A DNA stretch of 64,000 nucleotides from Minisyncoccota bacterium (GTDB taxonomy: Bacteria; Patescibacteriota; Minisyncoccia; Phycocordibacterales; Phycocordibacteraceae): assembly GCA_036405415.1 (NCBI GenBank), contig DASWXP010000002.1, forward strand, positions 427,678 to 491,677, in the 5' to 3' direction. Below the pieces are notes generated by a model that worked only from the letters and a program-made list of their open reading frames with translations, was not told the origin of the DNA and searched no databases. How positions within the stretch are numbered: position 1 is the first letter of the stretch; each line of letters starts with the position of its first letter. Shown in pieces: positions 1 through 64,000 of this stretch. Both the position numbers and the translations under genes were made by a program.

Positions 1-247
1 GGAATACTTCGCCGCCGTCATGGAGACCGTGCGCAGGATCGCGCCTGCAGTACGCGATGCCGTGGGCGCCAAGGGCGTGCACATCAACTCAAACCATGAG
101 CCTGAGGCAGGACAGGAAGTGTTCCACCTCCATATGCATATCGTCCCGCGCCACGAACGAGAATCGTTTGAATTCTGGCCGAACGCAAAGTATGAGGATG
201 GTGAAGCAGAAGCGGTTGCGGAGAAAATCCGCAACGAGCTAGCGTAG
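1..247 (+). CDS. HIT-family (histidine triad) hydrolase, 5'-truncated at window edge
   Basis: C-terminal HxHxHxx motif (FHLHMHIV). The reading frame is open from base 2 and the stop is at 245-247. Confidence 0.7.
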   Translation, partial: EYFAAVMETVRRIAPAVRDAVGAKGVHINSNHEPEAGQEVFHLHMHIVPRHERESFEFWPNAKYEDGEAEAVAEKIRNELA

Positions 248-1375
248 CGCCGCGATACCAGGAAGTGTGCCGTACGCTAGATAGTCGAGCATCGCGCCGC
301 CGCCAGTAGAGATGAACGAGAAGCCTTGAGAGAGTCCGAGGCTCTCGATAGCCGCTACCGTATCGCCGCCGCCTACGATCGAGTGCGCATGCGACCCCGC
401 GATAACCCGCGCAAGGCCCTGCGTTCCCTCGACAAACCCGTGCTCGTAATTTCCCAGAGGACCGTTCCAGAGAATGGTCTTCATGCTTTTCGCATGCTCC
501 GCGAGCATCGCGATGGTCTTCGGTCCGTTATCAAGTATTGCCTCATCCGGCTGTACATCCTGTATGTCAGCGACGCGTCCTTCTGCGCGTCCTTTCCCCA
601 CAGGAGCGACGACATAATCGAGCGGCAGAAGAAGCTTCCTGTCCTGAAGCAGCGCTTTGAGCGTTGCCTTATCTGCATTTGATACCAGGGACCTCCCCAC
701 AGGGCGTCCGGTTGCCTGCATGAAATCGTTCGCGAGCGCCCCGCCCACGAACACGCGCCCGTAGATCTTAAGGAGCTTGTTCAGGACCGGCTGCTTCGTG
801 GAGAACTTCGCGCCACCGATTATCGCCATGGACGGCTGCTTCGGCTTGAGCGCCTTCTTCAGCTCTTCTACTTCGTGCGAAAGCAGCAGTCCCGCATAGC
901 TCGGAAGTATCTCTGGCACCCCAACAACTGAGGCGTGCTTCCGATGACACACATCGAACGCGTCCTGTACGAAAATGTCTGCAAGGTCCGCGAGGCTCGC
1001 CGAAAATTCCTTGCTGTTACCTTCCTCTCCTTTGTCGCGTCTCAGATTCTCGAGCATGAGCACGTCTCCTGGCGATAGCTCTCGCGCCATCGCGCGTGCC
1101 TTAGGTCCTGAAGGCACGTCGCAGAACACGAGTCCCGGAATCCAGGCCTTCATCGCCTCGTACATAGGACGCAGCGTCTCAGTGCCGTTCCCCGTTATGT
1201 GCCCTGCGAGGATAACCTTCGCATGTCGCTCGCGCAGGTACTCGATTGTGGGAAGCGCAGCGCGCAGCCTGAAATCGTTCGTGACCTTCCCGTTCTCAGC
1301 TTCAGCATTGAGCGCAGCGCGCACCAACACCGGGATGCCTTCGAGCTTCCGAATGTCACGTACCGTACGCATCAC
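239..1375 (-). CDS. pgk: phosphoglycerate kinase
   Basis: Full-length 378-aa ORF with typical PGK N- and C-domain motifs (GGGASLELLEGK-like GGGAMLDYL..G.LPGI). The stop overlaps the tpiA start region. Confidence 0.93.
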   Translation of the reverse strand: MMRTVRDIRKLEGIPVLVRAALNAEAENGKVTNDFRLRAALPTIEYLRERHAKVILAGHITGNGTETLRPMYEAMKAWIPGLVFCDVPSGPKARAMARELSPGDVLMLENLRRDKGEEGNSKEFSASLADLADIFVQDAFDVCHRKHASVVGVPEILPSYAGLLLSHEVEELKKALKPKQPSMAIIGGAKFSTKQPVLNKLLKIYGRVFVGGALANDFMQATGRPVGRSLVSNADKATLKALLQDRKLLLPLDYVVAPVGKGRAEGRVADIQDVQPDEAILDNGPKTIAMLAEHAKSMKTILWNGPLGNYEHGFVEGTQGLARVIAGSHAHSIVGGGDTVAAIESLGLSQGFSFISTGGGAMLDYLAYGTLPGIAALR

Positions 1376-2124
1376 TAGCTGAGCGCTTTTACGAGCGCAG
1401 AGAACCCTGCGACATCGGTAGACGCGTGTCCCACGAGGAACCCGTCGACGCCGCTTCCTCCGGCGAGCCCGCGGACATTCGTCGCCTCGACCGAGCCGCC
1501 ATAGAGGATGCGCACCTTCTGGTTCGCGCGTCCTGGCATGTGTCCTGCGAGCACCTTCCTGATGTAGAGCACCATCTCCCCGAGATCGGCGGGCGTGATC
1601 GCGTCAGCGCCGGTCTTGCCGATCGCCCAGATCGGCTCGTATGCGATCACCACCTGAAGGCGCTCCTTCGGCGAGAGGTGCGCGAAGATCGCTTCGATCT
1701 GGCGACGCACATCCTTGAGGTAGTGCGCCTCATCGTCTCGCTCGCGCTCCCCCACGCAGACGATGGGTGTCATGCCGTGCGCAAGCGCATGGCGCGCCTT
1801 CTCGAGGACCATGGCGTCATCCTCGCCGCGCGCCCTGCGCTCTGAGTGCCCGACGATGACGAACGAGACGCCAAGCCCGCGCAGCGATCCTGCGGCGACC
1901 TCTCCGGTCTGCGCGCCGCCTACGGTTATAGAAACGTCTTGGGACGCGAGCTCTGGGTCTGTCTTCCCTGCCTTCGCGGGCGCAAGCATGCCGATATACG
2001 GGAAGGGCGGCGCGACCACTATCTCGTGATTACCTTTTGCCGCGAGGCGCTTTGCGCCCTGGTACAGGGTCTTTGCTTTCGCGCGCGTCTCGACGTACGC
2101 CTTCCAGTTTCCGACGATGAGCAT
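1375..2124 (-). CDS. tpiA: triosephosphate isomerase
   Basis: NWK, VGHSERR and AYEPIWAIGTG motifs; 249 aa. Confidence 0.93.
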   Translation of the reverse strand: MLIVGNWKAYVETRAKAKTLYQGAKRLAAKGNHEIVVAPPFPYIGMLAPAKAGKTDPELASQDVSITVGGAQTGEVAAGSLRGLGVSFVIVGHSERRARGEDDAMVLEKARHALAHGMTPIVCVGERERDDEAHYLKDVRRQIEAIFAHLSPKERLQVVIAYEPIWAIGKTGADAITPADLGEMVLYIRKVLAGHMPGRANQKVRILYGGSVEATNVRGLAGGSGVDGFLVGHASTDVAGFSALVKALS

Positions 2125-2147
2125 GGCTCAATCGTAGCACGCGGAGC

Positions 2148-3593
2148 CTACTCCTCCCGCCAGTCCACGAACTGGTAATCCGTTGACGTCTGCGGGGTGA
2201 ACGGGGGCGGATCGGTCGAGAGCTTGCGGTCGAAGGAATCGACGCGGCTCTGGTATCCCGCATCCGTATACCCGCTGAACGCTGACCAGCATCCGTTCTG
2301 CCACTGCGTGCCAGTGCGCATGTTCGACACGGTCGTACCGAGGATGGTGAGCGAGGTGCGCGGCTCGTACGACGACGGGCAGGCGTAGCGGTTGCGCCCG
2401 AAGGATCCTCCTTGCGCTACGAAGATGCCGTTGAGCGTCATGTTCTGCGGCGAGTTCGGGGTTATGAGGATGTTGTTCTCCGAGATAACCGTCAGGCCGT
2501 CCGACCCGTCGGTCGCTGCATACCGGAGGTTTCCCGGAAGCATTACATTCGTCTTCACGTTGGTGAGAGCCGGGGTCGCCGAAACCACCGTCACCTTCTG
2601 AGAGACGATGCCTTCGATCCAGACGTGGTCCTCAACGAAGATGAGGGCGCAGTCGCTCGGGAGCGTAAGCGTCTGATAGAAGCTCTCGCTCGAGATGAGG
2701 GTGCGGTCCGGGTAATCATCCGTCTCTTCGATCGCGTTAATTTGCTGCGAGTCGACGACGGACGTGTTGCTCACGCGATATACCGAGACAGTGCCGTTTG
2801 AATTGAAGATGAGGTGGTACCCGCGCCAGTACCCTGCGTTATTCACATTGGTGCTGTTACTGAAGCGAGGCAAGTGCCGCCCTGACGCGAGCGCCTTCGT
2901 CTTTAAGGCTGAGAAGTCAGCAGCGATACCGCTGAAATCGACCTGCGGCACGGGATATTCCCACAGACTCTGATTCGTTCCCGCACCCCACACCCCGGGC
3001 TTGGTCTGATTTCCTGAGCATCCGAAATCGCTGTTGCAAATCCATGACGAGAGAGAACTCGTAACAGGAGAGTTCGCCGTTCCGTCCATGCGGATGCCGC
3101 CGTTCGAATGGTACGGACCGAGGATCACACGATCCTCGCCTGCCCACACGGTACTGTTGAGCACGTACGCGTACTGCGCAACGGTCGGCCGCGCGTAGCG
3201 TGCAAGGATCGTGCGCGAGACGGTCGGGCTCTCAGACGGTGTGCCCGTGGAACGCAGGTCCACCGACGTGACCGTGCCGCAGGAACTGTTGCCGGTAACC
3301 GAGAGACTGATGGTGCCGGTCTGTCCTCCTTCCGGGTCCTGGTACGGGATAGAGTAGGGTCCTGGCTGTCCGGTACCGTTCTGAAGATCGTTCGGATAGT
3401 GCGCGAGGAACCAGCGGTAGTACTCGATGCCCGCTTCCGCGATAGCGGTCGCGCGCGCCATCGACGTCGCGTTCGACTGAAGTCGGTTCTCCGTGAGCAC
3501 GAACCCGGTGAGCGCGCCAAGCACGGTCACGAATATGGCGCCGAACACGATCGCCATGAGCATGAGGTAGCCGCGCTGAGGAGTCCGTTTCAT
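2148..3593 (-). CDS. PilX-like type IV pilus minor pilin / tip-associated protein
   Basis: N-terminus MKRTPQRGYLMLMAIVFGAIFVTVL matches the PilX_N-type hydrophobic segment that follows QRG. The protein is large, Ser/Thr/Asn-rich and extracellular-looking. It lies immediately downstream of pilin genes. Confidence 0.55.
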   Translation of the reverse strand: MKRTPQRGYLMLMAIVFGAIFVTVLGALTGFVLTENRLQSNATSMARATAIAEAGIEYYRWFLAHYPNDLQNGTGQPGPYSIPYQDPEGGQTGTISLSVTGNSSCGTVTSVDLRSTGTPSESPTVSRTILARYARPTVAQYAYVLNSTVWAGEDRVILGPYHSNGGIRMDGTANSPVTSSLSSWICNSDFGCSGNQTKPGVWGAGTNQSLWEYPVPQVDFSGIAADFSALKTKALASGRHLPRFSNSTNVNNAGYWRGYHLIFNSNGTVSVYRVSNTSVVDSQQINAIEETDDYPDRTLISSESFYQTLTLPSDCALIFVEDHVWIEGIVSQKVTVVSATPALTNVKTNVMLPGNLRYAATDGSDGLTVISENNILITPNSPQNMTLNGIFVAQGGSFGRNRYACPSSYEPRTSLTILGTTVSNMRTGTQWQNGCWSAFSGYTDAGYQSRVDSFDRKLSTDPPPFTPQTSTDYQFVDWREE

Positions 3594-3595
3594 AG

Positions 3596-4183
3596 CTATT
3601 CGTCGCGCAGGTTGCGCAAGGTCGCGCCACCCTCAAGCGTGAGGATGTTCGGTGCGCGCTGCGGATTGATGTCGACATCAAAGCGCACCCGTACGGTACG
3701 CACCTCAGCGACATCTATGGTCCCGGTTAGTTCCGTGCCGTCGATATCGAAGTACCTAAACGCGGGCGTCGACGCTGCGTTCTTCACGTCGGTCGCGAGC
3801 ACACTCGTCGTCTCTGGCTGCCCGGTGTATGACGGCGGATTCCCTGCCGCCTCGGTCACGCCACGATACAGCACGCCATTTGAGACGTAGAGCCGAATGC
3901 GCTCGATGCTCGAATCGACGTCGAGATCCGAGTAGAACGTGACGCTCGAGGTTGCGGTAGCGACAAGCGGATAGCCGCCGTCCTCTCCGTATGACGCTTC
4001 GCGCAGATGCTCGAGCGACTGGTTCACGCCGCGGCTCGCGCTATCGACCGCGCTCGTAGCCTCGAGCAGAAAGGCGTTCGAGCGATAGAAGTACGTGATC
4101 ATGGAGAGAAGGCCGAGACCCACGAGACTTGTGAGCCCGACCACGACTACCATCTCGACGAGCGTGAATCCGCGCGGATGCAT
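3596..4183 (-). CDS. type IV pilin (prepilin with class III signal)
   Basis: Start chosen at MHPRG|FTLVEMVVVVGL: a short basic leader, Gly at -1, Phe at +1 and Glu at +5. The ORF-track extension upstream to 4336 overlaps the preceding gene and is Arg/Ser-rich junk. Confidence 0.7.
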   Translation of the reverse strand: MHPRGFTLVEMVVVVGLTSLVGLGLLSMITYFYRSNAFLLEATSAVDSASRGVNQSLEHLREASYGEDGGYPLVATATSSVTFYSDLDVDSSIERIRLYVSNGVLYRGVTEAAGNPPSYTGQPETTSVLATDVKNAASTPAFRYFDIDGTELTGTIDVAEVRTVRVRFDVDINPQRAPNILTLEGGATLRNLRDE

Positions 4184-4187
4184 AGCC

Positions 4188-5654
4188 TTATTGTACGATG
4201 ACGCGCGCGCTCTGCGTGGTGCCAGGCTCGACGACGAACGGGATACTCGGCGTAGACGTCGAGAACGTGAATCCGCTCCCGATCGTGAAGCCGTACTGGT
4301 CCCACTCGAGCGAGAGCGGACGCGATCCGGAAGCATCCGTACTAGTCGCGATCACGGTCTTATAGATGGCGGCGCCCGTACCCGTGGTTCCCTTGAGCTT
4401 CTGTCCGGTGAGCGTGAACGGGACGTTCGGCGCCGGGATCGGTCCTACGACTGACGCGAGGCTCCACTTGAGGATGCGCGGCGCGCTCGTCGGGACGCTC
4501 GTCGAGAGGCTCGCTCCGAGCGCGAGTGTCGGATAGGTCGTCGTCGACACTCCCGAGAGCGATATCGGCGAGGATGAGAATCCTGCGCTGTTTCCTGGGA
4601 GCACGCTGTCCGGGAGCGGCGCGCCACTCTGGTCGAGCACGCGCACCAGCACACTTGTGCCGCCCCCTAGCACTGTTTGGAATGACGCGTCCGTCCACCG
4701 GACCAGGTATGAAGGCGCTAAAGGAAGGCCCTGGAACGAACCTGAGGATACGTATCCGCCCATGCCGTCCCCGGCGAGCGTCATAGCATCCGTGCTATGC
4801 ACCACATTCACGAGAGCGGTTACGCGCGCCGCCGAATCGAAAGTATCTTCGGTCGATGTCGCCTGCTCTGCATAGAAAGTCTGCACCGTGAACGAGGAGA
4901 GCACGTCTATAGCGAAGGTGCTGGTCGTGGTCTGTCCCTGCGCAACCGTGAGATACCCAGGGGTTGGGTTCTGGTTCGAGCTATCGCGCGCATAGGTCTG
5001 TGCCGAAGAGTAGCCGTCCTTGGTCACGGTGACGCGATAGTCGGTTGACGTAGCCGCGCCCGGGAATATAACCGCACCGGTTGTGTCGGTGAATGTCGTC
5101 ACGTCAACGTTCGGCGAGAGGCTCGGGTTATAGATACGGACCGATGCGCCCGACACCGCGCTTCCGAGCGCGTTCACTACCTGGATCCTGAGGGTACCGC
5201 CGCCCGTCGTGCTCTCTACGCCGTTCGGAGATACGTTCGATATGATCGCCACCTCGCGTTCCTCCCCCCGGAACGTGTAGCTCGCAGACACGCGTACGCG
5301 CTTGTAGTCAGTGGTGATGCCGTTTGTGTCCGCTGAGCCGCTTCCGTCTTTTGGATCGTCCACGTACTGCACGAATGTACGGACCGCATACGGGATGCCG
5401 TTCATGGTGGTGGTCGCGTACTGCGCTACCGGACCTGCGGGAATGCCGCCGATGGTCCCCACCGTCGCGTAGTCGAGCGAGCGGATGTATTCGATCTGCG
5501 TGGTCGCTACCGCGGTCGCGCCTGCCTTCGCTTTGGCCGAGGAAGACACGAGGAGCGAGGTGCGCAGGAGCCCGAGGAGCGCGACGAACACGATGAGCAC
5601 GAGCGCAGAACCGACGATAACGTCTACGAGCGTCATACCGCGCATCGGTTGCAT
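4188..5654 (-). CDS. large pilin-like protein (pseudopilin N-terminus plus beta-sandwich, CarboxypepD_reg-like domains)
   Basis: Prepilin-like N-terminus MQPMRG|MTLVDVIVGSALVLIV followed by about 450 aa that are Thr/Ser-rich. Start chosen at the ATG at 5654; the ORF-track GTG at 5672 is an alternative. Confidence 0.55.
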   Translation of the reverse strand: MQPMRGMTLVDVIVGSALVLIVFVALLGLLRTSLLVSSSAKAKAGATAVATTQIEYIRSLDYATVGTIGGIPAGPVAQYATTTMNGIPYAVRTFVQYVDDPKDGSGSADTNGITTDYKRVRVSASYTFRGEEREVAIISNVSPNGVESTTGGGTLRIQVVNALGSAVSGASVRIYNPSLSPNVDVTTFTDTTGAVIFPGAATSTDYRVTVTKDGYSSAQTYARDSSNQNPTPGYLTVAQGQTTTSTFAIDVLSSFTVQTFYAEQATSTEDTFDSAARVTALVNVVHSTDAMTLAGDGMGGYVSSGSFQGLPLAPSYLVRWTDASFQTVLGGGTSVLVRVLDQSGAPLPDSVLPGNSAGFSSSPISLSGVSTTTYPTLALGASLSTSVPTSAPRILKWSLASVVGPIPAPNVPFTLTGQKLKGTTGTGAAIYKTVIATSTDASGSRPLSLEWDQYGFTIGSGFTFSTSTPSIPFVVEPGTTQSARVIVQ

Positions 5655-5715
5655 AGATGCATGATACCGCACCAGAGTATGTGAAAGGCCGCGCGGCCCA
5701 GGCTTTGCTGTCGAG

Positions 5716-6927
5716 CTAGATCTTATCGGAGAGCGAGTAGATCGGCGTGATCATCGCCATCGCGAAGATGCCCACGGCGCCTCCGATGAAAAGCATGAGG
5801 AGCGGCTCAATGATGGTAGAGAGGTCCTTGGTGCGCTCCTCGACGTCGGTCTCGTAGTACTGCGCTACCTGCCCGAGCATGTCCGCTACCTTTCCGGTCT
5901 CCTCGCCCACGGCGATCATGTCGCCTACGAATACCGGGTAGAGCTTCGGATGATCGATGAACGACGCGGAAAGTGCCTCGCCCTTCCTGACGCGTTCTTC
6001 CGCTTCCCGGAGCACCTTCCCGAAGCTGTTGTCTCCCACCACTTCCCCTGAAATCTTGAGCGCGGAAAGCATCTCGACGCCGGAAGAAAGAAGCGACGAC
6101 AGGGAGCGTGCGGCACGTGCGCTCATGGTCTCGCGTACGAGTTCTCCGATAACCGGCATGCGGAGCGCGAGCATGAGGACGATCCGTGCGCCCGGCTTCG
6201 AGCGGACAAAGAAGAATATGCCGGCGAAGACGGCGATGAGGATTCCCATGGTAAGGAATGCGTTCGAGGCCATGAAATCAGACGTGTCGATGATGGCCTT
6301 CGTTGCTGCGGGAAGCTCTACCCCGAGCTCCTTGAACGTATTGGAAAGGGTCGGCACCACGTAGATGAGCATGAGCACGCCGATGATGACGATCGCGGTG
6401 AGGATGATCATCGGATAGATCATGGCGCCCTTCACCTTCTTCTGGAGGTTGAACGCCTTCTCCATCTGGCGCGCAACCACGGAAAGCGACTCGGCGAGCG
6501 TTCCTGATTCCTCGCCCGCTTTCGTCATGGCGATGAAGAGCTCCGAGAATACCTTCGGATGCTTCGCGAGCGCCTCATGGAACGAGGAGCCCTTCTTAAC
6601 CTCCTCGCTGAGCGCCGCAACGGTCTTCTTCAGGTATTTATTAGTTGCCTGGCGCTCGATAACAGAGAGCGCGCGCGTAAGCGGAAGACCCGCTGAAAGC
6701 ATCGCGGCGAGATTTTTCGTGAACGTTATCTTCTGGTCGGTCTTAATGCCCGAGCCGAAGGTTATCTGCGTCCATGCAGGACCGCTTCCGCCCCTCGCTT
6801 CTTCTACCGAGACAACTGTTGCGCCCTCCTTCTCCATCTCGCCGTACACCGCAAAGCGCGTCGGCGCTTCGATGACGCGATGCACTTCGCTTCCGTCACT
6901 GGTCTTCGCGGTTACGCGGAATTTCAT
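5716..6927 (-). CDS. pilC: type IV pilus assembly platform protein PilC (GspF family)
   Basis: Two T2SSF-domain repeats, three TM segments and the conserved IEPLLMLFIGGAVG C-terminal helix. Confidence 0.9.
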   Translation of the reverse strand: MKFRVTAKTSDGSEVHRVIEAPTRFAVYGEMEKEGATVVSVEEARGGSGPAWTQITFGSGIKTDQKITFTKNLAAMLSAGLPLTRALSVIERQATNKYLKKTVAALSEEVKKGSSFHEALAKHPKVFSELFIAMTKAGEESGTLAESLSVVARQMEKAFNLQKKVKGAMIYPMIILTAIVIIGVLMLIYVVPTLSNTFKELGVELPAATKAIIDTSDFMASNAFLTMGILIAVFAGIFFFVRSKPGARIVLMLALRMPVIGELVRETMSARAARSLSSLLSSGVEMLSALKISGEVVGDNSFGKVLREAEERVRKGEALSASFIDHPKLYPVFVGDMIAVGEETGKVADMLGQVAQYYETDVEERTKDLSTIIEPLLMLFIGGAVGIFAMAMITPIYSLSDKI

Positions 6928-7006
6928 ATCCGAATCGTAGCATGCAGATATGCGAACGGGCCGGGTTCCGTAGGAGGAACCCGGCCCGTGGCCAGACGAA
7001 GGCCGA

Positions 7007-7348
7007 TCAGTGACCGGAACGGGGCCTCGGCACCGTGGCCAGCAGGATGCCGGCCGAGACGCCGGCGATCAGCCCGAGCCAGCCGATGTCCTGGAGCAGT
7101 TCGAAGCCGCCCCAGCGGCACAGCAGCGCGATCAGCAGGCCGAGGCCGGCGATGACGAAGGCGATGTTCTCCGTCATCCACCAGTACAGCGCGGCCGCGA
7201 TGGCCATCGCGACCACGAAAGACCAGAGTCCTCCGACGCCCGTGTCGTTGTCCAGGGACACGAACGGGATCATGCCGGAGACCCAGGTGGCCCCAGCCGC
7301 GATGGCGACGGCAATCATGAGACCTGTGATGGTCTTTTTCATATTCAC
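7007..7348 (-). CDS. small four-TM membrane protein, hypothetical, in a compositionally foreign island (about 70-75% GC)
   Basis: Strong SD GGAGGAG 6 nt before the ATG. Codon third positions are dominated by G/C, unlike neighbouring genes. Four predicted hydrophobic helices. Downstream there is a perfect 12-bp hairpin GGGCCGGGTTCC..GGAACCCGGCCC. Confidence 0.5.
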   Translation of the reverse strand: MNMKKTITGLMIAVAIAAGATWVSGMIPFVSLDNDTGVGGLWSFVVAMAIAAALYWWMTENIAFVIAGLGLLIALLCRWGGFELLQDIGWLGLIAGVSAGILLATVPRPRSGH

Positions 7349-7402
7349 TCCTCCGAGAACACACTGTCGGAAATCCGGACAGAGAGGATGTGTTCCGCGT
7401 CC

Positions 7403-7431
7403 GTTATACTCCCCTACCCGTATAAAAACAA
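7403..7431 (-). promoter_or_regulatory. sigma70-like promoter for the 7007-7348 gene (TTGTTT-17-TATAAC on the minus strand)
   Basis: Read directly from the sequence in the 84-bp gap between the pilB stop and the small-gene start. The only support is hexamer similarity and 17-bp spacing. Confidence 0.3.
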
Positions 7432-7432
7432 T

Positions 7433-9229
7433 CTATTCAGAAACCGCACGGAGCACCTCCTCGATGGAGGTGATGCCGCGCGCGCTCTTGTAGATGCCGT
7501 CCTCAAGCATCGTGAGCATGCCCTCCTTGCGCGCCTGCGCCTCTATCGCGTCCGTTGTGCCGCTATGGAGGATGATGTCGCGGATCGCCGGCGACACCGA
7601 GAGCACCTCATGGATGCCGATGCGCCCTGAGTATCCGTCCTCGCACTGGGACGACGGCTTCGGACCATGGAACGGCACGCTCTCGATCTTCGTGCCCGCC
7701 TTCACGAGCTTCTCGTCCGTGAGCGCCTTCAATACCGCGTCGAACTTGTCGTCATGCGCTACCTTCGCGCGCTCTTCCGTATCGAGCGCGAACTGTTCCT
7801 TGTCGTCGCAGAGCCTGCGCACGAGACGCTGACCCACGATAACGCGGAGCGTGGAAACAAGGAGGAACGGCTCCACGCCCATATCGATGAGGCGCGGGAT
7901 GGCGCCGGCTGCGGAGTTGGTGTGGATGGTCGAGAGCACGAGGTGTCCCGTAAGCGCGGCGTTGATCGCGAGCGACGCGGTCTCGCCGTCGCGTATCTCT
8001 CCCACCATGATGATGTCCGGGTCCTGGCGCACGAGGGAACGGAGGCCGTTCGCGAACGTGAATCCGATCTCCGGCTTCACCTGCGTCTGGTTCACGCGCT
8101 TCATCTGGTACTCGATCGGGTCCTCGATCGTAGAGATGTTCACGTCCGGCGTATTGAGGATGTCGAGAATCGTATACAAGGTCGTCGTCTTTCCGGATCC
8201 GGTAGGACCAGAGATGAGGATGATGCCGGTGGTCTGCTTCGTCGCCTTATGAATGCGCTCCATGGTGTCGCCATGGAACCCGAGCACGTCGAGCGTGAAG
8301 CCTTCGCCCGTCTCGCGAAGGAGACGCATAACAATCTTCTCGCCGTAATAGGTCGGCAGCATCGACACGCGGAACGAGACCTTGTCGGTCTCGGTCTCCA
8401 TCTTGAAACGGCCGTCCTGCGGGAGACGCTTCTCGTCGAGCTTTAGGTTCGCGAGCACCTTGATGCGGGCCGTGATGCCGGCAGACGCGGTGCGCGGGAG
8501 CGTCATGGCGTCATGCAGCACACCGTCGATGCGATAGCGCACCAAGACTTCCTGCTCCATCGGCTCGATGTGGATGTCGGACGCCTTCTGGATGATGGCG
8601 TGACGCAGGAGCGTATCCACGATACGCACGATCGGCAGGTCCTCTGCCATCTTCTTGAGGTCCTCGCCCGACGCGTCGTCCCCCGCCCCTGCGTCCTTGA
8701 TGAGATTGATGCGGCCTGCCTCGGTCGAGATAAGGTCGCCGAACTCTTCCTTGAGCGACTTCTGGTACTGCAGCAGCACGTTCTTCAAAGACTCGTCGTC
8801 CGTTAGACGCGGAAGAATCTTGAGACCTGTCTTCTTACGCACCGAATCGATGGACGGGAGGTCTTCCGTATCAAGCATCGCTACCTCAAGCGAATCCCCT
8901 TCCTTCTTAAAGGCGATGATGGAGTGCGTGCGTGCAATCGGCTCTGGAATAAGTGACAGGACATTGAGATCAATCTTCTTGTCCTTCAAGTTCACGAACG
9001 GAATGCCGAGCACGTATGCCTTGATACGGCGGAGCGAGTCTGAAGAAAGAAGTCCCTGAGAGACGAGGATGTCGCCGATGGACTGTCCCCGGCGCTTTGC
9101 TTCCTCTTCCGCAGCGTCAACATCCTTCCTGGAGACGAGTCCGGAGTCGAGTATGAATTCCTTGAGTTCGCTTTCAGAGACCTGCATGCCGTTTAGTATT
9201 GAAAGTATAGCGCGCCACTGTTGAATCAC
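7433..9229 (-). CDS. pilB: type IV pilus assembly ATPase PilB (GspE family)
   Basis: Walker A GPTGSGKTTT, Asp box, Walker B DIIMVGEIRD and His box LVLSTIHTNSAAG, with a T2SSE_N-like N-terminal domain. The start is ambiguous: GTG at 9229 or ATG at 9187. Confidence 0.9.
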   Translation of the reverse strand: MIQQWRAILSILNGMQVSESELKEFILDSGLVSRKDVDAAEEEAKRRGQSIGDILVSQGLLSSDSLRRIKAYVLGIPFVNLKDKKIDLNVLSLIPEPIARTHSIIAFKKEGDSLEVAMLDTEDLPSIDSVRKKTGLKILPRLTDDESLKNVLLQYQKSLKEEFGDLISTEAGRINLIKDAGAGDDASGEDLKKMAEDLPIVRIVDTLLRHAIIQKASDIHIEPMEQEVLVRYRIDGVLHDAMTLPRTASAGITARIKVLANLKLDEKRLPQDGRFKMETETDKVSFRVSMLPTYYGEKIVMRLLRETGEGFTLDVLGFHGDTMERIHKATKQTTGIILISGPTGSGKTTTLYTILDILNTPDVNISTIEDPIEYQMKRVNQTQVKPEIGFTFANGLRSLVRQDPDIIMVGEIRDGETASLAINAALTGHLVLSTIHTNSAAGAIPRLIDMGVEPFLLVSTLRVIVGQRLVRRLCDDKEQFALDTEERAKVAHDDKFDAVLKALTDEKLVKAGTKIESVPFHGPKPSSQCEDGYSGRIGIHEVLSVSPAIRDIILHSGTTDAIEAQARKEGMLTMLEDGIYKSARGITSIEEVLRAVSE

Positions 9230-9255
9230 TGCGTTGTTGTATGCGAAGAGAGCGT

Positions 9256-9291
9256 GGAAAAGAAAACGCCCCCACGATTGCTCGTGGGGGC
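9256..9291 (-). terminator. intrinsic terminator: 10-bp GC stem (GCCCCCACGA/TCGTGGGGGC) plus a T-tract on the minus strand
   Basis: Perfect hairpin followed by GTTTTCTTTTCC on the minus strand. It lies directly after the 9319-9750 gene and before pilB. Confidence 0.6.
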
Positions 9292-9318
9292 ACTTGTTTG
9301 GGCGTCGTCGGTTGTCGG

Positions 9319-9750
9319 TCAGCCCCGATAGTGGGGCGAGCCGGCACCCGGGACGAAGCCGCCGCCGAACCGCTTCAGGTTGAAGCGATCGCCCGGATAG
9401 ACCGGTACCATCACCTGGCTGTGATCGGTGTCGACCGCGAGCGCCGTCTTCACGTCGATCCGTTCGGACCGCGGATTGCTCGGCGTGCCCAGGAAGATGG
9501 GCAGATCGAAGCGGTCGGCGGTCCGGATGGCCGGCTCGTAGCCGATGCGCTGCACCAGGTTGTCGCCGCGCTGGATGGTGAATTCCGGCCGGTTCTGGCC
9601 GGTGACCAGCCAGACGGCGCCGGCCAGCAGGGCGGCGACGCCCAGGCCGATCATGGCGCGACGACGGTTGTTCGGGGTGTTCATGCCGGCGAAGAAGTCG
9701 TTGCCGGAATCGCCGGCCGGGCGAGCAGAAGGAATGGCGGTGTCGGACAC
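9319..9750 (-). CDS. hypothetical membrane-anchored protein in a second high-GC island
   Basis: GTG start preceded by GGGAGA. One TM segment (MIGLGVAALLAGAVWLV), then a roughly 90-aa domain. About 68-70% GC with a G/C third-position bias. The antisense 176-aa ORF is Arg-rich and was rejected. Confidence 0.45.
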   Translation of the reverse strand: MSDTAIPSARPAGDSGNDFFAGMNTPNNRRRAMIGLGVAALLAGAVWLVTGQNRPEFTIQRGDNLVQRIGYEPAIRTADRFDLPIFLGTPSNPRSERIDVKTALAVDTDHSQVMVPVYPGDRFNLKRFGGGFVPGAGSPHYRG

Positions 9751-9884
9751 GTTGGGTCTCCCGATGTGTGACTCGAAGGAACAGACCTCCGAGCCTGGTT
9801 AATAGGCGAAGGCATTACTCGAAACTAAGTAAAACGATACACTTTTATACTTAAAATGTCAATACTCTGTGGACGAGACACGAA

Positions 9885-9912
9885 TTGACCTCATGCCTAT
9901 ATATGGTATGCT
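9885..9912 (+). promoter_or_regulatory. candidate promoter for nusA (TTGACC-16-TATGCT) in an AT-rich 240-bp spacer
   Basis: Hexamer match only. Confidence 0.3.
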
Positions 9913-10021
9913 TTCCTTATCTGGAATGTCCGCACCCGCGGGCATTCTCTATTTTAGAGAAACCCGGATGCGTGCGACCATACCCTTATATACGGTGCGA
10001 ACAATCACATAGAGAAGACTT

Positions 10022-11413
10022 ATGTTGGACCTCAAGACCATAAACCTAGTGCTCGGCGAGTTCGAGGAGCGCGGCATCACGAAAGAGACGATGATCGACG
10101 CTATCGAGCAGGCGATGGCAACGGCGTACAAGAAGGAATACGGAAAGCGCGGACAGGTAATCCGCGGGGCTCTTGATATGAACACGGGTACCGTGTCATT
10201 CGAGCAGGTGAAGACCGTCGTGGACGAGACCCTCGTGCGCTTCCCTGAGGAAGGCGAGGAAGTAACCGAGCTTCCGGCGCATCATCCGCACTTCGATCGC
10301 GAGGAGGAGGTCGCAGAAGGCGAGCTTCCGCGCTACGACGCGGAGAAGCACATGCTTCTTGAGGACGCGCAGCGCATCAAGCGCGGTGCCGAGCTCGGCG
10401 AGGAGATCATCTTCCCGCTCGAGCCGCAGGACGATTTCGGCCGCATCGCTGCACAGACCGCAAAGCAGGTGGTGATCCAGAAGATTCGCGAAGCGGAGAA
10501 GCTCTCTATCCTTGACGAGTTCGGCCACAAGAAGGGCGAGATCGTGACGGGTATCGTGCAGCGCGCAGAGCGCGGCGCTATCTTCGTCGACCTTGGTCGC
10601 GCGACCGGCGTGATCCCGTATGAGGAGCAGATTCCTGGCGAGCGCTACCGTCCAGGCGAGCGCATCAGCGCCTACCTCTACGCCGTAGACGAAGGGTTCC
10701 GTGGCGTATACCTCCGCCTCTCGCGCAGCCATCCACGCTTCCTCACCCGTCTCTTCGAGATGGAGGTGCCGGAGCTTGCTGCGGGCGCTATCGAGATCAA
10801 GGGTCTCGCGCGCGAGCCGGGTTCCCGCACCAAGATCGCGATTGCTTCGAACGATCCACACGTGGATCCGGTTGGCTCCCTCGTGGGCCAGCGTGGTGTC
10901 CGCGTCTCGACCGTCATGGCGGCGCTCGGCGGCGAGCGCATCGACATCATCGAGTGGAGCGAGGACATGGCGTCCTACATCAAGGAGTCGCTTTCCCCTG
11001 CTACCGTGCTTGAGGTTGAGCTCAACGAAGAGGAGCGCCGCGCGAAGGTAACGGTATCCGAGGACCAGCAGTCGCTTGCGATTGGCCGCGGTGGCCAGAA
11101 CGTGCGCCTTGCCGCGAAGCTCACCGGCTGGAACATCGACATCATGTCAGTTGGCGGCGAGAGCGTCGCTGATGCGGACGGACAGCAGGAGGACGCAGTA
11201 TCCGCTGCTACCGACGAGTCCGTAGCCGAGGTTGAGAACGCCGAGGACATGGATCCGGCAGTTGCAGCCGGCATCGATCCGACAGAGACCGAGTCCGTGG
11301 TTACCGAGGACGATTCCGAAGACAACACGCTTACGGTTGAGGACGAGACGTCCACCACCGACGAAGGCAACGAATCGATCGCGGACGCTGAGGAGTCTCG
11401 CGACCAGGCATAA
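10022..11413 (+). CDS. nusA: transcription termination/antitermination factor NusA with an acidic C-terminal extension
   Basis: NusA N-terminal domain plus S1 plus two KH domains (GLAIGRGGQNVRLAAKLTGW), followed by a D/E-rich tail. Confidence 0.9.
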   Translation: MLDLKTINLVLGEFEERGITKETMIDAIEQAMATAYKKEYGKRGQVIRGALDMNTGTVSFEQVKTVVDETLVRFPEEGEEVTELPAHHPHFDREEEVAEGELPRYDAEKHMLLEDAQRIKRGAELGEEIIFPLEPQDDFGRIAAQTAKQVVIQKIREAEKLSILDEFGHKKGEIVTGIVQRAERGAIFVDLGRATGVIPYEEQIPGERYRPGERISAYLYAVDEGFRGVYLRLSRSHPRFLTRLFEMEVPELAAGAIEIKGLAREPGSRTKIAIASNDPHVDPVGSLVGQRGVRVSTVMAALGGERIDIIEWSEDMASYIKESLSPATVLEVELNEEERRAKVTVSEDQQSLAIGRGGQNVRLAAKLTGWNIDIMSVGGESVADADGQQEDAVSAATDESVAEVENAEDMDPAVAAGIDPTETESVVTEDDSEDNTLTVEDETSTTDEGNESIADAEESRDQA

Positions 11414-11428
11414 CCCTACACAAAACAC

Positions 11429-11953
11429 ATGAACCTTCTTCACGACATCGCTCCAGGCTCCGCTGACCAGATGAACGTGGTCATCGAGATCCCGAACGGT
11501 TCCAAGAACAAGTACGAGATCGACAAGGAGACCGGCATGATCGCGCTTGATCGCGTGCTTCACACCGCACAGAGCTACCCGTTCGACTACGGCTTCGTGC
11601 CACAGACGCTTTGGGACGACGGCGACGCGCTTGATGTGGTGCTCCTCACCACCCAGCCGCTTCTTCCAGGCATCCTCGTGCACGCGCGTCCCGTAGCCAT
11701 CCTTCCGATGGTTGATGGCGGCGAGCAGGACGAGAAGGTGCTCGCGGTACCGGCTTCTGACCCGCGCTTCAACGACATCCGGGACCTCGGGGACGTGAAC
11801 AAGCACACCCTGAAGGAGATCTCGCACTTTTTCGAGACCTACAAGAAGATCCAGAACAAGGAGGTCTCGGTTGGAGAGTGGCAGGGCGTAGATGCAGCGA
11901 AGGCGGCATTCGCCCGCGCCGTTGAGATGTATCAGGGCAAGAAGGCTGCATAG
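11429..11953 (+). CDS. ppa: inorganic pyrophosphatase
   Basis: Family I PPase motifs (DGDALDVVLL, YPFDYGFVPQT). Confidence 0.9.
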   Translation: MNLLHDIAPGSADQMNVVIEIPNGSKNKYEIDKETGMIALDRVLHTAQSYPFDYGFVPQTLWDDGDALDVVLLTTQPLLPGILVHARPVAILPMVDGGEQDEKVLAVPASDPRFNDIRDLGDVNKHTLKEISHFFETYKKIQNKEVSVGEWQGVDAAKAAFARAVEMYQGKKAA

Positions 11954-12066
11954 CTTTCTTTGAAGGAAAAGACCCCGGGATTCCGGGGTCTTTTCCTATC
12001 CCCACGAGCCTTACGCGCGCGAATCAGGTCACCTATACTTAAGTGCACAGCTAACCCACATTCATC

Positions 12067-12366
12067 ATGGAGAACGTACCAGGAGAGAACATGCAGCAGG
12101 ACACGGCCGCTCCGGCGCCTGCTCCTGCCCCGGTAGCCGAAGAGGCAAAGAAGGGCGCCGCATACGGCTCCATCATCGGCATCGTGATCATCGTCGCGGT
12201 TCTTGTAGCCGGCGCGTTCTACGTCTGGGGCGAGCGCCTCAGCGAGCAGCAGCCGCAGGTCCCGGAGAACGGCGTCCGTGGCGAGATGCTTCCTGACGGG
12301 TCCTACCCTTCTGTCGAAGGTTCTCTTGACGTAGAGTCCGGCGAGAACGGCCCGCAGCCGCGCTAA
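12067..12366 (+). CDS. small single-TM hypothetical protein
   Basis: Pro/Ala-rich N-terminus, one hydrophobic helix IIGIVIIVAVLVAGAFYVW, and a terminator hairpin downstream at about 12380-12408. Confidence 0.4.
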   Translation: MENVPGENMQQDTAAPAPAPAPVAEEAKKGAAYGSIIGIVIIVAVLVAGAFYVWGERLSEQQPQVPENGVRGEMLPDGSYPSVEGSLDVESGENGPQPR

Positions 12367-12445
12367 CGGAGCACTGTAAAGAAACGCGCCCGCACCTGCG
12401 GGCGCTTTTCTTATATGTGCCGTCATTTGGTACTATGGCCCTACT

Positions 12446-13057
12446 ATGGAACACACACGCAAGAACCCTCGCGCCTCGATGCTCGTGCCGATGGTGGTCG
12501 AGAAGTCGCAGTTCGGCGAGCGCGGATACGATATCTATTCCCGTCTCCTCAAGGACCGCATCATCTTCCTCGGCGGCCCGATCGACAATGACACTGCGAA
12601 CCTCGTGATCGCACAGCTTCTGTTCCTCGAGTCTGAGGACCCGAAGAAGGATATCTACCTCTACATCAACTCTCCGGGAGGATCTGTCACGTCGACGCTG
12701 GCCATGATCGACACTATGAACCATGTGAAGCCGGACGTTGCTACCGTGTGTGTCGGTATGGCAGCATCCGGCGGAGCATGGACCCTTGCCGCAGGCGCCA
12801 AGGGCAAGCGCTTCGCGCTCCCGAACGCAGAGATCATGATCCACCAGCCGCTCGGCGGCGCTGAGGGCCAGGCGACTGATATCGAGATCACCGCGAAGCA
12901 GATCCTGAAGCTCCGCGAGCGCCTCAACAAGCTCATGGCAGGCTACACCGGACAGACGGTCGCGAAGATCGAAAAGGATGTCGAGCGCGACTTCTTCCTC
13001 ACCGCAGACGAAGCGAAGAAGTACGGTCTCGTAGACGTCGTCTACAAGAGTAAGTAG
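12446..13057 (+). CDS. clpP: ATP-dependent Clp protease proteolytic subunit
   Basis: Catalytic Ser motif [19 protein letters not shown] and the His/Asp region. Confidence 0.95.
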
Positions 13058-13061
13058 CTCG

Positions 13062-13096
13062 CCTTCCTCTGAAACGGCCTCGCCTTGCGCGAGGCC
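13062..13096 (+). terminator. intrinsic terminator after clpP
   Basis: A 9-12 bp stem CGGCCTCGC/GCGAGGCCG followed by a T-rich tail. Confidence 0.55.
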
Positions 13097-13191
13097 GTTT
13101 CATTTGCAAAAACGCTAAAAAGTGTTATTTTTCAATGGTTTTCAGGCTCCAGTACGACTGAAACGGCTGAAATACTACGCCTCACACCTAT

Positions 13192-14721
13192 ATGTCCATA
13201 AAGATCGTCCTCTCGCTCCTCGCGCTCTCCGGCCTCGCTGGAATCGCGCTCGGCTACGTCCTCCGTCTCCTTATCGCGCTCGGCCAGCGCGGGTCGCTAG
13301 AGCTTGAAGTGAAGCAGAAGATGCTCGAAGCGAAGGAGCGTGCCAACCGCATCATCACGGAAGCGGAAACCAAGGCTGACTCTATCGAGGAATCCCGCCT
13401 CTCTCCGCTCAAAGAGCGCGAAGAGAAGCTTGCGAAGGCATCGGAGCGCCTGGCTAAGCGCGAGGAATTCCTCGACGAGCGCGAGCGTGCACTCGTCGCT
13501 GAGAGCGAAGACGTGAAGAACCGCGAGAACGAGGCCGCCAACATGAAGAAGGAGGTGGAGCGCCTTCGCGAGGAACGCCGCCAGGAGCTCTCGCGCATCG
13601 CGCGCCTCTCTGAGAACGAGGCCAAGTCTCTCCTTATCAAGGATCTCGAGGAAAGCTACGAGGAGAGCGTGCTTGCGCGCCTCCAGAAGCTCGAGACTCA
13701 TGGACGCGAGCGTCTCGATGAGAAGGCTCGGTCCATTCTCCTTGCGATCATTCATCGCATGAGCGCGAGCGTCACGAACGACGTGATGACGCTTTCCGTG
13801 CAGATCCCGTCCGAAGAGGTTAAGGGCAAGATCATCGGCAAGGAAGGACGCAACATCAAGGCGTTCGAGCGCGCTACCGGCGTCGACATCATCATCGACG
13901 ACGCCCCGGACCGCATCACCCTCTCTTCGTTCGATCCGCTGCGCCGCCACACCGCGAAGCTCGCACTTGAGAACCTTATCGAGGACGGCCGCATCCAGCC
14001 TGCGAAGATCGAGGAGGCTGTAGAGAAGGCTAAGGCAGAGATCGCAGAGACCATCAAGCGGAAGGGCGAGGAGGCGGCGTACGAAGTAGGCGTCGTTGGC
14101 CTTGACCCGCGCCTCATTACCCTTCTCGGCCGTCTCAACTTCCGCACCAGCTACGGCCAGAACGTGCTCCGCCATTCGATCGAGATGGCGCACCTCGCGG
14201 GCATGCTCGCCGCTGAAGTGGGCGCAGACGTCGACATCGCGAAGGCCGGCGCGCTTCTCCATGACATCGGTAAGGCGCTCGATCACGAGGTGGACGGTAC
14301 GCATGTCGAGATCGGCCGCCGCATCCTCGAGAAGTACGGCGTAGACCGTCGCGTCATCCAGGCCATGCAGTCGCACCACGAGGAGTATCCGTATGAAACG
14401 CCTGAATCCATGGTGGTACAGGCAGCGGACGCGATCTCAGCAGGTCGTCCCGGCGCACGACGCGATACCGTCGAGCGCTACCTTGAGCGCCTTACGGATC
14501 TTGAGCGCGTCGCGCTCGGATTCCCGGGCGTCGAGAAGGTGTTTGCAATCTCAGCAGGCCGTGAGATCCGTATTTTCGTGAATCCAGGCAAGGTTTCTGA
14601 CATTCAGACGCATCGCCTTGCACGCGATATCGCAGAGCGCATCCAGAAGGAGCTCAAATATCCAGGAGAGATCAAGGTTAACGTGATTCGAGAGAACCGA
14701 GTCGTTGAATTTGCGCGATAA
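13192..14721 (+). CDS. rny: ribonuclease Y
   Basis: N-terminal TM, coiled-coil, KH domain (GKIIGKEGRNIK) and HD domain (LLHDIGKA). Confidence 0.9.
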   Translation: MSIKIVLSLLALSGLAGIALGYVLRLLIALGQRGSLELEVKQKMLEAKERANRIITEAETKADSIEESRLSPLKEREEKLAKASERLAKREEFLDERERALVAESEDVKNRENEAANMKKEVERLREERRQELSRIARLSENEAKSLLIKDLEESYEESVLARLQKLETHGRERLDEKARSILLAIIHRMSASVTNDVMTLSVQIPSEEVKGKIIGKEGRNIKAFERATGVDIIIDDAPDRITLSSFDPLRRHTAKLALENLIEDGRIQPAKIEEAVEKAKAEIAETIKRKGEEAAYEVGVVGLDPRLITLLGRLNFRTSYGQNVLRHSIEMAHLAGMLAAEVGADVDIAKAGALLHDIGKALDHEVDGTHVEIGRRILEKYGVDRRVIQAMQSHHEEYPYETPESMVVQAADAISAGRPGARRDTVERYLERLTDLERVALGFPGVEKVFAISAGREIRIFVNPGKVSDIQTHRLARDIAERIQKELKYPGEIKVNVIRENRVVEFAR

Positions 14722-14906
14722 GATGGCTTTTCTTACAAAACGGCCTCGCTTCTGCGGGGCTGTTTTGTTGAAAAATATTGATTTCACCTTATCCCCTTAT
14801 AAAATCAACCCCTATTGCGTAAAATATGGCGTTTTCTATACTTTTCCCGTAGCCCTCTCATAGGGCTTGTGAGCCCTAAGAGGATTAACCCCTAAAAGAA
14901 CGACAC

Positions 14907-15179
14907 ATGAACAAGGCAGATATCGCAGGAAAGGTGCAGGAGGTACTCGGTGGTACCAAGGCTGACGCAGAGCGCGCAGTCGAGACCGTTATCTCGTGCA
15001 TCACCGACGGCCTTAAGGGCGGTGACGAGGTTTCTATCGCAGGCCTCGGCATCTTCAGCGCAAAGGCACGTCCGGCTCGCACCGGCCGCAACCCGCGCAC
15101 CGGCGAGACCATCAAGATCGCTGCAACCCGCACTCCGAAGTTCCGCGCAGCAAAGGCGCTTAAGGACGCAGTTAAGTAG
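14907..15179 (+). CDS. hup: DNA-binding protein HU
   Basis: 90-aa bacterial histone-like fold with the GRNPRTGE arm motif. Confidence 0.9.
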   Translation: MNKADIAGKVQEVLGGTKADAERAVETVISCITDGLKGGDEVSIAGLGIFSAKARPARTGRNPRTGETIKIAATRTPKFRAAKALKDAVK

Positions 15180-15196
15180 TTCTAAGGTTTTCTTGC

Positions 15197-15224
15197 AAAA
15201 GCCCCGCACCTGCGGGGCTTTTGC
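15197..15224. terminator. bidirectional hairpin terminator between hup (+) and rarA (-)
   Basis: AAAAGCCCCGCAcCTGCGGGGCTTTT. Confidence 0.55.
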
Positions 15225-16375
15225 TATGTTCCTTCTGGGAAATACTTCTTGTGCTTCAGCTTCTCGGGCATATAACTTTCTGTACCGTAGCGTTCGTACC
15301 CCTTCCCGTATTCAAGGCCCTTCATGAGCTTCGTGGGAGCGTTCCGGAGCTTCTTTGGGACTGGAAGGTTCCCGAACGCATGCACGTCTGCCTGTGCCGC
15401 GCGGAGCGCTTCATACGCGGACTTCGTCTTCTTGCACTGAGAGAGGTATGCGACGCCATGTGCGAGGTTTATGGCGCATTCCGGATACCCGATGCTCCGG
15501 CATGCTTCGAACACCGCGTTCGCCACAACGAGCGCAGTTGGCTGGGCAAGCCCTATGTCCTCTGACGCGAAGATAACCATCCTGCGGGCGATGAAGAGCG
15601 GATCCTCCCCTGCCTCTACCATGCGGGCCAGATAGTACATGGCGGCATCCGGCTGCGAGGCACGCATGCTCTTAATGAAGGCGCTTATGGTGTCATAGTG
15701 CTCATCTCCCTTCTTGTCGTAGCGCAGGTGCGGGTCCTCGAGCGCTTTCGTGAGCGTTTCAACGGTAACTTTCCCGTAGAGAGACTTCGATCCTTCGAGC
15801 ATCGTGAGCGCTCGGCGCGCGTCCCCATTCGCGTAACCCATGAGCCACTCGAACGCATCCTTCGAGAGCTTTATCTTCGTGCGCGCGATAATAGCCCTCA
15901 GCGCTTCCTCGCTAATCGGTTCGAGCACGAAGACACGGCAGCGCGAGAGAAGGGCCGGGATAACCTCAAACGACGGGTTCTCGGTCGTGGCACCGATAAG
16001 CGTCAGCTCCCCGCTCTCTACATACGGGAGCAGAAAGTCCTGCTGGCTCTTGTTAAACCGGTGTATCTCGTCGAGAAACAGGACTTTGGGACGTAAGTTA
16101 AGAGCGCTTCCCGGATTGCCCTGCCCCACGATCTTCCTGATGTCGTCCTTCCCTGCTGAGACCGCAGACAGCTCGTACAGCTCCGCGTCGAGTGCCCGCG
16201 CGTAGATGCGCGCGATCGTGGTCTTTCCGGTGCCTGGCGGGCCCCACAGGACGAATGAGAAGCGGTGCTTCTTCTCGATAGCCACGCGAAGCGGTTTCCC
16301 CTCCCCCACCAGATGTTCCTGACCCACGTATTGGTCGAGGATCTGGGGACGGATGCGGTTTGCCAGGGGTTCCAT
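15224..16375 (-). CDS. rarA: replication-associated recombination protein A (AAA ATPase)
   Basis: Walker A GPPGTGKTT, Walker B LFLDEIHR and a MgsA C-terminal domain. Start chosen at MEPLANRIRP. Confidence 0.85.
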   Translation of the reverse strand: MEPLANRIRPQILDQYVGQEHLVGEGKPLRVAIEKKHRFSFVLWGPPGTGKTTIARIYARALDAELYELSAVSAGKDDIRKIVGQGNPGSALNLRPKVLFLDEIHRFNKSQQDFLLPYVESGELTLIGATTENPSFEVIPALLSRCRVFVLEPISEEALRAIIARTKIKLSKDAFEWLMGYANGDARRALTMLEGSKSLYGKVTVETLTKALEDPHLRYDKKGDEHYDTISAFIKSMRASQPDAAMYYLARMVEAGEDPLFIARRMVIFASEDIGLAQPTALVVANAVFEACRSIGYPECAINLAHGVAYLSQCKKTKSAYEALRAAQADVHAFGNLPVPKKLRNAPTKLMKGLEYGKGYERYGTESYMPEKLKHKKYFPEGT

Positions 16376-16440
16376 ACAGAAATCATACGCCAAAACACAA
16401 AAGCCCGCGTGAAGCGGGCTTTTGTGTTGGAGCGTCTCTT

Positions 16441-17655
16441 CTAGAGCGCGTCTACCGCCTCTTCGGCGAGGTCCATAGCCTCATCTGCGAAGTCGATAGC
16501 GTCGTCGTAGTCCTCGTCGTCGAATGCGTCCTCAGCGTCTGCGAGTGCATCCTCTGCCTCATCGAGAAGATCGTACGCCTCGTCGGTATCCTCACCGTCG
16601 TCATCAGCCTCATCGATCTCGTCACGAGCCTCGTCGATCGCGTCCTGCGCGTCCTCGATCGCATCTTCTGCATCAGACTCGTCATCGCCGGAAGAGCTTC
16701 CGGTGCCGATCTCGTCGAGGGCCTCGTCGATGAGATCCATCGCCTCGTCTGCGAGCTCGATTGCGTCGTTGTAGTCCTTATCGTCGAATGCGTCCTCGGC
16801 ATCGTTAAGGAGGTCAGCAGCCTCATCAAGGAGGTCCTCAGCCTCGTCGGTGTCCTCGCCGTCGTCGTAAGCTTCGTCTACCTCGTCCCACGCATCGTCG
16901 AGCGCACGATCGGTCTTCTTGATCTTCTCCTCGGCTTCGTCCTCGTCACCGCCATCATTGCCGTCGATCTCGTCTGCGGCGTCATCGATGGACTCCTGCG
17001 CGTCCTGCGCGAGGCTCTCTGCCTCTGAGTAATCCTCCTCCACGAACGCGTATAGTGCGTCCTTGAGAAGATTGTCTGCCTCGGCGAGATACGTCTTGGA
17101 CTTCCCTACGTTATCGCCGTCGTCCTTCGCGTCCTCATAGTCGTCCATCGTGTCCTCGTACGAATCGCGCGCGTCGAGGATCGCGTTGCGCGCCTCTCGC
17201 TGCGCAGAGCTCACTACCGGAGTCGTTGGAAGTGGTGTCGGTGCTGGCGTAGGCGTTGGCGTCGGGGTTGGCTTTGGCGCTGAAGTGCCTCCTGACGTGA
17301 GCACGATGTACTTCGCGCGCGAAAGCGGGCCCCAGGTGCCGGTAGCGGAAATACCGTTTGCGGCCTGCCACTTCGACACTGCGGCTGCGGTCTTCGCCTG
17401 GAACTGATTGGTCTCCTGGCCAGGAGACCCCACGCCGGACGCTGAGATGGTGTAGCCGGCGCCGTTAAGGTAGCGCTGCAAGCAGCGCACCTCTTCGCTG
17501 ACCGTTCCGATCTCGAGGTTCTTGGTGCTAAAGACGCAGGTGGCAGCGCGTGCCGAAGACGGCATGAGCGCAGCTCCTGCAAGGAATACAGCGAGCGCGA
17601 TGAGCGCAGCAGCGTTCCTCTGATGGGCAGTGATGTACATAGACGAAAGGTTCAT
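16441..17655 (-). CDS. secreted peptidoglycan-binding-domain protein with a PT-linker and highly acidic repeats
   Basis: Signal peptide, then a PG_binding_1-like segment (RCLQRYLNGAGY...WQAANGI...TG), a (PT)n linker and about 250 aa of D/E-rich sequence with internal repeats. Confidence 0.7.
   Translation of the reverse strand: MNLSSMYITAHQRNAAALIALAVFLAGAALMPSSARAATCVFSTKNLEIGTVSEEVRCLQRYLNGAGYTISASGVGSPGQETNQFQAKTAAAVSKWQAANGISATGTWGPLSRAKYIVLTSGGTSAPKPTPTPTPTPAPTPLPTTPVVSSAQREARNAILDARDSYEDTMDDYEDAKDDGDNVGKSKTYLAEADNLLKDALYAFVEEDYSEAESLAQDAQESIDDAADEIDGNDGGDEDEAEEKIKKTDRALDDAWDEVDEAYDDGEDTDEAEDLLDEAADLLNDAEDAFDDKDYNDAIELADEAMDLIDEALDEIGTGSSSGDDESDAEDAIEDAQDAIDEARDEIDEADDDGEDTDEAYDLLDEAEDALADAEDAFDDEDYDDAIDFADEAMDLAEEAVDAL
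16444..16629 (-). repeat. intragenic repeat unit 2 (about 60 aa acidic repeat)
   Basis: DEIDEADDDGEDTDEAYDLLDEAEDALADAEDAFDDEDYDDAIDFADEAMDL is about 65-70% identical to the unit at 16708-16893. Confidence 0.6.
16708..16893 (-). repeat. intragenic repeat unit 1
   Basis: DEVDEAYDDGEDTDEAEDLLDEAADLLNDAEDAFDDKDYNDAIELADEAMDL. Confidence 0.6.
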
Positions 17656-17769
17656 TGATAACGGATTGACCGTGCAAGACGCCGGTTCGTACTACTTAAG
17701 ATAGCACGCACGCATGTGTCTTATATGAAAGAACGACGCATGTGCTGCGTCGTTCTTTCATTGCTTCGG

Positions 17770-17840
17770 TGCGGGCGGGGAGAATCGAACTCCCAACTCA
17801 ACTTTGGAAGAGTCGTGTTTTACCACTAAACTACGCCCGC
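17770..17840 (-). tRNA. tRNA-Gly (anticodon TCC)
   Basis: Cloverleaf read by hand: acceptor GCGGGCG, T-loop TTCGATT, anticodon loop CTTCCAA. No encoded CCA. Confidence 0.8.
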
Positions 17841-17868
17841 TTCGGGTTCGAGCATATCACATCTCTTG

Positions 17869-17939
17869 TCGGGCCGCCGAGAATCGAACTCGGTCTATCT
17901 GCTCCCAAAGCAGACGTACTACCGGTATACTACGGCCCG
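17869..17939 (-). tRNA. tRNA-Pro (anticodon TGG)
   Basis: Acceptor CGGGCCG/CGGCCCG, anticodon loop TTTGGGA, T-loop TTCGATT. Confidence 0.8.
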
Positions 17940-18074
17940 ATGCGGACATCCTAGCAGGAATATGAATATTCGCACGTTGTGCCCGAGTGTCGTTTAGGAG
18001 ACTTTGAGGAAATCCTTTTCATTGCTGGGTTTTTTAGGGACGTTCATCGATCCATCATAAATGTCCTCTGTCCT

Positions 18075-18114
18075 TTATCCCCATTATCCCCCTACTTATC
18101 CACTGTTATCCCCT
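18075..18114 (+). promoter_or_regulatory. tandem array of four DnaA-box-like 9-mers (TTATCCCCA, TTATCCCCC, TTATCCACT, TTATCCCCT)
   Basis: Direct head-to-tail repeats with 9-12 bp periodicity between two tRNA genes. The consensus DnaA box is TTATCCACA. Confidence 0.45.
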
Positions 18115-18158
18115 AACACAAAAGACAGCCTTTCGGGCTGTCTTTTGTGTTTCTCGAG

Positions 18159-18230
18159 TGCGGCCAGGGAGAATCGAACTCCCGACTCGTCCTTGGCAAG
18201 GACGCGTTTTACCACTAAACCATGGCCGCT
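18159..18230 (-). tRNA. tRNA-Gly (anticodon GCC)
   Basis: Acceptor GCGGCCA, anticodon loop TTGCCAA, T-loop TTCGATT. Confidence 0.8.
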
Positions 18231-18273
18231 TCGGGAGGCATCATAGCACAGGTATGCCAGAGAACTCCAGTCT

Positions 18274-19455
18274 CTAGCGTGCGATGTCCCACGGCGGGAA
18301 GGATATATCCGAGAGGTCCCCTTCCCTGCCGAGTAGCGCTTCCTTCGGGAGCGCCCGCAGATTGAAGTGACTGGCCATAGAGAATCCGTATGCGCCAGCG
18401 TTCCTGATAGCAAGAAGCTCTCCGATCTCCGGGAGCAGCATGGAGCGGTCTATCGCAAGCAAGTCCCCTGATTCGCATATGTTCCCCGCAACCGTTATGT
18501 GGGCCTTCTTGCCGCTCCTGCGACCTACTATATCTATCGGATGATACGCGCCGTACATCGCATGACGAATGAGATGGTTGAAGCCGGTGTTCACGCCCAC
18601 GAAGGTGCGCTTCGCTGTTTCCTTAACGTCTGTTACGGATGTTACGAGCGTGCCACTCTCCGCAACGATGAAACGTCCAGGCTCCATAGCGAACACAATC
18701 TCTCTGCCCTTCTGGTCCTTAAAATCGCGCAACAGGGCGCGCATGTTCTTTCCGAGTGTCTTGAGATCAAGTTCCCATTCCTCCGGGCGGTACGGGATCC
18801 CGAGCCCGCCACCGAAATCTACGTGCGCTACATCAGGAAACTTCCCCGCAGTTCCAAGAAGCGCACGTACCGCTTTGAGGAACGTGTCAGCATCAAGGAC
18901 ATTCGAACCTATGTGCTGCTGGATGCCGGTTATGCGCAGCCCGTACGAAACAGCTATCTCTTTGGCTTTCGGTATGTCCTTGAGCGTGATGCCGAACTTG
19001 CTGTTAGGTCCGCCCGTCATGACATGCGCATGATGCCCGGCACCGATGCCCTGATTGATCCTGAGTGAGACATTCTTTCCGAGGCCGTTCCTGCCCCATA
19101 TTTCGAGCTGCGTGAGTGAATCTAGGTTTATACGGGCTCCTGAGCCTGCAGCTTTCACGAGCTCCGCTTCTGAAAGGCTGGAACAAGTGAAGCTCAGGGT
19201 CCTTGCCGGGAATCCTGCTCTCTTAGCAGCACTGAGTTCTCCCAGACTCACTGCCTCTGCCCCGATTCCCTCTTCCCTGATTATCCTCAGGACCTGGGGG
19301 TTCGCATTGGCCTTAACGGCATAATGAAACTCTATTTCGGGGAAATGACGCTTTAGCTTCTGGCACTGTGCCCGAATGACGCTTTCTTCATAGACGTACA
19401 CCGGAGTCCCGAACATGTCGGCCGCACGCACGAAGTGCGAATCGTCTCGTTTCAT
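18274..19455 (-). CDS. lysA: diaminopimelate decarboxylase (PLP-dependent, Orn/DAP/Arg decarboxylase family)
   Basis: FHYAVKAN PLP-lysine motif, GGG region and a CESGD C-terminal motif. Start set at MKRDDSHF because the longer ORF would run through the tRNA-Arg gene. Confidence 0.85.
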   Translation of the reverse strand: MKRDDSHFVRAADMFGTPVYVYEESVIRAQCQKLKRHFPEIEFHYAVKANANPQVLRIIREEGIGAEAVSLGELSAAKRAGFPARTLSFTCSSLSEAELVKAAGSGARINLDSLTQLEIWGRNGLGKNVSLRINQGIGAGHHAHVMTGGPNSKFGITLKDIPKAKEIAVSYGLRITGIQQHIGSNVLDADTFLKAVRALLGTAGKFPDVAHVDFGGGLGIPYRPEEWELDLKTLGKNMRALLRDFKDQKGREIVFAMEPGRFIVAESGTLVTSVTDVKETAKRTFVGVNTGFNHLIRHAMYGAYHPIDIVGRRSGKKAHITVAGNICESGDLLAIDRSMLLPEIGELLAIRNAGAYGFSMASHFNLRALPKEALLGREGDLSDISFPPWDIAR

Positions 19456-19457
19456 AC

Positions 19458-19532
19458 TGGTGCCTCCGCCAGGACTCGAACCTGGAACGACAGTTCCGAA
19501 GACTGTTGTGATATCCATTTCACCACAGAGGC
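19458..19532 (-). tRNA. tRNA-Arg (anticodon TCG) with genomically encoded 3' CCA
   Basis: Acceptor GCCTCTG/CGGAGGC, anticodon loop CTTCGGA, T-loop TTCGAGT, terminal ACCA. Confidence 0.8.
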
Positions 19533-19592
19533 CTGCCCCTGATAGTACGCGACGACTAGGAGAAAGGCCACTCACGTACTAGTATTTCGGAT

Positions 19593-21056
19593 ATGAAATA
19601 CGCGGTTCCCCTCGAGGTTTCCCGTGTAACCGCTTCCCTGCGCGATGCCGGATATGAGGCATATCTCGTGGGCGGTTGCGTACGCGATCTCCTTCTCAAC
19701 CGCACCCCAAAGGACTGGGACGTTACCACGAATGCGAAGCCTGAGCACATCCAGGCGGTCTTCCCTGAATCCTTCTACGAGAACGACTTCGGGACCGTTG
19801 GCGTAAAGACCGGGAGCGAAGACCCCAAGCTCGCGATCATTGAAGTAACTCCGTACCGCACAGAGTCTGGATATTCGGACAAGCGCCGTCCGGACGCAGT
19901 TGCCTTTGGGGATAACCTCGAGGAGGATCTTGCCCGTCGTGACTTCACGATAAATGCCATTGCCCTTGATGATTCTAAAGGACAGCTTGTTGACCCTTAT
20001 AAAGGACAAAAGGACATAGAATCGAAGGTTCTGCGTACCGTGGGTTCCCCTACCGAGCGGTTTGAGGAGGATGCACTGCGTCTTATGCGCGCGATTCGTC
20101 TCGTTGCCGAGCTCCATTTCGCGCTTGATACGGACACGGCAGCAGCCATCCAGGAAAAGGGCTCTAATCTGGGACACATTTCACGTGAAAGAGTCCGCGA
20201 CGAGTTCGTCCGGATCCTCAATTCCTCGCAGCCGATGATGGCGCTCGTCCTATGCCAGCAGCTCGGAATCCTTACCTACATTGCTCCAGATCTCACTCGA
20301 GGTGTAGGCATAGAGCAGAATCAGGCCCATAGCTATGATGTTTTTGGGCACCTCATGCGTTCCCTTCAGCACGCTGCTGACAAGGAATGGAGCTTTGATA
20401 TACGCCTTGCGGCGGTATTCCATGATGTTTCCAAACCTGAAACTCGCCGCTGGTCTGACGAGAAGCGGGACTGGACGTTCCATGGCCATGAGGTTGTAGG
20501 CGCTCGGGTAACCAAAAAAGCCTTGGAAAACCTGCGTTTTTCACGTGAAACTATAGAAAAGGTTACTAAACTGGTCCGCTGGCACATGTTCTTCTCCGAC
20601 CCAGAGCAGATTACCCTTTCGGCGGTTCGTCGCATGATCCGGAACGTTGGAGAGGAAAATATCTGGGATCTCCTGAATCTCCGCATCTGCGACCGCATCG
20701 GCACCGGACGCCCTAAGGAGCAGCCGTTCCGCTTCCGCAAGTACAAGGCCATGGTTGAGGAGGCGCTCAGAGATCCAATCTCTGTAGGAATGCTCAAGAC
20801 TGACGGAAATCGCATTATGGAGAAGTTCCACGTGCAACCGGGTCCCAAGATTGGCTTTGCCCTGCACGCCCTCCTTGAAGAGGTTCTTGAGGATCCTAAG
20901 AAGAATACTGAGGAATATCTGGATTCCCGCACTGAAGAGCTACTTGGGCTTTCAGAGCAGGAACTTAAAGCCCTGGGAGAATCCGGAAAGAAGCGAAGGG
21001 AGGTCGAAGAGGAGAGGGAAATACGAGAAATCCTCGAAAGGCACCATGTTTGCTAG
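19593..21056 (+). CDS. cca: CCA-adding enzyme / tRNA nucleotidyltransferase with HD domain
   Basis: PolyA_pol head domain (GGCVRDLLL, DWDV) and an HD domain (FHDVSKP). Confidence 0.85.
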   Translation: MKYAVPLEVSRVTASLRDAGYEAYLVGGCVRDLLLNRTPKDWDVTTNAKPEHIQAVFPESFYENDFGTVGVKTGSEDPKLAIIEVTPYRTESGYSDKRRPDAVAFGDNLEEDLARRDFTINAIALDDSKGQLVDPYKGQKDIESKVLRTVGSPTERFEEDALRLMRAIRLVAELHFALDTDTAAAIQEKGSNLGHISRERVRDEFVRILNSSQPMMALVLCQQLGILTYIAPDLTRGVGIEQNQAHSYDVFGHLMRSLQHAADKEWSFDIRLAAVFHDVSKPETRRWSDEKRDWTFHGHEVVGARVTKKALENLRFSRETIEKVTKLVRWHMFFSDPEQITLSAVRRMIRNVGEENIWDLLNLRICDRIGTGRPKEQPFRFRKYKAMVEEALRDPISVGMLKTDGNRIMEKFHVQPGPKIGFALHALLEEVLEDPKKNTEEYLDSRTEELLGLSEQELKALGESGKKRREVEEEREIREILERHHVC

Positions 21057-21532
21057 AAATTTTCACGTGGAACACCGAAATATCTAGTATTTAAGGCGTT
21101 CTACTCTCCAAACGCATTGTTTCATGTGAAAACAGAAAGGCCGCAGGAAGCGGCCTCTGTAATGTCTGATTCTACCGAGCGGCGAGCAAGAAATGGGGTT
21201 AGGGGCTTTGGAATGAGGCCCGCCAATAGAGATGGTTGAATCTGACAGAATGAACTGATGATTGTGCTTTCACGTGGAACGGGACGCGAGCCGGACCCAG
21301 TTTAGTGTGAGGGAGATACGCTCCGAAGTTCGTTGGACAGCTGCTAGCTACACGTGATTTGCACCTGATAGGGCACAAAGAGCGCGCAAAGAACATTCGC
21401 CTCCCGAGGGAAGGCATACGACTCTCACGAGCGTTACCGACCCCTCAGGTCCTTATAGATAGTACCGCTCTATAGGACATAGTAAAGGACAACTTTGTGG
21501 ATTAGGTGGATAACTTTGTCTTTTATTGTCCT

Positions 21533-22327
21533 TTAAAGCGTAATGGACACGGGGCAGTGGTCAGATCCGAGAATGTCCGGATGAATTTCGGCTTTCTTGA
21601 TCTTCTTGGAAAGCTTTTTTGAAACGAACACGTAGTCGATGCGCCAGCCGACATTCCGCTCACGAGCCTTGGCAAAATGGCTCCACCACGTGTAATGCCC
21701 GTTTCCTTCTGTGAATAGACGGAACGTGTCTACAAACCCTGCCGCAACGATGTTATCGATTCCTTCGCGCTCCTCATCGGTAAAGCCTTTAACGCCTACG
21801 TTCTGCTTGGGGCGGGCAAGATCGTCCGGAGTATGCGCAACGTTCAAATCGCCGCAGAAAATAACGGCTTTTTCCTCCTCAAGCCGCTTCATGTATTCAA
21901 GAAATGCAGGGTCCCAGTGCCTATACCGAAGCGGGAGACGAGAGAGGTCGTCCTTGGCGTTCGGGGTATAGACCGAGACTACGTAGAAATCGCCCATATC
22001 CGCCGCTATTATGCGTCCCTCCTCGTTTGGGTCTCCGTATCCGTCGTCTGCCAAGCCGTGCTTCTTAGCAATATCTTCCGGCATGCCGAAGAGCACGTTC
22101 TTTGGAACCTTCTTTGAGAAGATAGCGGTTCCGCTGTATCCCTTCTTGTTCTTCGCTGAATACCAGTATTCTTCGTATCCCTTGAGATCAACAGGGGACT
22201 GGTGCTGTTCGGCCTTGGTTTCCTGAAGACAGATGATGTCCGGTTTCAATTCTTCGAGGAAGGGAACGAAAAGACCCTTCTTATGAACTGCACGGATGCC
22301 GTTAACGTTCCAGGAGACGATTTTCAT
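21533..22327 (-). CDS. xthA: exodeoxyribonuclease III (AP endonuclease)
   Basis: SWNVNG and the catalytic His motif SDHCP at the C-terminus. Confidence 0.9.
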   Translation of the reverse strand: MKIVSWNVNGIRAVHKKGLFVPFLEELKPDIICLQETKAEQHQSPVDLKGYEEYWYSAKNKKGYSGTAIFSKKVPKNVLFGMPEDIAKKHGLADDGYGDPNEEGRIIAADMGDFYVVSVYTPNAKDDLSRLPLRYRHWDPAFLEYMKRLEEEKAVIFCGDLNVAHTPDDLARPKQNVGVKGFTDEEREGIDNIVAAGFVDTFRLFTEGNGHYTWWSHFAKARERNVGWRIDYVFVSKKLSKKIKKAEIHPDILGSDHCPVSITL

Positions 22328-22358
22328 GTCCCCATTCTATATCGTTCCGTACTGTCTG

Positions 22359-23267
22359 CTAGACCCGCCTCGAGTGAAACTTCTTGTGCACCTCCCGCAG
22401 ATGCGCATCGGTAACGTGCGTGTAGATCTGGGTCGTATTGATAGAGGCGTGGCCAAGCAGCTGCTGCACGGAGCGAATATCTGCGCCATTTGAGAGGAGA
22501 TCCGTAGCAAATGAGTGGCGCAGGACGTGAGGCGTAACTTTCTTCGTAATGCCTGCCTTTGCGGCATACGTTTTCATAAGAAGCTCTATGGAGCGGGGAG
22601 TGAGGCGGGTAGGGGGGCGCTTTTTCGCTTCCTTTACGCGCGCGACCGATACAAAGAGGGCAGGTTCCATGTCCGTACGGGCTTTAAGGTAGGCCCGTAC
22701 CGCATTCTTTGCGGCTTCAGAAAGGAATACGACGCGTACCTTGTCGCCCTTTCCGCGGATAGAGAAGTCGTCTCGAGAGAGATCAAGGTCCGAATCGAGG
22801 GAACAGAGCTCAGAAACACGGAGTCCCGTAGAGAAGAAGAGCTCCAGTATCGCCTTATCCCGGAGCGAGCGCTCGTCAGTCCCATCCGCTGCGGCAAGGA
22901 GGCGCTCAAGCTCCGTATTCGAGATTAGGTCCAAGTGACGTTCAGGAACCTTCGCAAGCTCTATCTTTTCTGGGGAAAGGGAAGCGATATCGCGCTTCCT
23001 GAGGAACTTCAGGTATGCGCGCAGGGCAATGAGGTAGTAATTCTGCGTGCGACGCTTCATCGAGTCCTTGTTCGTGCCCGGCTGGCGGTTCAGCCAGAGA
23101 CGGAACTCGCGCACTTTCTCCTCCGTGATGTCAGATGCGTTCTTAATGTCGCCCCACTCGAAGAAACGGGTAAGGTAATGGTCATAATTCTCGACCGTTT
23201 TCACCGCCCGGCCGCGCTCAATCTCGATATATTCGAGGAATTCGCGTTTCATCTGCCGGGCATCCAT
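22359..23267 (-). CDS. tyrosine recombinase XerC/XerD family
   Basis: Catalytic R..HxxR..Y (HVLRHSFAT, LLGHASINTTQIYTHV). Confidence 0.85.
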   Translation of the reverse strand: MDARQMKREFLEYIEIERGRAVKTVENYDHYLTRFFEWGDIKNASDITEEKVREFRLWLNRQPGTNKDSMKRRTQNYYLIALRAYLKFLRKRDIASLSPEKIELAKVPERHLDLISNTELERLLAAADGTDERSLRDKAILELFFSTGLRVSELCSLDSDLDLSRDDFSIRGKGDKVRVVFLSEAAKNAVRAYLKARTDMEPALFVSVARVKEAKKRPPTRLTPRSIELLMKTYAAKAGITKKVTPHVLRHSFATDLLSNGADIRSVQQLLGHASINTTQIYTHVTDAHLREVHKKFHSRRV

Positions 23268-23360
23268 ACCCTAGAAGGGTAGCATGCGGTTCGCACAATA
23301 TTTTGCCGCCCCATAAGGAAACACTTGCGCTTTTAATCAAGGTGTGGTAGGGTATGGCCA

Positions 23361-23627
23361 ATGCTAACGAAACGAGTGAAGACCGCGGTAGTTAAGGACG
23401 CGGCCCGACATGACACTGACACCGGTTCTCCGGATGTGCAGGTCGCTATCCTTACCCGCAAGATCACGGAGCTTACGACCCATCTCAAGAAGAACAAGAA
23501 GGATTTCCATTCCCGTCGCGGTCTTCTCCAGATGGTCGCTGACCGTCGTACCCATCTTCGCTACCTCGAGAAGAACGATAAGCGCCGTTACAGCGCGATC
23601 GTGAAGAAGCTGGGGCTCAAGAAGTAG
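23361..23627 (+). CDS. rpsO: 30S ribosomal protein S15
   Basis: 88 aa with DTGSPDVQVAILT and HSRRGLLQMV motifs. Confidence 0.9.
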   Translation: MLTKRVKTAVVKDAARHDTDTGSPDVQVAILTRKITELTTHLKKNKKDFHSRRGLLQMVADRRTHLRYLEKNDKRRYSAIVKKLGLKK

Positions 23628-23733
23628 GGAACTCGCGGGCACAAGCCCGCGATTCTCATTTCGTAGCAGTGCTAGAATATAACCAGGGTTCCTCTGAGCC
23701 CGCTTACAACCCGTTTTAATACATCAATCCGCT

Positions 23734-24249
23734 ATGCCCGTGATCAAGCATCCGGCGCAGCGTGTAGGGGTCTTCATCGATACTCAGAACCTCTACCACA
23801 GCGCCAAACATCTTTATAAATCCCGCGTTAACTTCGCGAACGTCCTCGAAGAGGCTGTGGGGGACCGCGTCCTCGTGCGTGCTATCGCCTACGTCATCTC
23901 GACCGAAAGCGGGGAAGAGAGCGCGTTCTTCGACGCCCTCACCAAGATTGGCATCGAGACCAAGGTGAAAGGCCTTCAGGTGTTCTCAGACGGCGCCAAG
24001 AAGGCCGACTGGGACGTAGGGCTCGCCATCGACGCCGTAAAGCTCGCGCCGAAGCTCGATACCGTGATTCTTGCGACTGGGGACGGCGACTTCGTCCCGC
24101 TCATCGAATACCTCGATATGAACCAGGGCTGCCAGGTGGAAGTCATTTCCTTCGGCAAGTCCTCCTCCCAGAAGCTGAAGGAAGCCGCACATGCCTTCAC
24201 CGACATGTGCGAGAACCCGAAGCGGTTCATAATCGGCTCGAGAGGGTAG
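23734..24249 (+). CDS. NYN-domain (LabA-like) protein
   Basis: VGVFIDTQNL, ATGDGDF and conserved Asp positions of the PIN-like NYN fold. Confidence 0.7.
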   Translation: MPVIKHPAQRVGVFIDTQNLYHSAKHLYKSRVNFANVLEEAVGDRVLVRAIAYVISTESGEESAFFDALTKIGIETKVKGLQVFSDGAKKADWDVGLAIDAVKLAPKLDTVILATGDGDFVPLIEYLDMNQGCQVEVISFGKSSSQKLKEAAHAFTDMCENPKRFIIGSRG

Positions 24250-24312
24250 TCCCTCCTATGCACGCCCCGCGCACGAAATGCGCGGGGCGTTGCGGTTATA
24301 CTGCAGAGAGTC

Positions 24313-25884
24313 ATGGCGACCACCGACCAGCCTGTACCGACACCGGAGCCGAGCGCCCCTGTCGACCGCTCCCAGTTCATCCGCACCATGGCAAAGGACA
24401 TGGCGGCGGCTGGCGGCGCGAACGCAAATGTGCGTCCGCTTCCTGCTCCCGCACCAAAGAGGGAAGAGGTCCCTGTCGCGGGCGTAACGCTTCCGAAGAC
24501 CGAAGAGCCGTTCTTCGAGCGCCCGCAGTCCCGCGCTGAGCGCGAAGCAGACATACCAGTACCGCTTCCGTCGATGCAGGAAGCCGGGGCGATCGTTGCG
24601 CCGAAAGAAGATCGAGAAGCGGTGCTCGCGCGCCTTCGCGAGAAGGTGAGCCAGAGCGCGAACATGTCTATCCAGCAGTCTCCGGCGCCTGCAGTCCCTG
24701 CGCCCGCTGCTCCTGCAGCAGAGAAGTCATGGCCCGATATCCCTGCACCGCCAGCCAGCTTCGCTGCTCCTGCGGCCGCACCTGAACCTGTTCCAGCCGC
24801 TCCTGCTCAGCCTGAGTGGCAGAACGTCCCGAATCCTGCTCCCGCGTTCACGCCAATGGCTGAGCCACAGCCTGCGCGCATCCCGCCGCTTGAGCGCGCT
24901 CCGGGGAGGGATACGTATCGCGAGCCCGTCGAAGAGGCGCTGCCAGCGCGCCCGAACGCTGCGCCTGCACCCGACCGGATGCACACATACTCCTCAGATT
25001 TCGCTAAGCGCATCGATACCCAGGGCGCGTCCACGTTCTCCGTGCTCGCTGCCGAGCAGGACTCGGCAACGCCGCGCGTAGCGGCACCGGTAAAGAAGCA
25101 AGGCAGCGGGAAGGCGATGCTTGCCATCGGAAGCGGCGTACTCCTCATAGCGCTTGCGGTTGGCGGCGTGTTCTTGACCTACCAGTTCGTCATGACCATG
25201 CGCGACACGCCTATCGCAGCGCTCACCGTACCGTCCATCGTGGTCGCTGACGAATACGAGGAGCTCTCCGGCACTGGAGACGAGCTCATGCGCGCGCTCG
25301 CGACGAGTGCAGGCGGGGCAGTAGTCCCCGGGAACGTGATTGTCACCTACATCCTTGAGGACATGACCGAAGAGGGCGGCGGCATCGTGAAGAGCCCTGC
25401 CGGCGGGGCAGCGTTCCTTCGCGCGCTCCAGGTACCGGCTCCGGATATCCTCCTTCGCAACATCGCAAAGGAGAGCGCTGCGGGCGTCGTGAACACTGGC
25501 AGCGAATCAAGCGTATTCTTCGCGCTTCGCGTTGACTCGTATGAGCGCACCTACGCAGGCATGCTTACCTGGGAGCCGCTCATGCTGCGAGACCTTTCCA
25601 TACTCTATCCGCTCTACCCGACAGAGGCGGCTCCTGAGCCTGTAGCCACAACCACGGCCACGTCGACCGCCGCGACCACGACGCCCGTAGCGCTCGATCC
25701 GGTTCCCGCAAGCGCGCTTTCCCGGTTCTCGGACGCGGTTGTCGCGAACCATGACGTCCGCGTATTGCGCGATACTGCGGGCCGCTCACTTCTTTTGTAC
25801 GGCTACGCCGACAAGCGCACGCTCATAATCGCCCGCGACGAGGCGGCGTTTGAGGCGCTGCTTCCGCGACTTAAGGCTGAGTAG
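24313..25884 (+). CDS. Pro/Ala-rich single-TM hypothetical protein
   Basis: Low-complexity N-terminal half, one TM helix (AMLAIGSGVLLIALAVGGVFL) and a C-terminal globular region. Confidence 0.5.
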   Translation: MATTDQPVPTPEPSAPVDRSQFIRTMAKDMAAAGGANANVRPLPAPAPKREEVPVAGVTLPKTEEPFFERPQSRAEREADIPVPLPSMQEAGAIVAPKEDREAVLARLREKVSQSANMSIQQSPAPAVPAPAAPAAEKSWPDIPAPPASFAAPAAAPEPVPAAPAQPEWQNVPNPAPAFTPMAEPQPARIPPLERAPGRDTYREPVEEALPARPNAAPAPDRMHTYSSDFAKRIDTQGASTFSVLAAEQDSATPRVAAPVKKQGSGKAMLAIGSGVLLIALAVGGVFLTYQFVMTMRDTPIAALTVPSIVVADEYEELSGTGDELMRALATSAGGAVVPGNVIVTYILEDMTEEGGGIVKSPAGGAAFLRALQVPAPDILLRNIAKESAAGVVNTGSESSVFFALRVDSYERTYAGMLTWEPLMLRDLSILYPLYPTEAAPEPVATTTATSTAATTTPVALDPVPASALSRFSDAVVANHDVRVLRDTAGRSLLLYGYADKRTLIIARDEAAFEALLPRLKAE

Positions 25885-25926
25885 GGGACTGGATTTCCCC
25901 GATCCGATTCATGCTAGAGTACCGGC

Positions 25927-26280
25927 ATGAATACCGAACATTTCCGCACCCGCCTTACGGAAGAGAAGGCTCGCCTCGAGGCTGAGCTCGCGACCGTAGG
26001 CCGCAAGAACCCGAGCAACCCGAACGACTGGGAGGCTGTCCCTGAAGAGACCGGACTCGAAGCCGATCCGAACGATCGTGCAGACCAGATGGAGGAATTC
26101 GGCAATAACAATGCCATCCTCGTAGACCTAGAGGCCCGCTACAACGACGTTCTCGCCGCGCTCGCGCGTCTTGAGGAGGGAACGTACGGCGTCTGCGAAG
26201 TTTCCGGGGAGGAGATCGAGGAGGAGCGTCTTGAGGCGGATCCTGCGGCACGCACCTGCAAGGCGCACCTCAACGGATAG
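25927..26280 (+). CDS. DksA/TraR-family C4 zinc-finger protein
   Basis: Coiled-coil N-terminus and a C-terminal C..C...C..C-like motif GVCEVSGEEI..ARTCKAH. Confidence 0.65.
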   Translation: MNTEHFRTRLTEEKARLEAELATVGRKNPSNPNDWEAVPEETGLEADPNDRADQMEEFGNNNAILVDLEARYNDVLAALARLEEGTYGVCEVSGEEIEEERLEADPAARTCKAHLNG

Positions 26281-26283
26281 CGT

Positions 26284-26952
26284 ATGGGTACGCTCCTGGT
26301 TAAGGACGTGCTCTCGTACGGCTGGAATACTTTCCGTGCGCGTCCGTGGCTCTTCGTTCAGGCAGGCATACTGCTGCTTCTCGTGAACCTCGGTGTGAGC
26401 CTCGTGCAGTCCGTGTTCGAAGCGGGCGCGGAGCTCGGCGACGGGGCAGTCGTAGCGATCGTCGGCCTTGCTTCGGCTGCGTTCGGCATGGCGGTATCGT
26501 TCTTCGTGTCGATGGGAGAGACCGCCTTCTTCCTCAAGGCGCATGACAAGGTCACGGAAGCGTCCCTCAAGGACCTCTGGCACCCGAAGCCGTTCTGGAA
26601 CTTCGTGGGCGCATCCATCCTTGCGGGTATCGCGATTATCCTCGGATTCATCGCACTCATCATCCCGGGTATCATCCTCGGCATCCTCTTCATGTTCGTG
26701 GGGTATATCGTGATCGATCAGGGTCTGAAACCTATCGATGCGCTCAAGCGCAGCTGGGAGCTTACGAAGGGCAGCCGCTGGAAGCTGTTCTTTCTCTCGC
26801 TCGCGCTCATTGGCATCAACATCCTTGGCCTTCTCGCGCTTCTTATAGGACTTCTCGTATCGGTTCCAGTATCGTTCCTTGCGGTAACGCATGCGTACCG
26901 CACCCTTTCAGGAAAGGGAGTCGTGGAAGCTCCAGAAGAGGCTACGGCCTAG
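26284..26952 (+). CDS. polytopic membrane protein, hypothetical
   Basis: Five or six hydrophobic segments; no recognisable motif. Confidence 0.5.
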   Translation: MGTLLVKDVLSYGWNTFRARPWLFVQAGILLLLVNLGVSLVQSVFEAGAELGDGAVVAIVGLASAAFGMAVSFFVSMGETAFFLKAHDKVTEASLKDLWHPKPFWNFVGASILAGIAIILGFIALIIPGIILGILFMFVGYIVIDQGLKPIDALKRSWELTKGSRWKLFFLSLALIGINILGLLALLIGLLVSVPVSFLAVTHAYRTLSGKGVVEAPEEATA

Positions 26953-27008
26953 CGAATCTGATAACGCAAAAGCCCTCCGAACCGGAGGGCTTTTGCTTGT
27001 CTCGGAAA

Positions 27009-28031
27009 CTAGGATCCGAACGGATTCTTCGCGCCGCGTACCTCGAAGTGGAGGTGATAGCCGGTGGACTGCCCGGTATTGCCCACGGTACCGATGGACT
27101 GGCCACGAGATACCGTCTCACCGACCGATACCGTGTCCGTGCTCATGTGCGCGTACAGGGTCTGCACGCCGTTGCCATGATCGATAACTACGTAGTTGCC
27201 GTAGCCTCCGTTCCAGCCGCCGACACGCGAGACGATAACGGTTCCGCCAGCGGCAGCGTAGATAGGGGAGCCTGACGGTGCCGCGATATCGACGCCGTTC
27301 CAGCCGTGGATGCCCTGGGAAAGGCGCCCTGCCGGAGCCGGGTTCGTGAACGAACCTGAGAACGAGGAGTCTGAAGTGTTTCCGGTTGACTTCACGCTGC
27401 CCATGGAGCCGCCAGTCTTGATCTTTGATACTGATGAAGAAGAGGACTTCGCAACGGTCTTCGCCTTTGCAGCCGGCGCGCTTGCGAGCTCGCCGCCAGG
27501 AATGATGACGGTAGTGCCCTTCACGAGCTCGTCTACCGAGGAAATGCCGTTGTACGAGGCGATCTCGCTCGCGTCCGAGCTGTACTTCTTCGCGATAGAG
27601 GCGAGGGTATCGCCAGAAGCGACCGTGTACCGGACGCCTGAGACCGGAAGGATGATGAGCGACATGCCTGGGCGGAGGTCGTTCCTGCCGATGTTGTTGG
27701 CCCAGAGGATGGTGTTCCCGGATACGTCGAACATATCCGCGATGCCCGAAAGGGAATCGCCCTCGCGCACTATATACGTGGAGATCTTGCCGTTATTGCT
27801 TGCACGATCGATGTCGGCAATCGTACCCTCAGGGCCTGAATAGGCGATAAGGGCGGAACCGCCGGTCATGGAAACGCCGCCGCGGCCCTTGGCAGGGTTC
27901 GGATCCGGGTTCGTCGCAGCCTCAAGGAGATCAAGGCTGCTGTCATGCACCATGGGTACGGAGGAACCTCCGTCTGACGCGTTTGTTACGGAAAATGGCC
28001 AGAATGCGCTTGCGGCGTTCGGCAGAAGCAC
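27009..28031 (-). CDS. M23-family metallopeptidase with two LysM domains
   Basis: LysM motifs (GDSLSGIA, GDTLASIAKKY) and the M23 catalytic HxxxD...HLHFE region. Confidence 0.85.
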   Translation of the reverse strand: MLLPNAASAFWPFSVTNASDGGSSVPMVHDSSLDLLEAATNPDPNPAKGRGGVSMTGGSALIAYSGPEGTIADIDRASNNGKISTYIVREGDSLSGIADMFDVSGNTILWANNIGRNDLRPGMSLIILPVSGVRYTVASGDTLASIAKKYSSDASEIASYNGISSVDELVKGTTVIIPGGELASAPAAKAKTVAKSSSSSVSKIKTGGSMGSVKSTGNTSDSSFSGSFTNPAPAGRLSQGIHGWNGVDIAAPSGSPIYAAAGGTVIVSRVGGWNGGYGNYVVIDHGNGVQTLYAHMSTDTVSVGETVSRGQSIGTVGNTGQSTGYHLHFEVRGAKNPFGS

Positions 28032-28315
28032 GATTCCTATCCCCAGAAGGAGGCTTGCGGCGATTAGAGCGCCAGGAATCCAGTATGCATTTCGATCGTT
28101 CGCCAGGGCGATGGGATCGGAAGGTTTAAGAGGGTCAGAAATAGGGGAACCAGGGGTATTTCAGCGTTTCTTCAGAATACAAATATGGCGTATATAGGCC
28201 ATATCTTGCGTGTCAGCCACTCACTCGATGAAGCTAGTATAAACGCTCTGAGGGAGGGGTCAACCGCCCCCAAAATAGGGTGTTGAGAGCGATATTCGGG
28301 TATAGTTGGCAAGGC

Positions 28316-30235
28316 ATGCAGCACCTCGAAGGACTCAACGACGCGCAGCGGGAAGCGGTTCTCGCGACGGACGGTCCTATATCGGTGCTCGCGGGCGCAG
28401 GGTCCGGAAAAACCCGTGTTCTCACCACCCGCATCTACCACCTCATCAAGAACGGCACCCCTGCAGACCGCATCCTTGCCGTTACCTTCACCAACAAGGC
28501 GGCCCGGGAGATGAAAGAGCGCCTCGCGCACCGCCTCGGCGGTACGCCGCTTCCGATGGTAGCTACGTTCCACGGGCTCGGCCGTGAGATCCTGCAGCGC
28601 TACGGCAGCCGCATCGGCGTGCCGCGGTACTTCACCATCTTCGACCGCGACGACTCGAAGGATGCGGTGAAGCAGGTACTCAAGGAGATGGACATCGACC
28701 CTAAGGAGCTCTCTCCAGGGTTCGTGCTCTCGCGCATCTCGAAAGAGAAGGGGGAAGGAAGAACCGCAGAAGAATTCCGCGAATCGGACGGACGCCGCAG
28801 CTTCCAAATGCGCGTGGTGTCAGAGGTGTGGCCGCGATACGAAGCGATCGTACGCAAGGAGAAAGCGCTCGATTTCGACGACCTGATCTGCCTTCCCGTA
28901 CGCCTTCTGCGCGATCACGAAGACATCCGTCAGGAAGCGGAAGCGCTCTACTCCTACATCCACGTCGACGAGTTCCAGGATACGAACGGGCTGCAGGGAA
29001 AGCTCGCGGGATACCTCGCAGCAAAGCACAAGAACCTCTTCGTGGTGGGGGACATCGATCAGACCATATACACCTGGCGCGGCGCTACCATCGAGAACCT
29101 CCTCAAATTCGAAGAGACCTACCCGAACGCGAAGACCATCGTGCTCGCGCATAACTACCGCTCCACGAAGACCATCGTCGCAGCCGGAAACCAGATAATC
29201 GAGAAGAACGAGAACCGGAAGGAGAAGCGCGCCGTAACGGACAACCCTGACGGCGAGCGCATCAAGCTGCATCTTGCGCGAAGCGCCGAGAGCGAGGCGC
29301 GCTACATCGCACGCGAAGCCAGGAAAGCGATGCGCGAAGGCGTCCCAGCAGAAGAGATCGCCGTACTGTTCCGCACGAACTTCCAGTCGCGCGCGCTCGA
29401 GGAGGCATTCCTCGGGGAAGGGGTGCCGTACAAGGTCTTAGGTACGCGGTTCTTGGACCGCAGAGAGGTCCGCGACGTGCTTGCGTGGGTGCGCCTTGCG
29501 CTTGATCCCGCACGCGAAGCGGACCGCATTCGCGCAGCCCAAGCGCCATCGCGCGGCATCGGGAAAGTGACACTTGGAAAGCTTGCTGCAGGGGACAGGG
29601 AAGCGCTTCGACCTGCAGAGCGTACGAAGGTCGCCGCGTTTGAAGAGGTCGTAGCATCGCTCCACGAAGCGGCGCTTTCGCTTACGCCGTCTGAGTTCGT
29701 GCGTCTCGTTATCGAGAAATCAGGACTCGAGGCGTCGCTCCAGAAGGGCGGGGAAGAGGATCAAGAGCGCCTCGAGAACGCGAAGGAGCTCGCAACACTC
29801 GCAAGCCGTTTCGATCACCTTTCAGGAGAGGAAGGTATCGCCGCGTTCCTCGCCGAGAGCGCGCTCGCCGGGGATCAGGACGAGATGGACGCGCCCGGGA
29901 AGAAGAATCTTCCGGGCGTGACGCTCATGACAGTGCATGCCGCGAAAGGACTCGAATTCGATACGGTATTCGTGTCCGGCATGGAAGAAGGACTGTTCCC
30001 GCACCAGGGACACGAAGGAGAGAAGCGGGACGAGGAAGAAGAGCGCCGCCTCTTCTACGTGGCTGTGACGCGCGCGAAGCGACGTCTCTATCTCACACTC
30101 GCTAAGGTGCGCCGTATCTACGGCACCGATTTCGTGTCTGAGCCGTCCTCGTTCATCCGCGACATCGACGAAGCGCTCATCGAGTACTCGGAGAGCGACG
30201 AGCCGCCGTTCGGCGAGCGCTATATTTACATATAA
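28316..30235 (+). CDS. ATP-dependent DNA helicase UvrD/PcrA family
   Basis: Helicase motifs I (AGAGSGKTRVLT), II (DEFQDTN), and III through VI. Start chosen at MQHLEGLNDAQ; the ORF-track start is 28280. Confidence 0.9.
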   Translation: MQHLEGLNDAQREAVLATDGPISVLAGAGSGKTRVLTTRIYHLIKNGTPADRILAVTFTNKAAREMKERLAHRLGGTPLPMVATFHGLGREILQRYGSRIGVPRYFTIFDRDDSKDAVKQVLKEMDIDPKELSPGFVLSRISKEKGEGRTAEEFRESDGRRSFQMRVVSEVWPRYEAIVRKEKALDFDDLICLPVRLLRDHEDIRQEAEALYSYIHVDEFQDTNGLQGKLAGYLAAKHKNLFVVGDIDQTIYTWRGATIENLLKFEETYPNAKTIVLAHNYRSTKTIVAAGNQIIEKNENRKEKRAVTDNPDGERIKLHLARSAESEARYIAREARKAMREGVPAEEIAVLFRTNFQSRALEEAFLGEGVPYKVLGTRFLDRREVRDVLAWVRLALDPAREADRIRAAQAPSRGIGKVTLGKLAAGDREALRPAERTKVAAFEEVVASLHEAALSLTPSEFVRLVIEKSGLEASLQKGGEEDQERLENAKELATLASRFDHLSGEEGIAAFLAESALAGDQDEMDAPGKKNLPGVTLMTVHAAKGLEFDTVFVSGMEEGLFPHQGHEGEKRDEEEERRLFYVAVTRAKRRLYLTLAKVRRIYGTDFVSEPSSFIRDIDEALIEYSESDEPPFGERYIYI

Positions 30236-30237
30236 GT

Positions 30238-31014
30238 ATGTTCGCGAAGAAATCCCTTGGCCAGAACTTCCTAATGCACCGGCAGACTGCTGAGCGTATC
30301 GTCGTCGCTGCCGCGCTCCCCGAGAATGCGCTCGTGCTCGAGATAGGGCCGGGAACCGGCATGCTCACGAAGGAGCTGCTGGCGGCAGGGCATCGCGTAG
30401 TTGCGGTAGAAGCGGACAATGCGCTTGCGCCGGAGCTCGAAGAAACGTTTAAGGACGAAGTGGGGCAGGGGAAGCTTCGGGTGGTGCACGGCGACATCCG
30501 GGAATTTGACCCGAAGGACGTGGGTGAGACGTACCATCTCGTCGCCAACATCCCGTACTACATAACCGGCGAGATCATCCGTCAGTTCCTCACAGCCGCG
30601 CACAAGCCCCGATCCATGACCCTCCTCGTCCAGAAGGAGGTAGCCGAGCGCATTGCGCGCTCGAAGAAGGAGAGCCTGCTTTCTCTGTCCGTTAAGGCAT
30701 ACGGAGAACCTAAATACTGCTTTACCGTACCCCGGGGCGCCTTCCGGCCCGCGCCGAACGTGGATTCGGCTGTCCTATATATAGGAAACGTGGGTTCAGG
30801 AGCGTTCAAGGGCTCAGAAGCGAGCTTTTTCGAGGTTCTGCATGTTGGGTTCGCGCATAAGCGCAAGCGCTTGGCGAAGAACCTTGCGGAGAAGTGGGGA
30901 AGCGACGCTGTGACAGCCGCGTTCGCCCGGCTCGCGCTGCCTGAAAACATCCGCGCCGAAGACCTGTCGCTCGAGCGCTGGCTCGGCCTCGCGAACGAAC
31001 TCACGCAGCCGTAG
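30238..31014 (+). CDS. rsmA: 16S rRNA (adenine1518/1519-N6)-dimethyltransferase
   Basis: GQNFL start motif, the SAM-binding EIGPGTG motif and NIPY. Confidence 0.9.
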   Translation: MFAKKSLGQNFLMHRQTAERIVVAAALPENALVLEIGPGTGMLTKELLAAGHRVVAVEADNALAPELEETFKDEVGQGKLRVVHGDIREFDPKDVGETYHLVANIPYYITGEIIRQFLTAAHKPRSMTLLVQKEVAERIARSKKESLLSLSVKAYGEPKYCFTVPRGAFRPAPNVDSAVLYIGNVGSGAFKGSEASFFEVLHVGFAHKRKRLAKNLAEKWGSDAVTAAFARLALPENIRAEDLSLERWLGLANELTQP

Positions 31015-31095
31015 GGGGTGCGTGCAATACACAACTCGTATCTTCCTTTCGTGAAGGGTTGATGATTCGTGCGTGGTACTATTTCGCTAAGGAAT

Positions 31096-32100
31096 ATGGC
31101 TCATTCTGCACGCACTCTTCGCATCATCGGCGCATCGCTGCTCGCACTCCTCATGATAGGAGGCTCGTATATGTTCTCGGGTCCTACGCCCTGGGGCAGG
31201 GTAGCCGAGGCAGAGTCGGCAGAAGAGCTCCTCAAGGCATACGCAGCCAAGGACACCGACACGGACGGGCTCCCGGACTGGCAGGAGTCGCTCTACGGCA
31301 CTGACCCTAATAACCCGGAGTCCTTCCAGGCAGGGATCAAGGATGGGGAGGCAGTGGCGCAAGGGCTCGTGCAGCCGAGGGTAGCGGTGCGTCCCGAGGA
31401 TGAGCCTATCGACCCGAGCACGATTCCGGGAACCGTCGCAGCGCCGTCCTCGGTAACCGACCGCTTCTCGCAGACGCTTCTCAAGCAGTACCTGCTCAGC
31501 CGCGGCGAGAACCCGCCGACCCCCGCCGAGATAACGGCGTTCGTCACGGACGCTCTCGCAGACCTCTCGCTGAGCTCGCAGCACCCTGACGCCTTCTCGC
31601 TTGCGGACGTACGCGCTTCCTCCGAGACCGGCACGGACGGCCTCGCCCTGTACGCCGCTCGCGCAGAAGAGGCGCTCGCTTCGCAGAATATTCGCCCTGC
31701 GAAGAATGAGCTCTTCTACTTCTCTGATGCCGTAAAAGGCAACTCGAGCGCGCTCGGAAAGATCAGGCAGATCAGCGACGCGTACGAGGCGTCGAGCCGC
31801 GCATTCATGCAGGTGCCGGTACCGGAGGAAGCGCGCAGGGCACATCTTTCGGTCGCGAACGCGCTGAACGGCATGGCTGCCATCACGGAAGATCTTGCGT
31901 CCCTTGAGACTGATCCGCTTCGTGCGCTCGTTGGCCTTGCAGCATACGACAAGCAGTCCGCAGAGCTTATCCGCGCGCTCGCTTCCATGCATAACGTGCT
32001 TTCGGCGCGCTCGGTGTCCATACCAGCAGGGCAATCCGGTGCGGAATTCCTGTTCCTCGCCGAAGAGTCAGCACGGAGCGCGGCAGCCGGCCAGCAATAA
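31096..32100 (+). CDS. membrane-anchored hypothetical protein (first gene of the plus-strand T4SS-like block)
   Basis: N-terminal TM anchor, then an acidic/Ala-rich extracytoplasmic region. The alternative start is 31069. Confidence 0.45.
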   Translation: MAHSARTLRIIGASLLALLMIGGSYMFSGPTPWGRVAEAESAEELLKAYAAKDTDTDGLPDWQESLYGTDPNNPESFQAGIKDGEAVAQGLVQPRVAVRPEDEPIDPSTIPGTVAAPSSVTDRFSQTLLKQYLLSRGENPPTPAEITAFVTDALADLSLSSQHPDAFSLADVRASSETGTDGLALYAARAEEALASQNIRPAKNELFYFSDAVKGNSSALGKIRQISDAYEASSRAFMQVPVPEEARRAHLSVANALNGMAAITEDLASLETDPLRALVGLAAYDKQSAELIRALASMHNVLSARSVSIPAGQSGAEFLFLAEESARSAAAGQQ

Positions 32101-32106
32101 AAGAGT

Positions 32107-33558
32107 ATGCGAAACCTTCTACCCCAGACCATTGCGACCCTCGCGCTTGCTTTTGTGTTACTCAGTCCAAGCGCTGCACATGCGGTAGCGGGCCCGGTTG
32201 TAGAGGTGGGTCCTGCGCTCGTCACGCAGAAGCTCACCCTCATCGAAAGCGGCATAAGCGCCGTGAAGAACGCCGCATCGGTCACGAAGGAATACATCCT
32301 CGACACGCTTGCCTGGGAGGTCGCGAACATGGCGATCGAATCCATAACCGCAAGCACGGTCAATTGGATAAATTCCGGGTTCCAGGGGTCTCCTGCGTTC
32401 GTCACCGATCTTCAGCAGAACCTCCGCGGCGTTGACGACGCTATCGCGGCGCGATTCTTCGAGGAGCTCTCGAACCAGGAGATCGAGACGACGCCTTTCC
32501 AGGACCGTGTGCTCGATGCGGTACGGCTCGGCTATTACCTGCGCACCAGCCCTGAATCTTTCTACACGCGCTACCCGAACACGCTCAGCGCCGTGAGCGA
32601 CAACCCGAGCGCCTTCCTGGCAGGGGATTTCAGTCAGGGAGGCTGGGACGCCTGGTTCCAGACGGTTATGAACCCGTCGAACAATCCGCTCAGCGCGCTA
32701 GACCTCATCAACCGCGAGCTCGAAGATGCGGTTTCGTCTGGCACCGGCACCAGGCTCCAGGAGCTCTCCTGGAACCGCGGCTTCTTGCAGTGGTGCGGCG
32801 ATGAGATCTCCGGCGAACAGGATGCTGGAGAGCAGCAGACGCTCGCGCTCGGACAGACCGACCAGTGTGTCGGGAAGAAGACGAGGACTCCAGGCGTCGT
32901 TATACAAGAGCAGCTCAATCAGGCGGTGGGTTCGGGCATGGAGCGTCTTACGGTCGCGGATGATTTCAATGAGATAATCGGCGCACTCCTCAACCAGCTC
33001 GCGCTCCAGGTGCTCGGGGGAGGGAATGGAGGAGGCCTCGTCGGTGCGAGTCGACCTTCTGCCGGCGGCGGCGCTTCATTCATAGATTCAACACGCGGCC
33101 AGGGCTCGGGTTCCGGTGCAGGACTCAGCGCATCGTTCCTCGCCACCATACAGAACCAGCGCACTCAGGTCGAACGGTTCCAGGCGAACTGGACGAAGAT
33201 CCGCGGTGCTGCTGAAGCAGCAGCACAGCAGTGTGGATCAAACGGAACACCTGACGCGCAGGCGGCGCTTGATAGGGCAGGTGCGCAGCTCGTGCGCGCA
33301 GCAGACGCGCTCGCTGCCATCGCTGAGCTCGAAGCGGATATCAGTGAGGCAAATGCCGAAGGCGGAAACCAGTCCGCAGCGCTTGCAGGTATCTCAAGCA
33401 GGTACGGCACACTCATAAACACGAACGTGCTTCCGACACCGGAGGAGATATCTGAGGCTGAGAACGGGGCACAGGACACGGGTGATGCCGACCCAGGATC
33501 CCTGTACAGCCAGTTGATGCGCCAGTCTTCGTCGTTGTCCTGCCGTGCGGATACTTAG
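32107..33558 (+). CDS. secreted hypothetical protein
   Basis: Signal peptide ending AHA, Gly/Ser-rich central region and coiled-coil. Confidence 0.5.
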   Translation: MRNLLPQTIATLALAFVLLSPSAAHAVAGPVVEVGPALVTQKLTLIESGISAVKNAASVTKEYILDTLAWEVANMAIESITASTVNWINSGFQGSPAFVTDLQQNLRGVDDAIAARFFEELSNQEIETTPFQDRVLDAVRLGYYLRTSPESFYTRYPNTLSAVSDNPSAFLAGDFSQGGWDAWFQTVMNPSNNPLSALDLINRELEDAVSSGTGTRLQELSWNRGFLQWCGDEISGEQDAGEQQTLALGQTDQCVGKKTRTPGVVIQEQLNQAVGSGMERLTVADDFNEIIGALLNQLALQVLGGGNGGGLVGASRPSAGGGASFIDSTRGQGSGSGAGLSASFLATIQNQRTQVERFQANWTKIRGAAEAAAQQCGSNGTPDAQAALDRAGAQLVRAADALAAIAELEADISEANAEGGNQSAALAGISSRYGTLINTNVLPTPEEISEAENGAQDTGDADPGSLYSQLMRQSSSLSCRADT

Positions 33559-33561
33559 GCT

Positions 33562-36096
33562 ATGCGAGGATTGCTCCGCATATCACTGATCTTCGTCGCA
33601 CTGCTGCTAGTGGGCGCACAGGATGTTCATGCTTTTTCCGGCATTCCGGCCATAGATGCACAGGTGACACAGCAACAGCTCCAAGCAATAGGAACTACTT
33701 GTTCAAGTGCTCAAGGGGCACAGAAAACACGAGGAGCGTTCGGCGAACGGGGTACCGGCACGAAGGACTCTTGTATTGCAGAGGATGATGATCACAGGAT
33801 TTTCTGTAGATACAGCTCCGCGAGCGGACAGTACAGAGATGCCGAGTATTGCCAAATAACCTATAAAGACATTCAGCCTCCTGCAGAGAACACGAAGACC
33901 GTAGACGTGAACCTGCTTAACGTGACCGGCGGCGGCGTTGACCAAGACGTAACCACACAGCAAGAAGCCGACAGTTCCGGGCAGGTGGCCTCAGCCCCAA
34001 AGTCTTGTAGCGCATTCGATATCGCAGCATGTATCCGCGCGCTCCCGGGGATGCTCTTCGTGGCGCTCGGATTCATATTCCTCACGATCTCGGGACTCAT
34101 CCTGTTCTTGGCGGGAACGCTCTTCAACTGGGTGGTACTGCGCACAGTGTTCCAGTTCGGGGAGTATTTCGGCACGTCCGAAGGCATGCTCGTGGCGTGG
34201 GGTGTGGTGCGCGACATCGCGAACATAGGCCTTCTCTTCGGCTTCATCCTCATGGGCGTCCTGCTCATCCTGAACGTCGACGGGGGAGGGCACGGGCATG
34301 GGCACGGAGGCGGCATCAGCGCCAAGAAGGCGATACCGCGCCTAATCATCTTCGCGGTGCTCCTCAACTTCAGCCTCTTCACAACGCAGTTCGTCGTTGA
34401 TATCGCGAACGCGTTCGGCTCCACCTTCACGACCCTGGCGGGCGACACAGAGTGCGAAGCGGGCGTCTCGGGAGGAACAGGAGGGTCAGAGAGCCTCGAG
34501 GATTGCGCCGTGAAGACCGGCATCTCAGGAAAGATCCTCGCTGCGACCGGCATAACCAAGATCAACGACCTGGACGCCGCGAAAGAAGGCATCGAGATGT
34601 TCTTCAACAGGACGTATCAGTACGCCACGTCGCTCATGATGCTTTCCGTCTTCGTGCTCATAACCGCTATGGTGCTGCTCGCGGGCGCGGTCATGTTGGT
34701 CATACGCGTCGTCGTGCTCTCGTTCCTTATGGTGACGTCGCCTATCGGGTTCGCTGGTATGGTGATACCGGGACTGTCGGGCATCGCGCAGAAGTGGTGG
34801 GACACCCTTATACACCAGGCATTCTTCGCTCCGGTGTACCTGCTGCTTATCTTCATCAGCATCAAGCTCACCGAAGGCCTCATCGGCAACGGCAACAACC
34901 TCACGAACGCTATCATCGGGAACCAGGGCGTGGGCACCGCGGGGAACGTCCAGGTCGTGATGATCTATGCGATTGTTATCGGCTTCATGATCGCCTCGCT
35001 CGTAGCTGCCCAGAAGATGGGCGCGATGGGCGCGAAGTTCGCTACGAGCTCGGCAGCTGCCCTTACGGTCGGCAGCGCAGGATTTGTCGGAAGGAGAACG
35101 CTCGGTGTGGGCTCTGAGATGGCTGCTAAGCGAATCGCCCAGTCCTCATGGGCGCGCAATAATGGCTTCGGGAGCAGGACCGCATACAACCTCTTCAACA
35201 AGGGAGCCACATCGAGCTTCAGCCTCCGCAACGGCCTTGGCGGCGCGGCTAAGGGCATGGGTCTCGACATGGGTAAGGCTAGCAAGGACGTTTCGCATGG
35301 CATACATGGCATCGTAGAAAAGGAAGTAAAGGCGCGAAAGGAGTTCGCGGACAAGGGAATCAAGCAGACGGGTGCAGAGGTGGCGCAAGAGAATGCGCTC
35401 AAGGACGAGAAGGAGCAGTTGAAATACTACAAGAGCGCCGCTCAGGAACAGGCCGCACGAGACAAGGATACTGATGAGGCTCCTATCAAAGCACAGGAGA
35501 ACGCCTACAAGGCCATGGCGGACGCCCGCACTGAAGCTATTGAAAGTAAGAAGAGGGGAATCGCCTCACTTATCAAAGCAGGCGGTGGCGGTGATGCGCT
35601 TAAGCGCGAAGAAGAGGCGCTTGAAGCCCTCGAAGAGGCACATGCTCAGGCTTCTGCAACGGAGGCGGCAGATATCGCGGCGAGGAAGCAGCTCCTCGAC
35701 GAGCGGCAGGCTCGCTATCAGCAGACGATCAAGGGATACGATGACCGCAGCAAGCAGATCGATCGCGAGATCAGTGGGTACGAGGAGTTCGACCCTGCAA
35801 CCCGCAAGATGGTCTGGCGTCCTGGCGTCTCTCAAGATTCAGCACGGCGTACATACGGCGAAGCCATCAAGGCGCAACACGGTCTTCCTTGGCCGTCAGT
35901 GGGTCACCACGTGAACGAAGAAGCGGCCGCTGACATCATCAAGAAGCTCAAGAAGAGCAAGCGTGACAAGCTCATCGATGCGCTCAAGGAGAACGCGAAG
36001 GACGAAGAGAAGGAAGAGAAGAAGGATGATCATGGAGGAGGAGATGACCACGGAAAGGGTGGCGACAAGGGTGGTGGCGGACATGCACCTCACTAG
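33562..36096 (+). CDS. VirB6/TrbL-like polytopic membrane protein with a long charged C-terminal tail
   Basis: Signal peptide, a Cys-containing periplasmic domain, at least six TM helices, then a roughly 300-aa coiled-coil/charged tail ending in a Gly/His-rich stretch. The assignment rests on topology and operon context, not a motif match. Confidence 0.45.
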   Translation: MRGLLRISLIFVALLLVGAQDVHAFSGIPAIDAQVTQQQLQAIGTTCSSAQGAQKTRGAFGERGTGTKDSCIAEDDDHRIFCRYSSASGQYRDAEYCQITYKDIQPPAENTKTVDVNLLNVTGGGVDQDVTTQQEADSSGQVASAPKSCSAFDIAACIRALPGMLFVALGFIFLTISGLILFLAGTLFNWVVLRTVFQFGEYFGTSEGMLVAWGVVRDIANIGLLFGFILMGVLLILNVDGGGHGHGHGGGISAKKAIPRLIIFAVLLNFSLFTTQFVVDIANAFGSTFTTLAGDTECEAGVSGGTGGSESLEDCAVKTGISGKILAATGITKINDLDAAKEGIEMFFNRTYQYATSLMMLSVFVLITAMVLLAGAVMLVIRVVVLSFLMVTSPIGFAGMVIPGLSGIAQKWWDTLIHQAFFAPVYLLLIFISIKLTEGLIGNGNNLTNAIIGNQGVGTAGNVQVVMIYAIVIGFMIASLVAAQKMGAMGAKFATSSAAALTVGSAGFVGRRTLGVGSEMAAKRIAQSSWARNNGFGSRTAYNLFNKGATSSFSLRNGLGGAAKGMGLDMGKASKDVSHGIHGIVEKEVKARKEFADKGIKQTGAEVAQENALKDEKEQLKYYKSAAQEQAARDKDTDEAPIKAQENAYKAMADARTEAIESKKRGIASLIKAGGGGDALKREEEALEALEEAHAQASATEAADIAARKQLLDERQARYQQTIKGYDDRSKQIDREISGYEEFDPATRKMVWRPGVSQDSARRTYGEAIKAQHGLPWPSVGHHVNEEAAADIIKKLKKSKRDKLIDALKENAKDEEKEEKKDDHGGGDDHGKGGDKGGGGHAPH

Positions 36097-36108
36097 TACA
36101 ATGCACCT

Positions 36109-36858
36109 ATGGATACCCCCGAGGAACTTGATGACGCAGATGTGAGTGCCGCCGTCGCTTCGGCGATGCGTGACCTGCCTAAGCCGGTACGCGATTTCCT
36201 CAAGAGCGATGAGCGCGACGTGGTGGTACGCGACCTGTCTGCGAAGTACAACCTCCATGTAGACCAGGCAGGGGAGTTCGAGCGCGCGTTCATACTCATG
36301 CTGCTCGGCGTCGAGCGTCCTGAGGAATTTATGGCATCGCTTTCAGCGACCGGACTAACTGCTGACGTCATCAACGGCCTGGCAACGGACCTTAATGAGC
36401 GGGTGTTCACTCCGTTGCGGGACGCCGAGCGCTTGGCAGCAACCACCCCGGTACCCGTTCCGCCAAAGAAGCCTGAGCCGATCCCGCCGCCTGCGCTCGA
36501 CTACCAGCCAGCGCAGACCCTTCCAGGGTCGCCGGTCCCAGCTCCCATGCCCGCGCTCGCTGTTGCTCCACAGGCGCCCGTTGCGCAGCAGCATATCGTA
36601 CATGCGATGCCAGAGACGCATCAGGCAGGGTGGCATCCAGCAGCGGCAGTTCACATATTCGTTCCCACACACCAGGCCATGCCTCAGCCGGTTCCTGTAG
36701 CTGCGACCCCTGTTCCTGTACAGCCTGAGCCGGCGCCAGTTGTACCTGCTGCGCCCGCACCCGCACCTGAGGTTCCTGTGGCAGCAGAGGTGGTGGTATC
36801 GCAACCTCCTCCTATAACGAAGAGTTACGGCGCTGATCCGTATCGCGAACCGATTTAA
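36109..36858 (+). CDS. Pro-rich hypothetical protein
   Basis: Globular N-terminal 120 aa, then a PxP-rich low-complexity region. Confidence 0.4.
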   Translation: MDTPEELDDADVSAAVASAMRDLPKPVRDFLKSDERDVVVRDLSAKYNLHVDQAGEFERAFILMLLGVERPEEFMASLSATGLTADVINGLATDLNERVFTPLRDAERLAATTPVPVPPKKPEPIPPPALDYQPAQTLPGSPVPAPMPALAVAPQAPVAQQHIVHAMPETHQAGWHPAAAVHIFVPTHQAMPQPVPVAATPVPVQPEPAPVVPAAPAPAPEVPVAAEVVVSQPPPITKSYGADPYREPI

Positions 36859-36905
36859 CCAACCGCGCGCGATGCTCGTGCGCAGCATCGGGTATACTGA
36901 TAGCG

Positions 36906-37319
36906 ATGGAGTACCAGGTCCCGCAGTTCATTGAGGTCGAAGACAAGATCTTCGGACCGTTCACGCTCAAGCAGTTCGTATACGTCGCGGGCGGGGTAGG
37001 GCTCTGCGCGATCCTTCTCCTGTACTTGCCGCTCATCGTCGGCATCTTCCTCGCGATTCCGGTAGCCGCGTTCACCGCTGCGCTCGCGTTCTACAAGATT
37101 AACAACAAGCCGTTCGTAGATATTCTCGAAGCCGGCTTCAACTACTACATCGGCAACCGGCTGTATCTCTGGAAGAAGGAGCAGCCCCAGGCGCCGGCAG
37201 CACCTACGATACAGGCTCCCGTAACACCGACAGACACACAGAAGCTCGGCCTTACCCAAGGAAAGCTCAAGGACCTCGCGTGGTCTCTAGATATCCAGGA
37301 TAGGGAGCCTGGCGCATAA
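36906..37319 (+). CDS. PrgI-family (VirB3-like) small membrane protein
   Basis: N-terminus VPQFIEVEDKIFGPFTLKQFVYVAGG and two TM helices, the typical PrgI signature. It lies immediately upstream of the VirB4 ATPase. Confidence 0.6.
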   Translation: MEYQVPQFIEVEDKIFGPFTLKQFVYVAGGVGLCAILLLYLPLIVGIFLAIPVAAFTAALAFYKINNKPFVDILEAGFNYYIGNRLYLWKKEQPQAPAAPTIQAPVTPTDTQKLGLTQGKLKDLAWSLDIQDREPGA

Positions 37320-37324
37320 CCCGT

Positions 37325-37954
37325 ATGTCTCCGACCAAGACCACCCAGTCGTTCGTACCGGTGAAGGAAGTGCGCAACGGCGTGATTGTCCTTAAGAATG
37401 ACGGTTACCGCGCTGTCCTGATGTGTTCTTCGATAAACTTCGCGCTTAAGGGCGAAGACGAGCAGCGCGCCATCATCGGCGGATTCCAGAGCCTCCTTAA
37501 CACGCTCGATTTCTCGATCCAGATCGTCGTCCATTCGCGCAAGACTGATATCCGCCCGTACCTCGCCCTCCTTGAGACGCGCATGCAGGACCAGACCACG
37601 GAGCTTATGCGCCTGCAGCTTCGCGAGTACATCCAGTTCATCCGCAACTTCATCGATTCGAGCGACATCATGTCGAAGCTCTTCTACGTCGTGGTGCCGT
37701 ACACCCCGGGGGCAGGGGGTATCGTGAAGCAGGCCGCGCCGCTCTTCGGCGGGAAGCCTGTCCCCCAGGGACAAGGCCAGGGTTCGTTCGAGGAGCACCG
37801 CGTACAGCTCGAGCAGCGCATGGCGCTGGTCGTCTCAGGCCTCGCCTCAAGCGGCGTGCGTGCGGTGCCGCTTGGAACCGAGGAGATCATCGAGCTCCTG
37901 TACCGATCTTTCAACCTCTCAGAGCTCGAGAATCCTATCCACCTAGCCGCATAG
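37325..37954 (+). CDS. VirB4/TrbE-family ATPase, N-terminal segment (ends at in-frame TAG)
   Basis: N-terminal VirB4 signature VPVKEVRNGVIVLKNDGYRAVLMCSSINFALKGEDEQ. It is in the same frame as the following ORF, separated only by TAG-CCT. Confidence 0.65.
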   Translation: MSPTKTTQSFVPVKEVRNGVIVLKNDGYRAVLMCSSINFALKGEDEQRAIIGGFQSLLNTLDFSIQIVVHSRKTDIRPYLALLETRMQDQTTELMRLQLREYIQFIRNFIDSSDIMSKLFYVVVPYTPGAGGIVKQAAPLFGGKPVPQGQGQGSFEEHRVQLEQRMALVVSGLASSGVRAVPLGTEEIIELLYRSFNLSELENPIHLAA

Positions 37955-37957
37955 CCT

Positions 37958-39784
37958 ATGGCACTCCTTGATTTCCTCGGAAAGAATAAGAAAGGGAACG
38001 ACGCGCCGGCTATAGCGCCGGTGCTTCCGAAGGATATCTACGCGGAAGGGGAGCTCCAGCTTGCGGACGCGATCGCGCCGGCCGCGCTCAAGGTAGGTCC
38101 GCGCGAGCTTGAGCTCGGCGAGAAGGTCTCGCGCTCGTTCTACACCATCTCGTATCCGCGCTTCTTGGTAGACAGCTGGTTCACCCCGATCATTAACCTC
38201 GACAAGGTGTTCGATGTCTCTATCTTCATCCACCCAGTGGAGACCGGCTCCGCATTGCGCGGCTTCCAGAAGAAGGTAGCGGAGATCGAGAGCCAGATCG
38301 CTGACCGCGAGGAGAAGGGCCTCGTCCGCGATCCGATGCTCGATACCGCGTATCGCGACCTCGAACAGCTCCGCGACCAGCTGCAGCAGGCCGAGGAGCA
38401 TATCTTCGAGGTAGGTTTGTACATAACGATATACGGAAGCTCCAAGGAGGAGCTCGACAAGATCGAGGCGGATGTCCGCGGCATCCTCGACGCGAAGCTG
38501 GTCTACACGAAGCCTGCCTTGTTCCAGCAGGAGCAGGGCTTCCGCTCCACGCTTCCGCTTGCGAACGACGAGCTCCAGGTTACCTCGAAGCTTAATTCCT
38601 CGCCGCTTTCCTCCATATTCCCGTTCGTCTCCTTCGACCTCACCTCAGACCGCGGCATCCTCTATGGCATCAACCGCCATAACGCGTCGTTGATCCTCTT
38701 CGACCGCTTCTCGCTCGAGAACTACAACTCCGTGGTATTCGCGAAGTCTGGTTCAGGCAAGTCGTACGCCGTGAAGCTCGAGATTCTCCGTTCGCTCATG
38801 TTCGGGACTGATGTCATCGTCATCGATCCGGAGCGCGAGTATGAGAACCTCGCACAGGCGACCGGCGGACGCACCTTCAACATTTCGCTTTCGTCTGAGC
38901 ATCACATCAACCCGTTCGACCTTCCGGCGGTGAAGGAGGATGAGGAGCCGGGGGACATCCTGCGCTCGAACATCATCAACCTCGTAGGACTCTTCCGCAT
39001 CATGCTTGGCGGCCTCTCGCCTGAAGAGGATGCGATCATCGACCGCGCAATCACCGAGACCTATGCGCTCAAAGACATCACCGGGGATGCCGACTTCACA
39101 GGAATCGAGCCGCCGCTCCTCTCTGACTTCGAGAACGTGCTCTCTGGCATGGAAGGCTCTGAATCGCTCGTAACGCGCCTTTCCAAGTACACGCACGGCA
39201 CCTGGGCCGGCTTCATCAACCAGCCGACCAACATCGACATAAACAAGCAGTTCATCGTCTTCTCGGTGCGCGACATGGAGGACGAGCTGAAGCCGGTGGC
39301 GATGTACATCATCACGCACTACATCTGGAACGCGGTGCGCAAGGACCTCCGTAAGCGCTTGCTTATCATCGACGAGGCCTGGTGGATGATGAAGTCGGAC
39401 GATACGGCGTCGTTCCTCTACAGCCTCGCGAAGCGCGGCCGCAAGTACTATCTCGGCGTCGCTACCATCACGCAGGACGTGGAAGACTTCCTTCGCTCGC
39501 CCTACGGCCGTCCGATCCTCACGAACTCGTCGATGCAGCTTCTCTTGAAGCAGTCACCGACCACCATCAACATACTCAAGGAAACCTTCAACCTTACGGA
39601 CGAAGAGAAGTTCCTGCTCCTTGAGTCCGGGGTGGGGGAGGGGCTCTTTTTCGCCGGCCTCAAGCATGTGGCTATCAAGGTGGTCGCCTCCTACACCGAA
39701 GACCAGATCATCACCTCAGACCCGTCGCAGCTCCTTCAGATCCGCCGCGAGAAGGAACGGATGGATCAAGGGCTTTCGGCATAG
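37958..39784 (+). CDS. VirB4/TrbE-family T4SS ATPase, C-terminal ATPase segment
   Basis: Walker A VVFAKSGSGKSY, Walker B LLIIDEAWWM, and CagE_TrbE_VirB-type region. Confidence 0.85.
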   Translation: MALLDFLGKNKKGNDAPAIAPVLPKDIYAEGELQLADAIAPAALKVGPRELELGEKVSRSFYTISYPRFLVDSWFTPIINLDKVFDVSIFIHPVETGSALRGFQKKVAEIESQIADREEKGLVRDPMLDTAYRDLEQLRDQLQQAEEHIFEVGLYITIYGSSKEELDKIEADVRGILDAKLVYTKPALFQQEQGFRSTLPLANDELQVTSKLNSSPLSSIFPFVSFDLTSDRGILYGINRHNASLILFDRFSLENYNSVVFAKSGSGKSYAVKLEILRSLMFGTDVIVIDPEREYENLAQATGGRTFNISLSSEHHINPFDLPAVKEDEEPGDILRSNIINLVGLFRIMLGGLSPEEDAIIDRAITETYALKDITGDADFTGIEPPLLSDFENVLSGMEGSESLVTRLSKYTHGTWAGFINQPTNIDINKQFIVFSVRDMEDELKPVAMYIITHYIWNAVRKDLRKRLLIIDEAWWMMKSDDTASFLYSLAKRGRKYYLGVATITQDVEDFLRSPYGRPILTNSSMQLLLKQSPTTINILKETFNLTDEEKFLLLESGVGEGLFFAGLKHVAIKVVASYTEDQIITSDPSQLLQIRREKERMDQGLSA

Positions 39785-39787
39785 GCC

Positions 39788-40312
39788 ATGGATAAGAAGC
39801 ACACTATTGGGAGCGTGAACGCCGGGTTCATGATCGTGACTGCGCTTGCGATAGACGGTACGCAGCTTCTCCTGACCGCAAGCGTATTCCTCATCCCGCT
39901 CACCTGGCTCTTCTCGTTCATCGCGTTCATCTTGTTCCCGCTCTGGTTCATGCTCTCGGGCGTTAAGTACGGGGGCGGGGCAGGGGGACGCAGGCTCCTT
40001 ATCATGCTCGCGAGCGCCATCGCGGAGATAGCCCCTCTCATAAACGGGCTTCCTGCTTTGAGCGCAGGCGTGATAGGAACGGTGATACAGACCAGGATCG
40101 AGGACGCGAGAAGGAATGCGGGCGGGAAAGTCACACCGAAAACCGCGCTCGCAGCCGCACGCATGGTCCGCATGCAGCGAGCAGCGCTCGCCCGACAGGA
40201 CGCAGCGCGTCGGGAGCGCGAAGCAACACAAGTAGCACGTCACACGCCAGCGAACGACAACGTTCCTCCGGCCGCAAACGATAACGGTTTTGAGGAGCGT
40301 AGAGCAGCCTAG
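39788..40312 (+). CDS. three-TM hypothetical membrane protein
   Basis: Hydrophobic N-terminal 100 aa and a basic, Ala/Arg-rich C-terminus. Confidence 0.45.
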   Translation: MDKKHTIGSVNAGFMIVTALAIDGTQLLLTASVFLIPLTWLFSFIAFILFPLWFMLSGVKYGGGAGGRRLLIMLASAIAEIAPLINGLPALSAGVIGTVIQTRIEDARRNAGGKVTPKTALAAARMVRMQRAALARQDAARREREATQVARHTPANDNVPPAANDNGFEERRAA

Positions 40313-40360
40313 CTTACCCCCGTCCGTACGCGATCTCAGTGCTGCCTGGCGGTATATACT

Positions 40361-41344
40361 GTGCATATGATACGAAGCGCGCTCATCGCACTAGCTCTTC
40401 TTCTTGGAGGAGTCGCTCATGCCCAGGCACTTCCCGGAGCCGAGCCTCTCACGGTCTTGCTTTCTCCTGAGCATCCCCGTCCATACCAATCCTTTCAGGT
40501 CTCTCCGCGGAGCTCCCTCATCGACCTCTCCGCAAGTACGGTCCGCGTGTCCGTAGACGGCACCCAGGTGTATGAAGGGAGCGGAACGCAAGCGGCGACC
40601 GTCCGTGCCGGAGCTCTCGGAACCCGCACGAATGTCACGGTTAGCGTGACTGACGCGGCAGGGAAGGTATACACCAAGCAGATCTCAGTGCGGCCTGCCG
40701 AGGTCTCGCTCGTACTCGAGCCTGCATCGACCGCGCATCCTTTCTATAAGGGCGGCGGGTTGGTGGCGTCAGAAGGGACGGTCCGTCTCATCGCGCTAGC
40801 AGACCTGCGCACGTCTGCTGGTGTCCGTATCCCGCCACAGAACCTCGTGTATACCTGGAGGCTAGGAGATCGTGTCCTTACGGACGCCTCAGGGATAGGG
40901 AAGTCGGCGCTTACTGCCACCGCTCCGGTCCGCTACCGGAACGCTGACATCAGCGTAACGGTGTCGAGCGCTGACAGCTCGCTCGTGGCAGAGGCGCGGA
41001 CCCTGGTCTCGGCCGTGGATCCTGTCGCTCGCGTCTACCAGAACGATCCGCTGCTCGGCCCGAACTTCGATATGGCGCTCGCGAGCCGGTTCTCTATGCC
41101 TGACACGGAAGCCACCTTCCGTGCCGTCGGGTACTTCTTTGCCGTTCCGCCTGTGTTCTCTTGGAACGTGAACAGCTCGTCCGGGGGCAGCGACAAGGAC
41201 GTTACGGTTCGCGCGACCGGAAACGGTACCGGCACCGCCCGGCTATCCCTTACTGCTACCGAGTCTGAATCCCGAAGGAGCGCCTCGTCCGCATTCACGG
41301 TTGATTTCGGCTCCGCCCGCGGCTTTGGATTCTTCGGCCTATAA
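40361..41344 (+). CDS. secreted hypothetical protein (beta-rich, Ser/Thr/Val-rich)
   Basis: Signal peptide ending AHAQA. Confidence 0.45.
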   Translation: MHMIRSALIALALLLGGVAHAQALPGAEPLTVLLSPEHPRPYQSFQVSPRSSLIDLSASTVRVSVDGTQVYEGSGTQAATVRAGALGTRTNVTVSVTDAAGKVYTKQISVRPAEVSLVLEPASTAHPFYKGGGLVASEGTVRLIALADLRTSAGVRIPPQNLVYTWRLGDRVLTDASGIGKSALTATAPVRYRNADISVTVSSADSSLVAEARTLVSAVDPVARVYQNDPLLGPNFDMALASRFSMPDTEATFRAVGYFFAVPPVFSWNVNSSSGGSDKDVTVRATGNGTGTARLSLTATESESRRSASSAFTVDFGSARGFGFFGL

Positions 41345-41347
41345 CCT

Positions 41348-42217
41348 ATGAAATACTTTCTCTTCGCCCTCGCGCTCCTGACCCTTCCAGCCCTCGCGTT
41401 CGCACAGGAGACCGGTTTCGTGCCGCTCACGAACACCCCGTTCATCGAGCAGGCAGGGAACGCGGTTGATCTTCCGAACATGCTCAACCAGCTCTACCGG
41501 CTCTGCATCGGCATCGCGGCGGTCGTGGCGGTGCTCCAGATCATGCGCGCGGGCATCATGTACATGGGAGGGGACAGCGTGACCGAGAAGAAGGAGGCAA
41601 AGAACCTTATCGCGCTCTCTATCGGCGGGCTCGTGCTGGTCCTTTCTCCGGTTATCGTGTTCTCGGTTATCAACCCCGACATCCTGAGCCTCAAGATCGG
41701 CGGTATCGAGAACCTGCGCACGCAAGGCACCGGAACGACGACACAGCAGACCGCAAGCACTACGCAGACAGGGGGAGGGGGCTCTGGACAGTCCTGCCCG
41801 ACAGCACCGATCCTTATCGCAAGCAACGGCATTTGTCCGAACGGGCACGCAGAGATGCCTGCCGCGTGCGTCGCGAGCAAGTGCAGCGGCATGACGGGAG
41901 GGAAGTGCTGCTACCAGACCACTTCAGCCCAAGCACCCGCTAACCAGCCTGCGAACTACACGCCCACCGGTCCGCAGCGGTTCAAGATGGCATACAAAGA
42001 CGTCGATTTCCTCAACTCTGATCCTGCCCTGAGCGGGAGGGAGTGTGTCACATATATCGACCGGACTCTTCCTTCGCTTGAAACCTGCCAGGAAGCAGAG
42101 ATCGAGACCGGCACTCGGCTTACTGCCGACGAGAAAGAGTTTATTTTCGTGAAGCGCTGTATAAATAATGAGTTGCCGCGACACCGATTCATGGATCTTC
42201 CTACTTGCGCCTCCTAG
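41348..42217 (+). CDS. VirB2/TrbC-like pilin-like secreted membrane protein with a Cys-rich C-terminal domain
   Basis: Signal peptide, two adjacent hydrophobic helices separated by a short loop (LCIGIAAVVAVLQIM...LIALSIGGLVLVLSPVIVF), then a C-terminal domain with about 10 Cys. The call rests on topology only. Confidence 0.4.
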   Translation: MKYFLFALALLTLPALAFAQETGFVPLTNTPFIEQAGNAVDLPNMLNQLYRLCIGIAAVVAVLQIMRAGIMYMGGDSVTEKKEAKNLIALSIGGLVLVLSPVIVFSVINPDILSLKIGGIENLRTQGTGTTTQQTASTTQTGGGGSGQSCPTAPILIASNGICPNGHAEMPAACVASKCSGMTGGKCCYQTTSAQAPANQPANYTPTGPQRFKMAYKDVDFLNSDPALSGRECVTYIDRTLPSLETCQEAEIETGTRLTADEKEFIFVKRCINNELPRHRFMDLPTCAS

Positions 42218-42220
42218 ATT

Positions 42221-43438
42221 ATGAACCGACGTACTCTCTTCATCATCGCAGCCGTCATCGTCCTCATCGGGCTTGTTGTGGGTGCTATCTTCCTTTTCGG
42301 CAACAATGCCACTCTCGAGCCGGGTGTTCCTGGGAATCCCTTCGGCTCGAGTGAGGATCGCGACCCGTCCTCTTCACTTACTCCTGATGGCCAGCCGGTA
42401 CAGGGCGCAGGAACCGTCGTGGCGCCGCGCCTGATCCGCATCACGGACGTGCCGGTCGCCAAAGGGGCAGCGGCACTCTACATACCTCCGGTGCTTGGGG
42501 CGACCTCTACCGATCCCGGAACGCCCGAGGACGTCGAGATACGCTTCATTGAGCGCCAGAGCGGAAACGTGTATTCGTTCCGCGTTCATGACCGCCTCCT
42601 TACCAGGACCTCGAACCGTACGCTTCCGGGCATCCAGGACGCAGTGTGGAGCGCGGACGGTACGCGCGCATTTGCGCGCTATCTGACCAGAGGATCGGAT
42701 GGTATCGAGCGTATCGATACGTACGCACTCACGCACGACGGCTCGGAAGGGTATTTCTTGGAGCAAGGGGTCGATGCTATCGCCGTCCAGGCCTCAACCA
42801 CTGTGTTCTCGCTCCTTCCGAGCAGTTCCGGCTCCATCGGAACGCTTTCAAATACTGACGGGTCTAACGTGCGCACCCTGTTCACGTCCGCGCTCTCGCG
42901 CCTTGCGGTTTCGTTTTCCGGCGGGGATATCGTAGCTACCACAAAGGCTTCTTCGGGCCTTGATGGGTACAGCTTCCTGGTCTCTCGTGCAGACGGGTCG
43001 TTTACGCGTATCCTCGGTCCGTTCCGGGGACTTACGACACTCGCGAACGCCGAAGGCACCGCTGTCCTCTTCAGCTATGTCGACAGGAACCGGACCTATC
43101 TGCAGACCATTGATCTTGCGACGCGTGCCGTGACCGCGCTACCGCTCTCGACGCTCTCAGAGAAGTGCGTTTGGGCACCAGGAGGAAGGGCGGTGTATTG
43201 CGCAGTCCCGACCGCACTGGCAGGGAACGTTCCTGACGATTGGTACCAAGGTGCGCAGTCCTTCTCGGACCGTCTCTGGCGCATCGACCTCGACACCCGC
43301 CTCGCAACACTCGTGGTTGATCCAGGACAGGTAGCTGAGGTTGCAATCGATGCGGTAGCGCTCTCTATCGACCCAACAGCTGACGTTCTGGTATTCACGA
43401 ACAAGAAGGACGGAACCCTCTGGGTGTATGACCTCTAA
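42221..43438 (+). CDS. N-terminally anchored extracytoplasmic protein (beta-propeller-like), hypothetical
   Basis: One TM helix, then a repetitive beta-rich domain. Confidence 0.5.
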   Translation: MNRRTLFIIAAVIVLIGLVVGAIFLFGNNATLEPGVPGNPFGSSEDRDPSSSLTPDGQPVQGAGTVVAPRLIRITDVPVAKGAAALYIPPVLGATSTDPGTPEDVEIRFIERQSGNVYSFRVHDRLLTRTSNRTLPGIQDAVWSADGTRAFARYLTRGSDGIERIDTYALTHDGSEGYFLEQGVDAIAVQASTTVFSLLPSSSGSIGTLSNTDGSNVRTLFTSALSRLAVSFSGGDIVATTKASSGLDGYSFLVSRADGSFTRILGPFRGLTTLANAEGTAVLFSYVDRNRTYLQTIDLATRAVTALPLSTLSEKCVWAPGGRAVYCAVPTALAGNVPDDWYQGAQSFSDRLWRIDLDTRLATLVVDPGQVAEVAIDAVALSIDPTADVLVFTNKKDGTLWVYDL

Positions 43439-43440
43439 AG

Positions 43441-43467
43441 AAAAAAGCCCGCGTTTGCGGGCTTTTT
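43441..43467. terminator. bidirectional terminator between the T4SS-like block (+) and yidC (-)
   Basis: AAAAAAGCCCGCgtttGCGGGCTTTTT. Confidence 0.6.
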
Positions 43468-44196
43468 CTATGCTTCTGAGCGAACCTTTTCTCTGCGCAC
43501 GATATATTCCTGCAGCAACCCTACCAGGTTAGAGGTTATGAAGTAGAGGGCGATGGCTACCGACGTGAAGTATGCCGCGATTGCGATAAATATCGGTAGG
43601 ATGAAGCGCATCTGGGTCGCCATAGCGCGCCCAAAATCGGCCTGCATGTCCTTACCTGGCTCCTTAGGCTTCTCCGGCATCGGAATCGCGTACCATCCAT
43701 ATGCGAGCTGTGTGAGTCCCGCCAGAAGCGAGAGCACGATGCTCGCGCCCGTAACCGCGAAGATGCCGAGGAAGAGGGGAGCGATGGTCTCAGGAACCGG
43801 AATGAAGGAGTAGAGGATGTCCGTATTAACCGTGAGTAGGGTCTTGCTGTTAAATACCCAATAGAGAGACAAGACGATTGGGAGCTGAATGAGGAGGGTA
43901 AGGAGTCCCGCGAACGGGTTCACCTTGTATTCCTTGTAGAGTGCGAACATGGCCTTGGCCTGCGCTTCCTTATCATCCTTCATGGTCTCCCGGATCTTCT
44001 TCATCTCAGGCTCCATCGCCTTCACCGCGCGCTGAGTGCGGAGTGCCGCGAAGGAAAGCGGCATGATGATGATCTTCACGATGAGGGTCGCGACCACTAC
44101 CGCAAGACCGATATCGTATCCCGGAAGGACGTCCGTGAGGCCGATGAGAAGGTTATAGATGGGCGTGTAGAGGGTGGTATAGAAGAAATCGATCAT
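43468..44196 (-). CDS. yidC: membrane protein insertase YidC/Oxa1 (short form)
   Basis: Five-TM 60-kDa IMP core with the conserved LPIVLSLYW region. Confidence 0.9.
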   Translation of the reverse strand: MIDFFYTTLYTPIYNLLIGLTDVLPGYDIGLAVVVATLIVKIIIMPLSFAALRTQRAVKAMEPEMKKIRETMKDDKEAQAKAMFALYKEYKVNPFAGLLTLLIQLPIVLSLYWVFNSKTLLTVNTDILYSFIPVPETIAPLFLGIFAVTGASIVLSLLAGLTQLAYGWYAIPMPEKPKEPGKDMQADFGRAMATQMRFILPIFIAIAAYFTSVAIALYFITSNLVGLLQEYIVRREKVRSEA

Positions 44197-44211
44197 GATT
44201 GAGTCAGTCTA

Positions 44212-44538
44212 CTACGCTCCTTGGGTAAGCGCTCGTGAAAGGAGCTCGGTAAGCTCGGTTTTCAGTTCCTGATAGGGAAGGGAAGAAGCGCCGGGGCGGG
44301 CATACACGATGAGCGTAGTGTCTTTAGCGCAATAACCCTTCATAACCGAAAGCATGCGGCGCTTCAGAAGGTGCCGGGATACCGATAGTTTGGCTATTTT
44401 CTTAGAGATAACGGTCGCGCACCCTCCGTTTCCGTCGGTTTTTCTGACGGAAATGGAGAAGTGGGCGCTCGCCGCCCGGGTTTCCGGGCCCATAGGCGCG
44501 AAATGCGCCCGAGAGAGGCGCATTTCCTTACGAATCAT
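44212..44538 (-). CDS. rnpA: ribonuclease P protein component
   Basis: 108 aa, basic, in the conserved rpmH-rnpA-yidC arrangement. Its start overlaps the rpmH stop by 1 nt. The 284-aa ORF in the track is an upstream extension through rpmH and was rejected. Confidence 0.7.
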   Translation of the reverse strand: MIRKEMRLSRAHFAPMGPETRAASAHFSISVRKTDGNGGCATVISKKIAKLSVSRHLLKRRMLSVMKGYCAKDTTLIVYARPGASSLPYQELKTELTELLSRALTQGA

Positions 44539-44675
44539 TATACGGTGAGCTTTGCGCGTCCCTTGCGGCGGCGGCGAAGGAGCACGGCGCGCCCGGTCGG
44601 GGTAGCGGAACGAGCACGGAACCCGTGGGTACGTGCGCGCTTCTTCTTTTTCGGCTGGTAGGTGCGCTTTGGCAT
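44538..44675 (-). CDS. rpmH: 50S ribosomal protein L34
   Basis: Hand translation gives [45 protein letters not shown]. It is below the ORF-track length cutoff. Confidence 0.85.
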
Positions 44676-44764
44676 GTGCACAGGATATTAACAGGTTGAC
44701 GCGGGACTCGCAAGGAAATGCCTCGTCCGGACCTTTCTCGCGGAATTTCCCCCGGCCGGTATAC

Positions 44765-44773
44765 TTATCCACA
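44765..44773 (+). promoter_or_regulatory. perfect DnaA box TTATCCACA immediately upstream of the dnaA start codon
   Basis: Exact consensus 4 nt before the ATG at 44777. Confidence 0.6.
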
Positions 44774-44776
44774 CCT

Positions 44777-46129
44777 ATGAACCGGCATGATCCTCGAGAG
44801 CTCTGGGAGTACGTCCTTACGCAGGTAGAGTTGTCGATTTCGGCCGCGAATTTCAACACCTGGTTCCGCGACAGCACCATCGTGAAGATAGAAGAGGGGA
44901 TCGTGTACATCGGGGTCCCGAGCCAGTTCTTCAAGGACTGGTTCCTGAAGAAGTTCCATACGCTCCTTTTGAAGATCGTACGCGGGGTGTCGCACGAATA
45001 CCGGAATATCGAGTACATGATCGTTAAGAGCGACCGCCAGAAGCCGCCCAAGGAGTCCCGCCGCACGCCGCAACCAACCGTTGAGATGCCGCTCGACGAG
45101 TTCTATATAAATAAGAGCGACGGCCTGAATCCTCGCTATACCTTCGATACGTTCGTGGTGGGGGCCTTCAACGAGCTCGCGCATACGGCGGCCCAGGCAG
45201 CGCTTAAGCGCCCAGGCATCATGTATAACCCTTTGTTTATCTACGGAGAGACCGGGAGAGGGAAGACGCACCTCATCCAGGCCATTGGCAACCAGTTCAA
45301 GAAGCTCTACCCGGGCCGGAAAGTCTTCTACCTGACCGCGGAGACCTTCGCGCAGGACTATACGAATTCTATCCAGAACGGCACGACGAACCGCTTCAAG
45401 GATAAGTACCGCCAGTACGACCTCCTGATCATGGACGATATCCAGTTCTTCTCGAAGAAGGAGAAGACTCAGGAAGAGCTCTTTCACCTCTTCAATGCCC
45501 TCTATGACAACAACAAGCAGATCCTGTTCTCGTCCGATAGGGCGCCGGCAGCCATCCCAGATATCGCAGACCGTCTCCGCGGACGCTTCGCTGCCGGCAT
45601 GTCTATCGATATCGGCGAGCCGGATACGGAGAGCCGTATGGAAATAGTACGCAAGAAGGCCGCGTCGCACGGCGTATACCTCTCGAATGAGGTGGTAGAA
45701 CACATCGCAACCTCGATTTCAGGTTCTATCCGCGAACTTGAGGGCGTAATCAACAGTGTTGTCTGCCACACCCAAGTTAAAGGAGTGCCCCCGGACCTCG
45801 CTGAGGTACGTCACTCCCTGCGATCCTTCGCTCGGCCGCAGAAGACAGTTTCGGTTAAGCACGTGGTCGCGAAAGTCGCGGAGTTCTACGGTATAGACGA
45901 GGAAAGCATCTACGAGAAGACCCGCAGGAGGGAAGTAGTGCGCCCGCGCCAGGTCATTATGTACATCCTTCGCGAGGATTTCTCGGTCTCGTATCCGACC
46001 ATCGGCTCGAAGCTCGGCGGCCGCGACCATACTACGGTCATCCACTCGTGCGAGAAGGTGAAGCGCGAGGTACTCGAGGACGCAGAACTCGCCAAAGAGA
46101 TCCAGGACATTAGGACCTTGCTTGTATAA
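44777..46129 (+). CDS. dnaA: chromosomal replication initiator protein DnaA
   Basis: AAA+ Walker A GETGRGKTHL, Walker B LLIMDDIQF, and a C-terminal DNA-binding domain. Start chosen at MNRHDPRELW. Confidence 0.95.
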   Translation: MNRHDPRELWEYVLTQVELSISAANFNTWFRDSTIVKIEEGIVYIGVPSQFFKDWFLKKFHTLLLKIVRGVSHEYRNIEYMIVKSDRQKPPKESRRTPQPTVEMPLDEFYINKSDGLNPRYTFDTFVVGAFNELAHTAAQAALKRPGIMYNPLFIYGETGRGKTHLIQAIGNQFKKLYPGRKVFYLTAETFAQDYTNSIQNGTTNRFKDKYRQYDLLIMDDIQFFSKKEKTQEELFHLFNALYDNNKQILFSSDRAPAAIPDIADRLRGRFAAGMSIDIGEPDTESRMEIVRKKAASHGVYLSNEVVEHIATSISGSIRELEGVINSVVCHTQVKGVPPDLAEVRHSLRSFARPQKTVSVKHVVAKVAEFYGIDEESIYEKTRRREVVRPRQVIMYILREDFSVSYPTIGSKLGGRDHTTVIHSCEKVKREVLEDAELAKEIQDIRTLLV

Positions 46130-46130
46130 G

Positions 46131-46358
46131 TGTGGGGAAAACCCATGGATAACGCAGGTAAAAGGATGGGGACCAGGGCTGAAGTACGGTGTGGAAAGCG
46201 GATGCGTGTGTGGACAGGAAACGCACTATCCACGGACGGTCTCGCCGAGACGAGGTATTTTCCCACAGCCTGTGCGGCAGGGTTCCAGGGAAGGGGCAAG
46301 GGTTTACGGGCTTTAAGGGGTTGTCCCCGGTATCAACAGCCCTAATAATAGAAGCATT
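46131..46358. promoter_or_regulatory. candidate oriC: DnaA-box cluster plus an AT-rich stretch between dnaA and dnaN
   Basis: At least six 9-mers within 1-2 mismatches of TTATCCACA on both strands. An AT-rich 30 bp lies just before the dnaN start. Confidence 0.55.
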
Positions 46359-47459
46359 ATGATTATCACCTTGGACAAGAAGGAGTTCGCAGAAGGCGTG
46401 CAGAGCGTCGCACGCTTCGCCGAGCGAAGGAGTGGGACGCTCCCAGTCCTTGCAGGTATCGCCATCATCGCAGGGGACGACGGCATCAAGCTTCGCGCCA
46501 CGAACCTAGAGACCGGCATCGACCTCAAAGTGAACGGTACGATCAAGAGCGACGGCGTCGTAGCGCTTCCAGCCAATACGCTTCGCGAGATCGCGTCCTC
46601 GCTTTCAGGGTCCGGTACGCTTACACTCGAGCATGCGGGAGATACGGTCGTGGTGTCGACCGGAAACGGCCGCTCTACACTCAAGACCCTTCCGTTCGAG
46701 GATTTCCCCACGCTCCCGCTTCCAGAGTCTCCTAAGGCGAAATTCGAGCTTCCAGGGGCGCTCCTTCGCGCGCTTGTGAACGCGGTCGTGAACTACGCGT
46801 CGACCTCCACGGTGCGTCCTGAGCTCGCCTCTGTGCTTATCACAAGCGAAGGGAATACGCTCAAAGCGGTCGCTACCGACTCGTTCCGCCTCGCGGAGAA
46901 GAAGATCGGCGTTTCAGGCGCGGTTCCAGCGTTCTCGATCCTCATTCCTGCTAAGAATGCGGTAGATATCATGCAGACCCTTCCAGACGAGGCGGTCGAG
47001 ATGGTGGTGGACGAGCATCAGTGCGCGTTCTTCTGGGGTCAGGGCGTGCTTACGACCCGCCTCGTGACCGCGAATTACCCTGATTACACCCAGATCATCC
47101 CGAAGCAGTTCGTGTCCGAGGCAACAATCCTCAAGAAGGACTTCGATGCGGCGCTGAAGCGCACAAGCATCTTCTCTGACACCTTCCAGAAGGTGCGTGT
47201 CGGGTTCGATCCGGCTGCGAAGGGAGTGTCTCTTTCTGCACAGAACGCGGACGTGGGAGATTCTTCAGAAACCGTGCCAGCATCGGTCTCAGGAGAGTCC
47301 GTGCAGCTCTCGTTCAACCATCGCTATCTTTCTGCGCCTATCTCGTCGATTACAGCAGAGAGCGTGACGCTATCTGCGAGCGGCATAGGCCGCGCCATGG
47401 TTATCAGGGGCTCCGGAGACGCGTCATTCCTGTATCTGGTGATGCCGATGAATCAGTAG
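46359..47459 (+). CDS. dnaN: DNA polymerase III beta sliding clamp
   Basis: Three-domain clamp of 366 aa, in the conserved position after dnaA. Confidence 0.9.
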   Translation: MIITLDKKEFAEGVQSVARFAERRSGTLPVLAGIAIIAGDDGIKLRATNLETGIDLKVNGTIKSDGVVALPANTLREIASSLSGSGTLTLEHAGDTVVVSTGNGRSTLKTLPFEDFPTLPLPESPKAKFELPGALLRALVNAVVNYASTSTVRPELASVLITSEGNTLKAVATDSFRLAEKKIGVSGAVPAFSILIPAKNAVDIMQTLPDEAVEMVVDEHQCAFFWGQGVLTTRLVTANYPDYTQIIPKQFVSEATILKKDFDAALKRTSIFSDTFQKVRVGFDPAAKGVSLSAQNADVGDSSETVPASVSGESVQLSFNHRYLSAPISSITAESVTLSASGIGRAMVIRGSGDASFLYLVMPMNQ

Positions 47460-47466
47460 TGCCTCT

Positions 47467-47871
47467 ATGGAAGGCAACGCGGTGTTTCTGAATCAGAAGA
47501 CTTTTGTCTATAACCCAAGCGGTAAGTTTCTGGCATTGTTGCGGACAGAAACCGCGCCAACACGGCCGCTTAAGTGGGACCTGCCTGGCGGCGGGTATGA
47601 GGCAGGGGAGACCCCGGTAGAAGGAGCGGAACGAGAGATACGAGAGGAGACCGGGCTTGAGGTTACCGAGACAAGGCCCTTGTGTCTTGTGAGCGAGCAC
47701 GACAGCGCCACGTGTTGGATTACGGTCGCATACATAGCAAAGACCGAAAGCGAAGACGTGAAGCTTAGTGAAGAGCACTCCGAATACAGATGGGTAACCA
47801 AGGAAGAATTTCTCGGGCTCGATTCGTCTGATAAGTGGCGGAAGATCGCCGAAGAGAATCTCGTTTCATAG
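47467..47871 (+). CDS. NUDIX hydrolase
   Basis: Nudix box GGYEAGETPVEGAEREIREETGL. Confidence 0.8.
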   Translation: MEGNAVFLNQKTFVYNPSGKFLALLRTETAPTRPLKWDLPGGGYEAGETPVEGAEREIREETGLEVTETRPLCLVSEHDSATCWITVAYIAKTESEDVKLSEEHSEYRWVTKEEFLGLDSSDKWRKIAEENLVS

Positions 47872-47902
47872 CCGGCACTCTTGGGCGGTATACTTAGTCC
47901 AT

Positions 47903-48241
47903 ATGAAATTCTTTGTCACATACCAGATGCCCCATACCGGGCTTGATGAGTGGATGAAGCTTCCTGAAGAGGAACGCAAGGCGCAGGAAGAGCAGATGCA
48001 GTCAGAGTGGAATGCTTGGATGGCTTCACACAAGGATATGATCCTTGAAAGCGCCGGAGTAGGGAAGCCGAAGCGGGTAACGAAGGATTCTGTCGAAGAT
48101 GGTCGTAACGACATCATGATGTACTCCTTCGTCGAGGCAGAGTCCCTTGAGGCGGCTGCAGCCATGTTCAAGGACCACCCGCACTTCGGCATCCCGGGAG
48201 CATGGATAGAGGTTATGTCAGTGAACAAGGACATCAGCTAA
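47903..48241 (+). CDS. hypothetical small protein
   Basis: 112-aa ORF with a terminator downstream; no recognisable motif. Confidence 0.4.
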   Translation: MKFFVTYQMPHTGLDEWMKLPEEERKAQEEQMQSEWNAWMASHKDMILESAGVGKPKRVTKDSVEDGRNDIMMYSFVEAESLEAAAAMFKDHPHFGIPGAWIEVMSVNKDIS

Positions 48242-48278
48242 GAGGAAAAGCAAAAGGCCCGCAGAAGCGGGCCTTTTG

Positions 48279-50474
48279 CTAGTTATCGCGATTATCTCGG
48301 TTCCTCCTGCTGTTGCGATCGGTGTCCTCTTCTTGCGGCTCTTCTACGGTCTGGTCAGTAGAGGTCGCTTGAGGCTGTCCGAATCCTGAGGACCACGCTT
48401 GGATAGGGCCTTCCCAGTACGGGAGCTGCGGATCGCTGTACGGGTTCGCGGGCGGTCCGCTCATAGGATTGTCCTTGTTCGTGAGAAGAAGAAGAGAGTG
48501 CCAGACAACCTGTCCGCGAAGCACTGGAGGCGCGTTCTCCGGGATAGCTGGCGGCTCGTTGAAGTATCCCTTCTCGAGACGGGGGAGCGCGTAATCCATG
48601 AACTGGCGCCACATCGGGGCCACGATGTATCCCGCGATCTCTTTCACCATAGGGCTGTTGTCATTGTTTCCAGCCCACATCGCGACCGCGATGTTCGGCG
48701 AGTACCCGACCGTCCACGCGTCACGGGACTCGTTGGTAGTACCGGTCTTCGCAGCCACGTCGTAATCAGAGAAGGCGAGCGGGTTAACCGGGTTGTAGGA
48801 CGGGATGCGCGCCTGATTGTCAGACATGATGTCCGCCATGGTGCGGGCAACCTCAGGAGAGATCGCCTGCTCAGGCCGCTCCTCGAACTTCTTCATTACC
48901 TTGCCCTTCATGTCGCGGATCTCGAGGATGCCGGTGGGCGGATTGCGCACGCCGTCGTTCGCGAACACGCCCATCGCGCTCGCCATCTCGAGCGGAGAGA
49001 CCTCGGCGGCGCCGAGCGCGAACGAGAGGCCATACTCCTTCGCTTCGCCGAGGGTGGTGATACCCATGCGGCGCGAGAGGTCGATCACGCTGTCGATGCC
49101 TGCGAGGTAGAGCGCCTTAACCGCAGGGATATTGATGGACTGCGCGAGCGCGGTCCTGAACGTCATCGGTCCGCGGAACTGGAGGTCGTAGTTCTGCGGG
49201 GCGTAACAAGGCGCGGTCGAGTTCGATACGTCGCCCACGCCGCAGGCGGTAGAGAACTGGGTCGGAACATCGAAGATAACCGTCTCAGAGGTGTATCCCT
49301 TCTCGATCGCGGCTGCATACACGAACGGCTTGAAGGACGAGCCTGGCTGGCGTGGCGCGACCGCCACGTTGTAGTTGCCCGGAATGACCTCGTCGAAGTA
49401 GTCGCGGCTACCCACCATCGAGAGGATCTGTCCGGTCTTCGGATCGATCGCGACCATGGCCGCATTCGAGGCGTTGAAGCGCGCGGTGTTCGCGAGCGCG
49501 CCCTCCTTGAGTATGGTCTGCGCGGCGTTCTGGAGCTCTACATCCAGGGTCGTGATGACGGTAAGGCCCTGAGTTACCACGTCAGGTCCGTACATCTCTT
49601 CGAGCTGCTCCTCGATATAGAACACGAAGTGCGGTGCAATGATCGAGTTGTTCTGCTGGCGGCTGAACACCACAGTCTCCTTCTGGGCCTCCGTCATCTC
49701 ATCCTCGGTTATGTAGCCGAGATACTCCATGCGCTCGAGCACATAGTCCTTACGCTCGTCCAGGCGCGCGCGGTTGTTGCCATAGGGAGAGAAGTACGTC
49801 GGGCGCTGGGGGATAGAGGCGAGATACGCCGCTTCGGCGAGCGTGAGATCGTTAGCGCTCTTCCCGAAGAACGCGCGCGACGCGACTTCGGCGCCGTAAA
49901 GCGTGCCGCCGTACGGGGTTACGTTGAAGTAGAACTCGAGAATCTGGTCCTTGGTGTGTTTCTGCTCGAGCTTCCAAGCGAGTACCCACTCCTGAATCTT
50001 GCGGACCGGACTCTTCTCACCCGAAAGGATGGTGTTCTTCACGACCTGCTGGGTGATGGTAGAGCCGCCTTGCGCGAACGAGAGCGTCGTTATGTCCACC
50101 CAGATAGCGCGGGCGATGGCGGTGAATGAGACGCCGCTGTGGTTATAGAACTCGGAGTCCTCGATGGCGATAGCGGCCTTCTGGAGGTTCGGTGATATCT
50201 CCGAAAGCGGCACGACATTGCGGCGGACGTCATGGTTGAGGTCGTACAGTACCGTCTTGCCCTCACGATCGTAGATCTTCGTGGACTGCGCTACCTTGCG
50301 CGAATCGAAGGAGTTGAGGTCCGGAATCGGAGTGAAAGCGGCCCAAAGGATGCCGGCACCGGCAAGGAGCATGAGCGCGCCCACGCCAAGGAAGACGACC
50401 TTGAGCACGGGGTGAGGGTTCTCAAGATGCTTGCGGACGTCGAGCTTCTTCATTTTCTTAGTCATATTGGGCAC
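48279..50474 (-). CDS. class A penicillin-binding protein (glycosyltransferase plus transpeptidase)
   Basis: GT51 motifs (EDSEFYNHSGV, GGSTITQQ), a transpeptidase SxxK/SxN/KTG region, and an N-terminal TM anchor. Confidence 0.9.
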   Translation of the reverse strand: MPNMTKKMKKLDVRKHLENPHPVLKVVFLGVGALMLLAGAGILWAAFTPIPDLNSFDSRKVAQSTKIYDREGKTVLYDLNHDVRRNVVPLSEISPNLQKAAIAIEDSEFYNHSGVSFTAIARAIWVDITTLSFAQGGSTITQQVVKNTILSGEKSPVRKIQEWVLAWKLEQKHTKDQILEFYFNVTPYGGTLYGAEVASRAFFGKSANDLTLAEAAYLASIPQRPTYFSPYGNNRARLDERKDYVLERMEYLGYITEDEMTEAQKETVVFSRQQNNSIIAPHFVFYIEEQLEEMYGPDVVTQGLTVITTLDVELQNAAQTILKEGALANTARFNASNAAMVAIDPKTGQILSMVGSRDYFDEVIPGNYNVAVAPRQPGSSFKPFVYAAAIEKGYTSETVIFDVPTQFSTACGVGDVSNSTAPCYAPQNYDLQFRGPMTFRTALAQSINIPAVKALYLAGIDSVIDLSRRMGITTLGEAKEYGLSFALGAAEVSPLEMASAMGVFANDGVRNPPTGILEIRDMKGKVMKKFEERPEQAISPEVARTMADIMSDNQARIPSYNPVNPLAFSDYDVAAKTGTTNESRDAWTVGYSPNIAVAMWAGNNDNSPMVKEIAGYIVAPMWRQFMDYALPRLEKGYFNEPPAIPENAPPVLRGQVVWHSLLLLTNKDNPMSGPPANPYSDPQLPYWEGPIQAWSSGFGQPQATSTDQTVEEPQEEDTDRNSRRNRDNRDN

Positions 50475-50513
50475 ATGCTATCACGGCAAACGGCTCCCGA
50501 AGGAGCCGTTTCG

Positions 50514-50711
50514 CTAGAAGGTTTCTTCCTCAGAGTCTTCTTCGGACTCTTCGTCCGTGTCGAAGGCATCGTCCTCGTCGAGCTCGTCATCCTCCAGGTC
50601 GTCCTCGTCGAAGGCGGTGGTGCCGAGCTCGTCATCCTTGATCTCATCATCCATATCCATGATGGTATGCAAATTACGATTTAGTAGGCTCTCGCGAAGA
50701 TGCGCGAGCAT
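50514..50711 (-). CDS. small highly acidic hypothetical protein
   Basis: 65-aa D/E-rich ORF between a terminator and ruvC. Coding status is uncertain. Confidence 0.3.
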   Translation of the reverse strand: MLAHLRESLLNRNLHTIMDMDDEIKDDELGTTAFDEDDLEDDELDEDDAFDTDEESEEDSEEETF

Positions 50712-50746
50712 CTCCTATTGTGAGAGACGCAGAAATCTTTGCAAGC

Positions 50747-51223
50747 TTACCGCTGGGAACGTGTGGAAAGCGCGCATATGGCTAGCGCGATCGCATCGAG
50801 CTCGTCATCGAGGCGTTTCTTCGCGGGAAGGGTAAGAAGACGGGGCACCATAGCCGCTACCGCCTTCTTGTCTGAGGCGCCGTATCCCGTAACCGCGAGC
50901 TTCACCTGCTGCGGGGAGTGTTCAGACACAGAAAGTCCGGCTTCTGCTGCAGCCGACAAGGCTGCGCCGCGCGCTTCTGCGACGCCGAGCGCGCTCCGCT
51001 TATTGTTCGTGCTCCAGAACAGACTCTCGATAGCGACCGAATCAGGCCAGTATTCCTTGATTGCTGTGACTACAGCGTCATGGATGGCGGCGAGCCGCTC
51101 CTCAGGGGCGCCTTTCGGAGGACAGATGCAATCACTCCATATATGCGTAGGGCGCGAAGGATCGCCCTCGAGCACTGCGAGGCCCATGCGATCGAATCCT
51201 GGGTCTATTGCAAGGACACGCAT
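50747..51223 (-). CDS. ruvC: Holliday junction resolvase RuvC
   Basis: VLAIDPG start motif and RNase H-like fold residues. Confidence 0.9.
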   Translation of the reverse strand: MRVLAIDPGFDRMGLAVLEGDPSRPTHIWSDCICPPKGAPEERLAAIHDAVVTAIKEYWPDSVAIESLFWSTNNKRSALGVAEARGAALSAAAEAGLSVSEHSPQQVKLAVTGYGASDKKAVAAMVPRLLTLPAKKRLDDELDAIALAICALSTRSQR

Positions 51224-51225
51224 CG

Positions 51226-51786
51226 CTAGTCGCTCTCAGAGCTCTCGTATCCGCGAGCGTTCGTGAAGACGCGCTGCACGTCGTCATGCTCATCGAACTG
51301 GTCGAAGAGCTTTCCGAGCGCCTCCTCATCCTCCTGCGAGAGATCCATCAACGGCTCGTTCGGAGCGTACGATCCGTCAGGGGAGCGGGTGAATGCCCAT
51401 GCGGCTGAGCCTTGGCCTCCGAGCTCGATGCCAGCTTTGGAAAGAAGATGCTTTATCTCCTGGGTGGTGCGGTTGGTGTTATCGGTGAGCGCGTCGACGA
51501 TAACGGCGGCAGCGCCCGGACCGTAGAACTCGTAGACGGTCTGCGAGAGGTCGCCGGAATCCTTGGAGGTTCCTTTGGTAACCGCGCGCTCGATCGAATC
51601 CTTAGGCATGTTTATCGCTTTGGCGCGTGCGATGACGGTCGCGAGCGCAGGAGAGTTCACGTCCCCGTTCGCTTTCTTCGACTCCATCGCTATCAGTTTC
51701 GAGAATCGGCCGAACGCCTTTGATTTAGCTGCGTCTGTCACACCCTTTTGGCGCTTGATCTGCGCCCACTTGCTGTGTCCTGCCAT
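51226..51786 (-). CDS. YebC/PmpR-family transcriptional regulator
   Basis: MAGHSKWAQIKRQK N-terminus. Confidence 0.9.
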   Translation of the reverse strand: MAGHSKWAQIKRQKGVTDAAKSKAFGRFSKLIAMESKKANGDVNSPALATVIARAKAINMPKDSIERAVTKGTSKDSGDLSQTVYEFYGPGAAAVIVDALTDNTNRTTQEIKHLLSKAGIELGGQGSAAWAFTRSPDGSYAPNEPLMDLSQEDEEALGKLFDQFDEHDDVQRVFTNARGYESSESD

Positions 51787-51803
51787 AGGCTTACTGTACC
51801 AAA

Positions 51804-52784
51804 TTACGGATTCAGATACTCCTTGCCTTTATTCGTAAGGATGCGTCCTCTCGGGGAGCGCTCGACGAACCCAAGTCGCAAGAGGTACGGCTCATACACG
51901 TTCTCAACCGTGTCAGGATCCTCGTGGAGCGCGCTTGCGAGCGCGCGGATGCCTGCAGGCCCGCCCTTGAACGCATCGCGAAGCGTCTCGAGGTACCGGC
52001 GATCGTCCTTCGTAAGGCCGAGCGTATCGATGCCGAACAGTTCGCACGCAAGGTCCGCTACTTCCGCTGACAACTCCTTCTCCTCGACCTGCGCGTAGTC
52101 GCGGATGCGCTTCAGAAGCGCGTTCGCCACACGCGGGGTAGCGCGGCTTCGGGTAGCGACACGCTCGATAACCTCGTCAGGAGCGGAGAGCCCGAGCACA
52201 CCAGCGGAACGGCGGATGATGCGATTAAGGTCTTCCTCTGTATAGAAGTCGAGCTGGTACACACCACCACCGAATCGGGAGCGGAGCGGAGAAGAGAGCT
52301 GCGCGACGCGCGTGGTAGCGCCCACGAGCGTGAACGGCGGAAGCGCAAGCTCAACCGTGCGCGCGGACGGCCCCTTCCCGAGCACGATATCGAGCGACCC
52401 GGACTCAAGCGCAGGATAGAGGAGCTCTTCCACCTTCGAAGAGAGCTGATGGATCTCGTCTATGAAGAGGACCGTGCCTGGTTCGAGGTTCGTGAGGATG
52501 GAGGCGAGGTCCGCAGCGCGCTCGATAGCGACACCGGAAGTTGACTTGAGAGGCGCGTCGAGTGAGGCGGCCACAAGGTGAGCCAAGGTGGTCTTTCCGA
52601 CACCCGGAGGGCCATAGAACAGGATATGCTCCGGCATGTCTCCGCGTTTCTTCGCGGCCTCAAGCACCACAGAAACGTTGGCTTTAACGTGCCCTTGGCC
52701 CACATAATCCTCCCAGGACGCAGGGCGGAGCGCTGAGTCGAGGGCCTGGTCGCGAAGCTTCGGGGTATCGGAGGGGCTTGACAT
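51804..52784 (-). CDS. ruvB: Holliday junction branch-migration helicase RuvB
   Basis: Walker A GPPGVGKTTLA, Walker B LFIDEIH and a RuvB C-terminal winged helix. Confidence 0.95.
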   Translation of the reverse strand: MSSPSDTPKLRDQALDSALRPASWEDYVGQGHVKANVSVVLEAAKKRGDMPEHILFYGPPGVGKTTLAHLVAASLDAPLKSTSGVAIERAADLASILTNLEPGTVLFIDEIHQLSSKVEELLYPALESGSLDIVLGKGPSARTVELALPPFTLVGATTRVAQLSSPLRSRFGGGVYQLDFYTEEDLNRIIRRSAGVLGLSAPDEVIERVATRSRATPRVANALLKRIRDYAQVEEKELSAEVADLACELFGIDTLGLTKDDRRYLETLRDAFKGGPAGIRALASALHEDPDTVENVYEPYLLRLGFVERSPRGRILTNKGKEYLNP

Positions 52785-53080
52785 AAAATTGCACTATGCT
52801 AGTATTCTATCACACCGGCTCTTTACCAGGGCCGATTCTCTTTTCAGATCGCACATAGCACCCTCTAGGCAAGGCTTGACGGCTTCAGGGCGTTTCCCCA
52901 AGGACCATCTGGTACCGCGCTTGTTCGCGGAGCGCTGGGTTCATCCTCAGGCGACTCGTTCACCTTCCTTAATTGGAAGGAGTGCCTGGAGGGTACTGTG
53001 TAGGATCTCGAGTGAATACGCAGTGAGAAACGCACGCCAAGGCGTGCGTTTTGCGTTATGGGCGCGGTACTATGAGCGCA

Positions 53081-53250
53081 TGACCGCGGACGAGGTGAGG
53101 AACGCGTATGACGAAGCGAGCGCTCTCGTTGTTGCCGAGCACGCTGCGCGCATGGATGCGCTCCTTGAGCGGGCCCGAATGAGGGTGCAGGGTACGAAAG
53201 ACCAGGCGCGCATCGATGAGGTGCGGGAACGTCTCGCCAAGGGCCTATGA
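53081..53250 (+). CDS. small hypothetical ORF (56 aa), start overlapping next gene by ATGA
   Basis: ORF only; weak RBS. Confidence 0.2.
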
Positions 53251-53882
53251 GTTCGCTCGAACGAACGCCCGAAACGGCAGAGCTACGGCCATCTGAGGAG
53301 GCTCTTCCCAGTGAGAGTTTCGAATCTTTCGAGCAGGCGGCAGGCGCCGCCGAGCTCGCGCTCGTCGCGAAAGGGCTCTCGACCGAGAACGAGCTCATGA
53401 AGCTCGCGACAAAGCAGGATAATGGAGACACATTCGCCGCGCTCATGCAGGAGATCCGCGAAGCGCGCGAGGAGAGTCGCCGGTTCCGCGAGGATCTCGC
53501 GCGGCTGCGCTCCGGTACGGCGCTCGGACTCGCGCTTCAGGCGCAGGAAGGGAGAGCGATCGCTCCATCGCCCATATCAGCCGAAGCGCTTTCAGAGCAC
53601 CCTGAGCGCGCACGGACGCTCCTCGAATCGGTCGAAGCTTCAGCGCGAGAGCGTGAGGATCATATACCAGAGGCCGCGCCCCGGCTGCGCACGCTCCGGG
53701 AGGAGACGAGCGAAGCACTGATGCGGATCCAAGAATCAGGAGACAGCAGATACGGGACGCTCTCTATGAAAGTGGCGGAAATCGCAGCGCGGGCGCTTGC
53801 GAACGCAGCGGGCCTCGGCCTCGGCGTCGCCGGGTACGACATCCTGAAGGAGGTGACAAAAGCGTACCGCGCGAAAGCTTAG
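53247..53882 (+). CDS. coiled-coil hypothetical protein
   Basis: Ala/Glu/Arg-rich and helical. Its stop overlaps convergently with the PilB-like gene stop. Confidence 0.45.
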   Translation: MSSLERTPETAELRPSEEALPSESFESFEQAAGAAELALVAKGLSTENELMKLATKQDNGDTFAALMQEIREAREESRRFREDLARLRSGTALGLALQAQEGRAIAPSPISAEALSEHPERARTLLESVEASAREREDHIPEAAPRLRTLREETSEALMRIQESGDSRYGTLSMKVAEIAARALANAAGLGLGVAGYDILKEVTKAYRAKA

Positions 53883-55561
53883 TCTCGCGGGAGGTCGACA
53901 ACCCTGAACACCTCCTCGAGCGAGGTCTCTCCGGAAAGCGCTTTCAGTACGCCGTCCTGAGCCATGGTCAAAAATCCCTGGCGGCGGACTGACTTCGCGA
54001 TATCGCCCTCGCTCGGATTCTCGCGCAGATACGTGCCGAGTTCGTCGTCCATGAATATCGCCTCGTGCACGCCGGTGCGTCCCTTGTAGCCGGTACTGTC
54101 CGGGGATTTCGGATCTGGTACCCAGACCATATCGATTGAAGCGGGGAGCAGGCTCTTGTCCTCGACGGTTGCGAGCACCTTTTCCATAAGCGCCTTCTGC
54201 TCCGGGGTTGCAGGGACCTGCTTGCGCTCTTCGGGGTTGAGAGTGCGGACAAGACGCTGCGCCATGGCGACTGACACGGCGCTCGCGAACGTCTTCGGGT
54301 CGACGCCGAGATCTACGAGGCGCGGGAACGTACCTGCAGCGTTGTTGGTGTGGAGCGTAGAGAATACGAAATGTCCGGTGAGCGCGGCCTGGACCGCGGT
54401 CTCCGCAACCTCGCCGTCGCGCACCTCGCCAACCATGATCACGTCAGGGTCCTGGCGAAGCACGGAGCGGAGTCCCGACGCGAAAGTGTAGTTCTTGCCG
54501 TCGGTCTGGGTCTGCACGATGCCCGGGAGGTGATACTCGATCGGATCCTCAATCGTGACGATCTTGATTTCTGGCGTATGGATATGGCGCAGGAACGCGT
54601 ACAACGTCGTCGTCTTACCGGATCCGGTAGGTCCCGTAACGAGGAGCATGCCGGTAGGGCGGGTGATCTCCCTCTTGAGGCGCTCAAGGAGGTTCGGTCG
54701 GATGCCAAGCTTCTCGAACGAGACGCCGAGGATAGATGGGTCCAAGATACGCATCACGAACGATTCGCCGTACGCGCCCGGGATGAGCGAGGTGCGGATT
54801 TCCACTTCTGTATCGCCGACCGGAACCGTGAAGCGTCCGTCCTGCGCGCGGTCGCGGATATTGAGCTTCAGTCCCGAAAGGAGCTTTATGCGCGACGAAA
54901 GGAGCTGATAGGTGTGCGTGTCGAATGTGTATCCGTCCGTAAGCGCGCCATCAAGACGAAGGCGAAGGCGGATGCCTTCCTCCTCAGGCTCTATATGGAT
55001 GTCGGACGCCTTGAGGGAGAAGGCAGTGGCGAGTACGAACTCAAGCACGCGAGACACCTGTGCGCGTGCGCCCGTAACCAGCACCTCGTCGAGTCGAGCG
55101 CGAAGGAGCGCGAGGCTGGTGAGCTCCTCGCGGTCTTTTGCGAGCTCGTCGCCGCGGATATCAAGTACGCCCGCCTTGGTCTCGGTTGCAAGCGAGAGCT
55201 CCGCATAGCGAGAGTACGCGCGCTCAAGCGACTTCTTCGAGACGAGGAACCGGGTGAGGATGAACCCCTGCGACTCGAGCGCATGCTCGATATCCCTCAA
55301 TAAGGAAGTGTTCGGATTGCGGAACGCGATCGAGAGATGCTTCCCGGTCTTCTCGAACGCGACCACTTCCGCTTCCCGAGCCTCTTTCTCCGGAATGAGC
55401 CGGAGCGCATCCACGTTTATCGGCACGACCGTGAGGTCGGTGTAGTTAAGGCCGTACTTCTGAGAGAGGAGTTGGGCGAGATCCTCCTCTTCCTGCTCGT
55501 GCAGGGAGAGAAGCTTCGCGTTCTCGGCGTCAGTATCGAAATGTGCAGGCATTACGCCCAT
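53879..55561 (-). CDS. second GspE/PilB-family secretion ATPase (paralog of pilB)
   Basis: Walker A GPTGSGKTTT, Asp box, Walker B DVIMVGEVRD and His box FVFSTLHTNNAAG. No flanking pilC or pilin genes. Confidence 0.85.
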   Translation of the reverse strand: MGVMPAHFDTDAENAKLLSLHEQEEEDLAQLLSQKYGLNYTDLTVVPINVDALRLIPEKEAREAEVVAFEKTGKHLSIAFRNPNTSLLRDIEHALESQGFILTRFLVSKKSLERAYSRYAELSLATETKAGVLDIRGDELAKDREELTSLALLRARLDEVLVTGARAQVSRVLEFVLATAFSLKASDIHIEPEEEGIRLRLRLDGALTDGYTFDTHTYQLLSSRIKLLSGLKLNIRDRAQDGRFTVPVGDTEVEIRTSLIPGAYGESFVMRILDPSILGVSFEKLGIRPNLLERLKREITRPTGMLLVTGPTGSGKTTTLYAFLRHIHTPEIKIVTIEDPIEYHLPGIVQTQTDGKNYTFASGLRSVLRQDPDVIMVGEVRDGEVAETAVQAALTGHFVFSTLHTNNAAGTFPRLVDLGVDPKTFASAVSVAMAQRLVRTLNPEERKQVPATPEQKALMEKVLATVEDKSLLPASIDMVWVPDPKSPDSTGYKGRTGVHEAIFMDDELGTYLRENPSEGDIAKSVRRQGFLTMAQDGVLKALSGETSLEEVFRVVDLPRD

Positions 55562-55610
55562 GATACCGCCTCGGCGCGCGCGTTCCTAAGCCGCTTGGTA
55601 CAATTTCCCC

Positions 55611-56054
55611 ATGAGACCTGCGGTAACCGTGACTGACCTCGAAGCGCTGGCTGCGGAAGCGACCGCGTTCATCGCGGCGCTTCTTCCGAAAGAGACAGGA
55701 GCGACGCTCGTGACCTTGTCAGGAGACCTTGGTGCGGGGAAGACCTCGTTCACGCAGGCGGTAGCAAAAGCGCTCGGCGTCGAGGATCACGTGACGAGCC
55801 CCACGTTCGTGCTCGCGAAATCATACGCGCTCCCGGAAGGGCTCGCGTTTAAGGAGCTCCTCCATATCGACGCCTATCGTCTCGAGGAAGGGAAGGATCT
55901 TGTACCGCTCGGATTCTTTGAGTCGATGGAAGACACCGGTACGCTCGTGTTTCTCGAGTGGCCGGAGATCGTCGCGGACAAGCTACCAAAGCCGGACGCT
56001 GCGATAACGATTGTGGCGAACGAGGACGGCTCCCGCACCATCACGTATGCGTAA
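55611..56054 (+). CDS. tsaE: tRNA threonylcarbamoyladenosine biosynthesis protein TsaE
   Basis: P-loop GDLGAGKTSF plus an SPTF motif. Confidence 0.8.
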   Translation: MRPAVTVTDLEALAAEATAFIAALLPKETGATLVTLSGDLGAGKTSFTQAVAKALGVEDHVTSPTFVLAKSYALPEGLAFKELLHIDAYRLEEGKDLVPLGFFESMEDTGTLVFLEWPEIVADKLPKPDAAITIVANEDGSRTITYA

Positions 56055-58425
56055 GACCCGCCTGGTACTGCTTGACGCGCACGCGATCATCCATCGCGCG
56101 TATCACGCGCTCCCTGATTTCACGGCGCCTTCCGGAGAGCCGACCGGCGCGCTCTACGGGCTCTCGTCGATGCTTCTGCGCATCGCGACCGAGCTTCGCC
56201 CCGATTACGTAGCCGCGTGCTACGACCTGCCGAAGCCGACCGTTCGTCACGAGGCGTACGCGGATTACAAGGCAGGGCGCGCGCAGACCGACGACTCGCT
56301 CTCAGCTCAGCTCACCACCTCGCGCCGCTTGTTCGACGCGTTCGCGATACCTATATACGAGAAGGCAGGATTCGAGGCGGACGACATCCTCGGCACCATC
56401 GTCGAGAAGCTCAAGGGCGACGACGAGGTCGAGATCGTCATCGCTTCAGGCGACATGGACACCATGCAGCTCATCTCGGGAAAGAAGGTGCAGGTATACA
56501 CCCTGAAGAAAGGCCTTAACGACACGATCTTGTATGACGAGGCTGCCGTAACGGAGCGGTACGGATTCGGTCCTGAGCGCATCGCGGACTTCAAGGGACT
56601 TCGTGGCGATCCCTCGGACAACATCAAGGGCGTTCCCGGCATCGGCGAGAAGACCGGCACCGAACTCATCCAGAAGTTCGGCTCGGTGGAGGACATCTAT
56701 GACGCGATCGCAAAGGACGAGAGCGCGGTTCTTGCCGCAGGCATCAGGCCGCGCATCCTGAATCTCCTCAAGGAACACGAGGAAGATGCTCGATTCTCGA
56801 AGTCGCTCGCCACTATCCGTGAGGACGCGCCCATCTCTTTCTCGTTCCCGAAGAAGTTCTGGAAGGACTGTATCGACCAGGCGAAGCTGCTCGCGCTCTT
56901 TGACGAGCTCGGATTCCGCTCACTTAAGCCGCGCGTAAAGAGCTTGCTCACGAAGGAAGGAGAGGTAGACGAAGAGGACGAAGAATCTTTTGAGGAACTT
57001 CCTGAAGAGGAAGATGTCCCGAAGACCCGCCTTGAAGAGGCGAAAGTGATGCTGTGGCTCCTGTATTCCGATTTCACGAACCCGTCGCTCGATGACATCC
57101 TCGCGTACACGAAGGCGAAATCCTTCGATGAGGCATACTCGACTCTCGAGAAGGGGATCACAGAGACCGGGCGCTTGAAAGAGGTCTACGAGGAGATGGA
57201 ACGTCCTTTGATCGGCATCATCGAAGAGATGCATCAGTGCGGCGTGCGGATCGATACGGCGGTGCTCGAGGATCTGCGCAAGAAATACCGCAAGGAGCTC
57301 ACCGCGATCGAGAAGCGTATCTATAAAGCAGCAGGACGCGAGTTCAATATCAGCTCCCCGAAGCAGCTCGGCGAGGTCTTGTTCGACGAGCTCGGTCTCA
57401 TGGCGAAAGGACAGAAGAAGACCTCGACCGGACAGCGCTCAACCAAGGAATCGGAGCTCGAGAAGATCAAAGATCTTCATCCAATCGTTGCGGACGTGCT
57501 TGAGTTCCGCGGGCTCCAGAAGCTCCTTTCGACCTATATCGAGGCGCTCCCGCCGCTTCTCTGGGACGACGGCAGGCTCCATGCGCAGTTCCTGCAGTAC
57601 GGCGCCGTTACCGGACGCATGGCGAGCCAGAACCCAGGGCTCCAGAACATCCCGATGCGCACGGAACGCGGACGCGCGATCCGGCATGCGTTCGTGCCGC
57701 GCGACGGCTTCACGCTCGTGGGTCTCGATTATTCTCAGATCGAGCTTCGCATCGCGGCGATGCTCTCGGGGGATCAGAAGCTCATCGATATCTTCAAGTC
57801 AGGACGCGACGTGCATCAGGAGGTTGCCGCTGCGGTGTTCAACGTGGCTCCTGAGAACGTGGACCGCGAGATGCGCCGGCGCGCGAAGATCATAAACTTC
57901 GGCATTCTCTACGGCATGGGCGTGAACGCGCTCAAGACGCAGCTCGGGACCACGACGTCCGAAGCGCACACCTTCTACGACGATTACTTCGAGACCTTCA
58001 AGACGCTCGCGCAGTACCTCGAGTCCACGCGCGGGTTCGCGCGCAAGCACGGATACACGGAGACCCTGTTCGGGCGCAGACGTCAGTTCCCGGAGATGAA
58101 ATCGCCGCTTCCGTACGTGCGGGCGCAGGCAGAGCGCATGGCCATCAATGCGCCGATCCAGGGAACCCAGGCGGACATCACGAAGCGCGCCATGGTGTCC
58201 GTGGACAAGCTTCTGAAGGAGATGGGCGCGAAGGAGGACGTGCACCTGCTTCTACAGGTGCATGACGAACTCGTGTACGAGATCCGGAACAGCAGAGTCG
58301 CTGAGCTTGCGGAGAAGATCAGGACAGAAATGGAACGCGCGCTCCCTGAGGAATACGCCGAGGGCGTACCGGTTATCGCCGAAGCGAAGTCCGGCTCTGA
58401 TTGGGGAAACATGGAAGCGCTATGA
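56047..58425 (+). CDS. polA: DNA polymerase I
   Basis: 5'-nuclease domain (LLDAHAIIHRAYHA), a degenerate 3'-5' exo region, and pol motifs A (DYSQIELR), B (RRRAKIINFGILYG) and C (QVHDELV). Confidence 0.9.
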   Translation: MRKTRLVLLDAHAIIHRAYHALPDFTAPSGEPTGALYGLSSMLLRIATELRPDYVAACYDLPKPTVRHEAYADYKAGRAQTDDSLSAQLTTSRRLFDAFAIPIYEKAGFEADDILGTIVEKLKGDDEVEIVIASGDMDTMQLISGKKVQVYTLKKGLNDTILYDEAAVTERYGFGPERIADFKGLRGDPSDNIKGVPGIGEKTGTELIQKFGSVEDIYDAIAKDESAVLAAGIRPRILNLLKEHEEDARFSKSLATIREDAPISFSFPKKFWKDCIDQAKLLALFDELGFRSLKPRVKSLLTKEGEVDEEDEESFEELPEEEDVPKTRLEEAKVMLWLLYSDFTNPSLDDILAYTKAKSFDEAYSTLEKGITETGRLKEVYEEMERPLIGIIEEMHQCGVRIDTAVLEDLRKKYRKELTAIEKRIYKAAGREFNISSPKQLGEVLFDELGLMAKGQKKTSTGQRSTKESELEKIKDLHPIVADVLEFRGLQKLLSTYIEALPPLLWDDGRLHAQFLQYGAVTGRMASQNPGLQNIPMRTERGRAIRHAFVPRDGFTLVGLDYSQIELRIAAMLSGDQKLIDIFKSGRDVHQEVAAAVFNVAPENVDREMRRRAKIINFGILYGMGVNALKTQLGTTTSEAHTFYDDYFETFKTLAQYLESTRGFARKHGYTETLFGRRRQFPEMKSPLPYVRAQAERMAINAPIQGTQADITKRAMVSVDKLLKEMGAKEDVHLLLQVHDELVYEIRNSRVAELAEKIRTEMERALPEEYAEGVPVIAEAKSGSDWGNMEAL

Positions 58426-59072
58426 TCTACCTCTTTCACGGAAGCGATGTAGGAAAAGTGCGCGCCAAAGCGTTCCAGTGGGTAGCGGCTGCGCGCGCGA
58501 AGGCGCCGGATGCAGCGTACATACGACTTGAAGGTAAGGAGATAACCGAAGCGGCGCTCACCGAGGCGCTCTCGACGCAGGGCCTCTTCTTCTCGAAGTC
58601 GCTTGTGTTTATCGATGATCCGTTCGCCGCACAGGAATCGGGAGATGTCGTGCTTTCGCTCCTTGATGCGCTTTCTGAGTCTGAGAATCCGGTTGGCATC
58701 CTTGCGCCGAAGCTTCTCGCAGCTCAGGTAAAGAAGCTCGAAGCGAAGGCTGCGAAGGTATTCAAAGAGGACTCAGCAGCAAAGCCTGCGCGCGGATTCA
58801 ATGGCGCGCTCGTGAACGCACTCGGTTCCAGGAACAGTACCGCGCTTTGGAAGGAGATAGTGAAAGCGTTCCGTTCAGGCGACGTGCCAGAGACCGTGCA
58901 CGGCCTCCTTCACTGGAAGGCGCGCGACCTGATGCAGAAGGGGAGTCCTGCGTGGACGAAGGAAGAGGCGAGAGCGCTTTCAGCTTCTCTTATCGAGCTC
59001 GTTGCCGAATCTCGTTCGGGAGATCTGGCGCTCGGTCCTGCGCTTGAGCGGTTCGCTCTCTCGCTTCGATAA
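58422..59072 (+). CDS. holA: DNA polymerase III delta subunit-like protein
   Basis: MIYLFHGSD N-terminus typical of HolA; short form; ATGA overlap with the polA stop. Confidence 0.55.
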   Translation: MIYLFHGSDVGKVRAKAFQWVAAARAKAPDAAYIRLEGKEITEAALTEALSTQGLFFSKSLVFIDDPFAAQESGDVVLSLLDALSESENPVGILAPKLLAAQVKKLEAKAAKVFKEDSAAKPARGFNGALVNALGSRNSTALWKEIVKAFRSGDVPETVHGLLHWKARDLMQKGSPAWTKEEARALSASLIELVAESRSGDLALGPALERFALSLR

Positions 59073-59075
59073 GTT

Positions 59076-59621
59076 ATGAAGGAAATTGTCTTTGTCACGG
59101 GTAATCCAGGAAAAGTTCAGGAGGTGGAGCGCTTTCTCGGACTGCCGCTAAAGCACGTGGCCGTTGAGCTTGAAGAGCTCCAATCAATAGACCCGGAATC
59201 TATCGTAAGACGCAAAGCCGAGGCGGCTTTTGGGAAGCTTGGCGTCCCTCTTCTTGTAGAGGACACATCAGTAGTATTTACAGCGCTAAATCGGCTCCCC
59301 GGGCCTTTTATAAAATACTTCGAAGAAGAGCTTGGACAAGAAGGCCTCTGTCGTTTGCTTGATGGCAAAGATCGTTCTTGTGTGGCAACCGCACGCTTTG
59401 CATTTCATGATGGCGCACAGGTACACGTGTTTGAGGGATCGATGCCTGGTAGTGTGGCGGATACTCCACGCGGAACTCGTAGCTTTGGGTGGGCGTCTAT
59501 CGTCGTCCCAGAAGGTAAGGAGAAAACGTACGCAGAGATGTCTGATGAAGAACAGGCAGAAGTCGCCATGCGAAAGAAAGCGCTTCTGAGGCTCCGAGAG
59601 GCGCTTGCCTCGCTCTATTAG
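59076..59621 (+). CDS. rdgB: non-canonical purine NTP pyrophosphatase (Ham1/RdgB family)
   Basis: VTGNPGK, EDTS and FHDG motifs. Confidence 0.85.
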   Translation: MKEIVFVTGNPGKVQEVERFLGLPLKHVAVELEELQSIDPESIVRRKAEAAFGKLGVPLLVEDTSVVFTALNRLPGPFIKYFEEELGQEGLCRLLDGKDRSCVATARFAFHDGAQVHVFEGSMPGSVADTPRGTRSFGWASIVVPEGKEKTYAEMSDEEQAEVAMRKKALLRLREALASLY

Positions 59622-59628
59622 TATTTTG

Positions 59629-59701
59629 TCCGCCTACCTGGGCTCGAACCAGGGACCGTCTCCTTAAAAGGGAGCTGCTCTACCGACTGAGCTATAGGCG
59701 G
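59629..59701 (-). tRNA. tRNA-Lys (anticodon TTT)
   Basis: Hand-folded: acceptor CCGCCTA/TAGGCGG, D-arm GCTCAGTCGGTAGAGC, anticodon loop CTTTTAA, T-loop TTCGAGC. There is a G27-A43 mismatch in the anticodon stem. Confidence 0.7.
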
Positions 59702-59720
59702 ATGTGGGCACGTTATACCG

Positions 59721-60605
59721 CTAATACGTATACAGGTCTACCGTCTTCCCGGCGGCATCAAGCAGCTTCACAGAATCACGAGTCGGTTTCCAGAGCTCGC
59801 GGTTCTCGTCCAGGTAGATGCGCCACGTGCTTCCGGTGAAGTTCGCGTCGCCTCGATGATGCTCCACGCAGCCGTTATACGTGAGGTACTCGTCGATAAG
59901 GTCCTCGCAGCGGCTGGAGACTCCCGAGCGCGATGGCGTGGTGCAGGATGCGGTCGACTGCATGCGGTAATAGCACGTATCGTCGCGCAGCTCGTTCCCT
60001 TCGTAATAACGATCGAACTCCTGTGAGGCGAGCGGACAGGAAGTCGGAAGCGCTGGTTGGTATTTCTGGTTGCGCTGGAGATACCCGATGCACATATTCT
60101 CCTTGAAGGAGACGCCGAGCGGAGACTCTCCGGTAACGACGAGCGCGGTATCGCCCTGCTGAAGCACGATCCGATCGGTCGAGTTCACGCGCCCTGAACG
60201 GGGAAGTACCGCTCCTTCCGGGATGCGCCCGTTCTTTCCGGACGCTCCGGACACGAGACGCCATCCGGTTATATCGATCGGCGCCGTACCGGTGTTTTGG
60301 ATAGAGACGTACTCGAGGTCCGGGTCGGTAGTGCCAGCGTTCCCGACGCCCGAGACGCGCACCTCGCCGCGAAGCGGGGAAGGGTCGCTAGTTCCCTGAA
60401 GCCCGGAGAGCCCGTTCCCGATGTTCGTGATATCTCCCCAGATGCTTCCGCCATCCCCGTATCCTTGCTGGTTCGTGTCCACGTCGGTAATCGGCGTGAT
60501 GTACGGGCCCGCAAACGAGATAGGGCGGTTCGGTCCGCCGCTATAGAGCCATGCGGCGAAGAAGAACACGAGGACGCCGAGGAAGAAGACCGCGTCGCTT
60601 TTCAT
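59721..60605 (-). CDS. membrane-anchored lamin-tail-domain (LTD) protein
   Basis: N-terminal TM, then an LTD-like segment (GEVRVSGVGNAGTTDPDLEYVSIQNTGTAPIDITGWRL), and a Cys-rich C-terminal region. Confidence 0.55.
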   Translation of the reverse strand: MKSDAVFFLGVLVFFFAAWLYSGGPNRPISFAGPYITPITDVDTNQQGYGDGGSIWGDITNIGNGLSGLQGTSDPSPLRGEVRVSGVGNAGTTDPDLEYVSIQNTGTAPIDITGWRLVSGASGKNGRIPEGAVLPRSGRVNSTDRIVLQQGDTALVVTGESPLGVSFKENMCIGYLQRNQKYQPALPTSCPLASQEFDRYYEGNELRDDTCYYRMQSTASCTTPSRSGVSSRCEDLIDEYLTYNGCVEHHRGDANFTGSTWRIYLDENRELWKPTRDSVKLLDAAGKTVDLYTY

Positions 60606-60624
60606 GCCCGTATAGTACCAAGTA

Positions 60625-61890
60625 CTAGAGAATCTTCTTGAGTTCCTCGCGCACTACCTGTGCATCGCTCCACGGCGTCCTCACGTTGTTCGCCTCCATG
60701 ATGTACGGATCGGTACCCTTGCCGGTTATGAGGACAGCGTCTCCGGTCTTCGCAAGCGAGAGAGCGCGCGCGATTGCTGCGCGGCGGTCCATGATGATCT
60801 CTGGCTTTCGGTCCATGCCTGCAGCCATCGCATCAACGATAGTGCGCGGATCCTCGTCGTACGGATCCTCGTTCGCAAGAATAACCACGTCGCAATACGT
60901 CTCCGCGATCTTGCCCATCTCAGGACGCTTCCACGTGTCGCGCCCGCCGCCCGTGTTCCCAAGTACGCAGATGCGGCGCGTGGGGTATGCCTCATAGAGT
61001 GCTTTCAGAGAATCCGGCGTATGCGCGTAATCGACGATCGCCTGGAAGTCCTGTCCTTCCTCGATGCGCTCGGTGCGTCCGGGGATGCGCTCGAGCGCAG
61101 CGAGTCCTTCGGCGATCTTCGGAAGTGGTACCTCAAGGAATTCGGCCGCCTTTATAACCGCAAGCGCGTTCATGATGCTGAAGCTTCCCGGAAGCTGGAG
61201 CGTAAAGCGAACATCCTTGTATGTGAACGAGGCACGGCCTGGAGCAAGCTCCACATCGCTCGCTTCCTCGTATGAGAACGGACGCTTCTCCTCGACCGGA
61301 AGCGCAAGGTACGGAGCGCTCCTGGGATCGTCGCCGTTCGGGATTATCACGCGCGGACGCTTCGGAGAGCGAGCGAGCTCCTTGCCGATTTCGAGCTTTG
61401 CGAGCGCGTAGTTCTCGAATCCACCATGAGACTCGATGTGCTCTTTCTGCAGGTTCGTGAAGATGAGGCCGTTCTGGAAGAGGTAGCGATGGCGGTGCTG
61501 GCGTGTGCTTTCTGAGGTGATCTCGACCACGGCATACTTCGCGCCCGCTTTCACGGCCTTCGCGAGGAACGCGTGGATGAATCCGCGCCCAGGCATCGTC
61601 ATCTTGTATAGGTTCGGTTCTGACTCGTCGTTAATCGCGAAGCGAATCGTGCCCGCAACCGCAGACGGGTATCCCGCGTAGCGCAGCACCGAGAACAGCA
61701 TGTCTGAAACAGACGACTTTCCCTTGGTGCCGGTTACGCCGATAACCGTAAGCTTCTTTGCAGGGAACCCGTAGCTTGCAGCAAGGAGGAATGCGAGCGT
61801 GCGGTGATAGAAGGGAAGAAGAGGGTGTACCAAAGAGGAAGGGAGAACCTTCTTGAGTAGCTCGATGAGCGCGTTCAGTATCTTGTACAT
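60625..61890 (-). CDS. Mur ligase family protein (MurE/MurF-like, short N-terminus)
   Basis: P-loop GVTGTKGKSS and a DYAHTPDSL motif. Confidence 0.8.
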   Translation of the reverse strand: MYKILNALIELLKKVLPSSLVHPLLPFYHRTLAFLLAASYGFPAKKLTVIGVTGTKGKSSVSDMLFSVLRYAGYPSAVAGTIRFAINDESEPNLYKMTMPGRGFIHAFLAKAVKAGAKYAVVEITSESTRQHRHRYLFQNGLIFTNLQKEHIESHGGFENYALAKLEIGKELARSPKRPRVIIPNGDDPRSAPYLALPVEEKRPFSYEEASDVELAPGRASFTYKDVRFTLQLPGSFSIMNALAVIKAAEFLEVPLPKIAEGLAALERIPGRTERIEEGQDFQAIVDYAHTPDSLKALYEAYPTRRICVLGNTGGGRDTWKRPEMGKIAETYCDVVILANEDPYDEDPRTIVDAMAAGMDRKPEIIMDRRAAIARALSLAKTGDAVLITGKGTDPYIMEANNVRTPWSDAQVVREELKKIL

Positions 61891-61892
61891 GG

Positions 61893-62435
61893 CTATTTTG
61901 AGAGAGCTGCCTTAAGCCGCGCGTCCTTCCCGAGCACTGACGCCGGAACCCTCGAAAGGGCAGCTCGTGCCTCGCGTTCCGTGTATCCGAGGGCGACGAG
62001 CGTGTCGAATACTTCCGAGTCGTCTGTGTCATGTGTTTTCGCGCCTCCGACCTTCTCTGAGAGCTCGACGAGGAGCTTCTCTGCGGCTTTCTTCCCGAGG
62101 CCGATGACACGGGTGAGGTAATCGAGGTCGCGGGTGCCAATCGCGCCTTCGAGCGCTTCGCGCGGCGCCTTCCGAAGGATGCCAAGCGCGGTCTTGGGAC
62201 CCACGCCCGGAACGCCCACGAGAAGCTCGAAGAAGCGGCGCTCCGCCTCGTCCGGGAACCCGTAGAGATCCATGCCGTCCTGCTTAACTGCCAGATAGGT
62301 CTTAAGAGTGATTTCTTGGCCCTCAGCATAGGCTTCCGGAGCAGACATATATATGAATGCGCCCCAGCCGGAGATGTCGAGGATGATGCCTCCTGGCTCC
62401 GTGCCCGCTACCGTGCCGCGTACCTGCCTGATCAT
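61893..62435 (-). CDS. ruvA: Holliday junction DNA helicase subunit RuvA
   Basis: MIRQVRGTV start, two HhH motifs (VPGVGPKTA) and a C-terminal domain III. The ORF-track extension up to 62822 overlaps rpsT on the other strand and was rejected. Confidence 0.85.
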   Translation of the reverse strand: MIRQVRGTVAGTEPGGIILDISGWGAFIYMSAPEAYAEGQEITLKTYLAVKQDGMDLYGFPDEAERRFFELLVGVPGVGPKTALGILRKAPREALEGAIGTRDLDYLTRVIGLGKKAAEKLLVELSEKVGGAKTHDTDDSEVFDTLVALGYTEREARAALSRVPASVLGKDARLKAALSK

Positions 62436-62492
62436 AGGCGTATCGTAGCATTTCTTGCGCATATTCCCGGAATGCCGTAGTATCCGCACTAC

Positions 62493-62756
62493 ATGGCAAT
62501 CACCAAGAACGCAAAGAAGGCCCACCGCGCATCTCTCAAGAAGCGCGTCTTCAACGTCCGCCGCAAGCGCGCGCTTACCGACACCACCAAGGTTGTCCGC
62601 AAGGCGATCGCGACCGACGTGAAGGAGGCAGAGAAGTCCCTCTCGGCAGCCTACAAGGCGATCGACAAGGCAGCGAAGACCGGCGTCATCAAGAAGAACG
62701 CGGCGTCCCGCAAGAAGTCCCGCCTCGCACAGGCAATCGCTCGCGCGAAGGCATAA
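62493..62756 (+). CDS. rpsT: 30S ribosomal protein S20
   Basis: 87-aa basic helical protein with an AITKNAKKAHRAS N-terminus. Confidence 0.9.
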   Translation: MAITKNAKKAHRASLKKRVFNVRRKRALTDTTKVVRKAIATDVKEAEKSLSAAYKAIDKAAKTGVIKKNAASRKKSRLAQAIARAKA

Positions 62757-62760
62757 GCAA

Positions 62761-62789
62761 AAGACCCGCACTCCGCGGGTCTTTTGCTT
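62761..62789 (+). terminator. intrinsic terminator after rpsT
   Basis: AAGACCCGCactcGCGGGTCTTTTGCTTTT. Confidence 0.6.
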
Positions 62790-62795
62790 TTCAGG

Positions 62796-62867
62796 TGCTC
62801 TCGGCAGGAATCGAACCTGCATTGCCTCCTTCGGAGGGAGGCGTCCTATCCATTGAACGACGAGAGC
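62796..62867 (-). tRNA. tRNA-Arg (anticodon CCG)
   Basis: Acceptor GCTCTCG/CGAGAGC, anticodon loop CTCCGAA, T-loop TTCGATT. Confidence 0.8.
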
Positions 62868-62930
62868 GCTTCCGGACTATAGCAGAAACAGCGCCCGATT
62901 GGGGCGCTGTTTCTGTACTTGGTGCTCTCG

Positions 62931-63002
62931 GATGGAATCGAACCATCATTACAACTTCCGCAAAGTTGCGTCCTATCCATTGAACGACGAGAGCGTAAAT
63001 GG
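62931..63002 (-). tRNA. tRNA-Arg (anticodon GCG)
   Basis: Same acceptor and D-arm as the neighbouring tRNA-Arg, anticodon loop TTGCGGA, T-loop TTCGATT. Confidence 0.75.
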
Positions 63003-63027
63003 ACTCTACCGCACCTAGGGCCGTAAA

Positions 63028-63516
63028 TCAAAGGCGCAAAAGGTCGATGATGCGGTCGGTGAGGGACTCGTCGTGCCTGCCTTCGTCAACGTGCTCCGCG
63101 AAGAACTCATAGAGCTCGAGCGGGTCCGGCCCAACGATCGGGATCAGGAGATGCGGCGCGAGAATCTTGTGGGTGCGCAGCGACAGGGCAGGGGGGCGGT
63201 TCGGATCGATGTACTCGAGGACCGAGAACGAGTGAATGCTCTCGTACTCGTACAGGTTCTCGTCGATCATCACGCCCTCGTCCGTGACGCGGAAGAGGTG
63301 CATGCGAGGTCGCTTCAAGGTCGAGAGCGCGAGCGTGCCGCTTGCTACCAGAATGAGAAGCGCGAGAATCACGTTCCCGAAGAGCGCGGACGCGATCGCG
63401 CCCGCAACCGCGACGATGCCGAGCGCCCAATACCAGTCGCCGCTCTTCTCCTCGAAGAGATATCCCTCCGCACTCCATTCGAAGAACACTGCGCGTGCCA
63501 TAGATACGAGAATCAT
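63028..63516 (-). CDS. hypothetical membrane protein
   Basis: Two TM helices near the N-terminus and an acidic C-terminal domain. Confidence 0.45.
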   Translation of the reverse strand: MILVSMARAVFFEWSAEGYLFEEKSGDWYWALGIVAVAGAIASALFGNVILALLILVASGTLALSTLKRPRMHLFRVTDEGVMIDENLYEYESIHSFSVLEYIDPNRPPALSLRTHKILAPHLLIPIVGPDPLELYEFFAEHVDEGRHDESLTDRIIDLLRL

Positions 63517-63550
63517 AGCACTCGCATATGCACGAACTGCCTACATTATG

Positions 63551-63636
63551 CGGAGGAGGTGGGATTCGAACCCACGAGACCTTTTGGGCCTGACTGTTTT
63601 CAAGACAGTTCGTTTCGACCACTCACGCACTCCTCC
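63551..63636 (-). tRNA. tRNA-Ser (anticodon TGA), long variable arm
   Basis: Acceptor GGAGGAG/CTCCTCC, anticodon loop CTTGAAA, an extra arm of about 18 nt, and T-loop TTCGAAT. Confidence 0.75.
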
Positions 63637-63649
63637 GTGTCTATATGGT

Positions 63650-63922
63650 TTACGCTACCGGAGCGTCTGATGCAATTGCCGAAAATTCCCGACGATCCTT
63701 CCTGAACGCGAGTAGGTAAACGAGCTCGAGGATGCCGAGCGAGTTCACCACGAGCAGCGCTACGAACCAGAAGGTCTGGCCGTTTCTCGCGGCGTGCCAG
63801 AGCGCGAACGCCTTGATGATGGTGGTCCAGAGCGCAAGCGCGATGAAGAGCGCGAAGAGCATGCCGCCCGGAACCGCAGAAAGGAATGGGAGGAGGTCCT
63901 CGGTGAACGCGAAGGGATGCAT
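63650..63922 (-). CDS. small two-TM membrane protein, hypothetical
   Basis: Start chosen at MHPFAFTEDLL. The upstream part of the longer ORF is Cys/Arg-rich and unlikely to be coding. Confidence 0.4.
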   Translation of the reverse strand: MHPFAFTEDLLPFLSAVPGGMLFALFIALALWTTIIKAFALWHAARNGQTFWFVALLVVNSLGILELVYLLAFRKDRREFSAIASDAPVA

Positions 63923-64000
63923 CGGGGCGAGTGTAGCACGCGGGCCACAGGGCGTGTAGCATAGGCGCATGCGACACCTCGGGATAGATTTCGGCACGAA

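Follow-up and report, generated by a model that had tools for sequence, protein, structure and literature searches.

A predicted hypervariable membrane-protein cassette in the pilB-pilC interval of a subclade of Candidatus Paceibacterota

Whether a short GC-rich interval carrying a strong Shine-Dalgarno (SD) sequence, set inside a pilus locus of a largely leaderless genome, is foreign, artificial or native DNA is the question raised by positions 6928-7432 of the window (the whole 64-kb stretch analysed here, which belongs to a Candidatus Paceibacterota MAG). The interval, 505 bp with a single ORF, had been described in an earlier note as an island placed exactly between pilC and pilB on the same strand, looking like a horizontally acquired or engineered cassette, or an assembly chimera, rather than native sequence. 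The description of its location is correct. On the minus strand, the small gene lies between pilB, encoding the type IV pilus extension ATPase (7433..9229; Pfam T2SSE, E 2.9e-125, and MshEN), which ends with a TAG stop codon at 7433-7435, and pilC, encoding the type IV pilus platform protein (5716..6927; Pfam T2SSF, E 2.4e-60, two repeats), after which pilin-like genes (N_methyl) are found. All three genes share the same strand. The true start of pilB is probably the ATG near 9187, with the relatives' alignments beginning at residue 13-15.

The view of the island as an assembly chimera or an engineered insert draws on its sharp compositional edges and on its ‘textbook’ SD and hairpin, and on nothing else. 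Separately assembled contigs from four SRA runs (SRR11449177, SRR11449180, SRR11449182 and SRR11449183) are identical to the window over 5746-8024, both junctions included, and the NCBI MAG is likewise identical across both island junctions. A chimera is therefore practically excluded, given that four independent run-level assemblies agree base for base through both junctions. An engineered origin is contradicted by two ENA contigs from other projects (L001 and L002), which show the same pilB/small gene/pilC order with flanks 94-97% identical to the window and carry the gene, 72-75% identical, in the same location; more diverged orthologues from other projects and collections are organised alike. 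The probability left to an artefact of either kind is negligible.

The compositional anomaly turned out to be smaller than the 70-75% GC initially reported. The GC content is 62.8% over 6928-7432, with 66.4% in the ORF, 63% in the 3' spacer and 50% in the region of the leader, as opposed to 58.9% for the window, in which ORF-sized windows with a GC content of at least 66% represent 1.7% and the maximum is just 69.6%. The dominance of G/C-ending codons was instead verified: the GC3 of the small ORF, 0.90, is the highest of the 56 ORFs of the window, and exceeds by z = 4.0 the value of 0.741 +/- 0.040 expected by applying the window codon usage to the amino-acid sequence of the small protein, for which the total GC is 0.667 versus an expected 0.613. 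The Ala/Gly/Leu-rich composition accounts for roughly a third to half of the GC excess. The anomaly is real but modest, arising in part from a protein rich in Ala, Gly, Leu, Val and Trp, and for the remainder from the high GC3. Codon optimization for high expression was considered as the source of the latter and found unsupported, the other high-GC3 genes being a mixed set (TraG-like, PPase, ClpP, PBP and PolA).

On the minus strand of the interval, the succession of signals clearly points to a self-contained transcription unit made of a promoter, a leader, a strong SD, an ORF of 111 codons and a hairpin. The predicted promoter (7403..7431) has the TTGTTT-17-TATAAC form previously proposed, with the −35 element TTGTTT at 7426-7431, a 17-nt spacer and the −10 element TATAAC at 7403-7408. 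Although a generic sigma-70 scan of the window made no call at this element, the matching position of L001, L002, L007, L048, L008, L036 and L012 also has TATAAC, TATAAA or TATATC, preceded by TTGnnn at a distance of 16-17 nt. The 5' leader of about 55 nt (7343..7402) comprises a stem-loop (7358-7394) and the SD. Comparison of the window with L001 and L002 gives a leader identity of 91-93%, while the synonymous sites of the flanks differ at 34-61%. The minimum free energy stem-loop leaves the SD unpaired, with a z-score of −0.26, which is not significant; with respect to shuffled sequences, the leaders of most loci fold no better (z from −0.26 to +0.31), and only that of L036 reaches −2.8. Since the leader folds like shuffled sequence, and an Rfam search of 6800-7600 returned sub-threshold noise alone, no riboswitch or thermosensor function is claimed for it.

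The canonical SD, GGAGGAG, is indeed present at 7348-7354, 5 nt before the ATG, and a GGAG-type SD lies 4-9 nt before the start in all positional orthologues. It was also correctly observed that the neighbouring genes are devoid of such signals. Of the 56 ORFs of the window, effectively the small gene alone is preceded by a canonical SD, the other match (61893-62822) falling within a tRNA-Arg gene. For most of the ORFs, a −10 box lies 6-9 nt ahead of the start codon, i.e. they are leaderless; the 64-kb window contains no rRNA gene. On the 3' side of the stop codon, a perfect inverted repeat is found as stated, but with a stem of 14 bp (6956-6969 paired with 6976-6989, loop of 6; 6956..6989 overall) rather than 12 bp. 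This hairpin is kept in 18 orthologous loci, with changes on both sides in six of the nine predicted pairs, and in most of them it is followed by a T-rich tract (TTTC..CTTTTG). In the window, the sequence after the stem is GTTCGCATATC, a degenerate T-tract at which a terminator scan makes no call. The hairpin probably acts as a transcription terminator or as a 3' stabilizer. The unit is followed by the leaderless promoter of pilC (6928..6942), with an extended −10 element, TGCTACGAT, at 6934-6942 and the ATG 6 nt downstream; its pattern, TGC(A/G)TGCTA(C/G/A)(G/A)AT, is nearly invariant over the 18 loci, and in the cassette-less loci L009, L018, L044, L010 and L011 this promoter comes directly after the pilB stop.

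The four-TM ORF of 113 residues previously described was recovered at 7007..7348 when reading from the GTG at 7348, but the ATG at 7342 is likely the actual start codon, which gives a gene at 7007..7342 and a product of 111 residues, identical to the NCBI hypothetical protein VGE53_02695. The four hydrophobic helices span residues 2-24, 37-57, 61-78 and 81-103, the topology is probably N-in/C-in, and the two extracytoplasmic loops measure only about 12 and 6 residues. An AF2 model built on a three-sequence alignment also has four helices, at low confidence (pLDDT 58, pTM 0.38). The GC contents at codon positions 1, 2 and 3 (0.60, 0.50 and 0.90) generate a strong period-3 signal in one frame only, and the indel with respect to L001 and L002 is of 3 nt and in frame.

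An alternative is that the conserved element is an RNA or a regulatory region and that the ORF is an accident of GC-rich sequence. In the close trio formed by the window, L001 and L002, substitutions are evenly spread over the codon positions, with omega about 0.8; the leader and the 3' hairpin are more conserved than the ORF; and long ORFs arise in several frames of the GC-rich DNA of this region. However, the periodicity is confined to a single frame, a correctly spaced SD and ATG are kept in about 20 loci, each orthologue remains open for 97-136 codons encoding four hydrophobic helices in spite of scrambled DNA, the indels are in frame, and Rfam gives no match. This alternative is extremely improbable, and the region is firmly predicted to contain a real protein-coding gene for a four-helix inner-membrane protein.

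The protein falls outside all known families. Among 5.8 billion proteins, the single sequence found three matches and a profile of 17 members found six, all of them hypothetical proteins of Paceibacterota/Patescibacteria, and among 1.84 billion representatives there is one 50% cluster, also within Paceibacterota/Patescibacteria; two extra matches, to long proteins of repetitive sequence, were set aside as spurious. No match was obtained in a JGI metagenome scan with the small protein, and Pfam, NCBIfam, PHROG, PADLOC and PDB sequences gave nothing above threshold. The earlier suggestion of an SPW-repeat or other small four-TM DUF family found no match above the Pfam gathering score. For the window protein, the sole weak profile matches are DUF7470 (PF24282) and CedA2 (NF041798), with E-values of 0.012-0.013 and scores of 15.8-15.9 bits (15.8 for DUF7470) as compared with cut-offs of 27 and 80, respectively. 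DUF7470 is matched by one of 12 family members. Both are short hydrophobic proteins like the one under study, so that the matches most likely reflect hydrophobic composition. At E<=0.1 the only further Pfam match was DUF5400, for one of 12 relatives (E 0.0038), and the sole PHROG match, phrog_27404, whose function is not annotated, was found for two of the 12 members (best E 7.5e-5). A holin or CidA/LrgA-like identity was discarded, as no Pfam holin or LrgA profile is matched and the neighbours are pilB and pilC, with no lysin or phage gene.

The inspection of homologous pilC-pilB loci, which had been recommended, proved decisive against the view of the island as something other than native sequence. 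About 20 related Paceibacterota pilB-pilC loci contain a like cassette in the like slot, with the −10 TATAAC, a leader of about 55 nt, the SD, a four-TM ORF of 97-136 residues, the covarying hairpin and then the leaderless pilC promoter. In a neighbour-joining tree of PilB and PilC, the gap of about 500 nt is confined to one subclade, within which the distribution is patchy (L009, L018, L044 and L013 lack the cassette), and outgroups and more distant relatives have a pilB-pilC gap of 4-30 nt. Among the related lineages the cassette is present or absent as a unit, its place being precisely the space that separates the stop codon of pilB from the promoter of pilC. The closest relatives have it in the same slot, its absence being limited to distant or scattered lineages. 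Members retrieved by sequence only are also found there: P0002, P0003, P0006 and P0007 all lie in the slot, and P0008 and P0009 lie on the contig of a known slot locus (that of L012 and L036, respectively). All of the roughly 25 known members occupy the pilB-pilC slot, and none is found elsewhere. The family is taxonomically restricted to a Kaiserbacteria-related subclade of Candidatus Paceibacterota and to one fixed position.

The coding sequence itself behaves differently from its frame. In the comparison of L008 with L036, PilB and PilC are 98% identical in amino-acid sequence (dS 0.35-0.46, dN 0.01) and the leader and terminator are about 90% identical, whereas the small ORF is only 32-34% identical, with dN 0.63 and a DNA identity near random. 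The remaining hypervariable blocks of this pair comprise the pilin-like genes that follow pilC and the gene that precedes pilB. Similarity between small ORFs becomes undetectable below about 93% flank identity, and the family has no invariant residue. These comparisons strongly indicate that the regulatory frame is conserved and the coding sequence hypervariable. The opposite relation holds for the window, L001 and L002, a trio of three short contigs (contigs with similar alleles are 0.7-1.4 kb long), in which the ORF has a dS of 0.16-0.22, a dN of 0.13-0.16 and an omega of 0.7-0.87, and the flanks a dS of 0.45-1.07 (Fisher p = 4e-6). Changes by codon position in the trio ORF are even (15/16/12). 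The divergence of the small gene is decoupled from that of the flanks in both directions, as shown by these values. Together with a GC3 that in low-GC relatives stays far above that of the neighbouring genes (0.93 versus 0.47 in L047), this fits allele exchange among relatives. Alternatively, the low dS of the trio could result from third positions being kept under lasting pressure, by selection or by biased gene conversion, with GC3 near 0.9, and an omega near 0.8 with even changes at the codon positions is equally expected of a barely constrained sequence. That the ORF might be the target of a diversity-generating retroelement was rejected, because the island has no second (template) copy within the 64-kb window according to a blastn search at sensitive settings.

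These data bear on the hypothesis of a recent acquisition from a foreign, higher-GC and SD-using donor, with a composition that has not yet adapted. The GC3 value, a 4-sigma outlier, the sole canonical SD in a leaderless genome, the orphan status of the protein, the cassette-wise presence or absence among relatives and the occurrence of a second orphan high-GC leadered gene next to pilB on its far side would all agree with it, as would the GC3 of the small genes of L047 (L047a, 0.93 versus 0.47 in the flanks) and L007 (0.76 versus 0.57). However, in L008, L012 and L021 the GC3 of the orthologue equals that of the flanks. High GC3 is common to many family members whatever the GC of the host genome. 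Orthologues of normal composition had been named in the earlier note as what would speak for a native gene; the gene is indeed present in relatives, but with the same elevated composition. The frame made of the −10 box, leader, SD and hairpin is found throughout the subclade, down to a PilC identity of about 66%, and the insertion is therefore old. Furthermore, no homologue was detected outside Paceibacterota/Patescibacteria in the searches described above. With respect to the usual features of genomic islands, the composition deviates (GC3 z = 4, total GC 0.667 versus 0.589), but neither mobility genes nor direct repeats bracketing the 505-bp island were found, no tRNA lies within 10 kb, and the orthologous loci of close relatives are not devoid of the cassette. 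A recent foreign origin is very improbable. Of the idea of horizontal acquisition, the discrete unit, the SD and GC3 outliers and the decoupled divergence stand, whereas no donor outside the clade emerges among 5.8 billion proteins and relatives carry the gene. The cassette is a long-standing accessory element of the clade, with a history decoupled from that of its flanks, and neither recent foreign nor artificial DNA.

As a whole, a native hypervariable cassette encoding a pilus-accessory membrane protein is the explanation that we favour, with some reserve. The identity and evolutionary description of the cassette are well supported, while the predicted function as a pilus accessory or modulator is a guess, possible but doubtful. 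The cassette alleles would be exchanged between related lineages by homologous recombination, under a very weak or diversifying constraint on the amino-acid sequence of the small protein. The only features retained would be the topology, the hydrophobicity and a few positional traits, namely basic residues at the N-terminus and in the C-tail, a P-x-W-x-W motif opening TM2 and an acidic loop between TM3 and TM4. The protein would be a dispensable component of the membrane that assists or modulates the type IV pilus machine, possibly acting through helix-helix packing against PilC or membrane-stored prepilins, and its SD-led leader would make its translational output independent of that of the leaderless pilB and pilC. 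The putative role in the pilus machine is proposed because the gene is always linked to pilB and pilC, and its repeated loss indicates that it is dispensable.

It has also been considered that the gene is a hitchhiker unrelated to pili, which exploits a permissive slot and has another task in the membrane, for instance immunity to a membrane-acting toxin, exclusion of a phage or the distinction of self from non-self, with an arms race behind its hypervariability. In other lineages the slot contains unrelated cargo, namely RelE/ParE-like ORFs in L031 and L043, an insert of 2 kb in L017 and L091, and in L023 an SD-led ORF of hydrophilic character, so that position by itself says little in favour of a pilus role. 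With a promoter and a terminator of its own, the gene would be transcribed separately from pilB and pilC; it is also dispensable and patchily distributed, extremely variable with zero invariant residues, and tandemly duplicated in L047. However, PADLOC profiles matched none of 12 family members at E<=0.05, no annotated PHROG was matched, and there is no adjacent toxin, lysin or phage gene. The short loops would offer little surface for an external arms race, and the roughly 25 known members are all in one slot. The hitchhiker alternative is thus regarded as unlikely. A further and improbable reading is that the protein is a hypervariable specificity or exclusion determinant on the pilus/DNA-uptake machine of episymbiotic CPR bacteria, a tiny membrane subunit which would gate PilC-dependent pilus function or the entry of DNA or phages, with arms-race alleles shuffled among lineages by recombination at the leader and terminator ‘handles’. 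If so, it would represent a novel type of allelic switch located within a pilus operon, encoded by the sole SD-translated gene of a leaderless genome.

Returning to the favoured reading of a pilus-accessory cassette, one of the closest parallels is found in the TfpY/TfpX/TfpZ (FimB-like) proteins of Pseudomonas aeruginosa and other Pseudomonadota, small membrane proteins with an unknown biochemical function, which are non-essential and modulate pilus assembly (PMC11841053). Like the small gene, they are encoded in type IV pilus loci within variable, horizontally exchanged cassettes, a terminator hairpin separates them from the neighbouring pilus gene, and their sequences are poorly conserved. 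However, TfpY-like proteins have 170-245 residues, with three N-terminal TM helices and a periplasmic beta-sheet globular domain, and their genes follow that of the major pilin (PMC11841053), whereas the small protein has 111 residues, with four helices over residues 2-103 and no soluble domain, and is encoded between pilB and pilC of a monoderm-like CPR bacterium. No sequence similarity was found between the two. A second parallel is offered by the P. aeruginosa pilin groups I-V, which are allelic pilin/accessory cassettes at pilus loci (PMC11841053). There too, conserved machinery flanks alleles that diverge strongly and resemble each other independently of how related the genomes are, and in L008 and L036 the pilin-like genes are hypervariable together with the small gene. 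The difference lies in the surface-exposed pilin of P. aeruginosa as opposed to an integral membrane protein that exposes hardly any surface, for which the selective agent is therefore not obvious.

Phage-exclusion and immunity proteins, such as lambda RexB, T4 Imm and those conferring immunity to pore-formers, are fast-evolving orphans of about 80-150 residues with two to four TM helices and stand-alone expression. The small gene would resemble them in size, TM count, fast evolution, orphan status and stand-alone expression, but differs in having no partner toxin, sensor or prophage context and no PADLOC or annotated PHROG match.

In the ultrasmall CPR/Patescibacteria, a central part in host attachment and DNA uptake is attributed to type IV pili (PMC11623550). 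The list of parts of the CPR pilus derives almost entirely from homology with model bacteria, and the small gene escaped annotation because it has no detectable homologues. The locus would add a clade-specific component inside the core pilB-pilC pair, with a coding sequence almost free to change within a conserved regulatory frame. If allele exchange or diversifying selection were true, this component would become a candidate specificity determinant for the pilus function of uncultured episymbionts. The locus also illustrates that, where genes are otherwise leaderless, a ‘GC island with SD’ can represent an accessory gene of long native standing and fast evolution rather than foreign DNA, and that gene families invisible to sequence searches can surface through positional orthology.

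On the other side of pilB, a 143-aa ORF upstream of it was considered as a conserved partner and discarded, relatives having a TetR gene or other ORFs at that position.

On the minus strand of the window, pilB (7433-9229; Pfam T2SSE, E 3e-125; stop TAG at 7433-7435) and pilC (5716-6927, start at 6927; Pfam T2SSF, E 2e-60) are separated by a 505-nt spacer (6928-7432), which was found to contain, as described in the earlier note, a promoter-like element, a Shine-Dalgarno (SD) sequence, an ORF and a hairpin, all on the same strand. The promoter-like element, as read from the sequence, consists of TTGTTT (7426-7431), a 17-nt spacer and TATAAC (7403-7408), and is followed by a leader of approximately 55 nt with a stem-loop at 7358-7394, by the SD GGAGGAG (7348-7354) and TGAAT, and by the small-gene ORF of 111 codons (ATG at 7342, end at 7007). 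The ORF is followed by a hairpin with a perfect 14-bp stem (6956-6989), and the pilC promoter TGCTACGAT (6934-6942) is located 6 nt upstream of the pilC ATG. The 113-aa reading frame initially proposed starts from an in-frame GTG two codons upstream, but the ATG, yielding a 111-aa product, is the likelier start because of its better SD spacing and the agreement with the deposited 111-aa protein. The protein contains four hydrophobic helices (residues 2-24, 37-57, 61-78 and 81-103) and, from the basic character of both the N-terminus and the C-terminal tail, its topology is probably N-in/C-in. The hairpin site was not called in a terminator scan of the window, where the T-tract that follows it is degenerate.

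The suspicion that the island could be an assembly chimera was dispelled by contigs from four separately assembled SRA runs, which match the window exactly over 5746-8024, 5746-7540 or 6259-7540, one 11-kb contig doing so over 1-8024; both island junctions are spanned in every matching contig. An engineered insert was also refuted, since two contigs of unrelated ENA projects (L001 and L002) encode a 72-75% identical protein at the equivalent position, between a PilB C-terminus and a PilC N-terminus that are 97% and 94% identical, respectively, to those of the window.

In most genes of the window, a -10-like TAnnnT box is located 6-9 nt upstream of the start codon (e.g. at 6934-6939, 41335-41347 and 55598-55610) and an SD is lacking; leaderless genes appear to predominate in the genome, SD motifs being essentially absent. 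An SD of at least 5 nt at the first start was detected in two ORFs only, the small gene and the RuvA gene at 61893-62822 (minus strand). The AAGGAGG of the latter is tRNA-Arg sequence (62794-62867, minus strand), into which the longest ORF runs; residue 130 is where the RuvA domains start, which makes the first start spurious and places the true one well downstream. The small gene is, in effect, the sole canonical SD-led gene in 64 kb, confirming that it differs in this respect from its neighbours.

The GC content of 70-75% previously reported for the island had to be corrected to 62.8% for 6928-7432, with 66.4% for the ORF and 50% for the leader region, as compared with 58.9% for the window, 58.3% for pilC and 59.2% for pilB. 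ORF-sized windows with at least 66% GC represent 1.7% of the window, the maximum anywhere being 69.6%. The anomaly resides mainly at third codon positions (GC1/2/3, 0.60/0.50/0.90), and no other of the 56 candidate genes reaches this GC3, their range being 0.59-0.82 with the exception of ORF 9319-9750 (0.88). By resampling codons for the same amino-acid sequence from the codon usage of the window, a GC3 of 0.741 +/- 0.040 (z = 4.0 for the observed value) and a total GC of 0.613 are expected, the latter becoming 0.629 under pilB/pilC codon usage. Thus, a third to half of the GC excess stems from the amino-acid composition of the protein (16 Ala, 15 Gly, 15 Leu and 6 Trp of 111 residues), and the remainder from codon choice. 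Of the large genes, the one with the highest GC3 (0.82) is 37958-39784 (plus strand); its 608-aa product carries P-loop domains of the TraG/VirB4 type (PF19044, E 7e-25) and may belong to a conjugation-like or DNA-transport system.

A PilB scan covering one genome for each GTDB species returned 80 loci, all from Paceibacterota, Kaiserbacteria and related groups. The pilB-pilC gap is 4-30 nt in most of them, approximately 500 nt in the closest relatives (L007, L048, L008, L036, L012, L021 and L022) and 1,059 nt in L047. These enlarged gaps contain a same-strand ORF of 109-133 aa, strongly hydrophobic and with four TM segments, to which no BLAST similarity of the window protein was detected. In L047 the slot (1454-2514) is occupied by two tandem paralogues of the small gene, 35% identical, each with its own leader and SD and followed by a near-identical terminator region of approximately 100 nt. 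A PilC scan of JGI metagenomes added L088, L089/L108, L092, L094, L100, L106, L110, L111 and L113 with equal arrangement, and family members found by profile alone also lie in this slot wherever context exists (P0007 on NCBI, ENA and JGI contigs, P0006 on a Logan contig). In a neighbour-joining tree of PilB and PilC, the small gene is confined to one subclade, with scattered absences within it (L009, L018, L044 and L013), and is missing from the outgroups. In loci without the cassette, the pilB stop is immediately followed by the leaderless promoter of pilC (GTGCTAnnAT...ATG), so that the cassette behaves as a clean insertion/deletion unit; neither direct repeats bracketing the island nor mobility genes were found. 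Other lineages carry unrelated cargo in the slot (L017:7746-9752, L091, L031:7556-9635, L043:7746-8934, L023:5419-5912 and L028:7764-8164), among it an insert of 2 kb in which a 275-aa ORF is encoded, small ORFs of the RelE/ParE type accompanied by partners, an SD-led ORF for a hydrophilic protein of 115 aa and a 95-aa ORF in antisense orientation. The spacer thus seems to be a hotspot for accessory genes in general.

The elements are arranged identically in all small-gene loci: a -10 box (TATAAC, TATAAA or TATATC) precedes a leader of 50-60 nt that contains one or two small hairpins, a GGAG-type SD is located 4-9 nt upstream of the start, and the ORF is followed by a GC-rich hairpin, in most loci with a T-rich tract after it, and then by the pilC promoter. 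The hairpin differs in sequence among loci but its pairing is kept, with changes on both sides in six of nine predicted pairs (18 loci). The ORF within this frame is highly variable: in an alignment of 12 proteins Met1 is the sole invariant residue, the recurring features being basic residues at the N-terminus and in the tail, a P-x-W-x-W motif where TM2 begins and G/P-x-D/E in the stretch that connects TM3 to TM4. The L008/L036 pair illustrates the point, with 98% identical PilB and PilC (dS 0.35-0.46, dN approx. 0.01) and approximately 90% identical leaders and terminators, but small ORFs that are only 32-34% identical, their DNA being at random level outside a single 15-nt patch and the final codons. 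In a 100-nt identity profile, three hypervariable blocks (the small ORF, the gene preceding pilB and the pilin-like genes that follow pilC) emerge from a region otherwise 90-98% identical. The pilin-like genes (9500-11200 of the locus) are unalignable, with 20-40% DNA identity, as are approximately 600 nt upstream of pilB (5400-6000).

The reverse is observed in the trio formed by the window, L001 and L002, in which the flanks are more diverged (dS 0.45-1.07, dN 0.006-0.025) and the alleles similar (dS 0.16-0.22, dN 0.13-0.16, omega 0.72-0.87; changes evenly spread over codon positions, 15/16/12; leader 91-93% identical), with fewer synonymous changes in the small ORF than in the flanks (Fisher p = 4e-6). 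From this reversal, the simplest reading is that recombination carries alleles from one lineage to another, after which they drift or diversify quickly. As an alternative, the trio consisting of three short contigs, a lasting pressure may keep third positions of the small gene at G or C: GC3 is high in low-GC hosts, as for the tandem copies of L047 (0.93 for L047a and 0.75, with pilB/pilC at approx. 0.47) and for L007 (0.76 versus 0.57), but L008, L012 and L021 show no such excess. As to the horizontal acquisition originally envisaged, the small gene is indeed a discrete cassette with a history unlike that of the flanking genes. It was, however, not imported recently, being an old and native accessory gene that occurs clade-wide.

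No family match was found for the protein in Pfam, NCBIfam, PADLOC, PDB and PHROG-with-function, or for the leader in Rfam, and the folding energy of the leader is no better than that of shuffled sequence; the protein family is annotated solely as hypothetical. A role as DGR target was discarded, as the window holds no second copy to serve as template. TfpY-like proteins have three TM helices and a periplasmic domain, are 170-245 aa long and are encoded after a pilin gene (PMC11841053), whereas the small protein has 111 residues and four helices and is encoded between pilB and pilC, so that size, helix count, domain and gene position rule out this identity. The gene resembles the known variable accessory cassettes of pilus loci.

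The small gene would be transcribed from its own promoter up to the hairpin, past which transcription would restart from the leaderless promoter of pilC, and the SD-led leader would confer a translation mode unlike that of the neighbours. The protein is almost wholly membrane-embedded, with external loops of approximately 12 and 6 residues, so that any activity would derive from helix packing inside the bilayer. It is tentatively proposed to be a dispensable factor that assists or modulates either the pilus platform or the prepilins stored in the membrane, a role favoured by the invariable pilB/pilC linkage and by the fact that the small gene and the pilin block vary together in a single comparison (L008/L036). 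Nearly as likely, and itself on the doubtful side, is a membrane immunity or exclusion factor unrelated to the pilus and residing in a permissive slot, in line with the unrelated cargo found there in other lineages.

Beyond pilB, a second high-GC orphan gene (9319-9750, minus strand; GC 0.69, z = 4.2 for its GC3 of 0.88) encodes a 143-aa protein with one TM helix, a singleton among 5.8 billion proteins. Its signals (9264-9862, minus strand) comprise a promoter of its own (TTGACA-17-TATCGT, 9862-9834), a leader of approximately 80 nt, a GTG start preceded by GGGAGA and, at 9295-9264, a strong terminator hairpin accompanied by a T-run; in relatives, its position is occupied by a TetR gene or other ORFs.

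What the first reader, a model, noticed from the sequence alone, without database searches (positions are those of the whole stretch)
18075..18114. Four tandem DnaA-box-like repeats inside a tRNA gene cluster, 26 kb from oriC
TTATCCCCA, TTATCCCCC, TTATCCACT and TTATCCCCT occur head-to-tail with 9-12 bp spacing between tRNA-Pro and tRNA-Gly(GCC). They are followed by a hairpin (GACAGCCtttcGGGCTGTC) and T-tract. Each is 1-2 mismatches from the DnaA consensus found perfectly at the dnaA promoter (44765-44773). The same-orientation array is reminiscent of DnaA-titration or regulatory loci (datA/DARS-like in E. coli, DnaA-box clusters in Bacillus), but away from the origin. It could instead be the binding site of an unrelated regulator of the tRNA operon.
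Basis: partly seen in the sequence, partly recalled or inferred. Interest (0 to 1): 0.55.

Follow-up and report, generated by a model that had tools for sequence, protein, structure and literature searches.

The report
Conserved DnaA-box cluster beside tRNA-Gly
The four repeats are real and are one organism's version of a deeply conserved cluster of binding-site-like sequences for the replication initiator DnaA, sitting just after a glycine tRNA gene in many ultra-small "Paceibacterota" bacteria, much as the E. coli DnaA-control locus datA sits after its glycine tRNA genes.

Summary
TTATCCCCA, TTATCCCCC, TTATCCACT and TTATCCCCT lie at 18075-18114 on the + strand. TTATCCMC occurs 8 times in the window against 1.6 expected. 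None of 1000 simulated windows had even two copies within 40 bp.

The nearby tRNA genes are on the minus strand. The array therefore follows the tRNA-Gly(GCC) terminator and lies 136-175 nt upstream of tRNA-Pro(TGG).

It is the local form of a non-coding block that is conserved between tRNA-Gly(GCC) and tRNA-Pro(TGG) or yraN. I found the block in 35 distinct Candidatus Paceibacterota (CPR) sequences.

At orthologous positions relatives carry canonical boxes such as TGTGGATAA and TGTGGACAA. Only positions 1, 3, 5 and 7 of TGTGGATAA vary. These are positions 9, 7, 5 and 3 of TTATCCACA.

The A/C swap that gives "TCCCC" also occurs in the conserved dnaA-dnaN origin boxes of this clade.

I read the array as a DnaA-box cluster outside oriC. 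It lies 26.7 kb from dnaA, and 26.9 kb in a relative. This window is the only member with four good boxes.

Function is untested. It could titrate or inactivate DnaA as datA does, or control the neighbouring promoter. There is no IHF site, DnaA-trio or DUE at the array.

A second motif, AAAGGACA, is fused to box 1 and remains unexplained.

The parts
18075..18083 (+). Box 1, TTATCCCCA (TGGGGATAA on the transcribed-sense minus strand). It is the box nearest the downstream promoter and is fused to the AAAGGACA motif.
   Evidence: It is TGGGGATAA in three (L131, L134, L135) and AGGGGATAA in the fourth (L127) of the four relatives found by synteny. It was also used as part of the pattern that retrieved 35 family members.
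18084..18092 (+). Box 2, TTATCCCCC. This is a window-specific upgrade of a normally weak site.
   Evidence: The relatives L127 and L131 have TGTTAACAC and TGTTAGTAG at this position. Across the family the mean match to TGTGGATAA is 5.7 of 9.
18096..18104 (+). Box 3, TTATCCACT. It is orthologous to the best-conserved box of the family.
   Evidence: At offset -21 from box 1 the mean match to TGTGGATAA is 7.46 of 9, and 33 of 35 sequences match at 7 or more positions. Positions G2, G4, A6, A8 and A9 are nearly invariant.
18106..18114 (+). Box 4, TTATCCCCT, a facultative distal box.
   Evidence: It is kept in L131 and degenerate in L127. It matches at 7 or more of 9 positions in 8 of 35 family members.
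18115..18151 (-). Intrinsic terminator of tRNA-Gly(GCC). It is a perfect palindrome with 16-nt arms and has A- and T-tracts on both sides.
   Evidence: I2. One search gives -26.9 kcal/mol and z = -6.6. A hairpin of different sequence sits at the same place in L134 and L135.
18158..18229 (-). tRNA-Gly(GCC), the upstream neighbour of the block in nearly all family members.
18060..18077 (-). TAAAGGACAGAGGACAtt, a double GGACA / AAAGGACA motif fused to box 1. Its binder is unknown.
   Evidence: The 8-mer recurs only at three syntenic places in 325 kb of family DNA.
18000..18059 (-). Conserved distal part of the block (GTCCCTAAAAAACC...ATTTCCTCAAAGTC). It is homologous to the region just upstream of the yraN (UPF0102) start codon in relatives.
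   Evidence: Family alignment, consensus gtcc...aaA.A...t.tttctaAa..g.C. The yraN ORF is seen in L134.
17948..17956 (-). Extended -10-like TGCTAGGAT, 8 nt upstream of tRNA-Pro. This promoter assignment is inferred.
   Evidence: It is invariant in window, L127 and L131. Similar TGn -10 elements precede the other two tRNAs.
17868..17939 (-). tRNA-Pro(TGG), the downstream neighbour of the block.
17768..17840 (-). tRNA-Gly(TCC), followed by the terminator at 17725-17761.
   Evidence: I1.
21496..21513 (-). Related site: tandem boxes TTATCCACC and TAATCCACA in the cca-exoIII spacer. They are flanked by inverted TAAAGGACA motifs.
   Evidence: They are conserved in L127, L132, L134 and L135.
14780..14797 (+). 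Related site: invariant GATTTCACCTTATCCCC upstream of the hup (HU) promoter.
44765..44773 (+). Perfect DnaA box overlapping the TATACT -10 and the start of dnaA.
46130..46358 (+). dnaA-dnaN spacer, the probable oriC. It contains TCCCC-type boxes and a BUS-like TTGTCCCCG-GTATCAACA-GCCC-TAATAATAGAAG.
   Evidence: The cumulative G-C minimum is at 43 kb.

Best explanation
The array is a cluster of DnaA boxes outside the replication origin. It is the local, four-box version of a non-coding block that Candidatus Paceibacterota keep between tRNA-Gly(GCC) and the next transcription unit, which is yraN and/or tRNA-Pro(TGG).

Inferred mechanism: DnaA binds the one to two better boxes. In relatives these are box 3 (TGTGGAYAA) and box 1 (TGGGGATAA). 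DnaA then fills the weaker neighbouring boxes cooperatively and head-to-tail, because all boxes point the same way and are 9-12 bp apart.

The complex sits about 27 kb from oriC, about 4% of a ~620-kb genome, so it is duplicated soon after initiation. There it can do either or both of two things:
(a) hold or inactivate initiator molecules, as datA and the Bacillus DnaA-box clusters do;
(b) couple DnaA occupancy to transcription across the boundary between the tRNA-Gly(GCC) unit and the yraN/tRNA-Pro unit, acting as a roadblock, repressor or activator.

Shown: the sequence features, their conservation, and their likeness to this clade's origin boxes. Inferred: DnaA binding and both functional outcomes.
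For: (1) The cluster is far beyond chance.

(2) It is conserved.
- Syntenic relatives with LysA 90%, 83% and 64-65% identical keep box 1, box 3 and the following GGACA motif, while the surrounding spacer diverges or gains a gene.
- A pattern scan of metagenomes found 46 loci, of which about 35 are family members.
- Nearly all of these lie between tRNA-Gly(GCC) and tRNA-Pro(TGG).

(3) The box 3 register matches TGTGGATAA at 7.46 of 9 positions on average, against a background of about 2.3, and 33 of 35 sequences match at 7 or more. Variation is confined to positions 1, 3, 5 and 7 of TGTGGATAA, i.e. 9, 7, 5 and 3 of TTATCCACA. Positions 3 and 5 are the ones the E. coli consensus TTAWnCACA/TTATnCACA allows to vary.

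(4) The T/G (A/C) swap that creates TCCCC boxes also occurs at orthologous boxes of the dnaA-dnaN spacer in four Paceibacterota genomes. That spacer also holds a conserved TGGGGA[AT]A and a BUS-like module, TTGTCCCCG-CTATCAACA-CCCC-TAATAATAG.

(5) In a scan of 185,579 species genomes, same-orientation triplets of TTATCC[AC]C occur in at least 120 loci, against about 1 expected. Twenty of these mix TTATCCCC with TTATCCAC, and 25 lie next to dnaA or dnaN.

(6) This organism's DnaA domain IV aligns with the E. coli domain solved on a DnaA box (1J1V) and keeps RPRQ and GGRDHTTV(I/L)H. A perfect box overlaps the dnaA promoter.

(7) Seven of the eight exact TTATCCMC sites in the window are intergenic, although about 91% of the window is coding. 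Three of the other sites are themselves conserved.

(8) The distance to dnaA is conserved: 26.7 kb here and 26.9 kb in DGYM01000001.1.

(9) There is a precedent. E. coli datA is a same-orientation DnaA-box cluster immediately downstream of the tRNA-Gly(GCC) operon glyVXY.
Against: - Three of the four boxes carry C at position 7, which the E. coli consensus does not allow. Because the DNA-contacting residues look canonical, these should be lower-affinity sites.
- No binding data exist for any CPR DnaA.
- There is no IHF consensus in or near the block.
- Read in the direction of tRNA transcription, the boxes have the opposite orientation to those of datA.
- Box 1 is fused to a second conserved motif, AAAGGACA, whose distribution points to another factor.
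- The block lies directly upstream of a promoter-like region, as an ordinary operator would.
- In the metagenome set, the invariance of box 1 and GGACA follows from the search pattern. Only the four relatives found by synteny test it independently.
Confidence: 0.55

Rival explanations
1. The repeats are operator sites for a different, unidentified sequence-specific DNA-binding protein, for example a winged-helix or OmpR-type regulator that binds direct repeats. This protein controls the yraN/tRNA-Pro promoter and perhaps hup. The resemblance to DnaA boxes is coincidental.
For: - Direct repeats at a period of about 10 bp just upstream of a promoter-like region are typical of such regulators.
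- A conserved single TTATCCCC sits at about -52 to -60 of the hup promoter.
- The fused AAAGGACA motif, with its three-locus distribution, suggests that an additional factor is present.
- C at position 7 departs from the E. coli DnaA consensus.
Against: - Orthologous sites are perfect or near-perfect canonical DnaA boxes, and variation falls at DnaA-tolerated positions.
- The same variants are conserved in the dnaA-dnaN origin region.
- No regulator gene is conserved next to the block.
- Genomes of about 0.6 Mb have few regulators.
Confidence: 0.2
2. The conserved sequence is mainly a promoter and leader. Box 3 and box 1 would double as -35-like (TGGATA) and -10-like (GATAAA) hexamers 17 bp apart. 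AAAGGACA/GAGGACA would be Shine-Dalgarno-like sequences in front of a mini-ORF (ATGATGGATCGATGA here). On this view the repeats are an RNA-polymerase and ribosome signal rather than a DnaA platform.
For: - The 21-bp spacing between box 3 and box 1 is fixed.
- SD-like AGGA followed 5-9 nt later by ATG or GTG and a very short ORF can be read in many members (my reading of the sequences).
- The sense RNAs of both the block and cca would carry AAAGGACA.
Against: - The hexamers are poor, 4 of 6 each, and the -10 lacks the final T. The consensus scan finds no promoter there.
- The position that would be the first T of the -35 hexamer TGGATA is G in 11 of 35 sequences.
- The mini-ORFs are not conserved in length or sequence.
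- This reading does not explain boxes 2 and 4, or the likeness to origin boxes.
Confidence: 0.1
3. The block is the real oriC or one half of a bipartite origin, possibly together with the DnaA boxes and parS-like sites 3.4 kb away in the cca-exoIII spacer.
For: - Two conserved DnaA-box clusters and three conserved parS-like palindromes lie within 3.5 kb.
- GC skew in the 64-kb window is noisy. Gene-wise third-position skew does not show a clean mirror pattern left of dnaA.
Against: - The cumulative G-C minimum is at 43 kb, next to dnaA.
- The dnaA-dnaN spacer carries a conserved box-box-GC-trio (BUS-like) module (criteria).
- At the array the TTATCC boxes point into the tRNA-Gly terminator and gene. 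No DnaA-trio run or AT-rich unwinding element follows them.
- No consistent skew switch is seen at the block in seven loci.
Confidence: 0.08
4. The four copies are a neutral local duplication or slippage product with no function of their own.
For: - Box 2 is unique to this genome and box 4 is lost in L127, so copy number is evolutionarily labile.
- Pure tandem TTATCCCC microsatellites exist elsewhere (L069, L100, L033).
Against: - Boxes 1 and 3 and their 21-bp spacing are kept across relatives whose LysA is only about 65% identical, and across 35 distinct sequences.
- The repeats are not a perfect tandem unit.
Confidence: 0.03

Closest known systems
E. coli datA (DnaA-ATP hydrolysis / titration locus)
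   Same: - It is a cluster of DnaA boxes outside oriC, all in one direction, with high- and low-affinity boxes mixed.
- It lies in an intergenic region immediately downstream of tRNA-Gly(GCC) genes. In E. coli the first box is 19 nt and the second 86 nt after glyY. Here the first box is 44 nt after tRNA-Gly(GCC).
- It is on the origin-proximal part of the chromosome.
- Read-through from the tRNA promoter is a known input at datA.
   Different: - There is no IHF-binding consensus here, whereas datA has TAACCTATTGATA between boxes 2 and 3.
- The boxes here are packed within 40 bp at 9-12 bp spacing. In datA boxes 7, 2 and 3 are spread over about 240 bp.
- Orientation relative to tRNA transcription is opposite.
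- A strong terminator lies between the tRNA gene and the boxes.
- Three of the four boxes are the TCCCC variant.
- Stimulation of ATP hydrolysis is untested.
Bacillus subtilis DnaA-box clusters (DBCs; e.g. sda, yydA, ywlC, gcp-ydiF)
   Same: They are intergenic clusters of DnaA boxes outside oriC. They lie mostly near the origin, are conserved among relatives, and are next to genes whose transcription DnaA modulates. Local box density and affinity are the defining properties.
   Different: The cluster here is much smaller, with 2-4 boxes. Its neighbours are different (tRNA genes, yraN). There is no ChIP evidence, and the phylum is unrelated.
E. coli DARS1/DARS2 (DnaA-reactivating sequences)
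   Same: They are non-coding DnaA-box clusters outside oriC that regulate the initiator.
   Different: From my own knowledge, the DARS core needs oppositely oriented boxes. All four boxes here point the same way. No IHF or Fis sites were found.
oriC DnaA-oligomerisation region / basal unwinding system (BUS)
   Same: Closely spaced, same-orientation boxes of graded quality are the arrangement that builds DnaA oligomers at origins. The box variants match those of this clade's dnaA-dnaN spacer.
   Different: No DnaA-trios and no AT-rich unwinding element adjoin the array. The BUS-like module is at dnaA-dnaN instead, and the skew minimum is at dnaA.
DnaA-regulated promoters (dnaA autoregulation; sda, ywlC, yydA in B. 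subtilis)
   Same: The boxes are placed within about 100 bp upstream of, or overlapping, a promoter region. This genome's own dnaA has a box over its -10 and start, and hup has one at about -55.
   Different: The promoter downstream of the array is not defined. In this genome the yraN ORF that follows the block in most relatives is missing, yet the block is retained.

Membership tests
DnaA box (9-mer recognised by DnaA domain IV) | 9-mer within 1-2 mismatches of TTATCCACA | tested here: met
   The four boxes have 1, 2, 1 and 2 mismatches.
DnaA box (9-mer recognised by DnaA domain IV) | Conformity with the stringent consensus TTATnCACA / TTAWnCACA (A at position 7) | tested here: not met
   Three of the four boxes have C at position 7. 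In this clade A and C interchange at that position, both at orthologous block sites (24 T / 11 G on the complementary strand) and at origin boxes.
DnaA box (9-mer recognised by DnaA domain IV) | Same motif class present in the organism's own origin / dnaA region | tested here: met
   TTATCCACA lies at the dnaA promoter. TGGGGA[AT]A and TTGTCCCC[GA] are conserved in the dnaA-dnaN spacers of four genomes.
DnaA box (9-mer recognised by DnaA domain IV) | Bound by DnaA | not testable with these tools
   This needs EMSA, footprinting or ChIP.
datA-type locus (DDAH) | Several DnaA boxes with the same directionality | tested here: met
datA-type locus (DDAH) | A single IHF-binding site between essential boxes | tested here: not met
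   No TAAnnnnTTGATW, even with one mismatch, lies in 17940-18160. E. coli datA has one.
datA-type locus (DDAH) | Stimulates hydrolysis of DnaA-bound ATP, and its deletion causes untimely initiation | not testable with these tools
   This needs biochemical or genetic assays.
Non-oriC DnaA-box cluster (Bacillus DBC type) | Intergenic, with a high local density of boxes and at least one high-affinity box | tested here: met
   There are four boxes in 40 bp against a background of 0.26 boxes with at most 1 mismatch per kb. Box 3 is perfect in some relatives. In this window the best boxes have 1 mismatch.
Non-oriC DnaA-box cluster (Bacillus DBC type) | Conserved at the same locus among related genomes | tested here: met
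Non-oriC DnaA-box cluster (Bacillus DBC type) | Stable DnaA occupancy in vivo | not testable with these tools
   This needs ChIP or ChAP.
DARS | Core with oppositely oriented DnaA boxes (from my own knowledge) | tested here: not met
   All four boxes are on the same strand.
oriC / BUS | DnaA box(es) followed within 16 bp or less by at least 3 DnaA-trios and an AT-rich unwinding element | tested here: not met
   Downstream of the TTATCC boxes lie the terminator palindrome and the tRNA gene, with no nTn/nAn trio run. The module is present at dnaA-dnaN instead.
oriC / BUS | Coincides with the GC-skew switch | tested here: inconclusive
   The cumulative minimum is at 43 kb, not 18 kb. However, the skew left of dnaA is noisy, and only 64 kb are available.
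Rfam RNA families | Match to a curated covariance model | tested here: not met
   Only tRNAs were found in 17600-21700 at E <= 5.

The most novel reading that the evidence does not exclude
The array may be one arm of a composite chromosome-control locus that has not been described and is conserved across Paceibacterota. Within about 3.5 kb this locus combines two DnaA-box clusters, three parS-like centromere sites and a possible 330-380-nt structured RNA. It also contains a new 8-mer, AAAGGACA. That 8-mer is kept at nucleotide level inside the cca coding sequence, in different reading frames in two sub-groups.

Such a locus could couple initiator availability, chromosome segregation and tRNA/CCA supply in ultra-small cells. 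It could even be the true origin, separate from dnaA.
Probability: 0.15. Interest if true: 0.8.

Novelty: new member of a known kind. Interest (0 to 1): 0.55.

Why it matters
How replication initiation is controlled in Candidate Phyla Radiation bacteria is essentially unknown. A full-text search found no paper that mentions both DnaA boxes and Patescibacteria.

The conserved, origin-proximal DnaA-box cluster gives a concrete and testable handle: a 40-60-bp DNA fragment and one highly conserved protein. DnaA is 80-96% identical across more than 100 clusters.

If DnaA binds, several things follow:
- Initiator-sequestering or initiator-sensing loci outside oriC would not be a speciality of E. coli and Bacillus.
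- The C-at-position-7 box would be a functional variant.
- Placement right after a tRNA-Gly(GCC) gene would have arisen independently of E. coli datA, hinting at a general link between tRNA transcription and initiator control.

If DnaA does not bind, the block still defines a strongly selected cis-element in genomes that have very few regulators.

Tried and rejected
- A LysA-based scan of species genomes found no confirmed relative. Relatives were obtained instead through protein homologues and exact-protein look-ups.
- Known RNA family: none found at either the gathering or the E-value threshold.
- Plus-strand small RNA (C-rich repeats plus the shared terminator): rejected. Many family members have no hairpin between the boxes and tRNA-Gly, or have the tRNA inverted.
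- GGACA...GTCC as a conserved hairpin: not supported in the window (DNA fold z = -0.35). In several relatives the 'loop' holds two further DnaA boxes.
- Sigma-70 consensus promoter or terminator scans around the array and in a relative returned nothing. The promoter assignments (TGCTAGGAT and others) are my reading only.
- IHF site: absent.
- oriC at the array: disfavoured. My attempt to separate replication skew from transcription skew with third-codon positions was inconclusive.
- A general link between such arrays and tRNA genes across bacteria: not found. Only 2 of 120 arrays have a tRNA within 600 bp. One of them (Geomonas oryzae, L096) mimics the geometry, probably by coincidence.
- A literature search for TTATCCCCA returned only unrelated primer sequences.
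- The TTATCCCCA inside cca (19907-19915) encodes the conserved FGDN peptide, so it is not counted as a site.
Full report
**Observation**

On the + strand they are TTATCCCCA at 18075, TTATCCCCC at 18084, TTATCCACT at 18096 and TTATCCCCT at 18106. They have 1, 2, 1 and 2 mismatches to TTATCCACA.

The 8-mer TTATCCMC occurs eight times in the window against 1.6 expected, and no shuffle out of 100 reached eight. In 1000 simulated 64-kb windows, none had even two same-strand copies within 40 bp. The array is identical in contigs assembled independently from other sequencing runs of the same population.

**Local anatomy**

All four tRNA genes of the cluster are on the minus strand. Read in the direction of transcription, the order is:
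- tRNA-Arg(TCG), 19458-19532;
- lysA, about 18274-19455;
- tRNA-Gly(GCC), 18158-18229;
- a perfect 16-nt-arm palindrome with flanking A- and T-tracts, 18115-18151 (-26.9 kcal/mol, z = -6.6);
- the array, which on this strand reads AGGGGATAA-c-AGTGGATAA-gta-GGGGGATAA-TGGGGATAA;
- about 135 nt of spacer;
- tRNA-Pro(TGG), 17868-17939;
- tRNA-Gly(TCC), 17768-17840;
- a second terminator, 17725-17761.

The hairpin is therefore the terminator of tRNA-Gly(GCC). The array lies 136-175 nt upstream of the mature 5' end of tRNA-Pro.

**Organism**

The LysA protein is 100% identical to a protein named 'MAG TPA: diaminopimelate decarboxylase [Candidatus Paceibacterota bacterium]', which lies on a 622-kb contig. 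The gene content fits a CPR/Patescibacteria genome: rny, hup, mgsA, cca, xth and xerC.

**Close relatives**

Two contigs have the same gene order, with LysA 90% (L127) and 83% (L131) identical. I aligned them across the whole lysA to 404-aa-gene spacer.
- Box 1 is kept in L131 and is AGGGGATAA in L127; box 3 is kept in all three sequences, with fixed 21-bp spacing.
- Box 4 is kept in L131 and decayed in L127.
- Box 2 is a good box only in the window. The others have TGTTAACAC and TGTTAGTAG.

**Distant relatives**

Two more syntenic loci have LysA only 64-65% identical (L134 = Parcubacteria bacterium C7867-004, and L135). Both still show, right after the tRNA-Gly(GCC) terminator, TGGGGACAA-acc-TGTTAACAC-TGGGGATAA-AGGACAtAGGACA or a close variant. 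The rest of the spacer is unrelated, or contains an inserted UPF0102/yraN gene.

**The family**

I scanned the metagenome collection with the core TGGGGATAAARGACA-N1-3-GGACA. It returned 46 loci, of which about 11 are plainly unrelated chance hits. The remaining 35 distinct sequences share one layout:
- tRNA-Gly(GCC), usually followed by a hairpin;
- an optional box 4;
- box 3;
- 3 nt;
- box 2;
- box 1, fused to AGGACAnnGGACA;
- a variable segment ending in GTCC;
- a conserved A/T-rich stretch (...AAATGAGCCnTnTTTCTAAAAG..);
- then either the start codon of yraN followed by tRNA-Pro(TGG), or tRNA-Pro directly.

The block stays between the two tRNA genes even where one of them is inverted.

The invariance of box 1 and GGACA in this set is built into the search pattern. 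The other positions are free. At the box 3 register the mean match to TGTGGATAA is 7.46 of 9, against a background of about 2.3, and 33 of 35 sequences match at 7 or more positions. G2, G4, A6, A8 and A9 are nearly invariant. Variation is limited to position 1 (T25/A7), position 3 (T24/G11), position 5 (G24/T6/C5) and position 7 (T18/C12/A4). In TTATCCACA numbering these are positions 9, 7, 5 and 3.

Box 2 averages 5.7 of 9. Box 4 is good in 8 of 35 sequences. The window is the only member with four boxes at 7 or more of 9. Thirteen members have three and nineteen have two.

**Are these DnaA boxes?**

Several lines agree.
- *Box 3 in relatives.* In several relatives box 3 is the perfect TGTGGATAA, or the high-GC variant TGTGGACAA.
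- *Positions that vary.* The variable positions include the two (3 and 5) that the published E. coli consensus leaves free.
- *Position 7.* The extra variable position 7 (A/C) also varies at the origin of this clade. I aligned the dnaA-dnaN spacers of the window and of three other Paceibacterota genomes.
  - They share a TGGGGA[AT]A directly after the dnaA stop codon.
  - They share TTGTCCCC[GA] boxes. The window has CTATCCACG at one orthologous place.
  - Immediately before dnaN they share TTGTCCCCG-CTATCAACA-CCCC-TAATAATAG.
  - This last element has the box-box-GC-trio arrangement described for the basal unwinding system.
- *Initiator protein.* The organism's DnaA domain IV aligns with the E. 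coli domain crystallised on a DnaA box. It keeps the RPRQ and GGRDHTTV(I/L)H segments. From my own knowledge, these carry the base contacts.
- *Arrays in other genomes.* Same-orientation triplets of TTATCC[AC]C are common. Twenty-five of the 120 lie next to dnaA or dnaN, and twenty mix TTATCCCC with TTATCCAC.
- *Location of sites in the window.* Seven of the eight exact TTATCCMC sites are intergenic, although about 91% of the window is coding. Besides the array they are:
  - the dnaA promoter box;
  - a conserved GATTTCACCTTATCCCC about 55 nt upstream of the hup transcription start inferred from TTGCGT-16-TATACT;
  - a conserved tandem pair in the cca-exoIII spacer.
  - The eighth site encodes the FGDN peptide of the CCA enzyme.

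**Is it the origin?**

Probably not.
- The cumulative G-C minimum of the window is at 43 kb, beside dnaA.
- The BUS-like module is at dnaA-dnaN.
- At the array the TTATCC boxes point into the terminator and the tRNA gene, without DnaA-trios or an AT-rich element.
- The block-to-dnaA distance is conserved: 26.7 kb here and 26.9 kb in DGYM01000001.1, on the same side of dnaA.

There is a caveat. The skew left of dnaA is noisy, and a gene-wise third-position analysis did not give a clean mirror image. I therefore leave about 8% for an origin-related role.

**Mechanism (inferred)**

DnaA would occupy the better boxes and fill the weaker neighbours cooperatively and head-to-tail. Two outcomes fit the position.
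1. *Sequestration or inactivation of the initiator.* The locus is replicated soon after initiation, as with datA and the Bacillus clusters.
2. *Control of transcription at the boundary between two units.* This could be a roadblock to read-through from tRNA-Gly(GCC), or repression or activation of the promoter-like region downstream. In most relatives that region drives yraN and tRNA-Pro.

I cannot separate the two outcomes by computation.

**Comparison with datA**

In E. coli K-12 the first datA boxes lie 19 nt (ATATCCACA) and 86 nt (TTATCCACA) after glyY, the last of three tRNA-Gly(GCC) genes. An IHF site, TAACCTATTGATA, lies further on. Read-through tRNA transcription regulates that locus.

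The Paceibacterota block shares three features with datA:
- a tRNA-Gly(GCC) gene as neighbour;
- boxes in a single orientation;
- a location outside the origin.

It differs in four ways:
- it has no IHF consensus;
- the box orientation is opposite relative to the tRNA gene;
- the spacing is much tighter;
- a strong terminator intervenes.

It fails the DARS criterion of opposed boxes. I therefore file it as a new member of the general kind 'DnaA-box cluster outside oriC', not as a datA homologue.

**Unexplained**

The 8-mer AAAGGACA/TGTCCTTT occurs 146 times in 325 kb of family DNA. Almost all copies are at three syntenic places:
- fused to box 1;
- three copies inside the cca ORF;
- an inverted pair around the DnaA boxes of the cca-exoIII spacer.

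Inside cca the DNA motif is retained although two sub-groups encode it in different frames (YKGQKD against GQKDIKDK). Its Lys and Gly codons never vary synonymously in 17 sequences. This indicates selection on the nucleotide sequence. The binder is unknown, and the motif is absent from the dnaA region.

**Verdict**

The DnaA-box interpretation is supported by comparative evidence, but function is untested. My confidence that this is a DnaA-binding cluster is about 0.55. My confidence that it is a selected cis-element of some kind is above 0.9.

Noticed in passing
window 21057-21532 (also L127 2924-3399, L134 1599-2105, L135 1928-2400): A 477-bp spacer between the convergent cca and exoIII genes is conserved down to relatives with 65% LysA identity. 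Its features are:
- three parS-like palindromes (21060-21075, 21119-21135, 21268-21282; core GTTCCACGTGAAA);
- a ~330-nt GC-rich core with a long predicted hairpin and 8 pairs showing compensatory change;
- a terminator-like hairpin oriented for the minus strand.
There is no Rfam match. It is a candidate unannotated RNA, a centromere region, or both.
   Followed up: partly
window 19976-20016 (+), 18060-18077 (-), 21483-21535; family loci: The 8-mer AAAGGACA is confined to three syntenic places in 325 kb of Paceibacterota DNA. Inside cca it is kept at nucleotide level in different reading frames in two sub-groups. In the window, 13 of 20 near-matches to TAAAGGACA fall in 17988-21549.
   Followed up: partly
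window 21496-21513 (-): Tandem DnaA boxes TTATCCACC and TAATCCACA, 9 bp apart, are conserved in relatives (TTATACACA and CTATCCACA in L134). They are flanked by the inverted repeat TAAAGGACAA...TTGTCCTTTA and lie just upstream of a TATAAG -10-like element of the spacer.
   Followed up: partly
window 14780-14842 (+): An invariant GATTTCACCTTATCCCC lies upstream of a conserved TTGCGT-16-TATACT promoter for hup (HU). It is conserved in L127 and L135. It may be a single DnaA-type box at about -55.
   Followed up: partly
window 46130-46358: The dnaA-dnaN spacer has eight relaxed DnaA boxes. It also has a conserved box-box-GC-trio module (TTGTCCCCG-GTATCAACA-GCCC-TAATAATAGAAG) that abuts the dnaN start codon. 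The module is shared by four Paceibacterota genomes, so this spacer is the likely oriC.
   Followed up: partly
window 44760-44779: The perfect DnaA box overlaps a TATACT -10-like hexamer and ends 4 nt before the dnaA ATG. This suggests a leaderless or near-leaderless, autoregulated dnaA. The box is degenerate in L182, where the sequence is TATAATACGCCCACGATG.
   Followed up: partly
window 17841-17861, 17940-17956, 18230-18250: Each of the three tRNA genes is preceded by its own extended -10-like element (TGTGATATGCT, TGCTAGGAT, TGTGCTATGAT) and a short leader. None of the tRNA genes encodes the 3' CCA, and the cca gene lies in the same cluster.
   Followed up: no
proteins P0121-P0240 vs P0002-P0120: DnaA is unusually conserved in this clade. 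It is 80-96% identical over more than 100 clusters, and 83% identical to strain C7867-004. LysA from the same genomes is only about 64-66% identical.
   Followed up: no
L007-L126 (species genomes): Same-orientation triplets of TTATCC[AC]C occur in at least 120 genomes of many phyla. Only 25 have dnaA or dnaN within the 8-kb locus. Some are pure microsatellites (L069 has 7 copies of TTATCCCC, L044 has 10 copies of GGTTATCCACA). Several Paenibacillus species share one conserved array.
   Followed up: partly
L096 3846-3871 (Geomonas oryzae): Three TTATCCCCT repeats lie 243 bp upstream of a minus-strand tRNA-Pro(TGG). This is the same geometry as in the window, in an unrelated phylum, and is probably coincidence.
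   Followed up: no
window 16441-17655 (-): A 404-aa protein has a signal-like N-terminus and a peptidoglycan-binding-like segment. It also has a long, extremely acidic D/E/A-rich repeat region. No Pfam hit is on record for it.
   Followed up: no

Follow-up and report, generated by a model that had tools for sequence, protein, structure and literature searches.

An eleven-gene operon adjacent to the replication origin region

The window (the whole 64-kb stretch of DNA analysed) contains, on its plus strand at positions 31069-43438, eleven co-directional ORFs, g1 to g11, separated by gaps of 3-54 nt. The ORF map bears out a preliminary description of this region as a 12-kb plus-strand block of eleven tightly spaced genes between ksgA and yidC. 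That description itemized ten products for the eleven genes; the product left unnamed, or lumped into VirB4, is that of the gene at 37325-37954, which encodes a VirB4 N-terminal domain. A crude hydropathy scan, from which all signal peptides and transmembrane (TM) segments given here for g1-g11 derive, reproduces the topologies originally assigned (anchored or secreted proteins, a polytopic protein with a charged tail, a Pro-rich protein, and a three-TM protein), and the GC content of the block, 0.59-0.61, matches that of the whole window, and is host-like, as had been stated.

Upstream of the block lie uvrD (28280-30235, plus strand; Pfam UvrD-helicase, 2e-78) and ksgA (30238-31014, plus strand; Pfam RrnaAD, 2.5e-48), the latter ending 54 nt upstream of g1; both are co-directional with g1 and possibly form one transcription unit with the block. 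Downstream lies the convergent gene yidC (43468-44196, minus strand; Pfam 60KD_IMP), followed by rnpA (about 44212-44538, minus strand) and rpmH (44538-44675, minus strand), both recognised from their translations (RnpA and L34); then come a perfect DnaA box, TTATCCACA (44765-44773), directly before dnaA (about 44774-46129, plus strand; Pfam Bac_DnaA), and dnaN (46359-47459, plus strand; Pfam DNA_pol3_beta). The block is ~1.3 kb from the rpmH-dnaA origin region, and the cumulative GC-skew minimum falls at 42-44 kb of the window. A gene encoding a LysM and M23 peptidoglycan peptidase (27009-28031, minus strand; Pfam Peptidase_M23, 2.7e-32; LysM, 1.7e-22) is located 3 kb upstream of the block, divergent from uvrD. 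In Paceibacteria, M23 and LysM domains occur on virB4-associated VirB1-like proteins (PMC12102498), and the peptidase is a possible candidate for a type IV secretion system (T4SS) accessory protein.

The presence of orthologues of the block genes in related loci, in the same order, indicates that the ORFs are genuine genes and not chance ORFs. Across 80 related loci, tblastn detects orthologues of g5, g6, g7, g9, and g11 in 66-80 loci, of g10 in 54, and, for the faster-evolving genes, of g1-g4 in 30-47 and of g8 in 16; gene order is the same as in the block in the representative related loci inspected. A synteny comparison across relatives places the block at one chromosomal site in dozens of Paceibacteria genomes, with the order uvrD-ksgA-[g1..g11]-yidC-dnaA-dnaN recurring in Kaiser-, Nomura-, Taylor-, and Adlerbacteria-type genomes. 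VirB4 has a higher identity than DnaA in each of 61 loci, which had been picked by VirB4 similarity.

A predicted membrane platform and a two-gene VirB4

The product of g5 (36906-37319, plus strand; 137 aa) is a PrgI/VirB3-type small membrane protein, as initially proposed: it scores 39.8 bits with Pfam PrgI (PF12666; gathering score 27) and has orthologues in 75 of the 80 loci, with a median identity of 53%.

The product of g3 (33562-36096, plus strand; 844 aa) is a polytopic membrane protein comprising a signal peptide, a Cys-containing N-terminal ectodomain, eight TM segments, and a tail of 324 aa, 35% of them K/R/E/D. The window protein matches the NCBIfam profile for the Mbov_0396 ICE membrane protein over aa 320-496 (E=1.3e-4; score 21.6 bits, cut-off 70). 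In an alignment of 32 sequences (the window protein and 31 orthologues), 5 match Pfam TrbL/VirB6 (best 1.9e-7) and 1 matches TrbL_4, and orthologues also match MMCAP2_0566 (5.9e-9) and the CD3337/EF1877 conjugation membrane families. The family profile gave no significant match to one CD1112 VirB6 sequence by hhalign and matched no VirB6 chain among PDB sequences. The original designation of g3 as a VirB6/TrbL-like protein with a long charged tail is supported through the orthologues, the window protein itself scoring below curated thresholds, and the topology and position of g3 fit this assignment.

The product of g7 (37958-39784, plus strand; 608 aa) is the body of a VirB4 ATPase. It matches the NCBIfam CD1110 family with 376.3 bits, over the cut-off of 325, which substantiates the VirB4 ATPase of the preliminary description; it matches the Pfam TraG P-loop domain (7e-25), and it has intact Walker A (AKSGSGKS, aa 261-268) and Walker B (LLIIDE, aa 468-473) motifs. 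Identity is 74-95% across the 80 loci. There are at least 574 genome matches to g7, and, among the best 80, all phylum-labelled records are Patescibacteria, with many labelled just 'bacterium'. The closest plasmid VirB4s are all from single-membrane bacteria, have at most 36% identity to g7, and have the VirB6-PrgI-x-VirB4 gene order in common.

The product of g6 (37325-37954, plus strand; 209 aa) is a TrsD-like protein corresponding to the VirB4 N-terminal domain. It matches the NCBIfam profiles VirB4_plasma (E=6.8e-9, profile positions 101-233), CD1110 (E=8.8e-6, positions 2-102), and TrsD (E=0.045), and its alignment with the VirB4 of plasmid pCDC3875, a fused protein of 797 aa, covers aa 25-197 of the latter (E=2e-7). 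In the window, g6 and g7 are in the same frame and are parted by TAG CCT alone. In related loci, g6 is an ORF of its own in 78 of 78 cases checked (identity 45-86%), all three stop codons are used at the g6/g7 junction, gaps range from 1 to 486 nt, and only 28 of the 78 loci have the two ORFs in one frame, approximately the chance expectation. The results rule out that the in-frame TAG is a nonsense mutation in VirB4. We conclude that the two-gene VirB4 is not a pseudogene, since g6 is separate in every locus checked.

A single pilin with a conserved hairpin and a hypervariable domain

The product of g10 has an N-terminal part comprising a signal peptide and a VirB2-type pilin hairpin (aa 1-120; 41348-41707, plus strand), a disordered linker, and a hypervariable, disulfide-rich, predicted extracytoplasmic C-terminal part (aa 148-289; 41789-42217, plus strand). 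The preliminary description of a VirB2-like protein with a signal peptide, two TM segments, and a Cys-rich C-terminus holds. Matches to Pfam T4SS_pilin (E=3.3e-5, 24.3 bits; gathering score 26.6) and TrbC (E=3e-4, 21.4 bits) are both just sub-threshold, many homologues bear PF18895 or PF04956, and the NCBI name for the exact window protein is 'pilin'. The AF2 model shows a helical hairpin, with pLDDT ~85-98 for the C-terminal domain; the hairpin resembles the Aeropyrum conjugation-type pilin 8dfu_B, in a structural match no better than those to generic helical hairpins. Loci have one pilin gene in 55 of 56 cases.

The two parts of g10 differ sharply in conservation, with a median identity of 77% for the hairpin vs. 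22% for the C-terminal domain. Nine of the ten Cys positions of the C-terminal part are kept in 57-65 of 68 sequences, and the tenth, Cys233, is kept in 43. Across loci the C-terminal extension varies from 11 to 293 aa, and its Cys count is even in all loci but one. A phmmer search with the C-terminal domain found just 3 relatives in 1.84 billion representatives, and a comparison with PDB folds found no match. A pilus is favoured by the pairing of a highly conserved hairpin with a hypervariable, predicted external domain on a 10-Cys scaffold, and by the single pilin gene per locus. An appendage of 140 aa on each pilin subunit might impede helical packing, which counts against a pilus.

We tentatively suggest that the Paceibacteria T4SS pilin consists of two modules, a near-invariant VirB2-type hairpin and a fast-evolving 10-Cys domain that would cover the filament and determine host specificity. 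If so, g10 would correspond, in a single gene, to the arrays of divergent pilins in Saccharimonadia. We found no description of a two-module pilin in the T4SS literature cited here (PMC12102498, PMC10633639, PMC11665869, PMC12857230), and the combination of conserved hairpin and hypervariable 10-Cys domain is possibly a new detail within a known system.

Extracytoplasmic and accessory proteins of the block

The product of g2 (32107-33558, plus strand; 483 aa), encoded directly upstream of g3, is a secreted protein with a signal peptide and an all-helical AF2 model (pLDDT 70.9) that matched no PDB fold. The window protein does not match Pfam DUF4141, and 14 of 73 homologues do (best 2.4e-8); in Bacteroides tra operons, DUF4141 genes adjoin traJ. 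Some g2 orthologues carry additional Ig-like or discoidin adhesion domains. The matches suggest that g2 is distantly related to the DUF4141 protein of Bacteroidetes conjugative transposons, perhaps a further new detail; if so, this would add one more conserved T4SS component.

The product of g9 (40361-41344, plus strand; 327 aa), found in 78 of the 80 loci, is a secreted protein with a signal peptide. First described as beta-rich, it can be specified as having Ig-like beta-sandwich domains: its family profile matches the T4 Hoc Ig domains (E=5.4e-5), and, among 32 orthologues, 14 match BiPBP_C, 6 match Cadherin-like, and 4 match Ig_3. The products of g1 (31069-32100, plus strand; 343 aa; true start probably the ATG at 31096) and g11 (42221-43438, plus strand; 405 aa) are extracytoplasmic proteins with a single N-terminal membrane anchor in g1 (aa 19-37) and a TM segment at aa 6-24 in g11. 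In g1, the anchor is followed by a conserved thrombospondin type-3 calcium-binding repeat (Pfam TSP3_bac, E=2e-4, aa 62-83) and a helical region; across 29 aligned sequences W71, D70, and D92 vary little or not at all, and the g1 profile matched no T4SS structure among PDB sequences. In g11, found in 66 loci, C316 and C327 are invariant. The N-terminal anchor earlier assigned to g11 stands, and the beta-propeller-like fold earlier assigned to it is weakly supported (family profile vs. TolB, E=0.006; PD40 in 2 of 33 orthologues); g11 is possibly a TolB-like beta-propeller.

The two remaining genes encode a soluble protein and a small membrane protein. The product of g4 (36109-36858, plus strand; 249 aa) has no TM segment and comprises an N-terminal domain of ~110 aa and a proline-rich tail (27% Pro in aa 115-249); it matches no Pfam or NCBIfam family, and its orthologues are found at the same position in 33 loci. 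The product of g8 (39788-40312, plus strand; 174 aa) has three predicted TM segments and a charged tail ending in a PANDN...AA motif conserved in an alignment of 14 sequences. As a candidate pilin, g8 was rejected (hhalign probability 0.6%).

A vertically inherited T4SS operon and its probable working

The block is a Patescibacteria T4SS operon, in a Candidatus Paceibacterota genome, of a type already published (Quinonero-Coronel 2025, PMC12102498; Wang 2023, PMC10633639), and the preliminary view of such clusters, as known from Patescibacteria but functionally uncharacterised, agrees with the literature (PMC12102498, PMC10633639, PMC11665869). Pfam and NCBIfam searches found no relaxase and no VirD4 coupling protein among the 11 block proteins and the 37 other main ORFs of the 64-kb window. 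No integrase adjoins the block; the sole recombinase, XerC/D-like, is encoded 7.8 kb from the block, with housekeeping genes in between. For the main ORFs scanned, the results match the initial account, which saw no relaxase, coupling protein, or integrase at the block and took it not to be a recent integrative and conjugative element (ICE); the fixed site in dozens of Paceibacteria genomes points the same way. Given the recurrent gene order, the conservation of VirB4 above that of DnaA, and the lack of a relaxase, VirD4, and adjacent integrase among the ORFs scanned, we conclude that the block is a vertically inherited chromosomal operon and not an ICE. Since coupling-protein homologues are encoded elsewhere in most Patescibacteria genomes (PMC12102498), absence of a coupling protein from the window does not mean absence from the genome.

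Homology shows the components of a predicted apparatus: a membrane platform of g3 (putatively VirB6-like) and g5 (PrgI/VirB3), a VirB4 of g6 and g7, and a single VirB2-type pilin, g10. By analogy with the working of such proteins in studied systems, we propose that g10 would be inserted by the Sec pathway and would lose its signal peptide; that VirB4, docked through VirB3 and VirB6, would pull the pilin out of the membrane; that the pilin would polymerise into a conjugative-type filament or conduit; that the extracytoplasmic proteins g1, g2, g9, and g11 would take the structure across the wall; and that the hypervariable Cys-rich domain of g10 would lie on the filament exterior, touching the host cell. 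The cargo is a matter of speculation, with uptake of host macromolecules, for example DNA or nucleotide sources, as the first candidate and effector export as the main alternative. Patescibacteria of this type have no nucleotide synthesis of their own, and we favour uptake because of this inability and because no coupling protein is encoded at the block. Taken as a whole, a Patescibacteria T4SS that builds a conjugative-type filament or conduit, with uptake of host macromolecules favoured, is probably the best explanation of the block. Neither a filament nor a substrate nor a direction of transport has been observed in any Patescibacteria T4SS, and a 2024 perspective calls its role 'completely unknown' (PMC11665869).

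The same components could instead constitute a dedicated exporter, through which the epibiont injects proteins or DNA into the host cell to manipulate or kill it. Export is the commonest direction of T4SS transport, Wang et al. modelled the Southlakia system as delivering DNA or protein (PMC10633639), the 2024 perspective cites speculation on effector delivery (PMC11665869), and the coupling-protein homologues encoded elsewhere in most Patescibacteria genomes (PMC12102498) could be taken to fit. However, the ORFs scanned in or near the operon encode neither a coupling protein nor a relaxase, nor anything recognisable as an effector, and the Southlakia coupling-protein homologue is non-essential, whereas the T4SS genes are essential (PMC12102498). 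We consider an exporter unlikely.

Less probable again is an adhesion-only organelle, a surface filament serving purely for host binding with no transport through it. The parts present approximate the pilus-biogenesis set of studied systems (VirB2, VirB3, VirB4, VirB6), and the hypervariable exposed domain on the pilin and the extra adhesion domains on some g2 orthologues would suit such a role. However, type IV pili for adhesion and motility are already encoded, the window having two PilB ATPases and PilC, and a role beyond adhesion is suggested by the extreme degree to which VirB4 is conserved and by the great length of the VirB6-like protein's tail.

The reading of the block as an ICE, recent or decaying, with the in-frame TAG as a VirB4 nonsense mutation, draws on the occurrence of the nearest characterised VirB4 relatives on conjugative or mobilisable plasmids and on the TAG CCT that alone parts the two same-frame ORFs, but is extremely improbable, and we count it as already refuted by synteny and by the split-gene data (78 of 78 loci, with variable stop, gap, and frame), with strong constraint on both VirB4 halves, host-like GC, and a chromosomal position fixed across orders also against it, as is the failure to find a relaxase, a coupling protein, or, next to the block, an integrase among the ORFs scanned.

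Comparison with known systems

An origin-adjacent T4SS operon is near-universal in Patescibacteria, which are ultrasmall bacteria, and is essential in the one species tested. The published Patescibacteria T4SS (PMC12102498) and the block have a core in common: PrgI, VirB4, a TrsD-like VirB4 N-terminal domain encoded by a gene of its own, a VirB2-type pilin, and, in the block putatively, a VirB6-like protein. Neither has a relaxase or coupling protein nearby; in Paceibacteria in particular, the same component set, missing a relaxase, is located near dnaA, dnaN, ksgA, rnpA, and rpmH. In Southlakia epibionticum, epibiotic growth requires the homologous locus, as shown by Tn-seq, and comEC is dispensable (PMC10633639, PMC12857230). 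The Southlakia cluster (SEML1_0006-0019) has the order VirB6 - PrgI - 0009 - VirB4 (612 aa), equivalent to g3 - g5 - g6 - g7, and is adjoined by an Ig-like exported protein, the position of g9 in the block. However, the Southlakia cluster encodes six short pilins in an array, together with two VirB6-like proteins, a protein of NTF2-like (VirB8-like) type, and a lysozyme, whereas the block has a lone pilin, whose C-terminal domain is long and variable, and a lone VirB6-like protein, with nothing recognisable as VirB8-like and without a wall hydrolase among its genes, and its g1, g2, g4, g8, and g11 are without named counterparts.

As read from sequence, the block descends from the MPF-FATA class of conjugation machinery, that of single-membrane bacteria, and from systems with a CD1110-type VirB4. 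MPF-FATA conjugation systems of the CTn2/CD1110 type, including that of Clostridium botulinum pCDC3875, have the VirB6-PrgI-x-VirB4 order in common with the block, and g7 passes the CD1110 cut-off. In the pGO1 subclass (TrsC-TrsD-TrsE), VirB4 is reported to follow a TrsD gene that stands apart from it and is related to its N-terminus (PMC12102498), as g7 follows g6. In contrast, MPF-FATA plasmid VirB4s have at most 36% identity to g7, and pCDC3875 has a fused VirB4 (797 aa) and also encodes VirD4, a transglycosylase of the SLT type, and a MOBP relaxase. Gram-positive T4SSs are reported to be generally devoid of VirB2-type pilins (PMC12102498, PMC12857230).

The T4SS of Mollicutes ICEs is represented in NCBIfam by Mbov_0395 (pilin-like), Mbov_0396 (membrane protein), and Mbov_0397 (VirB4), and precisely these three families are matched by block components, g10 with Mbov_0395 (E=0.0065), g3 with Mbov_0396 (E=1.3e-4), and g6 and g7 with Mbov_0397 (6.8e-9 and 9e-74), matches that are weak and all far below family cut-offs; Mollicutes T4SSs are mobile ICEs, whereas the block is fixed in the chromosome. 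Helicobacter pylori ComB and archaeal Ced are DNA importers with a VirB4-type ATPase and no relaxase, and g7 has a weak match to CedB (E=1.2e-9). ComB has an outer-membrane core of VirB7-10 and Ced has unrelated membrane proteins. The architecture of the block, with no coupling protein among the ORFs scanned in the window, would be compatible with a DNA importer, and ComB has been invoked as a precedent for Patescibacteria (PMC11665869).

An 11-gene T4SS-like operon near the likely replication origin

The block at 31069-43438 contains 11 ORFs (g1-g11, numbered left to right), all on the plus strand and separated by 3-54 nt, in agreement with a preliminary description of co-directional, tightly spaced genes between ksgA and yidC. 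Upstream, in the same direction, are uvrD (28280-30235, plus strand) and ksgA (30238-31014, plus strand); downstream, convergent with the block, is yidC (43468-44196, minus strand), past which lie rnpA and rpmH, also on the minus strand, and a perfect DnaA box, TTATCCACA (44765-44773), immediately before dnaA and dnaN. This layout, together with a cumulative GC-skew minimum at 42-44 kb of the window, puts the likely replication origin ~1.3 kb beyond the end of the block, which is transcribed towards it. Because the uvrD-ksgA-T4SS unit (28280-43438) is encoded on the plus strand and precedes the dnaA origin region (44765) in the window, its transcription is head-on to replication, an orientation that is called unusual for strongly conserved genes and that is the same in related loci. 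Promoter and terminator scans returned matches no more numerous than in shuffled sequence.

Homology shows predicted components of a T4SS: a membrane platform (VirB6 and VirB3), a VirB4 ATPase made of two proteins, and a VirB2-type pilin. The product of g5 (36906-37319, plus strand) scores 39.8 bits as PrgI/VirB3, above the Pfam gathering score of 27, and that of g7 (37958-39784, plus strand) scores 376 bits as a VirB4 ATPase, above the NCBIfam CD1110 cut-off of 325, and contains Walker A and Walker B motifs. The intervening gene, g6 (37325-37954, plus strand), encodes a VirB4 N-terminal domain, whose matches to VirB4 profiles fall within their first ~100-230 positions and which aligns with aa 25-197 of the fused, 797 aa VirB4 of plasmid pCDC3875 (E=2e-7). 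The VirB2-type pilin, g10 (41348-42217, plus strand), is itself slightly sub-threshold (T4SS_pilin, E=3.3e-5; TrbC/VirB2, E=3e-4); many of its homologues carry one of these two Pfam domains, and the NCBI name of g10 itself is 'pilin'. The VirB6-like protein, g3 (33562-36096, plus strand), matches weakly the Mycoplasma ICE membrane protein Mbov_0396. In an alignment of the window protein and 31 orthologues, Pfam TrbL/VirB6 is matched by 5 of the 32 sequences (best 1.9e-7), TrbL_4 by one, MMCAP2_0566 by two (5.9e-9), and CD3337/EF1877 by two; the family profile finds nothing significant among PDB sequences and no significant match to one single CD1112 VirB6. The family matches, the topology, and the position beside PrgI make the VirB6-like assignment a reasonable one, less secure than the other three. 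The preliminary description had named all four component types; its gene list covered ten kinds of gene and left g6 unnamed. The membrane anchors, signal peptides, TM counts, charged tail of g3, and proline-rich character of g4 that it had reported were reproduced by a crude hydropathy scan.

The remaining proteins are more loosely characterized. The profile match of g1 is restricted to a conserved calcium-binding thrombospondin type-3 repeat, g9 is made up of Ig-like beta-sandwich domains, and g11, described as an anchored beta-propeller-like protein, is anchored and shows faint TolB/PD40 propeller signals. The window proteins g2, g4, and g8 have no family match of their own. Pfam DUF4141 is matched by 14 of 73 g2 homologues (best 2.4e-8); in Bacteroides conjugative transposons the gene for a DUF4141 protein adjoins traJ (VirB6), and g2 lies directly upstream of the VirB6-like gene g3. 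A VirB5-like identity for g2 was rejected: its predicted model is all-helical, but Foldseek against PDB finds nothing significant, and the family profile matches no T4SS chain. We leave g2 as a putative, distant DUF4141-like protein, and its DUF4141 link and place beside the VirB6-like gene may be a new detail. The product of g8 (39788-40312), with 3 TM segments and encoded after VirB4, has no recognised family and does not resemble a pilin (as a second pilin it was rejected at an hhalign probability of 0.6%); its C-terminal PANDN...AA motif is conserved in many orthologues. A gene for a LysM and M23 peptidoglycan peptidase (27009-28031, minus strand), which diverges from uvrD at a distance of 3 kb upstream of the operon, has a homologue in the three related loci with a flank long enough; it might be a candidate stand-in for the missing VirB1-type wall hydrolase, though nothing links it to the operon.

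VirB4 is encoded by two genes

In the window, g6 and g7 are in the same frame with only TAG CCT between them, which makes a nonsense mutation conceivable. To weigh this possibility we inspected the junction in 78 related loci. In every one a stop codon closes the N-terminal domain and the ATPase body has a separate ATG as its start; each of the three stop codons is represented, the spacing is 1-486 nt, and the two genes share a frame in 28 of the 78, about the chance expectation. A pseudogene, or readthrough of the in-frame TAG, is thereby ruled out. We conclude that the split, being universal with varied stops, gaps, and frames, is ancestral and functional. Exactly at this junction, two related genomes (L042, ~6150-6590; L043, ~9515-10000) carry a 440-490 nt insert with a small ORF, which may resemble the '23S rRNA intervening-sequence protein' family of four-helix bundles.

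The operon is inherited vertically and is not an ICE

Species-representative genomes scanned with g7 yielded at least 574 relatives. Among the best 80, at 74-95% identity, every phylum-labelled one is from Patescibacteria (many are labelled only 'bacterium'), mostly Paceibacteria of Kaiser-, Nomura-, Taylor-, and Adlerbacteria type. The order uvrD-ksgA-[g1..g11]-yidC-dnaA-dnaN recurs in related loci. Median identity to the window protein is 78% for the VirB4 body (g7), 58% for the VirB4 N-domain (g6), 57% for DnaA, 53% for PrgI (g5), 42% for DnaN, and 28-34% for the extracytoplasmic and VirB6-like proteins (g1, g2, g3, g9, g11). VirB4 identity exceeds DnaA identity in 61 of 61 loci, these having been picked by VirB4 similarity; conservation beyond that of DnaA argues for very strong selection. 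In a subgroup within loci L018-L040 (VirB4 80-84% identical), no g1-g4 orthologues are detectable upstream of PrgI, and two shorter polytopic membrane proteins are found instead (e.g. L020, 5292-6814), indicating an operon with a fixed PrgI-VirB4 core and an exchangeable upstream half.

The 37 main ORFs scanned outside the block are mostly housekeeping and type IV pilus genes and include no relaxase and no VirD4; the sole recombinase among them, an XerC/D-like gene, is 7.8 kb off. GC content of the block (0.59-0.61) is the same as that of the remaining window. The conserved position, the lack of relaxase and VirD4, and the distance of the sole recombinase argue against an ICE, which synteny, composition, and absent mobility genes rule out. 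The proposal of a domesticated apparatus with host-like GC and no adjacent integrase, rather than a recent ICE, is thereby upheld, including by the synteny comparison it had called for.

Two other features of the window were observed. A low-GC patch (17770-23267; 0.52-0.54 vs. ~0.60) carries four tRNA genes, a diaminopimelate/ornithine decarboxylase-type gene, a CCA-adding enzyme, an ExoIII-type nuclease, and the XerC/D-like tyrosine recombinase (22359-23267, minus strand); its genes resemble a housekeeping set more than the content of a mobile element. Type IV pilus genes (3596-9229 and 53879-55561), comprising two PilB-type ATPases, which are not VirB11 (7433-9229 and 53879-55561), a PilC platform protein (5716-6927), and a protein bearing an N-terminal methylation motif (3596-4336), all on the minus strand, indicate that the cell has a second filament system, unrelated to the T4SS.

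The pilin combines a conserved hairpin with a variable head

The signal peptide and hairpin of g10 (aa 1-120) are kept in ~55 loci, and the region behind them is 11-293 aa long and contains a recurrent CC-x(7-9)-CCG motif; its number of cysteines is even in all loci but one. Across 60 database homologues, median identity to g10 is 77% for the hairpin vs. 22% for the C-terminal part; for the closest homologues the values are 90-95% vs. 38-40%. This cysteine-rich head has a 10-Cys framework, nine positions of which are present in 57-65 of 68 sequences and the tenth, Cys233, in 43 of 68. An AlphaFold2 model places the hairpin in helices 42-74 and 78-108, followed by a disordered linker and then by a Cys-rich module and an alpha/beta domain modelled with confidence (pLDDT 90-98). 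An exhaustive phmmer search with the C-terminal part returned only three relatives beyond the query protein, one of which (P0241, 1832 aa) has no CC motifs and appears to be a spurious match. The positive-inside rule, together with the membrane topology established for VirB2/TraA pilins, predicts that the C-terminus of g10 faces outwards, so that the head would decorate any filament. The two-part pilin may be a new detail.

Proposed mechanism

In studied T4SSs, pilin leaves the membrane through the action of VirB4, which also drives pilin polymerisation on VirB6. By analogy, we infer that VirB4 would pull the g10 pilin out of the membrane and power its polymerisation on the VirB6-like g3, and that the extracytoplasmic proteins of the block would span the wall. 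More speculatively, the variable pilin head might touch the host and the conduit might bring in host macromolecules, an import role favoured by the lack of a coupling protein encoded here and by the lack of nucleotide synthesis in these bacteria. Effector export through the T4SS, or a role in adhesion only, may be alternatives to macromolecule import. The hypervariable head is a concrete candidate host-recognition determinant.

Comparison with known systems

The observation is confirmed and its interpretation supported, and the system is already known: the literature describes it, making the finding a rediscovery, and the earlier remark that such clusters are reported in Patescibacteria is borne out (PMC12102498; PMC10633639; PMC11665869). 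Of 3,035 Patescibacteria assemblies surveyed by Quinonero-Coronel et al. (2025; PMC12102498), 2,407 contain a VirB4 of one monophyletic clade derived from MPF-FATA; virB4 neighbours TrsD, PrgI/VirB3, VirB6, and VirB2-like genes, a TrsD-like gene is the commonest T4SS component, relaxases are nearly absent, coupling proteins are seldom close by, and the Paceibacteria cluster lies near dnaA, dnaN, ksgA, rnpA, and rpmH (PMC12102498). In Southlakia epibionticum, Tn-seq showed that the homologous SEML1_0006-0019, with core order VirB6 - PrgI - 0009 - VirB4 (612 aa) and a pilin array, is essential for growth on the host (Wang et al., 2023; PMC10633639). A 2024 perspective describes the role as completely unknown and names effector delivery and ComB-like DNA uptake as ideas for it (PMC11665869), and a 2025 review calls these systems unique among monoderm T4SSs (PMC12857230).

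The system is important: few machines of these ultrasmall bacteria have a demonstrated essential role in epibiotic life, and this is one of them. The window contributes one clean, complete Paceibacteria example, an 11-gene operon at the replication origin, whose remaining value lies in the pilin-head observation and the strength of conservation; VirB4 conservation above that of DnaA, the two-gene VirB4 throughout the relatives, and the pilin head could be useful for experiments. Whereas Saccharimonadia have pilin arrays, here there is one pilin gene per locus (55 of 56 loci). Among plasmid proteins, g7 is matched best, at ≤36% identity, by CD1110-type VirB4s from Streptomyces, Bacillales, and Clostridium. 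Plasmid pCDC3875, which carries a MOBP relaxase, has the order VirD4 - x - VirB6 (CD1112) - PrgI - x - VirB4 (fused) - x - SLT transglycosylase; its mobility functions and wall hydrolase are absent from the window block, and the core gene order is common to both.
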